A stretch of DNA of 64,000 nt from Balanoglossus misakiensis. Taxonomy: Eukaryota; Animalia; Hemichordata. Shown piece after piece: positions 1 through 64,000 of this stretch; the stretch's first letter is position 1; every line of letters starts with the position of its first letter. The DNA lies in NCBI GenBank assembly GCA_040954595.2, contig CM082579.2:13889834-13953833 (forward strand). The letters run 5' to 3'. The notes under the pieces were generated by a model. That model was given only the letters and a program-made list of their open reading frames with translations. It was not told where the DNA came from and made no database searches. Both the position numbers and the translations under genes were made by a program.

Positions 1-794
1 TTTTCACCATTGCTATGAAAAATAAAGCACAAAAAACGTAACACTTTACATCTTACAGTAAAGGGCATTGCCTGTCGATGTGATACACTTTATCATATAA
101 CTTCAAAACTGGTAGCTAGGGCAGTGTTTGCACAGAGGAGTCCCTTAAATGCCTTCGCTCATTCACACCTCTTCAGTGATGATGCCTGGATTATATTGAC
201 ATGAAGCTGTTTGTTCAGCAGTGTTTCAACTGCCAGCCACCTGAGTTCATTTTAACACCCAAACACTGAAAATATTGTAGCAATCAATAATATAACCTAC
301 ACGCGGGGTAAAAGTCATCGTGTTTTAAAGTTATGTTGATGCCTGATGTGCATTGTGACTCACGGGGCATGCAAGGGTAAAGCTTGTCCAAAGTTGACAA
401 AGCAAAATACCAGACTAAGTGCCTGTTTTAAAATGTACCTCTTTCCAAGGACCTTGGTGACGAGGCATAAATTTGGGAACGTTCACGGGACCCATTTTTT
501 CACTGGACCCGCACATGTAATTATATAACCATGAAATTGAACTGTTCCCGGGAGCTACCGAGTGTTGCCTTGTTTCACCCGCAGGTTACTAGCTAGGGTT
601 TTTACACTGCCGGCAGTAGTTCCAAAAACTAGCTACACTGCGTAGTGATTGGTTGACTATATATGAATATGCATGAGGTCTGGTTTATAAGGTTCTACCC
701 AGATGTAGTGCCCATGCCTTCTCACGGCGGAGCGTGACAGAGAGCATATTCCGTGTACCTCGCTCGTCATCAAGTTTTCTAGGTGGAATTCAGA

Positions 795-3700
795 ATGGCA
801 ACTACAACCACAAAAGCAACAGTTGTAACAGCACTGCAAACACCAGTTCTCAATACTTTGGCTGTGAGTAGAATGTCTACAACCAGGACTGCGACTGCCA
901 ATACCACGAGCAGAATGGGTTTCGAAGTGACAGATCATGTGAAGATCACATTTTCACGCTCACTTCCATTATCAGAAATAGGCTTTCAAATGGTCTTTCT
1001 ACTTTTGCTACTTTTATTGATTTAAAAAAAGCCTTTGATTATGTGGATAGATCTGCGCTTCTGTATAAACTATTACTCCATGGTATTGATGGCAAAATGT
1101 ATAGCAGTATTAAGACAATGTACTCTGACACCTTATCATGTGTTAAGGTAAATGATATGTATACAGACTGGTTTACTACAAACATTGGAGTAAGGCAGGG
1201 AGACAATTTGTCACCCTCTTTATTTTCATTTTTTATTAATGACTTAGCAGTTGAGCTTAAATCATTGAACAAAGGTATTTCTATTGATAACTGTAATATC
1301 TGTATATTGTTATATGCCGACGACATTGTCTTGATTTCGGATAATGAACTTGATATGCAAGCAATGCTTGACCATGTCGATGATTGGTGCTCCAAGTGGC
1401 GTCTTCTAGTTAATTGTAGTAAATCAAAAGTTGTCCATTTTAGGAAAGAAACCATGACAAAAAGTGCATTTGATTTTCATCTTGGTGTAAATTCTGTTGA
1501 ATATGCTCAGAAGTACAAATACCTTGGGATTGTATTAAGTGAATTTTTGGATTTTTCTGTTACTTCAGAAGCGTTGTCACAAGCTGCCAATAGAGCATTG
1601 GGTGCCTTGAATTCAAAAGTTAAAGTTTTGAAAAACTTTGGCTTTGAATCCTATACAAAACTATATAATGCATGTGTTACCCCTATACTAGATTACTGCT
1701 GTGCAATTTGGGGGTTCAGAAAACATGATAAATGTGATGTAGTCCAAAACCGTGCCTTAAGATTTTATTTGGGGGTTCATAGGTTTACTCCAACTCATGC
1801 AATTATAGGTGATACTGGTTGGTACTCTTGTAGAAATCGCAGACATATTAACATGATTCGTTATTGGAATAGGCTTCTGGCCATGGACGAACAAAGACTT
1901 ACAAAAAGGGTCTTCTTGTGGGACTTTGCCTTAAATGATTACAATAATTGGTCAAATGAAATCTGTCAGATTTTTGATATTTTAAACGTAGATGTGGAAA
2001 ACCTATTGTACATTAATATTCCTATGGTTAAAAGAAAGTTCTTATCAATGCTCGAGTCCGATTGGCTTGAGAATGCTAGACAAAAAGCTAAGTTACATAC
2101 TTATATTCTATTGAAATCTACTTATAGTGCAGATAGTTATGTTACGTTGAATCTGTCCCGTCGACAACGTTCGTTGACAGCACAAATTCGTGCCGGTGTA
2201 TTGCCTCTTCGGATTGAAACTGGAAGATTTCGTCACAAGAGTTTAGATAGAAGGCTTTGTGAATTTTGTCAGAGTAATTCTATTGAAAATGAGAGTCACT
2301 TTCTATTGCATTGTCCATTTTATGATGATTTAAGGGTATCTTATATGAAATGTCTTACGGATGTACGAATTGGTGATATTCCAGACGTGGAAAAGCTGAA
2401 GTTATTATTTGAACAAATTAACGTTAGAAATACAGCAAAATATATCGAAAAAGCATTTCTTCGAAGGAAAGAAAGACTGTATAGGCTCAATTAGCATGCA
2501 TGATTTGTACATTTGTCACTGTGTATTGTACACCCATCTTTTTCTATTTTTTGCTTGGATCTTTAAAGTGACATATAAGTCCATTGGGCTGGGAGGTTTT
2601 CCTATTCAGATTATTATCTTCACTGTAAAGAATTTGTAATTGACCTCATGTCACTATAATAAACTATCTATCTATCTATCTAATGCTACTGTCGCTCTTA
2701 CCAGTACCCGAACAGCCTCAACGGGTACCAGCCAAGTGCAACCAGTCGATGCGGTAAGTTTCACCTTGCAGATCGAATATTATTTGGTGCATGTTGCTGT
2801 GTTGTCTTTCCACAGCCAGCTTGTATTCTGATATTCTACGTTCAAGACCGAAGATATTATCGGGAACTGGGACTGGAGTCATTTCGAATGAGAATGTGAT
2901 GTATTTGGGTCTGACGAAAGAGAAGTGATTTTTGAGTCGTCCCCATGAAGAGTTATAAATATGGTTGTGGGTATGACGAATTGACAGTTGGTAATGCCGA
3001 AGAAACTGAGTATTGAGTCGTCCCCATGGAAAGTTTTGAAAAACGGTTTTGGGTTGACGAATTTACCGTTGTTAATGGAGAAGAAACTTGAGTCGTCCCC
3101 ATGAAAAACCTGAGACTGTAATGAATGGTAATGAAGGTGACGAGTCGTCCCCAAGTGTTTTTCTTTTCGTATTTGGGTTTGACGAGTCTGGAATCGGTGT
3201 ACTCGTTACATAATGTGAAAAGGTAGCCGGATTGGTCATGGCAGGTTGTAACATTTGGGTTGACGAATTATCGAGCGCTAGTTGGAATGAATATGACTGC
3301 TGCAGAGGAAAATATTGCAGGTTGACTGTGAATGGGTGTGGCCAGAAATAATTGTCATGTAAATTACACGCTAAACGTGCGGCATACCCCAGGTGCTAAG
3401 GTTTATGCTTTGATTGGTGCATTGCAGGGACCCGCACATACTCGAAGACCGGAGATGTCAAGTGGCCCTCGACTGGCATCCTACGACAGGTTCGAAAGAT
3501 ATCTGACAGAGTTGCGGTTGTATGCTGAACGGGACGAAGCAGCTTTTAGTCCAGAAGAAGCTTTGGCTCGCCTGGAAATGCTCGTGGACATATCGATGGA
3601 TATAGGACATAAGGACTATCATAAATACGTAGCCATGTTACGGGCTCTGCGTAAAGAGAGGCAATCACCCGCTATGCCTCAGATGTTGCTTTCCCTACTT

Positions 3701-3958
3701 GGATCAGGTGCACATGCAGAGATCTTAGAGAAAATTGCAAAAGTGAAGAAAGCCGTTGGTAATACCCTTTCAAATGCTGGTCGCAGAGAGAATAGAGAAA
3801 GATCAAGTTTGCGATGTTGGAAGTGTAATAGAATTGGACATATAGCTAGGTTTTGTTATGGTAGACATGATAGGTATGATCGCTTAGATAGATTTGATAG
3901 ATATGATGATGGGAGAAGGGAATCTTACCGTTCCCGTTCAGGTAGAGATACCAAATAG
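795..3958 (+). CDS. Putative spliced gag-like gene of the outer element: Thr-rich exon 1 (795-907 + 2681-2753, split by a LINE), intron 2754-3427, exon 2 3428-3958 with CCHC zinc knuckle
   Basis: ORF 3332-3958 has CWKCNRIGHIARFC (CX2CX4HX4C) and an R/D-rich tail. The Thr-rich reading frame (MATTTTKATVV...) resumes in frame after the LINE (NATVALTSTRTAS...). There is a GTAAGT donor at 2754 and a TTGCAG acceptor ending 3427, both phase 0. The zinc-knuckle ORF is solid; the splicing is inferred. Confidence 0.6.
908..2494 (+). CDS. LINE ORF2 C-terminal part: reverse transcriptase and C-terminal zinc-finger-like region
   Basis: GVRQGDNLSP, LLYADD, YKYLG, LRIETGR...CEFC...ENESHFLLHCP motifs. Confidence 0.9.
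   Translation, partial: EQNGFRSDRSCEDHIFTLTSIIRNRLSNGLSTFATFIDLKKAFDYVDRSALLYKLLLHGIDGKMYSSIKTMYSDTLSCVKVNDMYTDWFTTNIGVRQGDNLSPSLFSFFINDLAVELKSLNKGISIDNCNICILLYADDIVLISDNELDMQAMLDHVDDWCSKWRLLVNCSKSKVVHFRKETMTKSAFDFHLGVNSVEYAQKYKYLGIVLSEFLDFSVTSEALSQAANRALGALNSKVKVLKNFGFESYTKLYNACVTPILDYCCAIWGFRKHDKCDVVQNRALRFYLGVHRFTPTHAIIGDTGWYSCRNRRHINMIRYWNRLLAMDEQRLTKRVFLWDFALNDYNNWSNEICQIFDILNVDVENLLYINIPMVKRKFLSMLESDWLENARQKAKLHTYILLKSTYSADSYVTLNLSRRQRSLTAQIRAGVLPLRIETGRFRHKSLDRRLCEFCQSNSIENESHFLLHCPFYDDLRVSYMKCLTDVRIGDIPDVEKLKLLFEQINVRNTAKYIEKAFLRRKERLYRLN
908..2681 (+). mobile_element. 5'-truncated non-LTR retrotransposon (RTE-X-like LINE)
   Basis: The reading frame is open from 908 (EQNGFRSDRSCEDHIF...FIDLKKAFD) to 2494. 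The 3' UTR ends in AATAAA plus a (TATC)n tail at ~2657-2681. No clear TSD. Confidence 0.9.
2906..3268 (+). repeat. Cluster of alternating complementary motifs (TGGG-N2-3-GACGA and GAGTCGTCCCCA) able to form tandem bulged hairpins
   Basis: GAGTCGTCCCCA at 2934, 3015, 3090 and 3142; TGGG(N2-3)GACGA at 2906, 2968, 3050, 3174 and 3256. Confidence 0.75.
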
Positions 3959-4267
3959 GTTATTGCTATTAGTACAGGTTTACGGTGATTTGCCTGCCTG
4001 ATGTATGGCTACATATGATATAAAGCGAACACCTTGGCTGGAATTCTATAGTGTCTATTGTATTGTAACACAGAATTGATAATGATGATTAATGCATCTT
4101 TAGAATGTATTTTAAAGTGTTTTAGTTGCTGCTCGGTATAGACAGCGCCCTCGTTGGTACCAGCCCTATTACTTACGTTTTTGTATTACTGCGCATGCGC
4201 AATTGATACGGCTGTACTGCCGCGCTCATCAACGGACTCGTTACTTAGTCTTGCAAGAGACCAAAAT

Positions 4268-5332
4268 ATGTCGTATAATCTGCGCAAAAGAAGTGCAATA
4301 ACCGAAAGTTCATGCACAGGATGTGGTGTAGATCGTTGTGGATCGCCATCAGTATTCAGCAGTGACACCGACAGCAAACCAGTCGAACCTGAGTCGCCAG
4401 CTTCAGTGATCGACGGATATCTATCTCCGGTAAGCCGCAATATGCCTGACGAGTGCCCGACCGACCTCAGTAAGTCACACGGAGCCAACCAACTCGAAAA
4501 TAGGATCGATCGCCTAGAGCGGACCGTAGACAAACTAGCCGGACTTGTTGAACGCTCTCTTACCGTGACAGACAAGAAGAACGAGCTTCCCCGCCAAAAC
4601 GCAGTTGGCTACAATCAAATAGAGCACCCCCACAGTTCTCAGCCCCCGGTACACGAACCAGCTGGAGTTGGTAACAAGGCATTCGATACTTTACACCAGA
4701 GGAAAACCCTTCACGAAGGAGTGCCCCTGGCGACAAGAAATAAAGTTCTTGCTGGTGAGTACATTGATCTGAGCGAGTTACATCCATTGAACTTTGCTCA
4801 TGTCTCAACACCGGACAAAATAGAAGCTACTATCGATGGCAGCCAAGATGTCTTCAACCCTAAGCGGAAAAAAGTTCCTATATCAATCTTTGGCGCTTGC
4901 CTGAACGCCTTTGCTATACTGGAAAGCATTCTACTCGAAAAGAAGCCAGCCACAGCAACATCACTTCTTGCATACCGCCAACTTATCCAGAACTGTGACA
5001 GCAAATTTACATGGCCAGTGGTGTATGCATATGATGTTAGATTTCGACACCAACTAAGTGAAACCTGCTCCTTTGACTACCACGCCCTGAACCAGGACCT
5101 GTACATCACTACATTCATGGACCCTGGTGCAGTAAAGACCACACGTAGGGAATGTTATCGCTGCAAAGCCACAGATCACTTAGCTAAGGAGTGTCCCTTT
5201 CGTGAGGAACTATCCACACCGGCGGAGAACACAAAGAAGAAAACAAAAACGGATGAGGTTTGCTTGCTCTACCAAACAGGTGAATGTAGATTCGCAAAGT
5301 GTAAGCGCCAGCACAAGTGCAAACGATGTTGA
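4268..5332 (+). CDS. Ngaro gag-like ORF1 with CCHC and CCCH zinc fingers
   Basis: ORF 4154-5332 (likely ATG 4268). Motifs GEYIDLSEL, W..V.AYDVRFR, CYRCKATDHLAKEC and CLLYQTGECRFAKCKRQHKC. Confidence 0.85.
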   Translation: MSYNLRKRSAITESSCTGCGVDRCGSPSVFSSDTDSKPVEPESPASVIDGYLSPVSRNMPDECPTDLSKSHGANQLENRIDRLERTVDKLAGLVERSLTVTDKKNELPRQNAVGYNQIEHPHSSQPPVHEPAGVGNKAFDTLHQRKTLHEGVPLATRNKVLAGEYIDLSELHPLNFAHVSTPDKIEATIDGSQDVFNPKRKKVPISIFGACLNAFAILESILLEKKPATATSLLAYRQLIQNCDSKFTWPVVYAYDVRFRHQLSETCSFDYHALNQDLYITTFMDPGAVKTTRRECYRCKATDHLAKECPFREELSTPAENTKKKTKTDEVCLLYQTGECRFAKCKRQHKCKRC

Positions 5333-6900
5333 GCAGACTCACCCCTCATCAACTGCAAAACTTGCATATCACTTCAACGCGGAAGTGTGGCAGCAAGTTC
5401 TCAATAAACAACCAGATAAACAATATGCTGAAAACATCCTGACGTGGATTCAACACGGGGTGCCTATTGGTTTCAAGGGCCAAATGCTGCAAACCCCCCT
5501 GCTGTCAGCTAATTGGAAGAGCGCACTTGACGTTAAGGACAAAGTTACGCATAAACTTTTAGAGGAAGTCAAGAAAGGATACAAAGCAGGACCATTTATT
5601 ACTCCACCATTCCAATCATTTATTAGTTCACCACAAGGAGCGCGACCAAAGAAGAATACAAATAAATATCGGATAATTCATGACCTTTCCTGGCCTCCAG
5701 GGCACTCTGTGAACGATCACATATCGAAGGACGAATATAGTTGTCAGTACATATCGATCGATGCGGCTATCGAGCACATAAAACGTTTAGGTAAGGGGTC
5801 CCTTATCGCAAAGGTTGACCTCGAAGATGCATTCTACCAAATACCTGTCACACCGGATGACTGGAATCTACTCGTCTGTTCCTGGGACCTTGAAATCGAC
5901 GGCGAACTCCAAACATGCTATTTCTATAGCAAAGTGTTGCCATTCGGTCTCAGGAGCAGCCCAGCGATTTTCAATGAGTTTGCTGACGGTCTTCAGTTTA
6001 CCATGCAAGCTGCACACAACATTGATCTAGTGGAACATTACCTTGATGATTACTTCACAGCTGGCCGCGCAGGCACAAATCAGTGCAGTAGAAACCTTCA
6101 GGGAATGTTACTCGCTTGCGATGAACTTGGGTTTCCTGTAAACCCTACAAAAGTCACCACCCCCTCCACAACCATGGAGTTTCTTGGCATAACACTATAC
6201 ACAATCCGCATGGAGGCACGAGTGTCTCAGGACTGCATTGATGACACTCTGACGGAACTTCTTGCCTGGATGACAATGAAACGGGCAACAAAGCGACAAA
6301 TCTTGTCACTTATTGGTAAACTTACCTTCATCACCCGGGTATGTCGACCCGGTCGTACCTTTCTCAGACGACTAATAGACACTTCATCAGGACTGAAACG
6401 CCTACACTATTAAGTAAAACTGAACCGCAATTTCAAACTGGACCTTCAATGGTGGATTGACTACTTACCTACATGGAATGGTGTCAGTATGTTCTACGAC
6501 AGTTACTGGACAAATAATGTTGACCTACATCTTTACACTGATGCTTCAGACATTGGCTATGGTGGAGTGTTCGGTGTGCAAAAAATCCAAGGAAAGTTCG
6601 TCAATGAGATTCCTGCCTACACCCCTCAAATCTATTCTATTAACTGGAGGGAACTTTACGCTATCGAGCGTGCTGCAGACACGTGGGGAGCCCACTTCAA
6701 AGGACGAAAAATCCTTTTCCACTGTGATAATTCTTCTGTTGTTGCAATGATCCGCAGTGGTTCATCTCGCAGTGAAAAGTGTGCATCCCTTCTGCGAAAA
6801 CTGTTTCCTCATTTGTGCCAGAGACAATTTCCTGATGAATGCTATACATATTGCAGGCAGCAAAAACACTATTGCTGATGCTCTATCTCGGTACAAGTAA
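5202..6900 (+). pseudogene. Ngaro reverse transcriptase / RNase H ORF2, disrupted
   Basis: KYRIIHDLSWP, KVDLEDAF, LPFGLRSSP, HYLDDY. In-frame stop at 6411-6413, then DLQWW, LYTDAS, INWRELYAI, FHCDN. Frameshift near 6807 before HIAGSKNTIADALSR. Confidence 0.9.
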
Positions 6901-6959
6901 CACTGATTTGCTTCCTTCACAGGGAATGGTACTTCCCATGACCACTGGTGGCTACAAGC

Positions 6960-7905
6960 ATGCAAACTCGTCGGCAGTGCTTATTCAGCCAACACAGATC
7001 GTACATATGGCTCAGGTAAAAAAACTTACCTTCAGTTTTGTGATACAGTAGATGCATTACCATTCCCAGCATCAGAGAATGTTCTACTTATGTTTATTGC
7101 ATACCTTCAAGAGGAAAGGAAACTAAAGTACAGTTCCATTGTGACATACCTCTATTCAGTTCGGTCAATGGAAATCCAGGAAGGCTTACCTGATCCATTG
7201 CAGAACCGTCCACGCATTAACCTTGCACTACGTTCAGTCAAAAGATCACAAGGACCAGAATCAACACAAAAACTGGCAATTACATTTGATTTACTGCAGA
7301 GGCTAGGGCCTCTATTTGACATTTCATGCACAAAAGACTTAGTAGTGTGGACTGCAATGACCACAGCTTTCTTTGGCGTTTTCAGGCCTGGCGAACTTGT
7401 AATTAAGGATTTACCAATTATTCCAGCCACTGACTTAACTGTAAGTGACATTACTTTTTCTAAACTGTCAGGGGCTAATGTAATCGCAGTTGTTCACCTT
7501 AAAAAGTCTAAGTGTGACCCATTTCGTAAAGGGGTCGATGTCATCATTGGCTGCTCACATAACGCCATTTGTGCGGTGGATTTATTGTCACGCTTACACT
7601 CACTGCGTATCCAAGCTGGGGCATCACCCAATGACCCTTTCTTTTTACTACCTGGTAATGTACCTCTTACTAGGCAGATCTTTATTAGACACCTCAAGCA
7701 TTCAATTGGCCAGATAGGACTGGACCCTAATGCATACAGCGGTCATAGCTTTCGCAGTGGGGGTGCAACATCAGCAGCAGCAGCCGGTGTATCCGACTAG
7801 GAGATCAAAGTCATGGGCCGCTGGTCCAGCGACTGTTACAAGCGCTATATTCGCACTCCACGACAAGTGTTATCAACGTTTGCTGAACGTATGATCTTTA
7901 CATGA
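6960..7905 (+). pseudogene. Ngaro tyrosine recombinase ORF3, one nonsense codon
   Basis: FFGVFRPGE, LKKSKCDPF, YSGHSFRSGGAT, TAG at 7798-7800, then GRWSSDCYKRY. The R-HxxR-W-Y catalytic set is present; the start is approximate. Confidence 0.9.
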
Positions 7906-9454
7906 TTGGTCTTAATCACTCAGATTGACATGCCTGATTGAGTAATTGTTTGTAGCTTGTCCACAGTTCTTTTTTCACTGTTACTGTTATTATTATTGTT
8001 TATATTAGACGGCACATACACATGCATGATGTTGGAGTTTGGGCAGCCTTGTACTCAAATGTACAATTTCTTCTTCTTCAGTTCATTAAAAATGGTTGCC
8101 CATTGCGCCCATTCATCTAGTGTGTGTATGTGTGCTCATTTAATTAGAGGAATTGCACTAATGCATCTTTAGAATTTATTTTAAAGTGTTTTAGTTGCTG
8201 CTCGGTATAGACAGCGCCCTCGTTGGTACCAGCCCTACTCCTTACGTTTTTGTATTACTGCGCATGCGCAATTGATACGGCTGTACTGCCACGCTCATCA
8301 AAGGACTAGTTACTTAGTCTTGCAAGAGACCAAAATTTCATCACCCACCCTCCCACTGCCTTATTTAGGCATATATATTAACCAGTCATGTGTTTCTCTA
8401 CTCTTCAATCACTTTGTGACCTTAGGGCAGCCTTGTACTCAAATGTACAATTTCTTCTTCTTCAGTTCATTAAAAATGGTTGCCCATTGCGCCCATTCAT
8501 CTAGTGTGTGTATGTGTGCTCATTTAATGAGAGGAATTGCGCTAAAGGAAAATAAGAACGTAATGTAAAATGTTCTGTTGCTGTATGAATGGTTTGCACA
8601 TGTGGGGAAATGGGGGCGTGCCTGGGGGAGGTGTACTGTAGTCTAATGACGGTCCCTTCTGTCTCAGCTAGGCGGGGGTTTCTAACCCTATGCCCGGCTC
8701 CCCCCCCCCAAAAAAAAAAAAAAAAAAAATGATTGTCGTTTTGATGTGCGATAGATATTGAATTGAGGGTTTTTTGACCTTTTCAACTCTGTGTGGTATT
8801 TGTGGATGTGCGTGATGAGTATTGGAGAGGGGTTTGTTTTTGGGGTACAGTCGAGAGACCAAGAGAGGAGGCAAGGGACCCTCGACCACTCCACAACTAA
8901 ATCAAACTAAACAACACTACGCAGTGTAGATTGGGAACTAGCTACACTAGGTAGTGATTGGTTTACTATATATGAATATGCATGAGGTCTGGTTTATAAG
9001 GTTCTACCCAGATGTAGTGCCCATGCCTTCTCACGGCGGAGCATGACAGACAGCACCCACCCACCCACCCTAAAATCGCCGACGCCTTAGGCAAGTGTTT
9101 ATGTACAAGGCAGCAGTTTTAAGGATGACGAGCGAGGTACCACAAATGGCCATCGGTCACTCCTTAAGGTACAGCAAGGGACGCTCGACCACTCCACAAC
9201 TAAATCAAACTAAAGAACACTACGCAGTGTAGATATGGAACTGTGTACTTTTATGAATAGTCAATTAGCATCAATTTATTTGTGGTAGTAAAACATAATG
9301 GCTTGCAGCTCCCACAACAAATACCATTACAAGTAAGATGATGCGCCAATGAACTGATTATTGATCCTCAGTTTCTGTGTGCCACCGATGATGTCACTAT
9401 TAATTCTGTGCTAGTTTGCACTCAGACTTCTTTTTCAAGGCTGATATTTCATTT

Positions 9455-11515
9455 TTAGGGGACCAAGCGCCCTCAGGCGCTTGGTCCCCTTCTGTTATTG
9501 CTGGAGTTTTTCTTCTTTCTTCTTGAGTCGTTTTTTTGCTCCCGTTTTGCTCAAAAATCCCTGGTTCTACGCCTATGAACCTTGGCATGGTGGTTGGGGC
9601 CCATGAGTACTAGTGCACCTGCCCTTTGAATTTGTAATTAGTCACGTGACTTGGTGGCTATAATCGAGTGAAATTTTCAAATTAACCTAATTTGCACGTT
9701 AATGGGGGCATGTACATTCTTTTCGCGATTTTCGTAGACCATGTGGCCAAAATCCCCTGTGCCAAATTTAAAGGTCCTAGGCCACGTCGATTTTGAGAAG
9801 AAGATTTGTGTAATATTTTTCGCATTTTTTGGTGGGCTGAGAACAAACACTGGGGCATCGGACTTTGACCGTCATTACATAATGTTGTGGAGATCTCATT
9901 AGCAGGAGGGTTGCAGTAGTCCTTGGAAAATCGGCTGAAATACGTAAACAGACCAGTGATTATTTTCCACGGAATGAATTTTGGGACAACACATTATCGG
10001 AGTTCAGGCGATTTATTGAATTACGCTGAGTTTGTTAGCTGTTGCCGTTTAAATGTGTCTCTGTAGCCCCGGCTACACTGGTTAACATTCAATGTAATGC
10101 GGCAGCGGACTTTGACCCTCAGTCGCTAATGTTGTGGGCGGTTTCATTGGCATTTAGGTAGTCACATGTAGTGGATAGTAGTTCAGGAAATCGGCTGAAA
10201 TACATCAGCAGACCAGTGATTTTCTTGCACAAAGGGAGTATGGTACCAGCAATAATCAGAGATCAGGCTTCGTTGCCGTTCAAATGTTCCTACTTCAGTC
10301 GTGACGTTGCAATTGAACGTTCAGTATGGGGTTCGGCCCGCAGGTGGCCGTGGGGGTTATCAGGCCGCCCGTAATTGGACGCAGCTTCATGCAGCTCTAT
10401 GGGACCAAAATAATACGCCCGATTCGGGGGTCACCTGTGACACCTGCGTAACTCTATTATGTGCATGCGTAATTGTGGGGTCAATGAAAGGGATGCTAGC
10501 ATGGTATTTGTTGCACATGGATCAATATGAAGTCCGATTTTCCTGTCAAGTTGTGGGCGACCTTATGTGACATTTCACCTACTTGTGCTTAGTGAATAAC
10601 AGCAGATGCATGCAGCTTTGGCGTGGTGGTGGGGGGGGGGGTATACGGATGGGACCATAATGATATACCAAAGGCGGGGTCACCCGTTGCACCTGCAAAA
10701 GTCATTGATTTTGTACATTTAATTGGACACTAACCAACAGGGCGATATGTGTGGTTTTTGTTCCACAGGGACGAATGTAAGTGTCAGTTGGTTTTTGCCC
10801 AAATGTATAAGGTGATTTGGATGACCTCTGTCGTACAGTGCCATATCTCAGCACGTTGTACATGTGCAGCTTTGGTATTTGGAGGGATGAAACTATCATG
10901 AAATGCCAAATACATGGGGATACCTGTGACACCTGCTTGATTCATATATTCCGTGCATACCTAATGGTAGGCAAAGTGAAAGGGCTGCAAATGTAGGATT
11001 TGTTGCACATGACATAAACAGGAATGAAAATTGTTTGTCAAATAATTGGTTGACCTCAGGTGTCAATTGACCTGCTTTCCATATGTTAGCATGCAAATCA
11101 TATATAGCCAGGTGTTTGGAGGGGTAGGGTAGGACCTCTGCGTCATGAAATGCTAAATTCCTGGGGCCACCTGTAACTTACTTGCGTAACTCATTTTATG
11201 GTCATATCTAATTAGACCAACCCAAAGGGCGAGGATTTTCCATTGTCTTGAATATGAACCAAATAAGAATCAAAACTTTTGGCCCAATTTTTGGGTACCC
11301 TCAGCTGACCTTTGAAGTACTTACAACGTAGAAGTTCACCTTTGGTTGTTGTTTTTGTACTTGTACGACGTGCATTTCAGGTGGTTGCCTACTTCCCCAT
11401 ATCTCAACATCGAGAGCAAATACAGCCTACGCATTTGAATGGTACAACCCTGAATGGAGTCTAATGGTTATTAACTCTATGCTTGGGCCCCTTCAATGTT
11501 GCTTGCAGCTTTAAT
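9455..11515 (-). mobile_element. Probable non-autonomous Helentron-associated element (HINE-like) with internal tandem repeats
   Basis: Perfect 15-bp stem-loop at 9457-9490. A matching subterminal copy gcttgggccccttc lies at 11481-11494, followed by gcttgcagctttaatt. Internal ~240-250-bp repeats (ggggtcacctgtgacacctgc-like at ~10426, 10676, 10916, 11163). No coding capacity. Confidence 0.55.
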
Positions 11516-13649
11516 TTGTATTATCTTTTATGTGTATGTTTAGAAAAACAAAAAAGAACAGTTCTTCTACTGAACGCAGTCGCCTACTGCTTGTTGATAT
11601 GTGTACTGGCCCTGCAGTGCAACAACGGCATATGCTGCTGAAGAGGCAGATGTTTGACCAAATGTACCAGTGCAGTACTGAGATTGTAGAGCTGTTCGAA
11701 TACGAATTCAAAGTTTTGATTCCAATTGTTACATACACCCCCTAGACCAGTATCCGATCACTTTTATTAAAAATGATACTAACACTTCATTGGCAACTCG
11801 AACACTACAACAACGCCATGTTTTATATCACTGGAGGACTTACAATAGAAACAACCACAAATCCGGGTCAAGTTGGCAAAGGTCAAGGTAAACGAGAGTC
11901 CCAGACAAGTGGTGGCGCTAGACCCGTATGCGGTCACTTGGACCAGTTCTCCTGTCACTTTGCATCAGTTGCACAAACACAGTTAGAATGCATATTCTCG
12001 TAAAGTATTTGGATCCTTATAAGTAGAAATACTTTTTTTTCGTGAAGGAAATAAGTTTTTAAAGGGAAGAGAGAAATTTCATGGGCCCAGGACAGGCAAG
12101 AAATGATAACAATTAACTTTGTTAATCACTTAAAGAGCATATCTTGGCTCGAAACACACCTTTGAGGATAAGTAATAATTGGGCTTGTGTGTTAAATGCT
12201 GGTGTTCTTTTATTTATTTCATATGGACAAATAAATGTTAAATTTAAACATGTTCAGGGCCTGAGAAAAAAAACTTCTGTTTGGGCCACGCCCATACCCG
12301 TGACGTCACAAGAGGAACCCATTTACGTTTGCAACAGACTTAGCACTGTACATTGCAGTGGTTGAAATGCAATCATACATGTCTGTGATCTAAATAGCTT
12401 TGCTGTGTCAGCCTGGGTACAACTCTGTATCCCCCGCCCCCTTCAAAATAAACGTACATGTATACCTATCATCTAGGGGAGATGCGATTATGAAAAAAAA
12501 CTACTCGGCCCGGCTAGGCTACGGCTACGCATTGCAAGCAGTACACAACATGCAATGGCAGCGGATGTGTATAGGCGCCCAACACATACAATGATTGCTG
12601 CCTCGATTAAACCGTGGAATGTTGCCCAGAGGTTTAGGTCTAGAGTGCTAGGTCTAAATCTACTTATCTTGGACAATGTCAACTTATTGATAACTGATCA
12701 TGGTCTTTTGGCGATTTTCGATCACTGCCTCAACAGAATAAATACGCGCGTGTTATTACAAGGGAACTCTATCAGCGCCGATGCAAAGCGTGTACACGCA
12801 GTCAGCAGCGATGACACATATCGCGCCGCGATGTATATGTACCATGCCAGCACTAAAATTATGTCTTCTGAATTACATGTAAGCTATATGCCTTTTTGGT
12901 GATGACAAACAGAAACATTTATGACTTGTCGCTGTAATCATGAAAGTTCCTTCACATGCTTCATACTGCATTATAACAAAATGAAACCATACAACCAACA
13001 GCAACAGGCGATCATGCCGGGCCGACCCACTCACGCTCACACAGCATGAAACATTTTCATTGATACACACGAATATCCAAGTTTGGAAACGGTTTTCACT
13101 CACACGCGGCAAAATTTATTCAACACATTTTGTTTCAAAATTTGTACAGTGTGTTTTGGAGCCGATGAGTCGGACATAGTGCGACGTAAAACTTGTAAAC
13201 AAAGAAATTAGAAAAGAAAGATGGCGACCATACAGCCGAAGCCATACAAAGGTACGACTGAAAAAAATGTGAAATAGTAACAGTAATATTTTGAACGTTC
13301 AAGTTTTTACATTGATTGCTGTCAACAGTAGTATACTAGGTCTATATAAGACACATTAATATTCATGAGGCTCATTAATATTCATGAGTGTCATTATATA
13401 TTCATAAAATTTAATTTATTCATATTTAATTTTTCTTCATCAATATTCATGAGTAGGGTGAAATAGGACACATTAATAATTCATGAGGATAAACGTATTG
13501 ATATGAGTTATCATATAAAGTATGAATGTATAATGAAGTAGTAATGAAACATTGAAAATGACATAACTATGTAAGAGTATGTATATTGAGTTATAGTATA
13601 TGGTTTAATACGTATATATGCACTAGTAAATAACAATGGATTGTATTTT

Positions 13650-16600
13650 TAACATCTGCCCTCTCCTCCTGGTTGTCACCATGGCTGTTATAAGTTCTGT
13701 TAACGCTAATGGCCTTTCTGATTTACACACATTCGATCATGTTCTGCAATTTTGTAAAAATAGCCACCATGACGTCATCTGTTTTCAGGAGACCTTCTGG
13801 GACAATCAGATCGCTGTCCACATTCATAACAAAATTGCTCCAGATTTTCATTTCTTTCATAATAATTGTACAGATCCTGCAAGGAGGAGAGGGGTAGCAA
13901 TACTTGTGAGAAAACGGTCAGAGGTTAAAATTCTTGGTCATCGATGCGACTCTGCTGGAAGAATTATTTCCATACAAATTCAGGTTTCTCATCACAATAT
14001 TAATATTATCAACATTTACTCTCCTAATCAATCTCATCTCCGTACGCAGTTTTGGAAGGATCTTTCCCATTTTTTTCTCAATGATTACGTGCATGTTGTT
14101 ATAGGTGATTTCAATACTAAAATTAATCCTTACATTGATCAATCCAATAGTGTTTTAAACCATGTTGATCCTTCTCGTAAGCATTTGCTGAATTTCATTA
14201 CACAGTTTTCCCTGGTAGACATCTGGCGCAAACAACATCTTCACGCCAGAGAAAGTACTTGGCAACGGTATCTCCATGGCAATCTCCAGCAGAGTGGCAT
14301 TGATTATGCTCTCATACATGAAAGCATTGTCCACATGTGCCAAAGTTCTCATATTATGCATTTTCCCTATAGCGACCATGAACTTATCCAGTTCAAATTC
14401 AATTTCCATAACTCACCTCGGGGTCCGGGAGTCTGAGCTTTAAATAAAAATCTCTTGAGGGATAAAGTTTATGTCAATAATATATTGGATATCATTAAAA
14501 AGCCTAAATTTGACCTCAATTATACAAGTAATAAAATTCAGTGATGGGGGTGTTTAAAACATAATATTCGTAGATTTTCCCAGAAGTATGCAAAACAGCA
14601 GGCAAAATTGAGGCGCCACTTGAAGAAAACCTTAGAGAAAAAAAACTAAAATGGGAACTTAACATAGCTAACCGTTTCACCGACTATGATCTTACTAATG
14701 CTCATATTATTCAGGAAGACCTTGACAACACTATTTCCTTAGAAACCAAAGGGGCCTTAATCCGTTCTAAGATCCAGTTGTATGAGGAGGGTGAGATATC
14801 CACTCGGTTTTTCTTTAACCTAGAAAAGTCTAAGCAGGAAAGAAAATGCATCAAATCTTTAATTACTGACAACAATGAAATTCTCACTGACATTACTGAT
14901 ATAATCTCAGAAGCTCATACATTTTACTCAAAGCTTTATAACAATGAGCCTTGTGATCTTGCACTTCAAAATACTTTCCTTAGTTACATTACAAATACTG
15001 TTTCTGATGAGGAGTGCGCTGTCGCCGATTCAGAGTTTTCGGTAGAAGAGGTGACCTTTGCCCTCTCTAAGTGTATTCATGATAAAAGCCCAGGCGCTGA
15101 TGGTTTACCGTACGAATTTTATCTTCACTTCTGGGAAGATATCAAAGATGATTTGCTTGACATTTTCAACTGTATTTTCTCCAATAACATTTTTCCTTGA
15201 TGAGTGGAAAACTGGTCTTATTACCTTAATCCCTAAAGCAGACAGTGACCCCCGTTACATTAAAAATTGGCGCCCTATAACCCTCCTCAACTGTGATTAC
15301 AAAATTCTAGCTAAAACACTTGCCATTAGGCTCAATAGAATTATGCCCTCCATGGTCAGCCCGGATCAAACTTGCTGTGTCCCAGGTCTTGACATTGTGG
15401 ACAATGTTTTCTGTATGAGAGATCTCATCCATCATGTTGAATCCAGTAACTGTCCAGGTGCTATTCTGAAATTTGATTAGATGAAATCCTTTGATCGTGT
15501 TGATCACAAGTATCTGCTTAACACACTGAGGGCGTTCAGGTTCGGTGATAATTTTGTTAAATGGATTTCCATACTGTACAACCAGGTTATAAGTAATGTA
15601 AAAATTAACGGGTTTTTGTCTGACTCGGTGTTAATTAAACGAAGTGTCAGACAAGGGTGCCCGCTGTCAGCAATGTTGTACATGCTGTCGGCTGAGCCTC
15701 TAAATGCCGCTATTCAGCGTAACCACAACATACTTGGTATCCAAATTCCAGGCAGTACTGTATCTTCCTTAGTTTATCAACATGCTGATGATACCACACT
15801 TACCGTTAGTGATGACCATTCTATCCGCGAAGCGTATCAGGTCTTTTGTGATTATGGTAAAGCTTCTGGGTCAAAGGTTAATTTGAACAAAAATGCACTG
15901 ATGTGGATTGGAAACAATAGAGGGCGTACTGACTGCCCCTTACCTGTCAGGCTTCAACCGGATGGCATGGTCATTCTTGGTGTCATGTTGAGTCATGAAA
16001 AATCAGTTGCTGATGATTTGGTCTGATGGGCTCAGCGCATTCCAAAAATCTGTAGAATTCTGAAATCTTGGTCATTTCGTAAATTGTCCTACAAAGGGAA
16101 AACCCTCATTATCAACTCCCTTGTTACGTCTACTCTGTGGTACCGGGCATCTGTTGTTTCGTTGCCTCAGCAACACATACAAATTTTGAATGAGCACATC
16201 TGTAATTTCTTCTGGAGCAAAGGTCATCACAGGGTGAAATATGATGTCATCACTTCCGACATTCAAGATGGGGGACTTAAAGTCACAAATATTCAAGACA
16301 AAGTGCATGCACTTCGTCTCAAGTGGTTGTGTAAATTGCTGGATAAAGATTATGTTCACAAATTCAAGCTGTTTTTCACCTACAACTTAAATAAATATTT
16401 CGATCTCAATTGTGGTGTTGACACTTTTGAAATGTTACTTTATCCTACCAACTTACGTCAGTGTTCTACATTCTACAGGGAATTGTTTCAGTCTTAGTCG
16501 CATCTTTTCAAGTATTTTCGTGCACAACCAGTTTCCTACGATGAAATTATCAATGAACCCATTTTTCATAACCCATTCATTACAAGTGTTGAAGGGGGCC

Positions 16601-17809
16601 CCCTGGCGATTATAAAGCTTTTCAGTTCAGCTGGCATTGTCAAAATCAGGGATTTGTTATACGAAGTCATTCCTGGGTTCCTACCTGTTGATGCAATTGG
16701 TGACATGGTTTCATTGGCCCATCCTGACACTCCCACAAGCAATACTGTTGAGAAGCAACCATATTATCCTAAATTCAATTCCTCAAAAGTGGCATGATAT
16801 TCTGCAGGGTAATTACAAAGATTATAACAAAGTGGACAAAAACCCGTCTCTTTTTATTGTTAATGCTCATGATCAACGTGTTCCTTTCCATTCTCTTAAG
16901 GTTAGACACATTACTACAATAGCTCGGCATCTGTAATCTTCGTCTTTATAAAGCAGGCAAAATCCTCAGTCCGACTTGTGACTTCTGCACATTTTTTCCC
17001 TAAGACGTGTATCATTTGTTTGTGTGCTGCCAGGCAGTTCAATCCTTGTGGCAACTTGTTTTTGAGTATATCTACAGTGCCAGTAATGTAAATAAGTTTA
17101 ACCCAACAGATATAATTCTAATGATGTTATTTGGTTATCCTGTCAATGATGACAAGTACGAGTACACGCTGATCAATATTTTATTGTCACTTTCACGTTA
17201 TACAATTCATAGTAGAAGATTAGCATACAAGCGTTGTACTCGGAAAATCGACTTGATCAAGTTCTTTAAGTACAAATTAAAACAGAAAATCACTTTTGAA
17301 TATAACAGGTGCAAAGCAAGTGATGATGTTGCGCTATTTGAAAGCATCTTTGCACAAAACAATGTACTTGTAACGGTAAGAGATTTTGACTTTACCTTAA
17401 ATTTTTAAACAGTCTTTTTGTCTATGTTGTCACCTTCAGTTGAACCTGGCGCCCTCTGGTGTTACATACCATCTTTTTTTACTGGTAATTGTTCCTGTAA
17501 TTAAATTGTATGTCACAATTCCATGACAGATTGGAGTATAGGACTTACATAAATGATGGAATACTGTAATGCAATATTGTGAATTTAAAGATTGTTTATG
17601 TTGAATGATTTGATTACACATGCATTCATTCCGGTGAATGTTTTTTCATCAATATTGTAATGATTTGCAATAGTAGTGTAACATGTTGAGAATTTATGGA
17701 ATTTATTTAATATGAATCTTTCACTGTAATTACAAGCTACTTGTAATGTACAATCTATTTTTAACAGGGCAAGCCAGTGGGCCTGTCCTTTTTAATAAAA
17801 GATAAAAAA
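13650..17809 (+). mobile_element. Tx1/L1-clade LINE copy 1 (ORF2 only, multiple stops and frameshifts)
   Basis: APE endonuclease (SVNANGL, CFQET, GDFN, IDY, SDH) at 13681-14436. RT motifs KSPGADG, NWRPITLLNCDYKI, SVRQGCPLS, HADD; GGLKV; C-terminal CDFC...HLFVCC. The 3' UTR ends AATAAAAGATAAAAA. It has a ~150-bp deletion at ~16933 relative to copy 2. Confidence 0.92.
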
Positions 17810-18326
17810 GTAAGGCTAGCCTTTTACCTGAAGGTGTCAACTGATGTTGGTTCGAGACCACTTTTTATTCTATTTCTTTTTTTTTTTGGAGAACATTTAA
17901 CGACATTATCATTTTAATTTTTATCATTTTCATAAATCCAATTCATTTCAATATCTACGCTGCGTTTTTTATCTGTCGGGTATAAGAAATATGCACGGAA
18001 ACTTGGTCATTTTTTGACGCAGTTCACTTGGGCAAGTCTGAATACGGAGTGCTCAGCAGAGAGAAAAATAAACTCGCTAAAACCGTGTCTTGCCGACCGA
18101 ATGACCAACCAAGGAACGAAAAAGTCGTTATTTAGGCCGTAATAAAACGCTTTTGTTGCCGAGGAGTGAATTAAGAACGGTCAGATCGTTGCGGTGCAGG
18201 GAACTCTTATTTGCACCGCTGCGGTGCGGAGAAATCCTATTTGCACCGCTGCGTTGCAGGGAACTGGGAACTTCATTGGAGTTATGCTGCAATATAGTGC
18301 GGAAAATTTCTGACTTTTTCGAATAC

Positions 18327-18406
18327 ACATCGTGATGGCGAATGGTTCAGGAAGGCTAGCCTTTTACCTGAAGGTGTCAACTGATGTTGGTTCGAGACCA
18401 CTTTTT
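18327..18406 (+). ncRNA. Putative ~80-nt Pol III small RNA, family unassigned (vault-like B box)
   Basis: A-box-like TGGCGAATGG ~10 nt after the inferred start, B box GGTTCGAGACC, then an oligo-T terminator. Complementary segments acatc/gatgt, ttcagg/cctgaa, aagg/cctt. Confidence 0.55.
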
Positions 18407-18445
18407 TCATATTTCTTTTTTTTCTTGAGAACTTTTAAAGACATC

Positions 18446-20432
18446 ATCTTGGTGTCATGTTGAGTCATGAAAAATCAGTTGCTGATGATTTCAATTGGGC
18501 TCAGCGCATTCCAAAAATCTGTAGAATTCTGAAATCTTGGTCATTTCGTAAATTGTCCTACAAAGGGAAAACCCTCATTATCAACCCCCTTGTTACGTCT
18601 ACTCTGTGGTACCGGGCATCTGTTGTTTCGTTGCCTCAGCAACACATACAAATTTTGAATGAGCACATCTGTAATTTCTTCTGGAGCAAAGGTCATCACA
18701 GGGTGAAATATGATGTCATCACTTCCGACATTCAAGATGGGGGACTTAAAGTCACAAATATTCAAGACATAGTGCATGCACTTCGTCTCAAGTGGTTGTG
18801 TAAATTGCTGGATAAAGATTATGTTCACAAATTCAAGCTGTTTTTCACCTACAACTTAAATAAGTATTTCGATCTCAATTGTGGTGTTGACACTTTTAAA
18901 ATGTTACTTTATCCTACCAACTTACGTCAGTGTTCTACATTCTACAGGGAATTGTTTCAGTCTTGGTCGCATCTTTTCAAATATTTTCGTGCACAACCAG
19001 TTTCCTACGATGAAATTATCAATGAACCCATTTTTCATAACCCATTCATTACAAGTGTTGAAGGGCGCCCCCTGGCGATTATAAAGCTTTTCAGTTCAGC
19101 TGGCATTGTCAAAATCAGGGATTTGTTATACAATGGTCATTCCTGGGTTCCTACCTGTTGATGCAATTGGTGACGTGGTTTCATTGGCCCATCCTGACAC
19201 TCCCACAAGCAATACTGTTGAGAAGCTGTACCATATTATCCTCAATTCAATTCCTCAAAAGTGGCATGATATTCTGCAGGGTAATTACAAAGATTATAAC
19301 AAAGTGGACAAAAACCCGTCTCTTTTTATTGTTAATGCTCATGATCAACGTGTTCCTTTCCATTCTCTTAAGGTTAGACACATTACTACAATAGCTCGGC
19401 ATCTGAGAAAAACAGTGCCCACGGGTGTTCAGTATTGGCTCTTCCACCTGCCAAACTTTGATTTTAGTAAGGTTTGGTCAATCGTTTACACAAATTTCAA
19501 GGATAATTACCTGGGTGATCTGGATTATCTCATTTGTCACAACGCTGTTTTTAGTAATCTTCGTCTTTATAAAGCAGGCAAAATCCTCAGTCCGACTTGT
19601 GACTTCTGCACATTTTTTCCCGAAGACGTGTATCATTTGTTTGTGTGCTGCCAGGCAGTTCAATCCTTGTGGCAACTTGTTTTTGAGTATATCTACAGTG
19701 CCAGTAATGTAAATAAGTTTAACCCAACAGATATAATTCTAATGATGTTATTTGGTTATCCTGTCAATGATGACAAGTACGAGTACACGCTGATCAATAT
19801 TTTATTGTCACTTTCACGTTATACAATTCATAGTAGAAGATTAGCATACAAGCGTTGTACTCGGAAAATCGACTTGATCAAGTTCTTTAAGTACAAATTA
19901 AAACAGAAAATCACTTTTGAATATAACAGGTGCAAAGCAAGTGATGATGTTGCGCTATTTGAAAGCATCTTTGCACAAAACAATGTACTTGTAACGGTAA
20001 AAGATTTTGACTTTACCTTAAATTTTTAAACAGTCTTTTTGTCTATGTTGTCACCTTCAGTTGAACCTGGCGCCCTCTGGTGTGACATACCATCTTTTTT
20101 ACTGGTAATTGTTCCTGTAATTAAATTGTATGTCACAATTCCATGACAGATTGGAGTATAGGACTTACATAAATGATGGAATACTGTAATGCAATATTGT
20201 GAATTTAAAGATTGTTTATGTTGAATGATTTGATTACACATGCATTCATTCCGGTGAATGTTTTTTCATCAATATTGTAATGATTTGCAATAGTAGTGTA
20301 ACATGTTGAGAATTTATGGAATTTATTTAATATGAATCTTTCACTGTAATTACAAGCTACTTGTAATGTACAATCTACTTTTAACAGGGCAAGCCAGTGG
20401 GCCTGTCCTTTTTAATAAAAGATAAAACAAAA
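18446..20432 (+). mobile_element. Tx1/L1-clade LINE copy 2 (3' ~2 kb)
   Basis: Near-identical to 15976-17809. ORFs 18457-19161 and 19106-20029 (frameshifted). Same 3' UTR and A-rich end. Confidence 0.92.
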
Positions 20433-20946
20433 GTAAGGCTAGCCTTTTACCTGAAGGTGTCAACTGATGTTGGTTCGAGACTACTTTTTATTCTATTTCT
20501 TTTTTTTTTTGTGAGAACATTTAACGACATTATCATTTTAATTTTTATCATTTTCATAAATCCAATTCATTTCAATATCTACGCTGCGTTTTTTATCTGT
20601 CGGGTATTATAAGAAATATGCAGGGAAACTTGGTCATTTTTTGTCGCAGTTCACTTGGGCAAGTCTGAATACGGAGTGCTCAGGAGAGAGAAAGATAAAC
20701 TCGCTAAAACTGTGTCTTTCCGTCCGCATGACCAACCAAGGAGCGAATAAGTCGTTATTTAGGCCGTAATAAAACGTTTTTGTCGCCGAGGAGTGAATAA
20801 AGAACGGTCAGATCGTTGCGGTGCAGGTAACTCTTATTTGCACCGCTGCGGTGCAGGGAACTCTTATTTGTACCGCTGCGGTGCAAATAAGATCATTGGA
20901 GTTATGCTGCAATATAGTGCGGAAAATTTCCTACTTTTTCGAGTAC

Positions 20947-21026
20947 ACATCGTGATGGCGAATGGTTCAGGAAGGCTACCCTTTTACCTGAAGGTGTCAA
21001 CTGATGTTGGTTCGAGACCACTTTTT
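20947..21026 (+). ncRNA. Putative Pol III small RNA, second complete copy
   Basis: Same A box, B box and oligo-T as 18327-18406; one substitution in the apical loop. Confidence 0.55.
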
Positions 21027-21445
21027 TATTTCTTTTTTTTTTGTGAGAATTTTTAACGACATTATTATTGTAATTTTTATCATTTTCATAAAGCCAATTC
21101 ATTTCAATATCAACGCTGCGTTTTTATCTGTCAGGTAAATAAAACATGCAGGGAAACATGGTCATATTTTTGTCGCGCTTCAGTTGGGCATGTCTGAATA
21201 CGGAGTGCTCAGGAGAGAGAAAGATAAACTCGCTAAAACCGTGTCTTTCCGTCCGAATGACCAACCAAGGAACGAAAAAGTCGTTATTTAGGCCGTAATA
21301 AAACGTTTTTGTCGCCGAGGAGTGAATAAAGAACGGTCAGATCGTTGCGGTGCAGGGAACTCTTATTTGCACCGCTGCGGTGCAAATAAGATCATTGGAG
21401 TTATGCTGCAATATAGTGCGGAAAATTTCCGACTTTTTCGAGTAC

Positions 21446-21525
21446 ACATCGTGATGGCGAATGGTTCAGGAAGGCTACCCTTTTACCTGAAGGTGTCAAC
21501 TGATGTTGGCTCGAGACCACTTTTT
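21446..21525 (+). ncRNA. Putative Pol III small RNA, third complete copy with mutated B box
   Basis: 499 bp downstream of the previous copy; the B box reads GGCTCGAGACC. Confidence 0.45.
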
Positions 21526-21793
21526 TATTTCTTTTTTTTTGTGAGAATTTTTAACGACATTATTATTGTAATTTTTATCATTTTCATAAAGCCAATTCAT
21601 TTCAATATCAACGCTGCGTTTTTATCTGTCGGGTAAATAAAACATGCAGGGAAACATGGTCATATTTTTGTCGCGCTTCACTTTGGCAAGTCTGAATACG
21701 GAGTGCTCAGGAGAGAGAAAGATAAACTCGCTAAAACCGTGTCTTTCCGTCCGAATGACCAACCAAGGAGCGAAAAAGTCGTTATTTAGGCCG

Positions 21794-22782
21794 TGTAGCG
21801 GCACACAAACAGACTTCCTTTTATGGCCAACTATATAGTCTGCTGCGCACTGCTTGGGGTAAACAGTCAGGGTAGATCTCTCCGCAATGCGTCCCTCTTT
21901 AACAAATCACTTCTAGTGTCAAATTCTTTGTCACAGGGTTTATTCGACACTATACATAGACGTGGAACGGTAAACTTAAAGACGTGGAACGTAGAACGAT
22001 TGACTGAAAATAAAATAAAATAATACACTACATAAGTATTTGTCACTGTTACACAACTCGAGGGTTCAAAGGTCAAGTTTACCACCTTGAACCATGGCCT
22101 CTTATGTATGGCGCCCTCTAGAGGCAAGAAGCATGCACTTGCCCCTTCTAAAGTACTTTGCATTCCAAAGCCTAATTAATTATGCATAAAGCACTTTCAA
22201 ACAGAAGAAACTCTAAATCTATAAAATACATCACTGAAGTCAAAAAGCAACTTGTGTCCGATGAACTGTCTAAATCAGAGTCCGTGGAAAGTCTCTTGGT
22301 ATGAAATATGATGTGTAAAACTGATTTGAAAATTGCCACATGCCATCTCTGCCAGGAGAGAATGGCCAACTTGTGTGGTACTCACAGTCCACGAATAAAA
22401 CTTGATTTCTACAGAATATTTTGGCTCGAAAATAGGCTTACCAGAATTATGTGACCTCCTGGCTGTTAGCCCATCAAAACAATACAATTCATGGACTGGT
22501 CCGTCCCCTTTTGAGTGTGTTAGAAGCACAAAACCGACACTCTCTCTTCAGCACAATGCTTGCTCTTTGAAAACCCATGTGCTTCTGAAACCTAGTACTT
22601 ACACTTGACTGAAGTTGAACTTTGATATGGTATTACGTAATGGGGGTAATGCCCTTGACAGGAAGTATGAGTCACCGTTATACAAGTGCCTTGACCTAGT
22701 GTCGATACTAAGCAAATTTAAGTCAAACAGAAACCATAGGAATAAAACTGCTACTTTAAGCTAAATATTTTTGGCCGTAACA
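21794..22782 (-). repeat. 3' LTR of the BEL/Pao element
   Basis: Ends tgtagcggc...gccgtaaca (TGT...ACA, imperfect inverted termini). On the minus strand it is directly preceded by the purine-rich tract attaggggaccggaa (22783-22797). Minus-strand AATAAA near 21940. Confidence 0.7.
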
Positions 22783-25700
22783 TTCCGGTCCCCTAATTGT
22801 AAGGAAATGCTTTCTGAGCAATTACAAAACTAGTAATAGGTCCAAAAATTGTCAAACATACACTACAGACTGAATGTCCTGCACATGGCACGCTTGCCTG
22901 GCGCGCTCAGTGGCTTGCTGCGCGCGCCAGGGGGCTCGGTCCCTCCGGGCCCAGCAGGCCCATGGGCCCGCAGGGCTTGCTAATTAAATGTGTTTGGTGG
23001 GCCCGCATTCCGGCCCACCGGGCCCAGCTAGCCCATGGGCCCGCTGCGCTTGCTGTGTTTGGCGGGCCCGAATGAACACATGAGAAGTCTGTCAGTCTTA
23101 GAATGAGAAGAGGGCATGTTTGAGAATTCTGGAGTTAAGAATTGGGCTAGCATGTCACCCGTCGGAATAAATTAGACCATGATTAGACGTTTCGTGTGTG
23201 TCTGCACATGGACGTAAAAAGAGATGGTCTGCATGTGTCCGAGATGTAATCAATGTGTCATGGTTTACCACGACAAATTCTAGCTCAGTCTTCTTGATCG
23301 GGCCTAGATTGATCATTGCAACCTAATCATCAAAGTTAGCAAACATGTAAGATCGTTCGCGTTTGCCTGAGGTTCTACCTCCATTATACGATCGGACTGT
23401 GACTCGATCTCTCTTCGTGATGTGATGTCGTCGATCGACGCCATGTTTGTTTTAATACATGATTGTACAATCGCGCGTAGCTATGGTCTAACGCAGGGAC
23501 TCTCTACCTGTTTCATCGCCTGATAAATTAGATGGATATTCTCAAAACAATATAATGTATATTGTGTTCTGATTGCCTTCTTCGTGTATCAAACTTTTAT
23601 TTTATTGATTTCCTTTTGTTGTCAGCCACATGCGATTAGCCTTGCCAATAAACAGTCGTGTTTACTCGGTAAACAAGTGGAATCACAGACTTGCCTCAAA
23701 AACAAGAGTAGCAGGTGTAGTTCCTCTCCGTCCCACCTCCATGTAACAACATACAATCCGCATCAAACAAGCACTCCTGAATAACTATGAAATGTCTAGC
23801 TTGTGCTCATTCTGTCAAACTATTGCATAGACTCCAGCCATATTCAATGCCAGTTTAAGTAGATCTTAAACTCACCGTCAGTGAGTTAGATACAGGTGCA
23901 CACATACATGTATGACACTATTGTGAAGTAACATTTCTTTTTTATTTTAGAACATGCGAAAAATAATAGGGACAAGTCACATCAGAGTAGAATAAAAATG
24001 TCCTCAAGTACAAAAAAACAGCAAAACGGGAAAATGCATCGATGTCGGAACTACTAAAGTCGAGAATCAGCTCTGAACTTATTCAGTAATCTAGTGCTTG
24101 GGGCGGAAACTTTAATGCAGAACACACTCTCTCGATATGCAAATATAACTTATTGAAACTCGTTGCCACACGAACAAATGACCAGGAACCATCGACGCGG
24201 CACAGTCTATATATACTGTACATGTACACTGAGAAGCCATAGAGACGTGCATGTTCAAATATAGACCTTCTGAATAATGATCCATCGAGCAACAACAACA
24301 AAAAGGAAAAGATCCTTTGATCTTTAAATACGACCGAACTTTGCGAGGATTATCTGTTTGTCAATACGGTAACAGGTCGTTTCGGCCCAAAAGATTTTCG
24401 ATCCCAATCGTTTCGGCCCCCAATTTTCACGACCCCGGTCTGTTCGGCCCCGACACCCCAGTCGTTTCGGTGCTTATCGGTAATGGCCCAACCTGACTCA
24501 TTGTTGCCTAGTTCAGTAAAGGGGCGATGTCAGTGGGACTGGCAGTGAGGGGAGACGGTGCATGTTCTCGTTTGTGGTACCGTGTGTTTTGAAATACAGG
24601 AGTCGACAAATGTGACGTGTAATAATTTGTACACAATTTTCTTTACCCCAATACAAAAATGCCTTTCAGCACAGAAAAAACAACAAAGCAACGCCATTAT
24701 CGTTAACACCTAATTGTTTCTCCCAATTTGAAGTGGTCTCTTTCGAAGATAAAGGATTCGTCATGAGAGTTACTCATTGTACAAACTGACCACCTGTCAG
24801 ACATTGTGGATTTTCCTTATATTTCTGCTTTCTATCCGAGTTACTACCTGTCACCTGTCAGACATTGTGGATTTTCTGCTTTCTATCCGAGTGCAGAGCG
24901 GGAAAACCCGCTGAGGCTATACCGCTGTCAGAAGAAACAGCGAGGGCTTCGAACGTATTTTTATTTTTCACACTTAAATCACTGCTCGTAAATTAATGCA
25001 TCAAAAGTAAAAGTTTCCTTTTCCCTTTTAAATTTAAAAGTATATATGGCCTATGTCACGATCAAAATTGCGATTGTGTTTATAACTAGCATAGCTGCAA
25101 TAATTAGAGTGATGGGTAGCTATTTTCGCTTGGTTGAATCACGGTCACTCCACAAGGGTCGCGGACGTAGTCAGATTTATGGACGAAAAAGTCAGAACAA
25201 TCAAGACCGAGAGTATACTGCGAGCAGTCATACGCATTGATACTCATATGAAATCAACAATGAAGAATAATCTGCATAACAGGAAAAAGAAAGCCTACTG
25301 GTGACTAGCCTGCATATTAGTAAATCACAGGTGTTAATGGGGTGGGCCCCGGGAGGTAGCCTTTGGTCAGTAGGATCGTACCGGCTACCCCATAAATGTA
25401 TTTTTCACTAATTTGTGCGATCAAGTTTTTCTCCTCAACATGATCTCCAAAACTATAGAGTCTATTGCAGATTCAAAATCATATCCAGGGAATCCACAGA
25501 TCGCGATTCGTGTTTTCTTGTGTTTATATTTAGCTGGAATAATTGTAACGGCACCGTGTCGCTGTTTTTGGTGTAGATGCCCGCACACTTACATGCAATG
25601 GACCGCAGTTACGTTGCGCGGTCGTGATGTAAATTTAGGAAATAGTGATACACTGCATCTATTAAAGCTTATCTTTGTTTCAGAGTAAAAATCTACCCGC

Positions 25701-26206
25701 TTTCTCTGTACTGTATCTCCCAGCGTCCACGGGTGTTACATGTTTATGCTCGGCCAGCCACGTTCTTCAGGTTGTTATCACCTTTTTGTTCGTCAGTACT
25801 TCAAAATAAAATATGTGTGAACTCAATGAACAAAAACTTCTGAAGTCAGTACATTTTTGTCTGTGGTTTGTTTTAAAAATACAATTTGATGCGCCGGTCA
25901 CTAGGACCCTAGGGTCATAGTTCTGAGTGTCAGGCTCATGAAAACAAGAACAATCTATAACTCAAATATTAGATACATACTAGTATTGTAAGTTGCGTCT
26001 TACAAAGCACAATAATGTGACTTCATCCATTTCCCAAACAGAGAAACTAAGACAAATCAGTCAGAGCATCGACCACACTGTTGTCTGTGATCGACAACAC
26101 GTATACGCGCGTCCGTTCACCGCGACAATAATGTGTGTAACGATCGTTCAATTCATTCGATCAGGCACTATGAACATGCCCCCGCCGATTCCACCAGCCG
26201 CCCACC

Positions 26207-27043
26207 TTGTCACCAACACCACTCCCACCACGCCCAGCCGCTGATATTACACCACCGTTCCAAACTACACTACAGCCGGCAGTACAGCCGATTCTCACGT
26301 CTCCGCAGACAACGGGGATGATTGAGACTACTCCGCCTCCACTATGGTTCCCTCCTATCACCGGGGATGTTCTCATACCAGAATCATATATAGACCGGTG
26401 TAAGGTCGTAAGTTGCTCTATAGGCAACTTTGCCAAGAACCTTGTGTTTATGGTTTATTCGCCGAGTGAACGCGCCGGACGTAATTGCACAGGGCGTGTG
26501 TTTGGGGGTACCAAACAGAAATTGAAGTTAAGTCCCAGAAGGCTTAAGAAAGTTGAAGGAGCAACTTTCCGAAACTATTTTAGAAATAATGGACTCCGCC
26601 CTGACCATTAACGTTTGTTTATGGGCAAGGGCGAGGGGAAAGCCAAAAATTCATGGGCGAGGCTTCCGAGCCCATGAATTTTGGCTTTCCTCGAGCCCGC
26701 AAACGTTTATGGTCAGGGCGGAGTCGGTTATTTCCATTATATTACCAACAAAATCAAGAAAACCGTCAAAATTTACGAAAATGTCCCACTAGAGGCCCCG
26801 GAACTTGTGTTACGCAAAATTTTGTATTCACTGAACTGTTTGCTAATATTACTATTCAGATTTACGGGGATGTAAACAAACCATTACTGAGTATTTGTGG
26901 TCAGTGACGTCGTTCATCTCGACCAATTAAAATGCGACGCACAAGCCATGGTAATATTATCCCACGATTTTCCGCGATCCGCCGAGCGCGACGTGTGGTC
27001 AAAACAGTGCATCAAGTCAATCGATAAAGCTCTCCGCTGTTTA
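26207..27043 (+). pseudogene. BEN-domain protein exon (Pro/Thr-rich linker plus BEN), interrupted by a MITE
   Basis: Joining 26581 to 26972 gives SIGNFAKNLVFMVYSPSERAGRNCTG...KLSPRRLKKV...NY-FPRSAERDVWSKQCIKSIDKALR, which matches the BEN domain pattern by eye. Confidence 0.7.
26582..26971. mobile_element. Palindromic MITE (Crypton-like architecture)
   Basis: Long hairpin ~26584-26735. A second inverted pair attatattacc (26737) / ggtaatattat (26950). ATTTT is directly repeated at both junctions. Confidence 0.6.
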
Positions 27044-27329
27044 TGTTTTTGTTTTTTTGTTTTTTTTTTTTTGGGGGGGGGGCTTTATCAGCATGTTTGT
27101 CGGATTGTCATTCTCTCGTTCAGAAAGGAAATGTTCCCTTGCATTTGTACAACTAATGTAGTGTAATTGTGTTTTAACATGGAGGTACTATGGTTTTAAA
27201 TGCTTAATAAAGAAAACTAACACTGACAACGGACACATTTTGTTCGTAGTGAATTAAACGCCCCTCCCTGAATGCCTAGTCTGAAATAAAACTTATGTTG
27301 AGAAGGAGAGTTGTACATTGATTAACGTT

Positions 27330-27915
27330 TTCAACGGTGTAGTACTGGTGTAGCAACGATTCAGATACGACTCCGACGGAGAATGCTTTTCGCCTGTGCT
27401 GCGCCGGTGTTAATTTTCGACAGCGATGACGGGTGGTTCAGATCCAGACCGAAGCAAATATACAGTGAGAACGCAAAGCACAACCCTGTCGTGACTTTTG
27501 ATTATGTTTATCTAGGTAACCTATTGTCTTGGGTCAGTTTCCATTGTTGAGTCAATCACACTGGACGCGAGTGGTTTTCTAACCACTCGTGGTTAGCCGG
27601 GTCTGCAACATTTCTGTCCGCCACCAACTTTAATTTAGGTTCTTTTGATCGCCGAAAAGACGAGGCGTTTTCGATGTGTGGATTAACATCCGGTACTTCT
27701 AAACGATATCAAAACGGTCATGAAGAAGACGACAAAGTCGTCTAGAACGCATATCCAGGTACATATAGAAACTGAGATATGTTGCAATTACATGTCCTCG
27801 ACGTCCTCATTTTTTGTTAGTTGCCGTGTTCCTAAACATTGCCATTTAGACGGCGTTGATCTCAATATGTCCGTTTAGAGTGTGGACGCACACAGATTCT
27901 GCGGGCTAATCCCCT
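27330..27915. repeat. Diverged partial copy of the Harbinger-like MITE at 46186-46882
   Basis: Extended colinear similarity, e.g. ggtcagtttccattgtt.agtcaatcacactgga.gcgagtggtttt and gttagttgccgtgtt.ctaaacat. Confidence 0.7.
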
Positions 27916-28238
27916 GTTAGCAAGAAACACGAAGTGCTAGCGTGGGCCTACGCGTTCCCTACACATAATGAAGCCCATAGACAAGGAGCAAGTCTAGCGC
28001 GCCAGGTAAACAAGCGTGCTTCCTGTGACCGGGCTGGCCATGCAAGCCAGGTAGCTCATGAATATTCAGGATTCAAGCCTGGCGCGCTCAGCAAACATGC
28101 TCACCGGGCCTGGCGAGCCAGGCGAGCCACCTGGCTTGCTGCGTTCAGGAGCAGACGCGCCAGGTAGAACAGGACATTCAATCTGTAGTTTATATTGTCA
28201 TTGCCACTTAGCTGCATGTGTCCACTTTTCAGTCGTTT

Positions 28239-31200
28239 CTATACCACATCAGCTTCCAACAGCACACACAATTTGTCCACTGGTCGATCCAGGGTCGATG
28301 TTTTGGTCTTCACCGTTGCAACACGCACAAATCCCTTCTTGTCTCTTTTCACATCGATGACCACTCCTAGGGGCCAGGAATTTCTTGGTGCAGAGTTGTC
28401 CACAATCAAGACCACGTCCCCCACGGTGAGATTTCTCCTGGGTTTGAGCCACTTCTGCCTTTCCTGCAGCAGGGGGAGATATTCTTTAACCCATCTCTTC
28501 CAAAATATGTCTGCCAGGTACTGTACTTGGCGCCACCTGCGACGAGCGTAGTTGTCGTTCTTGCAAAATATACCAGGTGGTAGATTCTGTGTGGGCTGCA
28601 ACATCAGTAGATGATTCGGTGTGAGAACTTCAAGATCATTCGGATCATCAGATAGCTTGGTGATGGGGCGACTGTTGATAATGGCTTCAACTTCACAGAA
28701 CAACGTCTGCAGCGCTTCATCATCTAAACGAATAGCCTGTTCTTTCATCAAGGAGAACAATATCTTCCGTATGGTTCTGATCTGATGTTCCCATATTCCT
28801 CCGAAGTGAGATGCCGCTGGGGGGTTGAACTCCCACTTCACACTGTGTTGATATAGGGCTTCAGATATTTTGTGGTGATTCCACTTCTCAATTTCTTCGT
28901 GTAGTTCACGATTGGCACCGACGAAATTGGTTCCGTTGTCAGATCTGATCACTTTCACTTGTCCTCTTCTTGCTGTAAATCGTCGAAGGCTGTTGATGCA
29001 TGAGTCTGTATCTAGCGAGTGTGCCCCTTCGAGATGTACAGCCCGTGATCACTCCATACCTCTTCACAGTGCTGCGACCACGCTTGACTTCCAACGGGCC
29101 GAAGTAGTCTACACCTGTTCTCGTGAATGGTGCTTCTTCTGGTGTGATGCGGTCTGCCGGCAGGTCTGCCATTTTCTGCTCACCGACCTTCGCTCTGTAT
29201 CTTCGACAGATCACGCATTTTGCTATAATGCTACGGACTGCAGTGTTTGCTCGCAGGATCCAAAACTTCTCCCTTAGTCTCGCCAACATTGAGTTTCTTC
29301 CCATATGTCCGACCGCACGATGTATCTCTTCTAAGATGAGTCTCGATACTGGAGTGTCCCTTGGGAGGACCATTGGGTGCTTGCTTTCTTCTGGTAGTTA
29401 CGCTCGCTCAAGACGTCCGCCAACACGTACTATCCCATCTTTCAGCATCGGATCCAGCTTGTAAAGCGGGCTGGATTTCTTCACTTCTTCACCTTTCTGT
29501 AGGGCGGTGACTTCTTCCGGGAAGTGACAATGTTGTGTGAAGCGTATAATCGCCTTCTCTGCTTCTTGTAACATTTCGAATGGGAGTGCTGGAATTTCAC
29601 TTTCCTCCTTACTTCCCCTCTTTCTCATCTTTTCTTTGCTGAGCTCTTCTTTACCTTTCGTCTCAGGTTCTTCATCGAGATTTTCTCTCAGCATCCTTTT
29701 CTGTTGAACTAATCTTCTTAGCTTTTCCTTCGCCAAAAGAATCCATCCCACTGTCTTCTTGAGTTTCTTCCAGACGGAAACACGTGATATGATGTCATCA
29801 ATCACCAGTGTGGATGTGTCTGCTATTACGGCGTTTATCTGTTTCTTGACCTCTGGGTCATCCTCCGGTATAATCTTCGATACCGATTGTTGTGTAGGCC
29901 ATTCATTCTCCGGTCCCCATAGGAACGCTGGGCCTTCTATCCATCTCTTGTTTCGGAGAAACTGGTGTACAGTCAGCCCTCTGGAAGCATCGTCAGCCGG
30001 GTTAGACTGTGTGTTTACGTACTTCCATTGGTGCATTTCCGAACCTTCACGAATTATGTTGATTCGATTTGAAACAAAGGTATGGAAACGGGTGGTCTCG
30101 TTGGCGATGTATCTAGGTACTGACATGCTGTCTGTCCAGAAATATACCGCATCTATACGCTGATCCAACTCCCTCTCCAGCAACTTGTTCATTCTGACTG
30201 CCACGGTAGCTGCCATCAATTCCAAACGAGGAATGGTGGTCTTCTTGAGTGGTGCCACTCTGGCTTTTCCCATCAGTAGAGCGCAGTGAATTTCTCTGTC
30301 TTCATTCATCAGACGAACATAGGACGCAGTTCCATACCCATGCTGACTTGCATCGGAAATATGATGTACTTAACACCGCTTCACCTCTCCAAAATCAGCC
30401 GGCTTGAAGCATCTATCTACTGACAGTTCTTCTAGTTGTGGGAGATCGGTTAGCCATTGTCGCCATCTCTTCTGATCTCCTTGACTGATCGTCTGGTCCC
30501 ATCCGAGATTTCGGTGGCACAGATCCTGTAGCAATATTCTCGCTGGCAGTATGAACGGTGATGCTAATCCCAGCGGATCGTAGACCGAACTGACGACTGA
30601 TAATATGCCCCTTCTGCTTACAGGTCTGTCTTGGATGTCTATTTTAAATCCCAGAGTGTCTGGTTCGACCGACCAATACACCCCTAGAGCACGTTCGGTT
30701 GGCAGGTCATCATAGTCGAGCTTCAGTTGCTTAACTTCTTTGCCTCTCTCTTGTACGGGAATAGATTCCAAGACCTCACGACTGCTACTGATCCACTTCG
30801 TCAGACGAAAGCCTCCCATCTGGCAAGCTGCTGTCAGTTCTTGTGCTAACTTCATAGCTTCGGGCACACTACTCACTGACTTGAGACAGTCGTCCACGTA
30901 GAAATTTCTCATAATGGTGTCGATGACTTCAGTATTGAATCTGTGGCTGTTGTCTTGAGCAGTTCTGTGTAGGGCTGTATTCGCACAACTTGGAGATGAT
31001 ACTGCTCCAAATAGATGAACCCGCATTTGGTAGACTTCTGGCTGGCTGTTAATGTTTCCCTCAGGCCACCAATAGAAGCGTAGACAATCACTGTCTTCTT
31101 TGGGCACCTGTACTTGGTGAAACATTGCTTCTATGTCTGCCATCAGCGCTACTGGTTCCTGACGAAATCACAACAGCACACCGACAAGATTGTTAGTCAG

Positions 31201-31326
31201 ATCCGGCCCTTGTAATAATAGGTCATTGAGAGATATCCCCTGGAACTTCGCCGAACAGTCAAAGACAACACGGATCTTCTCTGGCTTCTTTGGGTGATAG
31301 ACTCCGTGATGAGGTATATACCATAT
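28239..31326 (-). pseudogene. BEL/Pao pol remnant (RT, RNase H, integrase) with stops and frameshifts
   Basis: [58 protein letters not shown]...TIPRLEL, NPADDASRG, GVDYFGP, SDNGTNF, LTPNHLL, RRRWRQVQ. Confidence 0.95.
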
Positions 31327-31796
31327 CTAATACAATTCATCATAAGGAGGTGCCATATAAAATTTGCAATTACACTCACTCGCATGAATGAATGCTGGCA
31401 TCTGTGGTGGGCGGCGTGGAACTTTACTTGGTGGCGTGCCGGGAAGGAAGGTGCTCTCCTCAGCTCAACTGCCACCAATAAACTGGCCCACAGCAGATGA
31501 GTTCATTTCAACAGGTGCCAAGCTCTTTGGCTAGAATAGATAAAATATATTGATGCCGCAATGAATGAATGAAAACAGTATGAATGACCAGTCAATGGAG
31601 CTCTCCAATGGCACGTAAGATCTGTCTTGAAATTGCAGAAAGTACTCTAATTTGAAACAGGGTTAAAGACTATACAACACACCCAGCAGTGAGGGCGCTT
31701 TAGTGCATGTACACAATTAATAATTGATGCAGGACGGCTTGCCAATTAAATGTCTATTTTACAGAAAATATAAGGTACTTTCTCCATTTCCATTAC

Positions 31797-31798
<2 letters not shown>

Positions 31799-31890
<92 letters not shown>
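31799..31890. repeat. (AT)n microsatellite
   Basis: Uninterrupted AT dinucleotide run. Confidence 0.98.
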
Positions 31891-31893
<3 letters not shown>

Positions 31894-32425
31894 GACAGTG
31901 TTTTATTCAGGATGGTATCAGCAGGGGGTATATGTCCCCCTTCGCCAGAATATTTGAGGGTGGTTCCACTCTGGCAAGGGGGAATGTTATATCTTCAACA
32001 TGTGAGTAACATCATTTTAAAGGGCACTCAGGTGCCCCTTTGACAATTAAATTTCCAGGGGGTACCAACACATCAATAGGAGGTGAATCCAAATTGTCTT
32101 TTTGTTGTTGAAAATTCCTGGAAATGTTATGGACAGGCAATGTCTATTTTCCCTGAGAGTGCCAGCACCGGTTTTGTATTTCTGTTTTCCTGTTGCCCTT
32201 TGGAGATCTTGCTGCTTTGTCTTGGAGAAGAGTGATTGTGTTGTCTTTGTTTTCTCACAACATGATGTCATCATTTTGTATTCAAATTGGCGTACATGAT
32301 CATGTTTTGGCTTCATAATTTTTCATTAATGAAGATTTCAATGTTTTCCTTTTATATTACTGCTGTTTATGGTTGCATTTTGAGAATATTTTGATGAAAG
32401 AAATGTTGATTGTTGAATGTTACAG

Positions 32426-32524
32426 AATCTAATCAATGCCGCAGTGAAGGGTGATGTTGCAAAGATTCAGTCGCTGATAGCTGATGGATATGATGTCAAT
32501 GCAAGGGGTAAATACCCAGGGCAG
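32426..32524 (+). CDS. Ankyrin exon (N-terminal cap-like)
   Basis: ttacag|NLINAAVKGDVAKIQSLIADGYDVNARGKYPGQ|gtaagt, 99 bp, phase 0. Confidence 0.85.
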
Positions 32525-33778
32525 GTAAGTGTTCGTATTGACCAATGTTTTATACAGAGTCATCGCTCAGGGCTAGCGTTTGATATTTAATTTTTCACAT
32601 GCGGTGCATGCAGGAACTTAAAAAAATTGTGTGTAACTGTATTTCAATTACGTGCAACAAAATAACGATAGACAGCCTGGGTTTTTGGTAAGTAACAACT
32701 TTTAATAGAAATATCTTTTTAAAATAACGAATTTTGTTGAAATAAAATGGATTCTTGGTGCAAACAAGATATTCCTAATGTCAATTCTTCCACAAAGATA
32801 AACTTACAGACACGGAGAGGTCTGCTGCAAGCAGTATTTTTAGGGGTCAACTATGGTGTTTCAAATTCTCTGTGGCAAGAACTAATTCTCAACTGGGGTG
32901 TTTTTCAAGGTCCATCGCACTATTCTGTTTGCAAATACATCATTGCAGTTTGCCACGCCGCTTTCTATAGCACCCCTGATGCTGTTACTGTAGTAGCACT
33001 AGCTGAACCCCTGAAATGTTCCAGGACCACTTCAACTGTTCACATGTAATATTTTATGCCAGCATTTGAGCAGAGACGTTTCAGAAACATTTCAATGGTT
33101 ATGAGTGACTGGCTTTTCACACAACAGTAACACTGAATCAACTAGATATCTATGAACTTCCAAAATACCACACACTCCCAAAATGATATCACAACACCAC
33201 ATTTAGATTGTGCAAAAACAGACCTACACTAGCCCACAAATATAAATAATCTCAATTCAGCGCAGACTTTTTCATCAACAGTTCCAGTTTTACCTAGTGT
33301 GAACATGGTATCAGTCTACAGTTTGGTTCAATGTGGTTCAACCACATACAGTAATACCTGTCGAAATGGAACATGCCGTATCTGGAAAACTGTCTATAAT
33401 GAACACGTTTTCCTGTCCCCTTGACATAGAACCACGTGTTAAAAGAACCTTTACAAACCAGAAACGTCTGTAAACTGAACAATTTCTTCTGTCCCTTTGG
33501 ATTAGACAGGTTTTACTGTACATGTGTTTTGGTCATAGAGAATTGTCACTCAACCTTAGAAAATACTATTATTATGATCTTTCAGATTGAAATCAATATC
33601 AGTCTATTACTGAAATAACACACCATCGTAATCGAAACCATTATTACAATAGTGACTGAAGCTCATTGTGATGAAATTCCTAGAGTTTCCTCATCAAAAG
33701 ATCAAGCAGTTGACTCACATTGCAAGTATCAGATTTGTGATGTCATTTTTATTCCAACATTAAACGTCTTTATTCCAG

Positions 33779-33877
33779 AATGATTCCACAGCATTGCATG
33801 CAGCGTCCTTCAAAGGTAAATTGGATGCTGTCAGGATGTTGATTAGCCATGGTGCAGATGTCAATGCGAAGGATGAG
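33779..33877 (+). CDS. Ankyrin exon
   Basis: ttccag|NDSTALHAASFKGKLDAVRMLISHGADVNAKDE|gtacgt, 99 bp, phase 0. Confidence 0.9.
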
Positions 33878-34695
33878 GTACGTGAACTGACTTATCACTT
33901 TATTATGGATAATGTGGCCACACAATTGGATAATAAAAAAATGCCTTTGAAAAAGACCTAATTACAACACTCTTATTTTCATCCAAAATTACTTTGCATG
34001 ATCCAAATTCAATGGGAAGAAACAAGCTAACCCTGAACAAGAAGAGGGAAAGGCCAAAAAGTATTACCCATACTGATTTAGTTTTACTAACCATGATACC
34101 CTTGGGATCCAGCCATAGGAAGGACAGTGGGACACATTGCACTCTAAATTTAACAATCTTTACAATTTAGCCAAAGATGTTGAACCATAGTGTATTTGAC
34201 ACATTTGTTCCGAATGAATAAATATGTTCCAGAAAGTAAATTTTGATGCATTTTTTTGTGTTTCACCAAAGTTAACACATTTTTATTTTTTTTCAAGCCA
34301 TCTCTGAAATTTTGCTGGCAATCTTTTTTTAAATCTTCCACATCCCCTCCATCCTTAGTTAAGCTATGGAGTCTAAAACATCCAATGTTAAAAACTATAT
34401 GACCAGTCAAAGCGTTTTCCTCGCTGTTAGAATCAATTGAGATTCTTCACCGTCATTCTTTGATCTGTATTCATTTTAACAGTCGGCAATTTTCATTTTG
34501 TGTGTAGAAGGACTGTGCATTATCCTTTCAAATCAGTCAGTATGCCATTCTTGCTTGTTTTTTTGCAATATGGCTGATACTTTTGATATTTGTTTATTTA
34601 TTTGTAGGTTTGTTTGTTTGTTTGTTTAAAGACACCTCATATTACATTTCAATTTTTGTGACATTGTTCCCATGCTTCTCCTTCATTACTTACAG

Positions 34696-35065
34696 GATGG
34701 AGTCACCCCTTTGAATGATGCAGCAGGGTTTGGTGGTGAAGGCTGTGTCAGATTGTTATTGGAACACAAAGCTGATGTTACCATACAAACCCAGGTAAAT
34801 ACCAACTTGACTTCTGCAGGTTAATCTATCAGTATGGAATGATTTATTCATTCATTTTTTGTTTGTTTGTTTGTTTGTTTGTATGTTTTTTGTTTAAGGA
34901 AAATGACACATTACGTTTAATTTTTGTGACATTGTTCTCATGCTCCTCCTTCATTACTTACAGTGGGGAGACACCCCTTTGCACTCTGCAGCAAGGAGGG
35001 ATGTTGGTGAAGGCCGTGTCAGATTGTTATTGGAACACAAAGCTGATGTAACCATACAAAACAAG
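34696..35065 (+). CDS. Two cassette-family ankyrin exons (34696-34794, 34964-35065)
   Basis: DGVTPLNDAAGFGGEGCVRLLLEHKADVTIQTQ and WGDTPLHSAARRDVGEGRVRLLLEHKADVTIQNK, with the same intron flanks as the main array. Confidence 0.88.
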
Positions 35066-37799
35066 GTAAATACCAACCTGACTTCTGCAGGTAAATTCTA
35101 AAAGTATGAGCTTTCTCAATAGTGCCATTTCCTCTGTAGTTTTCTTAGAAAATTGTGTCTGGGATACAATGTATATATTTGTCCATTGCCCTTTGAATCA
35201 AAACTACTCCCTCCATTGGTCAGGTGTTGTACAGATAGACTGATGACAGTCCATGCCAATCCTATCACAGAACGTATCAGATAGGGTGATTGTCTGTCGG
35301 CCTCCAGCATCTGCCAACTCCTGTCTGGTACCTAATACAATTCATCATAAGGAGGTGCCATATAATTTGTCACTGTCCTTTGAATCAAAACTACTTCCTC
35401 TCGGCCAGGTGTTGTCCAGACACAGGCAAGTATTGATTCATTATGGTGATGTGATTGTCTCTCCTATATCTGAGACATTTGATCTCCACTGTGAGCAATT
35501 TGGAGTTATGAGAAAGGGGGATTGTCTCCAGCATCTGCCAAAAACTGTCTTGTTGAACATAAGGATGTTGTTGTTTATTGCATTGTTTATCGTCAATCTT
35601 TTGTGGTTTAAATAATAATCTCATTATTGGCACAGCGATTTCTGTCTGTCCTTCTGTAGACAGATTTTGTTCCACTCATATCTTGAGAGAAATTGAATCC
35701 AATGATATGAAATTTTGTATGTAGCATTGTTATGATAAGTTCTAGATCTGATAAGATTTTGGTGGGTATGGCTTATTAATAAATTCTCCTTTGCATATTT
35801 GTGTGTGGTCGAACGTTAATTCACTACATACACATGTAGAATAACATAAACAGTGTCTTGTATCAAACATAATTAATGGAAAAAGGGAAGCGAGAAAGAG
35901 AGAGACTTTGTCCCTTTAATATTCAGGAATTTACTTTTCTTGTATACGTACACTCTTATAATGATTGTAAATCTTGAGAATGGCTATCAAGTTGACAACC
36001 CTCGCACAAGTACATCATGTACATAAACAAAAATAGTCTGGTTTGTGGAGCCTCCTCCCTTTTTTACAGGAAGTACTTTCAAAATATGTTTATGCAATCA
36101 GTCCACACTCATGCTCAGTTTTGTGTCAGAATTATAGTCATAGCAACATTTTGAGTAAGACTTTACCAGAAGAACTTGTTTTCATTGCGGCTCTGATTGG
36201 GGCCGTTTTAAAAAGGGGTTTGTTTGGCAACTTTTAGGACCGAAGGACGGATGCGCAGCCATGGTCACATCACACATGTCAAGTTGGGGACTTGCTGGGG
36301 GCAGGGGTGCTTGTTGACGGTGCCGAGAGGAGTCGGCCAGTTTTAGCTTGTACTTCAGGCCGAATAGCACAGTGCCAACCCAATTTACCTTTTATAAACT
36401 TTATAAAATATAATACATTTTAACATTAAATTGTTCAGTCGGATGATTTTTTTCATCATAATGAGCAACACAGCGGCAGCATTTGGATTGCTCTTTCTCT
36501 TGGAAATAGCTCAAGCTTATAAAACATGAGGTCTGTGCGGCTCCACTCCTCAGCTTCTCATCACTGTCTGTCACTTACCCAATCATTTCAAAGGGGGTGA
36601 TCAAGATGGCCAGAACAGCAAGTTTTAACCAACCAGGTTCCAGAACCTGAGAGAAGGTGCTAAAAGCATGCAATAGATATATTGATGAGATAAACATTGG
36701 GAACAATAGGATGAAGGGAAGTGTGACTGGTCCAATCTGTTCTGTTTTAGTGTGGGGCACGGCTGGAATGGTTACACAAATGTCCTTGAAAGTTAGTGCT
36801 ACTGTGGCTTCCAATGTTATCTCTTATGAAGAGTTTTGATAATTTTGTTTGTTCTTTATATTACATGAAAAGAATGACTGCATTCATTGCATTTAATTTT
36901 GTTTGCCACACATTCCCATTGGCCACAGTGTCCACTGAAGTCTTTCTTTGGTTATTAGACTTTTTGATGCAGTGCGATGGAGAAAGGGAATCAGTGTTAA
37001 CTTTCTTCAGATGGTTTTTTTTGGTGAAATTCAAGTTTTTTTTATTTAAACGCTATTTATACAAATAACGAGTGACACCATTGCACAACTCTACTTGATA
37101 TTGTTGGACCACTCAGTAGAAATTTATTTTAATGATGATTGATTTATCCCTTGTCACATACAATTTCTCTGTTATTTCCCCTTTGATCGACATCGTTCAG
37201 TCTGCACAGCTTGGCTACTTTGTGCTGAGAACAGTCTGATGCCCTCCTACAGGAAATAAACATAGTTTGGTTAGCTCAGATGTTTGATCTGTTTCCACAT
37301 AAATCTCCACATATCTCAAATTTTTCATCATATTGGAGATGAGATGTGATTATTCAAAATTCTTCTGACAATTCTACTAAATGTCACTGTAGTTGTTTGC
37401 TAAATCTTCTTCTATATTGTGCAGGTTGCAAAAATAAATTGGTCCCATTCACTAACATCACATCACTGTCAGTTTTTTGATAGAAAATCATAAATAAAGT
37501 TCAGTTTAAAATTGGTGTATTGGTTATCCGTAATGTTATCTGTTTTGCAAGTTGTCAAATTTGAGTTTGTTTGTGAATTATTTATAGTAACTTTTCTTTC
37601 TGTATCAACTGGCAGATATTTTGTCAGAATTCTTTTAGCTCGTTAAAATGCATGTATAAAACTGAATTACACATCTTGTGTGTAGAGTCGATACTGTTTC
37701 TGTTCAAATGCCATTTACTGTTGGTTAATATTATCCACAAGGGAGTTTGCGATTATTTGTCGTTTGTGTGTTTGTTCGATCGTTCATTTTAACAAAATA

Positions 37800-40700
37800 A
37801 CCTCATGTTACATTTCATTTTTCTTCTCATCATGCTCCTCCTTCATTACTTACAGAATGAAGACACCCCTTTGCATTATGCAGTAAGAGGGTGTCGTGGT
37901 GAAGGCCTTGTCAGATTGTTATTGGAACACAAAGCTGATGTGACCATACCAAACAAGGTAAATACCAACATGACGTCTGCAGGTTAATTCTGTCAATGCG
38001 GATATATTTATTCATTTTATTGTGTGTTTGTCTATTTGTTTGTTTGTTTGTTTGTTTGGTTAAGGAAATTTCACATTACATTTCAATTTTGTGACATTAT
38101 TCTCATGCTCCTCCTTCATTACTTACAGACAGGAGACACCCCTTTGCATTATGCAGCAAGGAGGGATGGTGGTGAAGGCCTTGTCAGATTGTTATTGGAA
38201 CACAAAGCTGATGTGACCATACAAAACAAGGTAAATACCAACCTGACTTCTGCAGGTTTATTCTATCAATGCGGATATATTTATTCATTTATTTGTTTGT
38301 TTGTTTGTTTACCAAAAATTCACATTAGATTTCAATTTTTGTGACATTATTCTCATGCTCCTCCTTCATTACTTACAGGATGGAGACACCCCTTTGCATG
38401 ATGCAGCAAGGAGGGATGATGGTGAAGCCCATGTCAGATTGTTATTGGAACACAAAGCTGATGCTAACATACGAAACAAGGTAAATACCAACCTGACTTC
38501 TGCAGGTTTATTCTATTGATGCGGATATATTTATTCATTTATTTGTTTGTTTGTTTGTTTGTTTGTTTGTTTGTTTAAGGAAATTTCACATTAGATTTCA
38601 ATTTTTGTAACATTATTCTCATGCTCCTCCTTCATTACTTACAGGATGGAGACACCCCTTTGCATGATGCAGCAAGGAGGGATGATGGTGAAGCCCTTGT
38701 CAGATTGTTATTGGAACACAAAGCTGATGCTAACATACGAAACAAGGTAAATACCAACCTGACTTCTGCAGGTTTATTCTATTGATGCGGATATATTTAT
38801 TCATTTATTTGTTTGTTTGTTTGTTTGTTTGTTTAAGGAAATTTCACATTAGATTTCAATTTTTGTAACATTATTCTCATGCTCCTCCTTCATTACTTAC
38901 AGGATGGAGACACCCTTTTGCATTATGCAGCAAGGTTTCGTGATGAAGGCCGTGTCAGATTGTTATTGGAACACAAAGCTGATGCTAACATACAAAACAA
39001 GGTAAATACCAACCTGACTTCTATAGGTTAATTCTGAAAGTATTGAAATATTTTTTTGTTTTTTTTTGTTTAAGGAAATTTCACATTATATTTCAATTTT
39101 TGTGACATTATTCTCATGCTCCTCCTTCATTACTTACAGGATGGAGACACTCCTTTGCATTATGCAGTAAGGGATGGTGATGAAGGCCATGTCAGATTGT
39201 TATTGGAACACAAAGCTGATGTGACCATACAAAACAAGGTAAATACCAACCTGACTTCTGCAGGTTTATTCTATCAATGCGGATATATTTATTCATTTAT
39301 TTGTTTGTTTGTTTGTTTATGGAAATTTCACATAATATTTCAATTTTTGTGACATTATTCTCATGCTCCTCTTTCATTACTTACAGGATGGAGACACTCC
39401 TTTGCATTTTGCAGCATGGAGGGTTGGTGGTGAATGCCTTGTCAGATTGTTATTGGAACACAAAGCTGATGCTAACATACAAAACAAGGTAAATACCAAC
39501 CTGACTTCAGCAGGTTTATTCTATCACTGCGGATATATTTATTCATTTATTTGTTTGATTGTTTGTTTAAGGAAATTTCACATTAGATTTCAATTTTTGT
39601 GACATTATTCTCATGCTCCTCCTTCATTACTTACAGGATGGAGACACTCCTTCGCATGATGCAGCAAGGAGGGATGATGGTGAAGCCCTTCTCAGATTGT
39701 TTTTGGAACACAAAGCTGATGCTAACATACGAAACAAGGTAAATACCAACCTGACTTCTGCAGGTTTATTCTATTGATGCGGATATATTTATTCATTTAT
39801 TTGTTTGTTTGTTTGTTTAAGGAAATTTCACATAATATTTCAATTTTTGTGACATTATTCTCATGCTCCTCCTTCATTACTTACAGAGTGGAGACACTCC
39901 TTCGCATGATGCAGCAAGGAGGGATGGTGGTGAAGGCCTTGTCAGATTGTTATTGGAACACAAAGCTGATGCTAACATACACAACAAGGTAAATACCAAC
40001 CTGACTTCTGCAGGTTAATTCTGAAAGTATTGAAATATTTTTTTGTTTTTTTTTTGTTTAAGGAAATTTCACATTATATTTCAATTTTTGTGACATTATT
40101 CTCATGCTCCTCCTTTATTACTTACAGGATGGAGACACTCCTTTGCATTATGCAGCAAGGGATGGTGATGAAGGCCATGTCAGATTGTTATTGGAACACA
40201 AAGCTGATGTTTACATACAAAACAAGGTAAATACCAACCTGACTGCTGCAGTTTATTCTATCAGTGCGGATATATTTATTCATTTATTTGTTTGTTTGTT
40301 CGTTTACGGAAATTTCACATTATATTTCAATTTTTGTGACATTATTCTCATGCTCCTCCTTCAGTACTTACAGGATGGAGACACTCCTTTGCATTATGCA
40401 GCAAGGAGGGTTGGCAAAGGCCTTGTCAGATTGTTATTGGAACACAAAGCTGATGCTAACATACAAAACAAGGTAAATACCAACCTGACTTCAGCAGGTT
40501 TATTCTATCAATGCGGATATATTTATTCATTCATTTGTATGTTTGTTTGTTTAAGGAAATTTCACATTAGATTTCAATTTTTGTGACATTATTCTCATGC
40601 TCCTCCTTCATTACTTACAGGATGGAGACACTCCTTCGCATGATGCAGCAAGGAGGGATGGTGGTGAAGGCCTTGTCAGATTGTTATTGGAACACAAAGC

Positions 40701-41410
40701 TGATGCTAACATACAAAACAAGGTAAATACCAACCTGACTTCAGCAGGTTTATTCTATCAATGCGGATATATTTATTCATTTATTTGTTTGTTTGTTTGT
40801 TTAAGGAAATTTCACATTAGATTTCAATTTTTGAGACATTATTCTCATGCTCCTCCTTCATTACTTACAGGATGGAGACACTCCTTCGCATGATGCAGCA
40901 AGGAGGGATGGTGGTGAAGGCCTTGTCAGATTGTTATTGGAACACAAAGCTGATGTGACCATACAAAACAAGGTAAATACCAACCTGACTTCTGCAGGTT
41001 AATTCTGAAAGTATTGAAAGATTTTTTTGTTGTTGTTTTTTTGTTTAAGGAAATTTCACATTACATTTCAATTTTGTGACATTATTCTCATGCTCCTCCT
41101 TCATTACTTACAGACAGGAGACACCCCTTTGCATGATGCAGCAAGGAGGGATGATGGTGAAGGCCTTGTCAGATTGTTATTGGAACACAAAGCTGATGCT
41201 AACATACAAAACAAGGTAAATACCAACCTGACTTCTGCAGGTTTATTCTATCAATGCGGATATATTTATTCATTTATTTGTTTGTTTGTTTGTTTGTTTG
41301 TTTGTTTGTTTGTATACGAAAACACATTTCATTTCAATTTTTGTGACATTGTTCTCATGCTCTTCCTTCATGACTTACAGAAAGGAGACCCCTTTGCATT
41401 TTGCAGCATA
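37800..41410 (+). repeat. Tandem array of ~250-bp exon+intron units: 14 single-ankyrin exons plus one truncated unit
   Basis: Exons 37856-37957, 38129-38230, 38379-38480, 38645-38746, 38903-39001, 39140-39238, 39387-39488, 39637-39738, 39887-39988, 40128-40226, 40374-40472, 40621-40722, 40871-40972, 41114-41215. All are 99 or 102 bp, open, and flanked by acttacag| and |gtaaataccaac. A broken unit starts at 41381. Confidence 0.95.
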
Positions 41411-42997
41411 TGTCATATAATTTTGTCATTGTCCTTTGAATCAAAACTGCTCACTCTGTCGGGTCAGGTGTTATACAGGCAGGTGTGGAAACGATTTGCA
41501 TTCCTTTCTTTCTTTCTTTGTTAATCAATCAATTGTTGTTCTATTCATTGATCATCACCCCCCTGTATCATGAACATCACAAGGCAATGCATTGAATTCA
41601 GCTCTTCCAGCTAGTGGCCGCACTTGCTTGATTTCCTGCGTGTGTCTCTGGGGATGAAAAGAATGCATATGCGTCTTTTCCTAATTTGCATATTTTGAAT
41701 GGGTGTTCCAACGTAAGTAACCGTTCATTGACTTCCAGCTCGCATCGAATACACGTTAGGGACTGTTTTGACGGCTGGGGGGGGGGGCAAGTTTGGGTCA
41801 TCGATTTTCAAAATCAGGCCGACCCCCCCTTCACCCTGGACCAAAAAATGATGACCCCCCCTTTGACAGACCCAAAATATGATGACCCCCCCCCCGCTGA
41901 AAACATTCGCCGTGCTGATCCTATGTACACTGTATGCAATAAAGGGAATGAGGCTCCTCACACCTCAATTATAAATTTCTTAAAGTAATTGAAGTATATA
42001 TAATAGTATATCGTTGCAATAAAAAATATATGAACAAAATAAAATGACAAGTCAATACAATAGAAAATTTAAGAAAATTTTGTAAAATACGGTGCTCAAA
42101 GTTGCATTCGAATGAACTCTAAAGCAAATTAACTCAATGTTAGGCAGGACAAATTTTAATTTTGCCACTCCACTCAAAGTAAACATCGGGGGTAGGGTGG
42201 GTAGAAGTCTGCCGTGGTACACTAGACAAACCAGCGAATAAATGATATGTGGCGAAGAATGGAGGGGGAGGGGTGTGCGAGGGGGTGTCCCCCTCCCACA
42301 TAAGAAAATTTTGTAAAATATGTAGCTCAAAGTTGCATTTTTATGAACTCAAGAGCAAATTATCTCAGTGTTTGGGAGGACCTAAAATTTGACTTATAGG
42401 TGTGCGTGCCTCAATCATCTGATGAATGTATTCATCTATGAAAATTTGTGATCCATTTTCAGAACGTAGTGACTCCTTGTCAAGAGGCAGGAAGGAAGGC
42501 TGGGCGGGGTGCAGGCACCAATATTGCAAGAGCCTTTGTGGAATATCATTTTGACAATGAGAAAGTATATCAGGCAAGTATTGAGTTAGATTTAAAAGGG
42601 CAAGGTTACTCACTTTTGATAAAACAGTGAAATTGTGTCAGTTACCGACCACCTCTATATAGTGGCCACTTTGTTACAGTCCCTGTGCAGTTAACATGGG
42701 CAATTATTGACTTGTATATACAGGCCACCTGTCTATTAAGGCCAATTTAGGAAAGTCACTCTGACTGGCCAATTTGGACTGTGAGATTTGGCTGTATTTC
42801 AGTTATTTACCAATTGGCTCTTTCTGTTGTTCTAAAAGATGCTCATTGACCAGTTTTATAAAGCTTACCGGCAACTCACACCTGACACATGGATATTTAA
42901 ATCCATTTATTTTTTACCAAAATTATTTAACAATAGTGTCCATAATATGCATGGTGTGGTATAATTGTCATAATCCTGTACTTTACAGCTAGTTCAT

Positions 42998-43343
42998 TTA
43001 AGCAATAAAACACCCCCAGCCATGGTATACCACTCGATTTTGACCAGTTCACGACATATACGCACTCGCTATCGCTCCTGCGTATATGTCGTGAACTGGT
43101 CAAAATCGAGTGCGTATATGTCGTGAACTGGTCAAAATCGAGTGGTATACCATGGCTGGGGGTGTTTTATTGCTATTATATTATGCCAGTATATTGAAAC
43201 TTTGCATAAAACATTTTAAAAAGGCATTTTCTTTGACTATGCTATATGACTGTGGTATATGGCTAATATATCACAGTCACGTGTCGTGTCTCGACCAATA
43301 AAATAGCGTGATTTACACCATCAATATACTGGTATAATATAAT
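42998..43343. mobile_element. Palindromic MITE (Crypton-like architecture) in a ROCO intron
   Basis: ~64-bp perfect inverted arms at 43001-43064 / 43111-43174 with a 32-bp internal duplication. A second inverted pair at 43175-43197 / 43321-43343. Confidence 0.7.
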
Positions 43344-44163
43344 CAATCATATATGTTCTGTTTTCATCAATGAAAATACAGGCAGTTATAAACTCAGTGT
43401 ATGACAGAGATGACAAAAGAGACCTGATCAACCATCATAAGGTACGTCATAATGTTGATAATAAATGGCTATGAAAACATATCATATCACTAGTGTATTT
43501 GAATTTTTCTTCTATATTTATAACATGGAAAACATAAAACCAGACTGTCATATAAGTTTTTAACTACATACTTATTCTATTGTGCCAGCTAGGAAGGCAT
43601 TAAAGGGACATTACCTATAACTTTTGGCTTTATTTCCAGATTTTTTTCCTTTTGTGTACAAAATGCAATTTCATGTTCTTCTCCAAACTGCATGCTAATA
43701 TGCCCAGTACTCAACTTGTGTATATTGCCTGTCTCTGTAACAACCATTGTTATTGTTGACTCATGAATTCTAGTCCGGACTTCAATTCAAATTTTGCAAA
43801 ATAACAATGTTGAATATACACAAAGAGTACACAACTATCGAGGTGTGCGTCACAAAGAGATGACAAACTTATGCAAATAGAAGTTATGGAAAAAATATGT
43901 TAAATTTGGCAGCTCATGAGGCTTTAACTATGCATTATTTCTATAGTGTTAATGATAGCTTCCACATCATAAGCACATCATAATAGTGTAGTTAACAATG
44001 TAAATTATATTTTTTGATACTAGCGTTTTTATCAATATCTTTTCTGAAGCAAAATGTCATGTGACTTCTTTGAAGACATGGTGTTTAATTGAAAGGCATG
44101 TAAATTGAGTGTAAAAATTCCCAATATATATAACACATAACATATCTGTTCAAATTCTGACAG

Positions 44164-45963
44164 GTGTTTTCCCGCCAAAAAGAATTCACAGCACTCATGA
44201 GACAACCTGGTGTCAAACGTAATACTACAAAGATTGTGTTAGCTGGATACGGTGCGAATGGCAAAACTACGCTCAAAGAATCATTGCAGCGGGTGTGTAG
44301 AAATCTTTGATTATAAATGCCAATTATTGCTGTTTTTGAGGAGTGAAGGATTTGTGCAAATATTAAAGTTTTCATGAAGACTACATTTCAGTGGAAATCA
44401 GGGTACATATTTTGTTGACCAACCAATTCTCCAAATATTTTATATTATTACAATATGATTGGCATTAATCAAGCTTGCTGATTGGCCCGAGTCGCGGTTT
44501 ATATCCTCAACGAGAAGACCTGAACCCTGAACAGTGAATAACTAAAAAATAACCAAAATGGGACACATAGAACAGAACGCCTCGCCTCGCTCAGTGATTA
44601 TTTCCCGCCAAATATGCTAAGTTTCACCTGGGAGGTCTTATATCCGGAATCAAATACTCTCGCTTGCCGTTTATAAGTTTACAACCTCTAAATTGTGAGA
44701 AAATCATCACTTATGTTCATATATTACAATGCAGAACTTTGTGCAAGCAAAATTGACTCGACGGTCAGAAGAGAAAGCACCTTTACCAGGGAACATGCAG
44801 TACACACCAACACCCGCCATAGATGTAGCCACATTATCCATACCCAAGATTGGCAAGTTCAGTGTGTGGGACTTTGCAGGACAAACAGAATACTATGTCA
44901 CACATAATATGTTCCTAAGAGTCGAGAATGCAGTGGTTTTATTGGTCTTCAAAATGGCTGAGGACAAGCAGGATGTAGTTTGGACACCAAGAAAACTTAT
45001 GCAACAGCAGAGACAAGAGGTGGGTTGTTGTTTTTTTTGTTACTGATGATAAGTGATATTAATATTTTGGGCAATTATGGAATAAAGGTAAAGATGAAAC
45101 TCAGAAAGGGCACAGTGCATATATTACAATATTTTTTTTATTACTAAGCAGTGCATCAGTGAATTAGGTGGTGCAATATTGTGAATGAAATTAAAGTAAA
45201 GATGAATGGCACAGTATATATATTTGTGAAACATTTATCTCTTTTTGTTTTTATCCAGATTTAGGGACTGATTGAATATAATATGATTGATGACTTTATA
45301 TTCTTCTTCATGTCTTTCTTTAATAGGTGACATCATGGCTTGCATTCCTTAAGGCAATCATACCACAAGATATGGATGAGGGTGGGAGTAAACCAAAAGT
45401 GATATTGATTGGAAGCAAGGCTGATTTGTTGAAAGCTGAACACAAGAAAGAAGGTATGTTCAGTACATGTTTAGATAAAAGGTGACAAGAGCGAGGGTAT
45501 TCACACAATTGGGAGCCTGGTGTGGGAGTACACTCAATCTGATTAAAACCAGATGTAGTGTTGGGCGCTGTCTTTACCTTTGCTGATTCTTGGCTGTTCT
45601 GTTCGAAAGGGACACCCATACTACATCTGAACCTATGCAAAAGGAGATCTCATTACTATTCAACATTTTACCTATTCAGATAGTGTGATTGATGTAGAAT
45701 TTCACCGGATGCTTTCAAAAAATACAAAACAGCACCAAAGTGGCCTCTTCTGTGTATATGTCCATACTTTGTAAATAAAAATCTATCAAGAGATCATTAC
45801 TTTTTTCTTGATAGCTGAATTGGTGATGAGGGAAATACTCCAGACAGCTCAGAAGACCTTTGGCAAATACCTGAATATTCTTGATGAGACATTCATACTG
45901 AATTGTCACAACTCGCAGCATAATGATATGCACAGATTGCGTGAATGTCTACGAAGTGCAAAG
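44164..45963 (+). CDS. Roc GTPase domain exons (44164-44292, 44735-45019, 45327-45453, 45815-45963)
   Basis: P-loop KIVLAGYGANGKTTL, switch I TPAID, G3 VWDFAGQTEYYVTH, G4-like LIGSKAD. Canonical splice sites with matching phases. Confidence 0.92.
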
Positions 45964-46185
45964 GTATGGTTTTATAGATATTCTGCAATGTGTGACTGGA
46001 TTGAACATGTTAATTCATTAGGGCCATATTTGACAAAGGCATGCTTTACATCACCTTAATACTCTCATGTAATGCATAGAGTCCAAGAAAGCCAACTATC
46101 AGATAGTAATAACTGAACTCTTATCAGTGGGAAATAAGTCAAGGTTGTATACTTTTGACTTACCGGGTATCAGAACTGTCTAAAA

Positions 46186-46882
46186 GGGCGTTCTCACTGG
46201 CACGTTTACACTGGTGCTACATCGGTGTAGATTTGACACCGACGGAAAAAAACAAGTGAGAACGCTTTACACCGGTGTTGGGCCGGTGTTAATTTGCGAC
46301 AGCGATGGGTGGTGGGTCAGGGCCAGTGCTGGGCCAGCGCTCCGACGCAAATAATCAGTGAGAACGCAAAGATAAACAAACACCGTTCAAAAGCGCCACC
46401 CTGCAGTGCCTTTTGGGTATGTTTATTAGGTATAGCCCATTGTCTTTGGTCAGTTTCCATTGTTAAGTCAATCACACTGGATGCGAGTGGTTTTCAAACC
46501 ATTCGCAGTTTGCCAGGTCTGCAACACTTCAGTCTGCTACCAACTTTCAGAAGGTTCTCTCGATCACCAAAAAGCCGAGGCATTTTCCATTTATGGATTA
46601 ACATTCATTTACTTCTAAACATTATCAAAACTGTCACAAAGTCGTCTAGAACGTATATGCAGGTATATAAACTGCAACATGTTGCTGTAATGTCCTCGAC
46701 ATCCTCAATTTTGTTAGTTGCCGTGTTGCTAAACATGGCCATTTAGACAGTGTTTATTTCAAAACAGTGGCCAAAAGTTTAGTGTGTGAACGCAAGGAGA
46801 TTCTGTGGGCTAATCCCCTGTGTTTGCAGAGAGTAAACACTGGCATAACACCGGTGTCCAAACTTTTAGTGAGAACAAGACT
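46186..46882. mobile_element. Harbinger-like MITE
   Basis: Inverted termini gttctcact...agtgagaac and repeated acaccggtgt motifs; second copy at 27330-27915. The superfamily is inferred from the terminal pattern. Confidence 0.55.
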
Positions 46883-47722
46883 TTAAATAATGGGCTGTGT
46901 CTGTAAAGGGTGAATATCACTGTTGCCAGTATTGTTTGAGTTGCTTTTCTGAATGTTCATTTCACCAAACAACAGTATTATGGGGGTCATCGTTAAACCC
47001 CGGTGCGGGGTATAAAAGACCCCCCAAATCAGTGGCGAATCTTAATGCCGTTTGACTGACAACAGACAACACCAACGATCTTGGCTCTATGAAAATCGGC
47101 CCAAACAGGTCCAAGCGTAAAGAATTACACCACACAACGACAGTAGTTGGCTTTATAAACACACACAACATAAAGTTATCGACGAAAAAGTACACGAGCT
47201 TATGAAACAACGATGATTTTGGGAGAAATCTGGTTTCAGTGCTTTTCAGAAGCGTCCCTGGGAAACAATAACCACGCCATTCAAACAGTTGTCAATCGCG
47301 TGGAAATGTGAAGTGTTCAATTATTTTCTGTGTACATGAGAGCAATTACACAGTCATTATGCACGACGACCACTCCCAAATAAACAACTATACAAACACA
47401 CGTTAATCCGAACCCCAGGACTTTCCGCACCGGGGTTTAAGACGTTTTTGAAACATCTCAGATGAAATACTGGCGTAAATTATCATGTGTGAATGGTTTA
47501 AGTGGTCTTGAAACGTCTCAGATTTGAGACGGCTTTAGTCAGACCTGAGCCAGTTTAAGGATTAACACCTCTCCGCAACCCATTGTTTGTGTGTGTGTAC
47601 ACAAGGCGACTTAAAGGATTAATGCTCTGTGTTTACTATTGGCAAATAGTGTCTATGAAATGTTTTGAATTTTACCCTGTCTGGACATGAACCTGGTATA
47701 TGTCGCTGTGTTAATGTTACAG

Positions 47723-47893
47723 AGAGAAGAATACATACCAAAGTTGTGTGCTAAGATACTTGATGGAAGAAGCAAATGGATTGTGAGCAGTTTCCCGGTC
47801 ATCAAATGGAAAACATATATAGAAAGAGTGAAAGAGTTGGATCGTTTCATTGATGAAGAGTTTCTAAAGAAAGCTACGCACTACCTTGGGGAG
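47723..47893 (+). CDS. COR domain N-terminal exon
   Basis: ttacag|REEYIPKLCAKI...FPVIKWKTYIERVK...FLKKATHYLGE|gtaagt, 171 bp, phase 0. Confidence 0.85.
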
Positions 47894-47968
47894 GTAAGTT
47901 TATTACAGAAATCGTTGCTGAAGACATTACCCCACTTGATCAGTAGGTTAAGAAATCCATGGAGGATA

Positions 47969-48182
47969 CTGTAAAACAGGTTATTTCGCGAGCAATAAAT
48001 TTTCATGAAATATGCGAGAGCCCCCAAAAATGTGAAAATACAAAAGTCGCATAAAATGTTTTTTTTTCTTAGATAACAATGCAGTTAGTGAAATACGAGA
48101 AAGCCAAAATTAATCCATGCATAACAGTTGCTTCTTTTGATATCGCGAAAATTTCCTGTCGCGAAAAGAACCTGTTTTACAG
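47969..48182. mobile_element. Tc1/mariner-type MITE
   Basis: TA-ctgtaaaacaggtt ... aacctgttttacag-TA: perfect TIRs with a TA duplication. Confidence 0.8.
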
Positions 48183-48520
48183 TATGAAGTCATACTACAA
48201 GAAAATGTTCTCGCAAAGTTTGGAGAAAGTACAGTACTGCAATTATGTTTATCACAGAACAATTACTGATGAAACCTTTCCAAAGACCAACAGGAGTTCT
48301 GAAAGTTTTCTAGAAATTCTTTAAAACCTATCAATGCCAGGGTTCATCAAAAATAGGGGGCATCATTGACTTAAACATATAAACCATGGGATGTGAAAAA
48401 CAAGTACTAATACAGAAACCAGAAATAACGCTGGAAAATTGGTTGACAGGGGGTGTGCTTGTGTCAACCGTTAAGTGCACTCTTTGTTTGATCATGATTA
48501 GTGTCATACAAATTTAACCC

Positions 48521-51500
48521 TTAATAATAATAATAATAATAATACTTTATTTCAGACTTTAAAAAAAAGTCCATATACCCAAAAGAGAGAAGAAAAAAAA
48601 ACACTAATGAAAATACTCTGGAAAATCTGAAACTGAGACACACACACACAAAAAAAAACTCTGCAAAATTACATGATATACAATTGCTTTCGCCAATGTT
48701 TGAAAAATATGCTGTCAGTCGCTCTATCTGATGAACAGATCGCATCAAGTAAAACATTAGAAGAATTTTCGAGTCTACACTTAAAACTGTACATATTGCG
48801 TCTAAAAACTTCACCAAGTGACAATACATGGTTTGTAGCAAACATACCCGATGCACTGCAAAATGGCGGAAGACCGAGAAGTCTTCTCCAAACATTATTG
48901 TACATAGTTTTAAATTTTTTCATCGGTTTAACTTTAAAGGATGCCCACAAACTGCAACAGTAAATATTACTACAATATGCCAAAAATACAACTTTCTTCA
49001 CATCTTGACTACAATGTTGAAAATGTCTCAATAGCCTGTTTGCTCTAACGCAAAATGCTCTTCTCTGTCGTTCAATATCTTCATTATCACAACCATCACA
49101 AGATATTACATGGCCCAGATAGGTGTGTTCAGGTACAAACTTCAAAGTGATGTCATTAAGTTTAACCGAAGGAATTCTTTGAACGCTCATATTCTTCCCA
49201 TTAAAAAGCATGCACACAGTTTTACTAGAATTATAAATGATATCATAATCCTTGCCATAAATTTCACAAATTCTAAGAAGACGGCGTAGACCCTTAACAC
49301 TTGGACTGAGTAGAGTCATGTCGTCAGCGTAACCTGAAGTGTTAGCGCTGACACCACACATGGTACAGCCAACTTTGGCTTTACAGAGTGCATTGATAAG
49401 ATAATCAATGTAGACATTAAAAAGATAGGGAGAGAGTACTCCCCCTTGTCTTACACCGTTAGAAACAGAAAACAACTCTGAGGTTTCATTACCCCACAAC
49501 ACAGTAAACAATTGATTTCTGTACCAGTAATATAAAATTCGAACAGCATACAAGGGAACATTCCTGTCGATGAGCTTGTTAACCAGTTTAAAGTGATTAA
49601 CTCTGTCAAAAGCTTTTGAAGCATCCAGAAAACAAGTAAACACTGGTCCTCCATTGCTGGTGTAGTAGCTAATGATTTCTTTAAATGCAAATAAACACAG
49701 GTCAGTTGAATGTTCTCGCTTGAAACCAAATTGTAAATAATGAGAGGTAAGAAACTCCTCACAACGAGAAAGTAAAATATGCTCAAAAACTTAAGAGAAA
49801 ACAGTTGCTAGTGCTATCGGCCGGTAGTTACTGGCATCACTACGAAGCTTAGTTTTATCCTTAATAATTGGAACTAAAATAACTTTGATAGCCTCAGTTG
49901 GCAGGTAACCATGATCAATCATAGCATTAATACAACAAGTCAAAATGGGTAAAATAGAGGAGTCTGAGAATTTGAGGTGCTCAGCTGAAATATTGTCAAT
50001 GCCAGCTGTCTTGTCGTCAGGTAACTTATGTATAGCAGAAATTACTTCGTCTTCAGAAACATACATATCAGAAGAAAAGTTAACATACTTCATTTTCTCC
50101 TCGATGTCATTTTTACCAGTCTGAGCCTGGACAGAATTCAAAATATCACTGAAATGCTTGTGCCACATAATTGCAATTTCACTCTCACCAGTCGCTCCAC
50201 CTACAGTGTCAGAAAGTGGCGTTTTTCTGCTAGTTTGCTTTCTGACTTCCTTCCAGAAGTCGTTCTGTTTGTGGCAGCATAAATTGTCAGCCATCTTGTC
50301 AGCCCTATTTTGATTCTCAATCTTTTTACAAGCACGTAAAGCATACTTAAAACGAGCTCTGAAAGATTTCTTGGTTTCAAAAAGCGGGCCTTGTTTTGGT
50401 TTACCCCCATTAACCCATAATAAAAACATGGAACGGGCATAGTCGTGACTTTCTTTTACAAAATCGTTCCAGCCAGGTACAACATGAACTTTCTGGTGAA
50501 ACTTACGCCTAATGGTATATTTTGCAGCACAATTCAATGCGTCCACAATACTACTATAACAAGTATCAATTGCCTGTAAATGCAAAGGGTCTGTACAGTT
50601 CACATTAGTGCAGAATAACTGTTCGGATAAATTAATCTTATCAATCTTGGCTTTGGTACAAGGGTGTAGGCGGATATATTCTGCTGTGACAATTTTTTCC
50701 AATCAACTCGAAAATTACATTGCTTGAAGGAACTACTGCTGAATCTTTCATCAGCAGAAGTGTTGAAATGAACCTCTATTGAAACAGGAATATGGTCGGA
50801 GTCAACAACATTGCAAAGGCTCGAAATTGAAAGAACATTGCTATGAGAAACTTCAGTGGTAACACAGTGGTCAATCCATGAAGTACTGCCATGAGCATCG
50901 CTAATCTAAGTAAACGTACCAGAATCCCTGCCTAGCAGCTCAACATCAGAAACGATGTAACCAAATTGCTCACAATGCTCCATCAACTCACGGCCAAAGC
51001 CTGTATCAGTAGTTACATCAGCATTCCAGTCACCAATAAAAAAGACATTCCCAGTGTTAATATCAGAAACAATGGAATTGATTTTCGCCAAGTACTCACT
51101 GAACACTTCAAAATTATCATTAGTATTGGTGGGCAAATAACAGTTTACAATAACAAGTTTGTCAGTATCATTTTCTAAAACTAAACCAAGCAAGCGACTA
51201 TCAGCAAACTCAACAATACTGGCAAGTTTGCCAAGCGATCTACGCCAAAGAATTGCAACCCCCCCCCCCCCCCGTACGGTCTACCAATACGGAGTTCAGA
51301 CGAATCAAAAGCAGATACTCCGAATGACATAAAATCCAGATGTATGTCATGTAAAATTGATAGCTCTTCCTTAGCAAGCCAGTGTTCTTGTAAAAGACAA
51401 ATATCATGGGTTTCACACAATTCATACACAGAATGAAAGCTTGATTTCACAGAGCGACAGTTAAATGACACAATCCGTAAACTATTTTTGCGTTTTGTCA

Positions 51501-51830
51501 TGGCGTCTGAGATTTATAGTATTTTCTTACAAGAGTATCCTGAGGCGTATTTACAGGATCAAGGGCAACTCTAATGTCTACATCAGATAATTCAACCATA
51601 AAAGAAGCATACATATCATACTTTGTTTTCAGTTTTGTACAGTTCACACCTACATCAAATTTGTCCGCAGCATAGCGCTCAACATTTTCACATGTTGTTG
51701 TTGGATTCAGCCGGGACACAAAAAGTGTACATACACGCCGCGGTCTTGCGCCTTGAAGGCCAGCTGTACTCAGCGCAGTTCCAATCACAGGCTGGGTTCT
51801 CTTAAGAGGGATCTGGGGGTGAAAGGCTTG
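48521..51830 (-). mobile_element. RTE-X-like LINE in the last ROCO intron (ORF1 3' part plus disrupted ORF2)
   Basis: ORF1 end 51498-51788 (LFVSRL...KLKTKY...ASF). ORF2 from 51501: SFNCRS, LLQEHW, GDWNAD, NYRPIAL, FLDASKAFD, GVRQGGVLSP, GYADD; it ends at 48669. AATAAA plus a (TAT)n tail at 48521-48552. Confidence 0.9.
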
Positions 51831-52192
51831 ACAGAGCCTTTTGCTGAGGATCTAGACAGGGATTCAAGACTGAGAAAAAAAAACAGAAAAGGCCCTCTGC
51901 TATAAACATGTTTTTGTGGTCCATGTGTGTCACTAGTGTGGGTATAGCCCTGACATTGTTCCTAAATCACCAGTGGCAATATTGTGGCGTTGATGAGTTT
52001 TTTTTCGATCACTATAGCCGAAATGGTTTGGCCAGGCAAGGCTAGACTTGGCCTGGGTTTCGCGGTTTCCCTATGTATGATCAGCCATGCACACATCTAC
52101 ATACTGGTATGTGTGTCACTAAGATATATGCACAATTTCATTTGAATAAATGTCTCAAAACATAAGTATTTTTCCCCATTGTTTATTCACAG

Positions 52193-53447
52193 ATGTTCCA
52201 AATCGAGAGTACCCTACCAGATTCAGATGACGTCATTGTTCTTGATCCCCAATGGTTATGTTCTAGAATATTCGGTCCCATGCTGGCTCCTGAAATATTT
52301 GAGCAGTTTGCAAACCGCTTGCCGCGGAAGTCCTTACATATGAGAAGCGAAATTGAGGAAGTTTTCCATGGTCTGGCAGATATTGATTTGCTGATAAATC
52401 TTCTCAAAGAGTTTGCCCTTCTCTACGAGGTCATTTCTGAATCCAATACTGTAACTGGGTATGTAATACCTGGGTTGTTGGACACAGATATGCCTGCAAA
52501 TCAGTGGAAACAGGATGCTACTAATTTACTATGGCAGACGGTTCCAATGCAGAGATGATGCTGATAGTTTCTCGCCAGGATTTTTCCCCCGACTTCACGC
52601 CCGAATAGAATGCCATTTCCGAAAGATCAACCAACAAACAAGTGGTATATGGAAAAATGGCATCAAAGTGTGTCACAATGCAGAAGGCTTGGTGTATATG
52701 ACAAAAGGTTGGAGAGCTATCCATGTTTGTGTTAGAGCAGAGAAAGAAGAGGAAATCGGCGAATGCTACAAATTATTAGAGACAATAACTGATATTGTCT
52801 ATGAAGTGTTAGAGATCTGCTGTCCTGGTACAAGACTTGACATCCACGTGTTGAGTTCAGATTCTCTTCGAATCCATCGCAACCCTGAAGATGTCACATT
52901 CTATACATTGAAGCAAATTCGGGAAGCAGAAGAGAGGAATGAGAAGGTGTACAACGAGGAGATGGTGATTTCAGAAGCAGCTACTGACTTTCTTTGTGCT
53001 GGGTATGATACAACCATCCTCTGACACAGTGGATATGAAAGTGATGTCAAGTGGATGCTGAAGGATGCCCTCAAGATATTTTCTAATATCATGGATATCA
53101 TCCGTTTATCCGGCAATGACTACAGGGCTATGGCAGACTTGATGGGGATCCCTCGCATGGAGGTGGATTCATGGCAATACAGTGCATTGATTCAATCCCC
53201 AACACAACATGCTTTATCTGTTTGGTCCAAGGGCTGTGGAGGACAACAACGTGCAGGCCAACAGCCAACTGCAGATAAGAAATTCTGTAAGAGCAATTTT
53301 TCCAACCTGGTTAAAATTTTTGAGCAAGAAAGTTGTGATGTCTACGCTGCCAGAGAAGAAATACATGAGATGTTCCAAAAACTTGGTGTGTCAGCTGATC
53401 ATCATGATGTTGAAGGTGACATGGCTAATCTACATCTTACATCTTAA
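52193..53447 (+). pseudogene. Terminal exon: COR remainder and death domain, with frameshift and nonsense codon
   Basis: IVLDPQWLCSRIFGPML, YVIPGLL, then a frameshift, YYGRRFQC...FSPGFFPRL, IWKNGI. TGA at 53022, then in the same frame GNDYRAMADLMGI...SPTQHALSVW...LVKIF (death-domain-like). Confidence 0.85.
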
Positions 53448-53544
53448 GATGATGACATCAACATCTCTGAAGCAGACCATTGTGACGTCAGTATATCAAT
53501 TTCTGATTAGTATGGCAAACGATGGCAGTATTTCCATGGAACTT

Positions 53545-54900
53545 CTCACATTGTCAACCATTCATTGGACGAGCCTTTGCAATCTGCTTACAAGCCAGGA
53601 CACAGTACTGAGACTGCTCTCCTCAAAGTAACAAATGACATTTTGCTTGCTCTTGATGAAAAAAGAGATGTTTTCTTGGTATTACTCGATCTTTCCGCAG
53701 CATTTGACACTGTGAACCATACCATTTTACTCAATCGCTTAAGAGACCGCTTCGGTCTCTCAGATACTGTTCTCATGTGGTTTAAGTCATACCTTTCCAA
53801 TCGTAGTCAGTGTGTACTTGTAAATTCCACCCAATCACCTTTTTATCCGCTCGACACTGGGGTACCACAGGGATCAGTTCTTGGTCCCATACTTTTCAAT
53901 ATGTACACGTCTCCATTAGGTGAATTAGTTCAAAGTCATGGTTGTCTTTATAGTTTTTATGCAGATGACTCTTCACTTTATATGTCTTTTAGTAAAGACA
54001 ACGCAGCAAGAACTGTTTCAAATCTTGAACTTTGTATTTCTGATGTTAGGTTTTGGATGTCTGAAAACTTCTTGTGCTTAAACGATGATAAGACTGAATT
54101 TGTTATTTTCTCTGGTATTTTGGGTGATCTGTCTGCTAGAGGGATTTCAGAAATTCGTGTTGGCGATTCTCTGATTCCCGTCCATTGTCAGGCTAAGAGC
54201 CTTGGAGTGATCCTTGACTCTTGTCTGACAATGAAGCCACATATTGGACAGATCTGCCGCTCTGCCACTTTTCATTTACGTCGCATTGCGCTTATCCGCA
54301 AATATTTATCTCATTCAGCTACAGAGCAATTAGTTCATGCATTCATTACGTCTCGAATTGATTCATGTAATTCACTTTTATTTGGGCTCCCGAAGTATTC
54401 AATCAACCGTATCCAACGCGTTCAGAATATTGCTGCTAGAATTGTAACTCGTTCTAAAATCACCTGTCACATCACTCCAATTTTGTATCAGTTGCACTGG
54501 CTACCTGTTACAGAGCGTATTGTTTTTAAGATGTTAGTTCTCATTTTTAAATCCATTCATAAACTTGGTCCAATCTATCTTTCTAGCATGACTAATCTAT
54601 ATGTTCCATGTCGCAATTTAAGGTCAGCTGATCAGTTCAAACTCTGCCCTGTTCGATCACGCACCAAGAGTTATGGTGATCGCGCTTTTACTGTTGCTGC
54701 TCCAATTCTTTGGAATAATCTTCCACTCACCATTCGCCAGGCACCAGACTTATCTGTTTTTAAATCAAATGTTAAAACTTTACTTTTTAAATCTGTTTTT
54801 TAGCCATTTGTTGTATTGTACTTTTGCTTTAAGCGTCATTGATCACATTTTTTTGTGGATACTGACGCTATACAAATAAATTATTATTATTATATTATTA
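53545..54900 (+). mobile_element. 5'-truncated L2-clade LINE (RT ORF 53565-54803)
   Basis: QSAYKPGHSTETAL, LLDLSAAFDTV, GVPQGSVLGP, FYADD, HITPILYQLHWLPV. 3' stem-loop agcgtca...tgacgct followed by an (ATT)n tail. Confidence 0.92.
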
Positions 54901-57900
54901 CTTGTTGCAATGTCTGAGAAATTTAACTGAGTAACGTAATGTGTGTGTGCAAGGAAAAGGTTCCGTACACACATACTGTTATAAGCCCTGCAGAGAAATC
55001 AAAGCCAATACACCAAACCACCCTCCACCATTACTGTCTTCTCAATAACCAGGCTGTACAACGAGGAGATGGTGATTGCAGAAACAGCTACCAACAGGTG
55101 ACACAACTAAAGATAAATGAATGGAATCTGTGACATAGATCTAGCATGAGATAACAGAAAGTGAATTACCCAAATACAGTACAAGACCATCCTGCAGATA
55201 CTGACCTATTTGAAGTGTATGTAATGGTTAATTACAAATTAAATCACTCTAAGGAACATGATGTCATGTCAGCTTCACAGGATGGAGACACATGCAAATA
55301 AAGTGAGTCAATTACAATTATGAGAAAGTGACAACTAAGAAATTGTCATGTTGAGTTTACAAACTGCAGCTAATGACATCAATGACCATTATAGCAAAAT
55401 AAAGTTGATTTTTTAAAAATTCTAGTGATTTTTGTGATTTGTTGCAACATTTTTTATTCAAATTATTGTTTTCACCAAAAAGCTGTACAGTAATATTTTT
55501 AATCCTGATCATCAATATCTTCAGTAGAAACATTACTTTTGTTTGTTGACAGATTTAGGAAATTCACTCTATGTTTTGCAGATGTTCATTTTGAGCCAAA
55601 AAAGCTGAAACATACATATCCTGTCAGTATACAATGTCTCTGATTTGTAAAGCCAAATTAGTTTGTAAAGAGTTAGTTTGTTTCAAATTGCACTAACAAT
55701 AATTCCAATAAGTTTAAGCAGAAATCTGAAACACTTGTTAAGAACATGTTCACAATGATTTTGTGTAATGTTCTGGACTTCAGTTTTGATGTGTACTATT
55801 TCCCAAAAGCAAATGACTAACCAAGAATATGCAATTTAAGAGAGGTTGTCATACACTTCTTGCTTTCAATTACATTGAACACACTCTCAACATCTTTTTT
55901 CTATGTACACAAGTTGTCACTTCAAGATCATTCATATTAGGATTGAGAAACTATTTTCTTAATTTTGAATTATAAACTAATACAGACATCACCATTCACA
56001 TTTTGCAGACATGCTATTTAGGTGGTCGACATATCTTTATATTTTTAGTATTAAAATGTGGGAAGAGTCACTTTGAAAACAGAAAAAAATTTGCTTTCTC
56101 AAAAATAAAAATACTTCAAATTTTCTCAATACACATTGAATGGTGGCCATCTTGATTTTAAAATTTGAATCAGTTTCGCTTTATCATTCAAAATTATGCC
56201 TGTTTAAAGGATATAAGAGTAAAAATCTCGCCAAAATGAATAAACGGTAGAGACCGATTATTCATTTTGACGAGAGTTTTACTCTCGTGTCTACAAGTGG
56301 GATGGAAGTTGTGGGTGGTCGAACGTTGATTCACTATATATCCACAGTCTTGTATCAAACATAATTAACAGAAAAATGGCAGCAAGAGAGAGATTTTGTC
56401 CCTTTAAATGTTATTCCATGTATGACCTCATCTTGGATATGAATATTATCTGTTACCAATCCTTGCAATGCAGTTTCCATAACTGCAGTTTTACAGTTCT
56501 TTTTCATGAGGACTTGAGAAATGAATTATTTACTGCTTCTTCACAGCCAGAAAGATTCTTTATAGGTTTTTAAAATCCTTGATGTGTTCAAAATAAATCT
56601 TTTACTTTTGCAATCTTTTGTGTATATGTGTGTCCATTGTTAGCATTCCCCCCCCCCAACCCCCACCCCCCGAGTTGAACACGGGCTGCCAAATTATTGC
56701 AATACAAGACATGAACTATTCCTACTGCTTCTCATGTTTGGTTTTAATGTGCACTTTCAAAATCAGTCATATTCTCCTCAATACAACTTTAGATTATTCT
56801 TGCTTAAAACAAAGAATACAGAATTATTATTCACCGTAAAAATTTGAATGACAAAAATTGTCTCAAATTTGAAATTCAAAATGGCCGCTATAACTCCATG
56901 GTGAACATTGTTTATTTTTTTATGAAACCAAGGTGATGAAAATCTTTTTTTTTTCAAATCGACTTCATATACACTTTAATACAAAAACATGGAAGAGTTT
57001 GGAGGACTGATCTTTGTGAAAATAACCAACTTAATGATTTTTTTTTTCACTCAACTACTGGAAAGTAAGCTGTGCTTTGATTGGTTGCTGACTGAGACAA
57101 ATGTGTAGATAACCAATCACAACACAGCTACCTTCATGATTGAGCATGTAGAAAGTGTAGTCTCCCTCAGAAATCGCCCAAAACATCGCTATTAATGCGA
57201 GCAGAGGATAGCATGTATGAACTTTGACATGAAATTGGTAGTTACCCTGGTTACGACGTTGATTTGTGACTGGTACACTTTCCACCCTTTGAAGAAAGAA
57301 AAAAAGAAACAAGTTCTTTTCTGTGCAACACTTCAGAGTCACAAGTGATTTTCATCAAGAGAAACTTCTATCAGGCAAATTTTACTTGAAATGTTTGAAG
57401 AATTGGCACTGAGTTGATTTTATTTTGGAGTGAGTTAAGTACTCAGGGAGTCATCATTTGGTATCCCCAGGGGGGGTCTAGATGCTGTTTTCTGATGGGA
57501 GAGACAATTCATTCCAGTGGAATGTGACACTTAGGAAATAAATAGACCATAGCACCAAAAAGAACAATTTCAGAATAAAATCCCGCATAACATATCAGCT
57601 CACAATCAGAATGCAGATAAGTATATGAGATAAGAGAAATTCCAACAAATGTCTTCATATTTGACTTCCAGTCCAACTTGAGTGGAAATGGCATAAACTT
57701 CAATGATTTTGTGCCCTTGAGCAAGGCACTTTTTATTCTCATTGATCTGGGGGGACTGACTTTGTATAGATGATTGTTCTAGTCATCCTATCCTAGGTAG
57801 ACAACATTTCTGTGTTTGATATGGATGAATTTAATAAATTAAAAACTGCATCGTTAGCCATTTTTGAATGCTGCTAAATAATAAATATATCCAGAATTTG

Positions 57901-58278
57901 ATAAAACAATTCTATTTGAAATCCATTGTTTTCTTTGGCAATATATGACCATAATTTTGTCGCAAATATATAAATGGTATATATACAGTATTATATTATA
58001 TCATGCTACCGTCCGCAATTCTGATTGGACGAGAGCTCAATCCAGCGATGCTAAAATACTCATAATGCACTGCTGGCAGAGCTAAAATGGGCCCCTGCTG
58101 AACTAGCATATGGCAGCAAAAACCACAGTCGCGCGTGTTTAAACCAAATAAATAAAACAACAATACTGTTGAATTAACGGACGTTTTATTTTGAAATTGC
58201 TCTGTGGAAATATTTTTCACTTTGCCACGCGCGATGCCCGTCTTGTCACTTTTTTTCGTCTGCTTCATGTTTAATGCT

Positions 58279-58443
58279 CGATCCCGGCTGGATCCCGGCC
58301 TTGCCGTTGTATGGGCATGCGAACGATTCCACTTGTATGTATATGGTCAGAAATTCACCATTGTGACAGACCACAAGCCGTTGGTCCACATATACAACAA
58401 TCCAATTTCGAAACCACCTGCCAGAATCGAACGTTGGGCACTG
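58279..58443 (+). pseudogene. Ty3/gypsy RNase H fragment
   Basis: LAVVWACERFHLYVYGQKFTIVTDHKPL...PPARIERWAL. Confidence 0.85.
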
Positions 58444-59399
58444 AAGCCGTCGGCACAGAAATTAAAAAAGAAGAAGAAGAAGAAGAAAATGAGCACGAGT
58501 TACACGTCTATAAAATTTACAGCTTGTTGAAATTAGGAAGGTTACTTTTCAATATCAGTAGCGCGATACGAGACAAACAACCCTCTATATACCGATAAGA
58601 AGTTGTTACCATGGTGATAAAATAAACATCTGTAAGACTGAGATCTGTCAATTATTTTTTTTCATTCATGCATAAGAAATAGATCACTAATCGAAAAATT
58701 AAAAGTAAATCTTAATACTCAACAACAGGGTTCGGCCTTAATGTCAAAATTACTCTATTCTATAAATAGCTCTCAACGGTTAGATTTTTTGAAAGTAAAT
58801 TATTGCTGATGGTTGGAATACTTAATTTTCAATCTCAGATTCCGTGAAAATATTACAAAATAATACAGGATAAAGTCGATGGCGTTTTAATTGTCACTAA
58901 TGCATTCTATACGTCCCCTGGAGGTAACCCAGGGAGATTCCTGTACGAAACAGGGATGGTGTCCCATTGTGAAGGTTGTCTATGGGAGGAAACTGATGGG
59001 CAGGCCTAGGGCTTTAGTTTTCCAGCTGAAAAATTAATGCGTTTCGTGTTTATTTATCTGTGATGTGCCTAAAGTACTCCAAACCTTCCGTTTCTACAGT
59101 CAACTTGTCGTCATATTTCATTTTTCTAAAATTGTGAAAAGAACACAAAACAATTTAAATTTGCTTCTCCAAGAACATTTTACTTCTGTTCTACAAAATA
59201 AAGGCGGAAAAATGTGTCATTTGTCTGTCGATGTTTATAGGGGCAATTTTCAATCCCTGGTTTTCGCATTAGTAGGTGCTCCTCCTAGTCAAACATTAGG
59301 CTAGTTGCGATGTTTAACCTACAGTACGTTAAAAACACACTCCAATCACAACAGTTTACCACCTTAGCTAATCCTATAAAGGGTGCTAGGTATTACAGA

Positions 59400-60320
59400 T
59401 AACGATAACGGCCGTGCCATGGTCTAGCTGCACACGAGTACAGTAGAGACTGTTTACGGTCAACTGGAAAGCAAGAGGCCGATCGCTCTAACCACTTCGA
59501 CGCTCAATTCTCCCAAGCGCGCACAGGTGCAAGCTCTGGAATGCGATCGCGAAACTTCGGACAATGCTCTGTAAAGTAAGCCCTACAACGCAATCTCGCA
59601 CAAAGAAGCTGTATTCACCTCACTATGATCTGAAATCAGCGTGTATTGATTCTTACTTGCATTTGTCCTGCGAGGCAGGACCGTCTTGATGACGACTTTG
59701 ACCTCAAGCAATTGTGATTGGAGGCGCAGCCGGCAGCATGCAAAACAGTCATCCTGCATGCATGACCGGCTACCGTACCACGCGTTGGTCAATCCACTTG
59801 CGCACGGCTGGGGCGGCTCGGCACAGGCCTGTCTATAATTTTCCTATCAACTTGAGAGCGGATCGCTACTCAAAATAGGCGTTGAAATGTCTGAATTCGC
59901 GATCATCAAGTTTATAGATCGACATCGATACAAACCCAGTTCAAGCTAGACTGATCCCCGGAAATGAACGATGCGAAAATGTCCGCATTGTTTTAATTGC
60001 TGACAATCGCGATCGTGGCGTCGGTAATTTTTGAAGGGAGCTCAGATGCTTGTCGAAAATTCCACATGAAAGGAATACAAGTCGAATTACCAAAACTATA
60101 AATGATTGGCAGCATGTCTTGATACTTGGTGCGTCATGATTTGCAGGTAGAAAGTCCTATCTATTGCTATTGCGACATGGGCCTATAGGCGCGGCTATAT
60201 GTACTGGTGAAGCTGTCGCGCCCGTGTACAGCAGCACGCACGCTCAGGCACAGTTACGTTAGCATTCAAATATCCAGATGACGGGCAACTTCAATAGCGT
60301 GGAGGCATTATACCTGATAC
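59400..60320 (+). pseudogene. Possible degenerate KolX accessory gene of the Kolobok element
   Basis: Frameshifted LRH.AYRR..MYW at ~60170-60207 and FKYPDDGQ..*RG at ~60265-60303 resemble the KolX C-terminus. It lies tail-to-tail with the transposase; boundaries are uncertain. Confidence 0.35.
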
Positions 60321-60870
60321 ATGGTACGTGTCTGGCGGTTTTTAAAATAAAAACATACTTGGAAAAATCTTTTACTGAATGGCGAAATATTGCTTGCCCG
60401 TCACTTGGAAATGACAACGCCGTGGGTCACATGGCCAGATCACGTGATTGATAGCAAAACAATTCTTTGACTGACTTTCTGCGTTTCCGTACGTTTCGAT
60501 ATTTCATCAAATCCGGGCATCACTGAAGTCAAGAGTCTGTTTAAGGTTTTTTAAGAGACGACATTATTGTACATATTATAATGCGATACATCTTTATTTT
60601 TGGCAGTTTTCTTTGAGTGGTGATTGTTTTTGACAAAAATGAATGGTACATTAAAATAACACCAAAGTCATATCCTCGGGTGTGTAGTGTACTTCTTTAT
60701 TCACTTTTATATGTAAGTATGTGTGCCTGTGTAATGATTTGTGCATTTCTTTTTAATTTTTTATTACGAAGTGTTTTGGTGATTACGGTAGTTCTCTTTT
60801 TGAAGGATGTGGTGGCCCTGATAAGGGCCGTTTGGTATGTGTATGCACTAGAGCATACGTCTCTGGGTTT

Positions 60871-63511
60871 CTACAGAGAGGCACTAAAAACTTCTTCGAC
60901 AAAACGCCTCCACACATTGGTCCTCCAACGACTTGTTTTTTCCGTCAATACCCTGCGCTCAGACCTCCTCCTGTACTGCCTTCCTCGCCGACTCTTCCTG
61001 GTATTGGTTGACACCACTTTCGCTTCTGCGTCATATTTTATTGTTTTGTCAGTGATAAGCTTGCACAGAAACATTGTAAATTATCATGGGGAAAACATGA
61101 ACACACTCGGAAATAAAATAAAACTTACCCAGTCCAGACAGGTGAGATCACTCCTGAATTTATAGGAGTTTTTTTTTAATGGGATGCGCAACATTGTTGA
61201 AGCTCTCAACATAGTGTGTGTCTTTACACTAGAATGGAAAATAAAATAAAATCTTTACAAAGAGTAGAGACTTTGGTTTTCCATAATCGTGTCTGCATAT
61301 AGCTGACAAAAACTACAGCATAATCTCGGTACAAGAAAGCCTGAGAGAAATACTGCTATGCTCTATCTGCTGCATGGTGGTGTTCAAACACTGCACATTG
61401 TAACTACATGTACCTGTATTCTGAAATCGTGTTTCAAGCTAAACATTGTCATTCAATACACATAGCTAAGCACACCTACATTTACCTCATGCTATGTAAT
61501 ACTTAAAAAACTCACATCAACATAATTCTCTGGCTTCTTGTACAGCTGCGTCTTTCTAACTGCATGCCTCAGGAGGTCAGCTGCTTTCGATTGCCTGATT
61601 GGGCGGAACGATGCTTCGTAATTCGCGCTATTCCGACACCTCGATTTTGGGTCACACCCAGCGTGATTATCCTACAGATCGAAAAGATAACATGTACCGT
61701 CTATTTGATGGAATTTAAGAAGCACAGTCACGGTTTTGTCCTGATGTTGGCATCCACAGATAACTTTAAAAGAATGTGTGATGGCGATGGTTACATTTTC
61801 AACTATTTTATTTAATCAAAAAAGTTATTTTTGTTTCATTCAAAGGTAATTACCTGATAATGAGCGACAATATTGTCTAATTTTTTTCGGATTAGCGCCG
61901 CTGCTTCGGTTCGTGCCCGGGTTGTGTTGTCATTGTCCAGAAGGTGTTGTTTTGCCCGTGTCATGGCCCAGTAGCAATGTGTCTTTACATTGGCCCCTGT
62001 GGAGAGGTGAACACATAGTTGAATTTGTAATAATTGTTATCACAAACGAAATGGCTTTACGTTTAATATCTCCATTTTCAAAGCTGCATAAGAGAAAAAA
62101 AAATAGTCAATGCATAAAACTGAACATGAAACAGAAACTCGTAACCACAGATACCTGACCAAAAGTGAAAACTTAACATTGCGATTGAGAAAACATAAAA
62201 TGTGTGTGATTTTACCTTTATCTGCAAGTTCAGGGTGCCAGGTTACGTTCATGTTTCGTTGTGTCCCCGTGGTTACTCGTTTCATCTCTCGGCCTATTGC
62301 CTTGGTAACTGTAAAATAAAAACAAGCATTGATGTTACAGCTCCTCGCCTACGTGTACACGATGAAACAGAATCAATTAATGGTGCCTGGATTGATGCAA
62401 CTCTGCCTTGAAAACAAACCTGAATACACATATTCACTTTCAAATTATAAGTTTACAGATGATCAAAAGTCGTCAGCTAAAAATGTATGTGACGTCCTTA
62501 TGTACATGTACTAAATTGGAGTGTTTTTGCTGCTACACCTTCCTCTGTCAAGTAAGAATGAAGCCTTACCATGCCATGTGTCGTTGCTGCTGATGGTATC
62601 TGGCCTTTCCTCTCGCAGGAATTTGTTTACAGACGCGTTGTTGTCGTGGCCATGAACTAAAATTGGAACCCCTGTAAATGTAATCATTTGCAATAGCCGG
62701 TTGTCAGTGTGACATATTTTCTTGCATAGAATTATAATTATCGTTTTATATGTGGTCCATGTACATGCCTCAAGTTTTGTAAAAACATTTAGCAAGGATT
62801 TTACTGATACTGATGGGAAAGCACCGTGTTAATACTATGTTTTACCTTTTTCATCAGCCCAGTTATAAAATCGCCTGATCCCAACCATCTCGTGTCTTTG
62901 GGAACACGGGTCATCGTGCTTCCTGACCAACTTCTTATGGATGCACTTATGGGTTCTAAAACAAAGAAAAATAGTTACAAATAAAGTTATTCGAATTTAA
63001 TCCAAAATTGCCATATATTACAATAACAGTATACGTCAAAGCATGTGGCATGTCAGTTCGGAGAAGTGTGTTGATGCCAAACACAATACTCACTGTCGAC
63101 AGAAATAGCGATGCGATTGAGTGCGTGTAAGGGTAACACATTACCATACATATAACCATCATTGCCATAGAGATGAAAAATGTTATTTCTAACGAAAAGT
63201 TGTTACATACATGTCACCAAGTACAACTATGTCAGAGTTTTGTGCATTCTTTCATGTACCGTGTCATGCATCGCTCATATTTTCAATCCCCAGCTTAATG
63301 GTGCGGTCTTCCGATGCGATTTCCTGAAATTGGATTCAAAAACAAAATGTATTAGGCCTATATGAACACACGGATAAAATGTGGCATGATAAAAATATCA
63401 AATAACATTTATTTAGTTGTTTTTGGGTGGTGAAATGTCATACCTCGTTTAATGCATCATCCCTGGATTTGACTGCTTCATTGTGGACAGTTTGTCGGTA
63501 CTTCTCAAAAA
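60871..63511 (-). pseudogene. Intron-rich Kolobok-type DDE transposase, degenerate
   Basis: Exons 63444-63511, 63211-63323, 62846-62955, 62570-62671, 62216-62308, 61854-61996, 61516-61671, 61129-61228, ~60871-61010. They read SDA*HGT*KNA, THK...DDPCSQRHE, VHGHDNNASVNK...NDTWH, TWHPELADK, THCYWAM...LDNIVAHY, NHAGCDPKSRC, DTHYVESFNN. Two CGA>TGA-type stops and a lesion in the 61129-61228 exon. Confidence 0.75.
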
Positions 63512-64000
63512 CTGAATAAAAAAAAAAGACAGACGAGAAATGGGCCGCCGCAAGGGAAAAGGGCCCTTATGCATGGATTTTTCGATTTTTATTTTTTGTC
63601 GTTTTTTGATAGTACCTGTGCTCCTCTTTTCATATGTGTGCCGCTCACTATGAACTTACACCTGGAAATGGCATTTGTGGCCCATTGAATGTGACATATG
63701 ACCTTTGACCTCAGCCCACAAATAAAATTCACTGTTTTTGTTTCACAATAAAGAGGTTTAAAAACCAAACATCTTTTCCCAACTACATGGAAGATCTGTA
63801 TCCATTTATACCGTAGGTACTGACTAAATCAACTTTTTAGGGGGAGAGGGGGTGTCTGTCATTCCATTATATCATAGGGGTGGAAAGCACACAAGATGAT
63901 GCTAGTTCTATTTAAAAATACATTTTATTAGACACCACAAGTGCCAAAACTCTACACATCACATCCTCCGAAAATATGAATATTTACATGACATTATTGA

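Follow-up and report, generated by a model that had tools for sequence, protein, structure and literature searches.

Background

The brown-algal LRR-ROC-COR genes are proposed, though unproven, immune receptors in the accounts drawn on here (Zambounis et al., PMC3341825; Teng et al. 2024, PMC11378527), and pseudogenes are described as frequent among the ROCO genes of Ectocarpus (PMC3341825). For fungal NLRs with highly conserved ANK, WD and TPR repeats, Dyrka et al. 2014 (PMC4986451) reported that the inner helix and the hairpin are positively selected. Among animals, the available accounts describe a ROCO expansion in Trichoplax that numbers at least 17 genes, in which LRR, TPR, CARD and death domains occur (PMC11378527), and LRR-Roc-COR-TIR genes in cnidarians and molluscs (PMC5094078, PMC9334734). 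It has already been proposed elsewhere that ROCO genes diversify through exon cassettes (brown algae) and that ankyrins evolve in concert under positive selection (fungal NLRs); the locus described here is an animal ankyrin version. It lies in the window, that is, the whole 64-kb stretch of DNA that was analysed. Our favoured reading, which we hold as probable, is that the window carries an ANK-Roc-COR gene, as a broken allele or copy, that has no kinase but recombining cassettes and a predicted death domain, and whose working form would sense non-self or damage inside the cell and evolve rapidly.

Organization of the cassette array

The array spans 34696-41215 on the + strand and consists of 16 ankyrin exons, 11 of 102 nt and five of 99 nt, all of them phase 0, flanked by AG/GT splice sites and free of stops, which confirms the open phase-0 exons described in the first-pass annotation. 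The 31-nt stretch encoding VRLLLEHKAD is the same in 15 of the 16, and gtaaataccaac stands after each of the 16 with no match on the opposite strand, both as had been stated. The 16 peptides are all distinct, and mean identity is 88% for nucleotides and 77% for amino acids. Exons E01 and E02 (34696..35065, +) are an older, more divergent pair, and the block around them (34601-35100) is 84% identical to 37763-38265. Exons E03-E16 (37856..41215, +) are built of a tandem unit of exon plus intron of ~250 nt that carries a GTTT microsatellite. The introns had been called near-identical, which fails for intron 2, of 2790 nt; the other 14 measure 138-171 nt. Behind E16 lies a broken 17th cassette (41381..41410, +) with an intact acceptor and a 2-nt deletion; it is frameshifted, cut after ~10 codons and fused to sequence resembling the intron that follows E02 (80% identity between 41411-41481 and 35356-35422). 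The whole-codon indels noted earlier are one-codon losses inside an AGG-AGG/GAT-GGT run, of a kind that slippage alone can generate.

The symmetry of every cassette exon would suit a Dscam-like or somatic system, in which cassette skipping or somatic rearrangement gives each animal many receptors. The 17th cassette fits with this, since by retaining its acceptor it must be skipped, or else be included as junk; so does an AG|GT motif located 25 nt downstream of the donor in 15 of the 16 cassettes, and alternative splicing is a reported feature of the brown-algal ROCO LRR exons (PMC11378527). We nevertheless consider such a system improbable. The strong, uniform splice sites and short introns favour constitutive inclusion, no recombination-signal-like motif was spotted by eye, and among the 25 longest of 67 inverted repeats no docking/selector-like pairing was seen, those that touch the array being matches of GTTT repeats to A-rich sequence.

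The remaining gene and its predicted domains

Upstream of the array are two further ankyrin exons, both of 99 nt and phase 0: an N-cap exon (32426..32524, +), recognized by tblastn to amino acids 10-40 of relative P0001 and by a weak Pfam Ank_4 match (E=0.11), and a second, non-cassette exon (33779..33877, +; Pfam Ank E=3e-10). Downstream, also on the + strand, follow a C-cap ankyrin-like exon of 111 nt with a GC donor (42463..42573; tblastn to relatives P0004 and P0008), a linker exon of 60 nt (43382..43441; tblastn to P0004 and P0001), Roc exon 1 with the P-loop (44164..44292) and the Roc exons 44735-45019, 45327-45453 and 45815-45963 (44735..45963; Pfam and tblastn). These are succeeded by a COR-A exon of 171 nt (47723..47893; tblastn to P0002 and P0008) and a last exon (52193..53447) with COR-A, COR-B and a predicted death domain at ~53025-53400, placed by Pfam, by model and fold match and by contigs. 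Pfam matched Roc at E=6e-8, COR-B at E=2e-6 and COR-A at E=0.002, the last below the cut-off. The gene thus has the Roc GTPase with P-loop and the COR after it that define a ROCO protein, and its central NTPase is this Roc-COR module in place of the NACHT or NB-ARC domain of NLR/STAND receptors.

The C-terminal domain is predicted to be a death fold. Its Pfam match is sub-threshold (E=0.023) and its model has a mean pLDDT of 78; on comparison of the model with structures (VIA-align), death-fold entries took the top 19 of the 25 rows listed, the best with Z 11.3 and rmsd 2.9 over 100 residues, and Foldseek gave no match at E <= 0.001. The ANK-Roc-COR-death architecture, first suggested from the letters of the DNA, is borne out by the Pfam domains and by the structural match of the predicted death domain; this is the order of DAPK1 orthologues, with the death domain resting on the predicted model. 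An upstream kinase ORF was found nowhere within the window, and the start-codon exon was not located among the upstream sequence, which offers nine ATG-GT candidates.

Lesions and alternative forms

The first-pass annotation overlooked a frameshift, a stop and the broken 17th cassette. A 5-nt deletion behind 52523 shifts the frame of the last exon and splits COR, and a TGA stop at 53022-53024 stands ahead of the predicted death domain. Translation of the window's copy ends at aa 1071, ahead of both COR-B and the death domain, which leaves this copy null and unable to make the receptor. Besides, the P-loop in Roc exon 1 has Ala in the window against Gly in Ptychodera flava relatives and in contigs of X1 and X2, the public sequencing runs whose contigs were compared with the window. 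A LINE-type reverse-transcriptase insertion, seen as an ORF (53511..54901, +), begins ~60 nt past the stop codon.

The contigs of these runs, which are fragmented and come from one sample, carry both the window's form and a commoner frameshift-free form. Across 52523, a 70-nt contig of X2 at depth 1031 matches the window's form exactly, beside the longer form at depth 3200. The stop-free base at 53022-53024 is on one X1 contig, near a bubble that alters a conserved Phe, and the X2 contigs there list no such base; the frameshift-free and stop-free states are on separate contigs and unphased. An X1 contig of 726 nt extends to a 37-nt piece located at 55055-55091 in the window, and the LINE insertion is probably missing from the commoner form. 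The contigs also list two cassette variants absent from the window's exons there (35007, 40177), of which other cassettes or copies are a possible source. The two forms differ by <1% in most long unique contigs (4/942, 2/599, 1/394), against 11.5% between cassettes, so that most cassette divergence is likely older than the loss of function.

Tandem arrays are prone to mis-assembly and no listed contig crosses the whole array, but it is highly improbable that an assembly artefact lies behind the array or the lesions, given that all 16 units are distinct in sequence, that similar arrays are present in relatives and that X2 reproduces the window's form over 52523 beside the longer one.

Recombination and selection among the cassettes

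The cassettes are mosaics among which pieces have been exchanged, and the check for recombination between them that had been suggested came out positive. In the core cassettes 73 of 190 informative site pairs are incompatible, and a PHI-like test detected distance dependence (p 0.003-0.02); with all 16 cassettes it was not significant at wider windows (p 0.13, 0.39). Exons E08-E11 and E12-E15 represent a four-unit block duplication, with 95% identity versus 87-91% in the five other registers.

Selection was assessed by comparing the share of possible amino-acid-changing variants that was seen with that of possible synonymous variants, taking the binding-face positions (3, 10, 13, 14 and 33) from the literature. 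At these positions 16/52 amino-acid-changing variants were seen against a small synonymous baseline of six variants (6/66), a ratio of 3.4 (p=0.003). This excess, the outcome of the dN/dS-type check proposed earlier, recurs at 3.8 in the core 13 cassettes (p=0.024) and at 3.6 in the 11 exons without gaps (p=0.005). The neutral baseline is consistent between synonymous sites and introns (15/150). The helix1-helix2 turn, a region chosen post hoc after inspection of the data, shows 13/39 amino-acid-changing variants, 3.7 times neutral, and two of its 13 codons look slippage-derived. In the framework the ratio is 0.9 (11/137), without purifying selection, and the TPLH motif reads TPSH in 4/16 cassettes and TLLH in 1/16. 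Spatially, the significant departure is a cold helix 2, where 2/65 of the possible changes were seen (p 0.0013 with the full 16 cassettes, 0.05 with the core 13). Ankyrin positions 2 and 5 hardly vary. Over the whole exon the test was borderline (p 0.05-0.07). Synonymous change within the hot codons is not elevated (2/23 versus 29/91 for amino-acid change, p=0.019), which argues against a plain mutational hotspot. A CpG hotspot was also considered and rejected, the cassette consensus being without CpG. Stop variants numbered none among 46, which is uninformative at a neutral chance of 0.16.

The variants previously listed at residues 1 and 8 and the loop motifs are all present, but the clustering claimed for residues 1, 8 and 10-18 did not hold in full: variation reaches residues 29/30 and 32 too, and a sliding 11-codon window for the residue 8-18 cluster was not significant (p 0.11-0.20). 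Likewise, the assignment of the variation to the DARPin binding face stands as regards the excess at face positions, while about half of the hypervariable residues (13-18) sit in the helix1-helix2 turn, outside the DARPin-randomised set. The turn carries an extra residue in 11/16 repeats. Per-position variability correlated weakly with that of the repeats of relatives P0002 (rho 0.36, p=0.04) and P0009 (0.30, p=0.10), and not with those of P0007 and P0030.

The same data could be read as neutral turnover: within a copy in decay, the GTTT-bearing 250-nt unit would expand and homogenise on its own, and relaxed drift plus triplet slippage would account for the variation. The lesions of the window's form, the P-loop change and the probable LINE insertion included, agree with this, as do the framework ratio, the TPSH variants, the slippage-like codon losses and two turn codons, and the relaxed selection reported as frequent in young repeats (PMC5120217). 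Such turnover would however give a ratio of 1 at the binding face, not 3.4, and would not spare the synonymous sites of the same codons; most of the divergence between cassettes likely predates the loss, and dN/dS <1 is described as the rule for within-protein repeats (PMC5120217). We therefore regard it as unlikely.

Relatives and the proposed receptor

Nineteen of 20 database matches are P. flava paralogues, among which a quick tree nests the window's gene with support 98, and COR-B identity to P. flava and Saccoglossus 'DAPK1-like' proteins is 54-64%, which makes an acorn worm the likely host. Of 28 long relatives picked from 135 fetched proteins and scanned, 15 have a death, CARD, caspase or GT4-conflict domain in addition to ANK and Roc/COR, and so combine sensor repeat, NTPase and swappable effector as NLR-like receptors do, in the order opposite to animal NLRs. 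Effector-bearing ANK-Roc relatives come from amphioxus, sea star, brittle star, lungfish and newt. No kinase domain was found in the 28, nor a catalytic-loop kinase pattern in the 135, many of which are fragments; close relatives begin ~10 aa ahead of the first ankyrin, and the N-terminal Ser/Thr kinase and calmodulin-binding region that mark DAPK1 are lacking. Near-identical repeats occur in 4/27 relatives with at least three detected repeats (mean nearest-neighbour identity 0.82-0.93). A literature search, which did not extend to subscription papers and supplements, returned no paper on this ankyrin-Roc-COR family.

These features suggest an immune role for the family. In the working form, germline unequal crossover and gene conversion among the 250-nt units would change repeat number and order with the frame kept, and selection would favour new residues at positions 3, 10, 13, 14 and 33 and in the helix1-helix2 turn. 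A ligand bound by the ankyrin array may then trip the Roc-COR GTPase switch and bring the death domains together, signalling like an NLR with reversed polarity, and gene copies would arise and disappear quickly. Real diversifying selection may also have been driven by a non-pathogen ligand, if the protein tells self from non-self, recognises gametes or keeps pace with a host partner that evolves fast and acts in developmental cell death: nothing in the data points to a particular ligand, DAPK1, the best-known relative, works in general cell death, and allorecognition genes are reported among fungal repeats of such kind (PMC4986451). This too seems unlikely to us, as a family that expands within one lineage, leaves pseudogenes and exchanges its effectors (CARD, caspase, GT4-conflict) would more typically be pathogen-driven.

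More tentatively, the sensor we favour may belong to a deuterostome class of unrecognised NLR-like intracellular receptors, with Roc-COR for NACHT/NB-ARC and recombining DARPin-like cassettes that splicing possibly combines within one animal, followed by an exchangeable effector of the death, CARD, caspase or glycosyltransferase type; lungfish and newt have kinase-less members, and DAPK1 is perhaps a kinase-capped relative. If true, invertebrate-deuterostome immunity would gain a new receptor class, now concealed by the label 'DAPK1-like', and Roc-COR could be tested as a switch of the NLR kind.

Comparison with known systems

The earlier likening to brown-algal ROCO genes and fungal NLRs agrees with the accounts available for both (PMC3341825, PMC11378527, PMC4986451). 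With the brown-algal LRR-ROC-COR genes, many of which are pseudogenes, the locus shares symmetric one-repeat exons ahead of Roc-COR, exon shuffling and diversifying selection (PMC3341825, PMC11378527). It differs from them in its ankyrin exons of 99 or 102 nt, in phase 0, against algal LRR exons of 72 nt in phase 2, and in its animal host, its C-terminal predicted death fold and the homogenisation of introns together with exons. Like the fungal NLRs, as described, it has near-identical ankyrin repeats with concerted evolution and positive selection in a sensor/NTPase/death-effector design (PMC4986451), but with Roc-COR instead of NACHT/NB-ARC, a sensor at the N-terminus, which reverses the polarity, and one repeat per exon. 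The fungal criterion is repeats >85% identical across >=100 aa; pairwise amino acid identity of the cassettes, which is not that paper's measure, averages 77% with a maximum of 97%. Polymorphism of repeat number between individuals is known in Podospora (PMC4986451).

The ANK-Roc-COR-death order is common to DAPK1 and to RefSeq 'DAPK1-like' proteins of hemichordates, amphioxus and echinoderms; the present gene is set apart from DAPK1 by the missing kinase/calmodulin-binding region, an expanded family, a homogenised yet hypervariable array and swapped effectors. The Trichoplax and cnidarian/molluscan genes resemble it in that an animal Roc-COR core is coupled to repeats and to effectors of immunity or death; in the available text of those accounts neither an array of ankyrin cassettes nor a test for diversification is described. 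Finally, the constant scaffold with variable positions 3, 10, 13, 14 and 33 is that of the synthetic DARPin/ANK-N5C libraries, as far as these are described in PMC4308713, from which the cassettes differ in the nearly fixed positions 2 and 5, in the additional turn residue and in being natural and germline; if our reading is correct, nature varies nearly the same ankyrin surface as engineers randomise, plus an extra loop.

Gene architecture and the cassette array

The gene encodes a ROCO protein. Two ankyrin exons come before the cassette array, and downstream of it lie a cap exon, a linker exon, four exons for Roc, one for COR and a long final exon. A start exon was looked for in the window and none was identified, and a kinase domain is absent from the gene and from the relatives scanned (0 of 28). 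An orthologue of DAPK1 was considered and rejected. The donor of the cap exon is GC (42573/42574), and the cap-linker intron holds a MITE-like inverted repeat of 68 nt, perfectly matched and containing a 32-nt tandem duplication (43001-43174). A six-helix model of the C-terminal 140 residues, built with 16 relatives (mean pLDDT 78), predicts a death fold. The nine top Foldseek rows were death domains at weak E-values, and with VIA-align death-fold entries made up the top 19 of the 25 rows listed, with Pelle as the best match (Z 11.3, rmsd 2.9, 100 aligned), MyD88 at Z 11.2 and the listed rows of other folds at 4.4 or below.

The first-pass annotation described 16 open, phase-0 ankyrin exons, and these are present at 34696-41215 (11 of 102 nt, five of 99 nt, all AG/GT), together with the 31-nt core it reported (identical in 15/16 exons) and the donor motif it placed behind every cassette (16/16). 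The near-identical introns it reported are found in 14 cases (138-171 nt, near-copies with a central GTTT microsatellite), but intron 2 measures 2790 nt. Because single ankyrins in 99-nt exons are widespread among animal genes, the exon size is unsurprising; all 16 cassette peptides are distinct. An AG|GT motif follows CTGAC 25 nt 3' of the cassette donors (e.g. 38254-38257) in 15 of 16 introns, lies within a short AACCTG...CAGGTT inverted repeat and is retained despite changes nearby. It resembles a recursive splice site, but the branch point lies very near, and it may just have been copied along with the repeat unit. A 17th unit (41381-41410) is truncated and missing 2 nt, though its acceptor is intact. 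That this broken cassette has to be skipped or carried would suit a Dscam-like or somatic combination of cassettes, which is nonetheless quite improbable; docking-like pairing was absent among the 25 longest inverted repeats.

Recombination and probable selection among the cassettes

The array shows unequal crossover and conversion-like exchange, as the first-pass annotation inferred, given its site incompatibility and block duplications. In the core set of 13 cassettes, 73 of 190 pairs of informative sites were incompatible, and incompatibility rose with distance at all four window sizes of our own PHI-like test (p 0.003-0.02). For all 16 cassettes the signal appeared at the two narrow windows only (p 0.0007 and 0.002; wider windows p 0.13 and 0.39), where gap columns and same-codon neighbours boost it. 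Cassettes E08-E11 and E12-E15 make up a duplicated block of four units, at 95% identity compared with 87-91% in five other registers and overlaid by later mosaic changes, and E01-E02 and E03-E04 form an older block duplication (84%).

Counted as distinct variants relative to the majority sequence, the cassettes hold 40 amino-acid-changing and 6 synonymous variants, the latter a small baseline for the selection tests. The whole-exon amino-acid excess was borderline (p 0.05-0.07) and reached p 0.01 against pooled synonymous and intron variants, two concordant neutral classes (6/66 and 15/150). The predicted binding face includes position 14, which we take from DARPin design to belong there. Its positions 2, 3, 5, 10, 13 and 33 were drawn from PMC4308713, and the set was mapped via a DARPin alignment after the cassette alignment had been inspected. 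The amino-acid-changing excess is, on sequence evidence, biased to this face, where 16 of 52 possible changes occurred (ratio 3.4, p=0.003, all 16 cassettes; 3.8, p=0.024, core cassettes; 3.6, p=0.005, 11 gap-free exons). The helix1-helix2 turn, a region picked post hoc, gave 13/39 (ratio 3.7), and the framework 11/137 (ratio 0.9), with purifying selection invisible there except in helix 2. The residue-window cluster described by the first-pass annotation is not significant on its own. Its whole-codon indels are indeed codon-sized, but slippage alone can yield such deletions; triplet slippage is plausible for just 2/13 turn codons. Synonymous change was not elevated within hot codons (2/23), and the cassette consensus contains no CpG. 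Weighing against a selective reading are the small baseline, the framework result, the presence of TPSH in four cassettes, the non-significant residue window and the slippage-prone codon deletions. As repeats inside proteins usually have dN/dS <1 (PMC5120217), the array is atypical.

Disruption of the assembled copy

The window's copy is a null, which the first-pass annotation overlooked. In its last exon 5 nt are missing behind 52523 and a TGA stands at 53022, and the spliced frame as written ends at residue 1071, upstream of COR-B and the death domain. Public DNA contigs came from three runs of one sample. At 52523, the window's sequence is present at depth 1031 in contigs of run X2, which also hold, at depth 3200, a form containing the five bases, and contigs of run X1 have the longer form; the ~3:1 depth ratio is compatible with extra near-identical copies, pooled animals or simple heterozygosity. 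At 53022 an Arg codon is read in a single X1 contig and the X2 contigs covering the site list no such base, the frameshift-free and stop-free states lying on separate contigs, not phased together. The P-loop has Ala in the window against the family's Gly in X1 and X2, and a LINE 60 nt 3' of the stop codon (53511-54800) is, judging by the contigs, probably missing from the commoner form. Contig variants at hypervariable codons (35007, Gly to Asp, E02; 40177, His to Arg, E12) give residue combinations absent from the 16 assembled exons and may represent another allele or copy.

Divergence from the window is <1% in most of the long unique contigs, and a single 112-nt bubble departs from it by 6 letters. 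Cassettes differ from one another by 11.5%, so function was likely lost more recently than most cassette divergence arose. Neutral turnover within a decaying copy is an unlikely account of the array, and an artefact is extremely improbable.

Mobile elements are dense around the gene (872-2491, 3332-7797, 13630-20026, 28242-31167, 48672-51513 and 53511-54800; ORFs judged by eye) and comprise reverse transcriptases of LINE type, a DIRS-like element whose ORF resembles a tyrosine recombinase and a Tx1/L1-like LINE that is partly duplicated. Immediately 5' of the gene there is a BEL/Pao-like element in fragments, and the last intron contains one LINE. A 37-nt COR-B exon piece (52948-52984) recurs at 55055-55091 (95%), 1.6 kb 3' of the gene, and at 26174-26608 a Pro/Thr-rich ORF precedes a putative BEN-domain-like stretch, recognized by eye.

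Relatives, proposed function and comparison with known systems

Its best relatives, proteins labelled 'DAPK1-like', come from Ptychodera flava in 19 of 20 matches and from Saccoglossus in one; identity is 50-71%, and 54-64% for most matches with full coverage. A quick tree of 32 rows placed the gene within P. flava paralogues (support 98), enclosed by Glandiceps and Saccoglossus rows, which points to an acorn worm as the likely host. The family search, on 50%-identity representatives, gave 113 relatives. Among 28 long proteins hand-picked out of 135 for domain scanning, 15 joined ANK and Roc/COR to a C-terminal effector (death, CARD, death+caspase, CARD+caspase or GT4-conflict), the named sources being amphioxus, sea star, brittle star, Saccoglossus, lungfish and newt. 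Near-identical repeats occurred, at the protein level, in 4/27 proteins with at least three detected repeats (P. flava twice, Glandiceps, amphioxus); highly conserved repeats amount to 0.8% in metazoans by the measure of PMC4986451.

In the ANK-Roc-COR relatives P0044 (Asterias rubens), P0047 (Branchiostoma) and P0050 (B. belcheri) the C-terminal part is death+caspase, CARD+caspase or a GT4-conflict glycosyltransferase; identical internal repeats also occur in P0050. P0044 and P0047 carry ankyrin and caspase in one protein with Roc-COR in between, and run counter to the statement in PMC11463336 that ankyrin caspases are not observed in deuterostomes. P0031 (newt, Pleurodeles waltl) and P0032 (lungfish, Protopterus annectens) are kinase-less ANK-Roc-COR-death proteins of ~950 aa and are additional to the four ROCO proteins that PMC11378527 names for human.

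We favour, with some reserve, the reading that the working gene is an NLR-like intracellular recognition receptor with a germline-rewritten ankyrin surface, a Roc-COR switch and birth-death copies. Exchange of 250-nt units in the germline would rewrite the ankyrin surface and keep the frame, ligand binding would switch Roc-COR and cluster the death domains, and gene copies would arise and vanish by birth and death. That the ligand is something other than a pathogen has a small chance. Our literature search, which covered papers open without subscription and their main texts, found no description of this ANK-Roc-COR family; published accounts, PMC11378527 among them, do note ROCO genes of Trichoplax, anemones and Aplysia that carry CARD, death or TIR domains. 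What is unexpected is the combination of a homogenised array, face residues under apparent selection and effectors that can be swapped. Brown-algal LRR-ROCO genes (PMC3341825; PMC11378527) work similarly but differ in repeat type, ankyrin here, and fungal NLRs with conserved ankyrins (PMC4986451) work similarly but differ in the NTPase, so the gene falls outside both classes.
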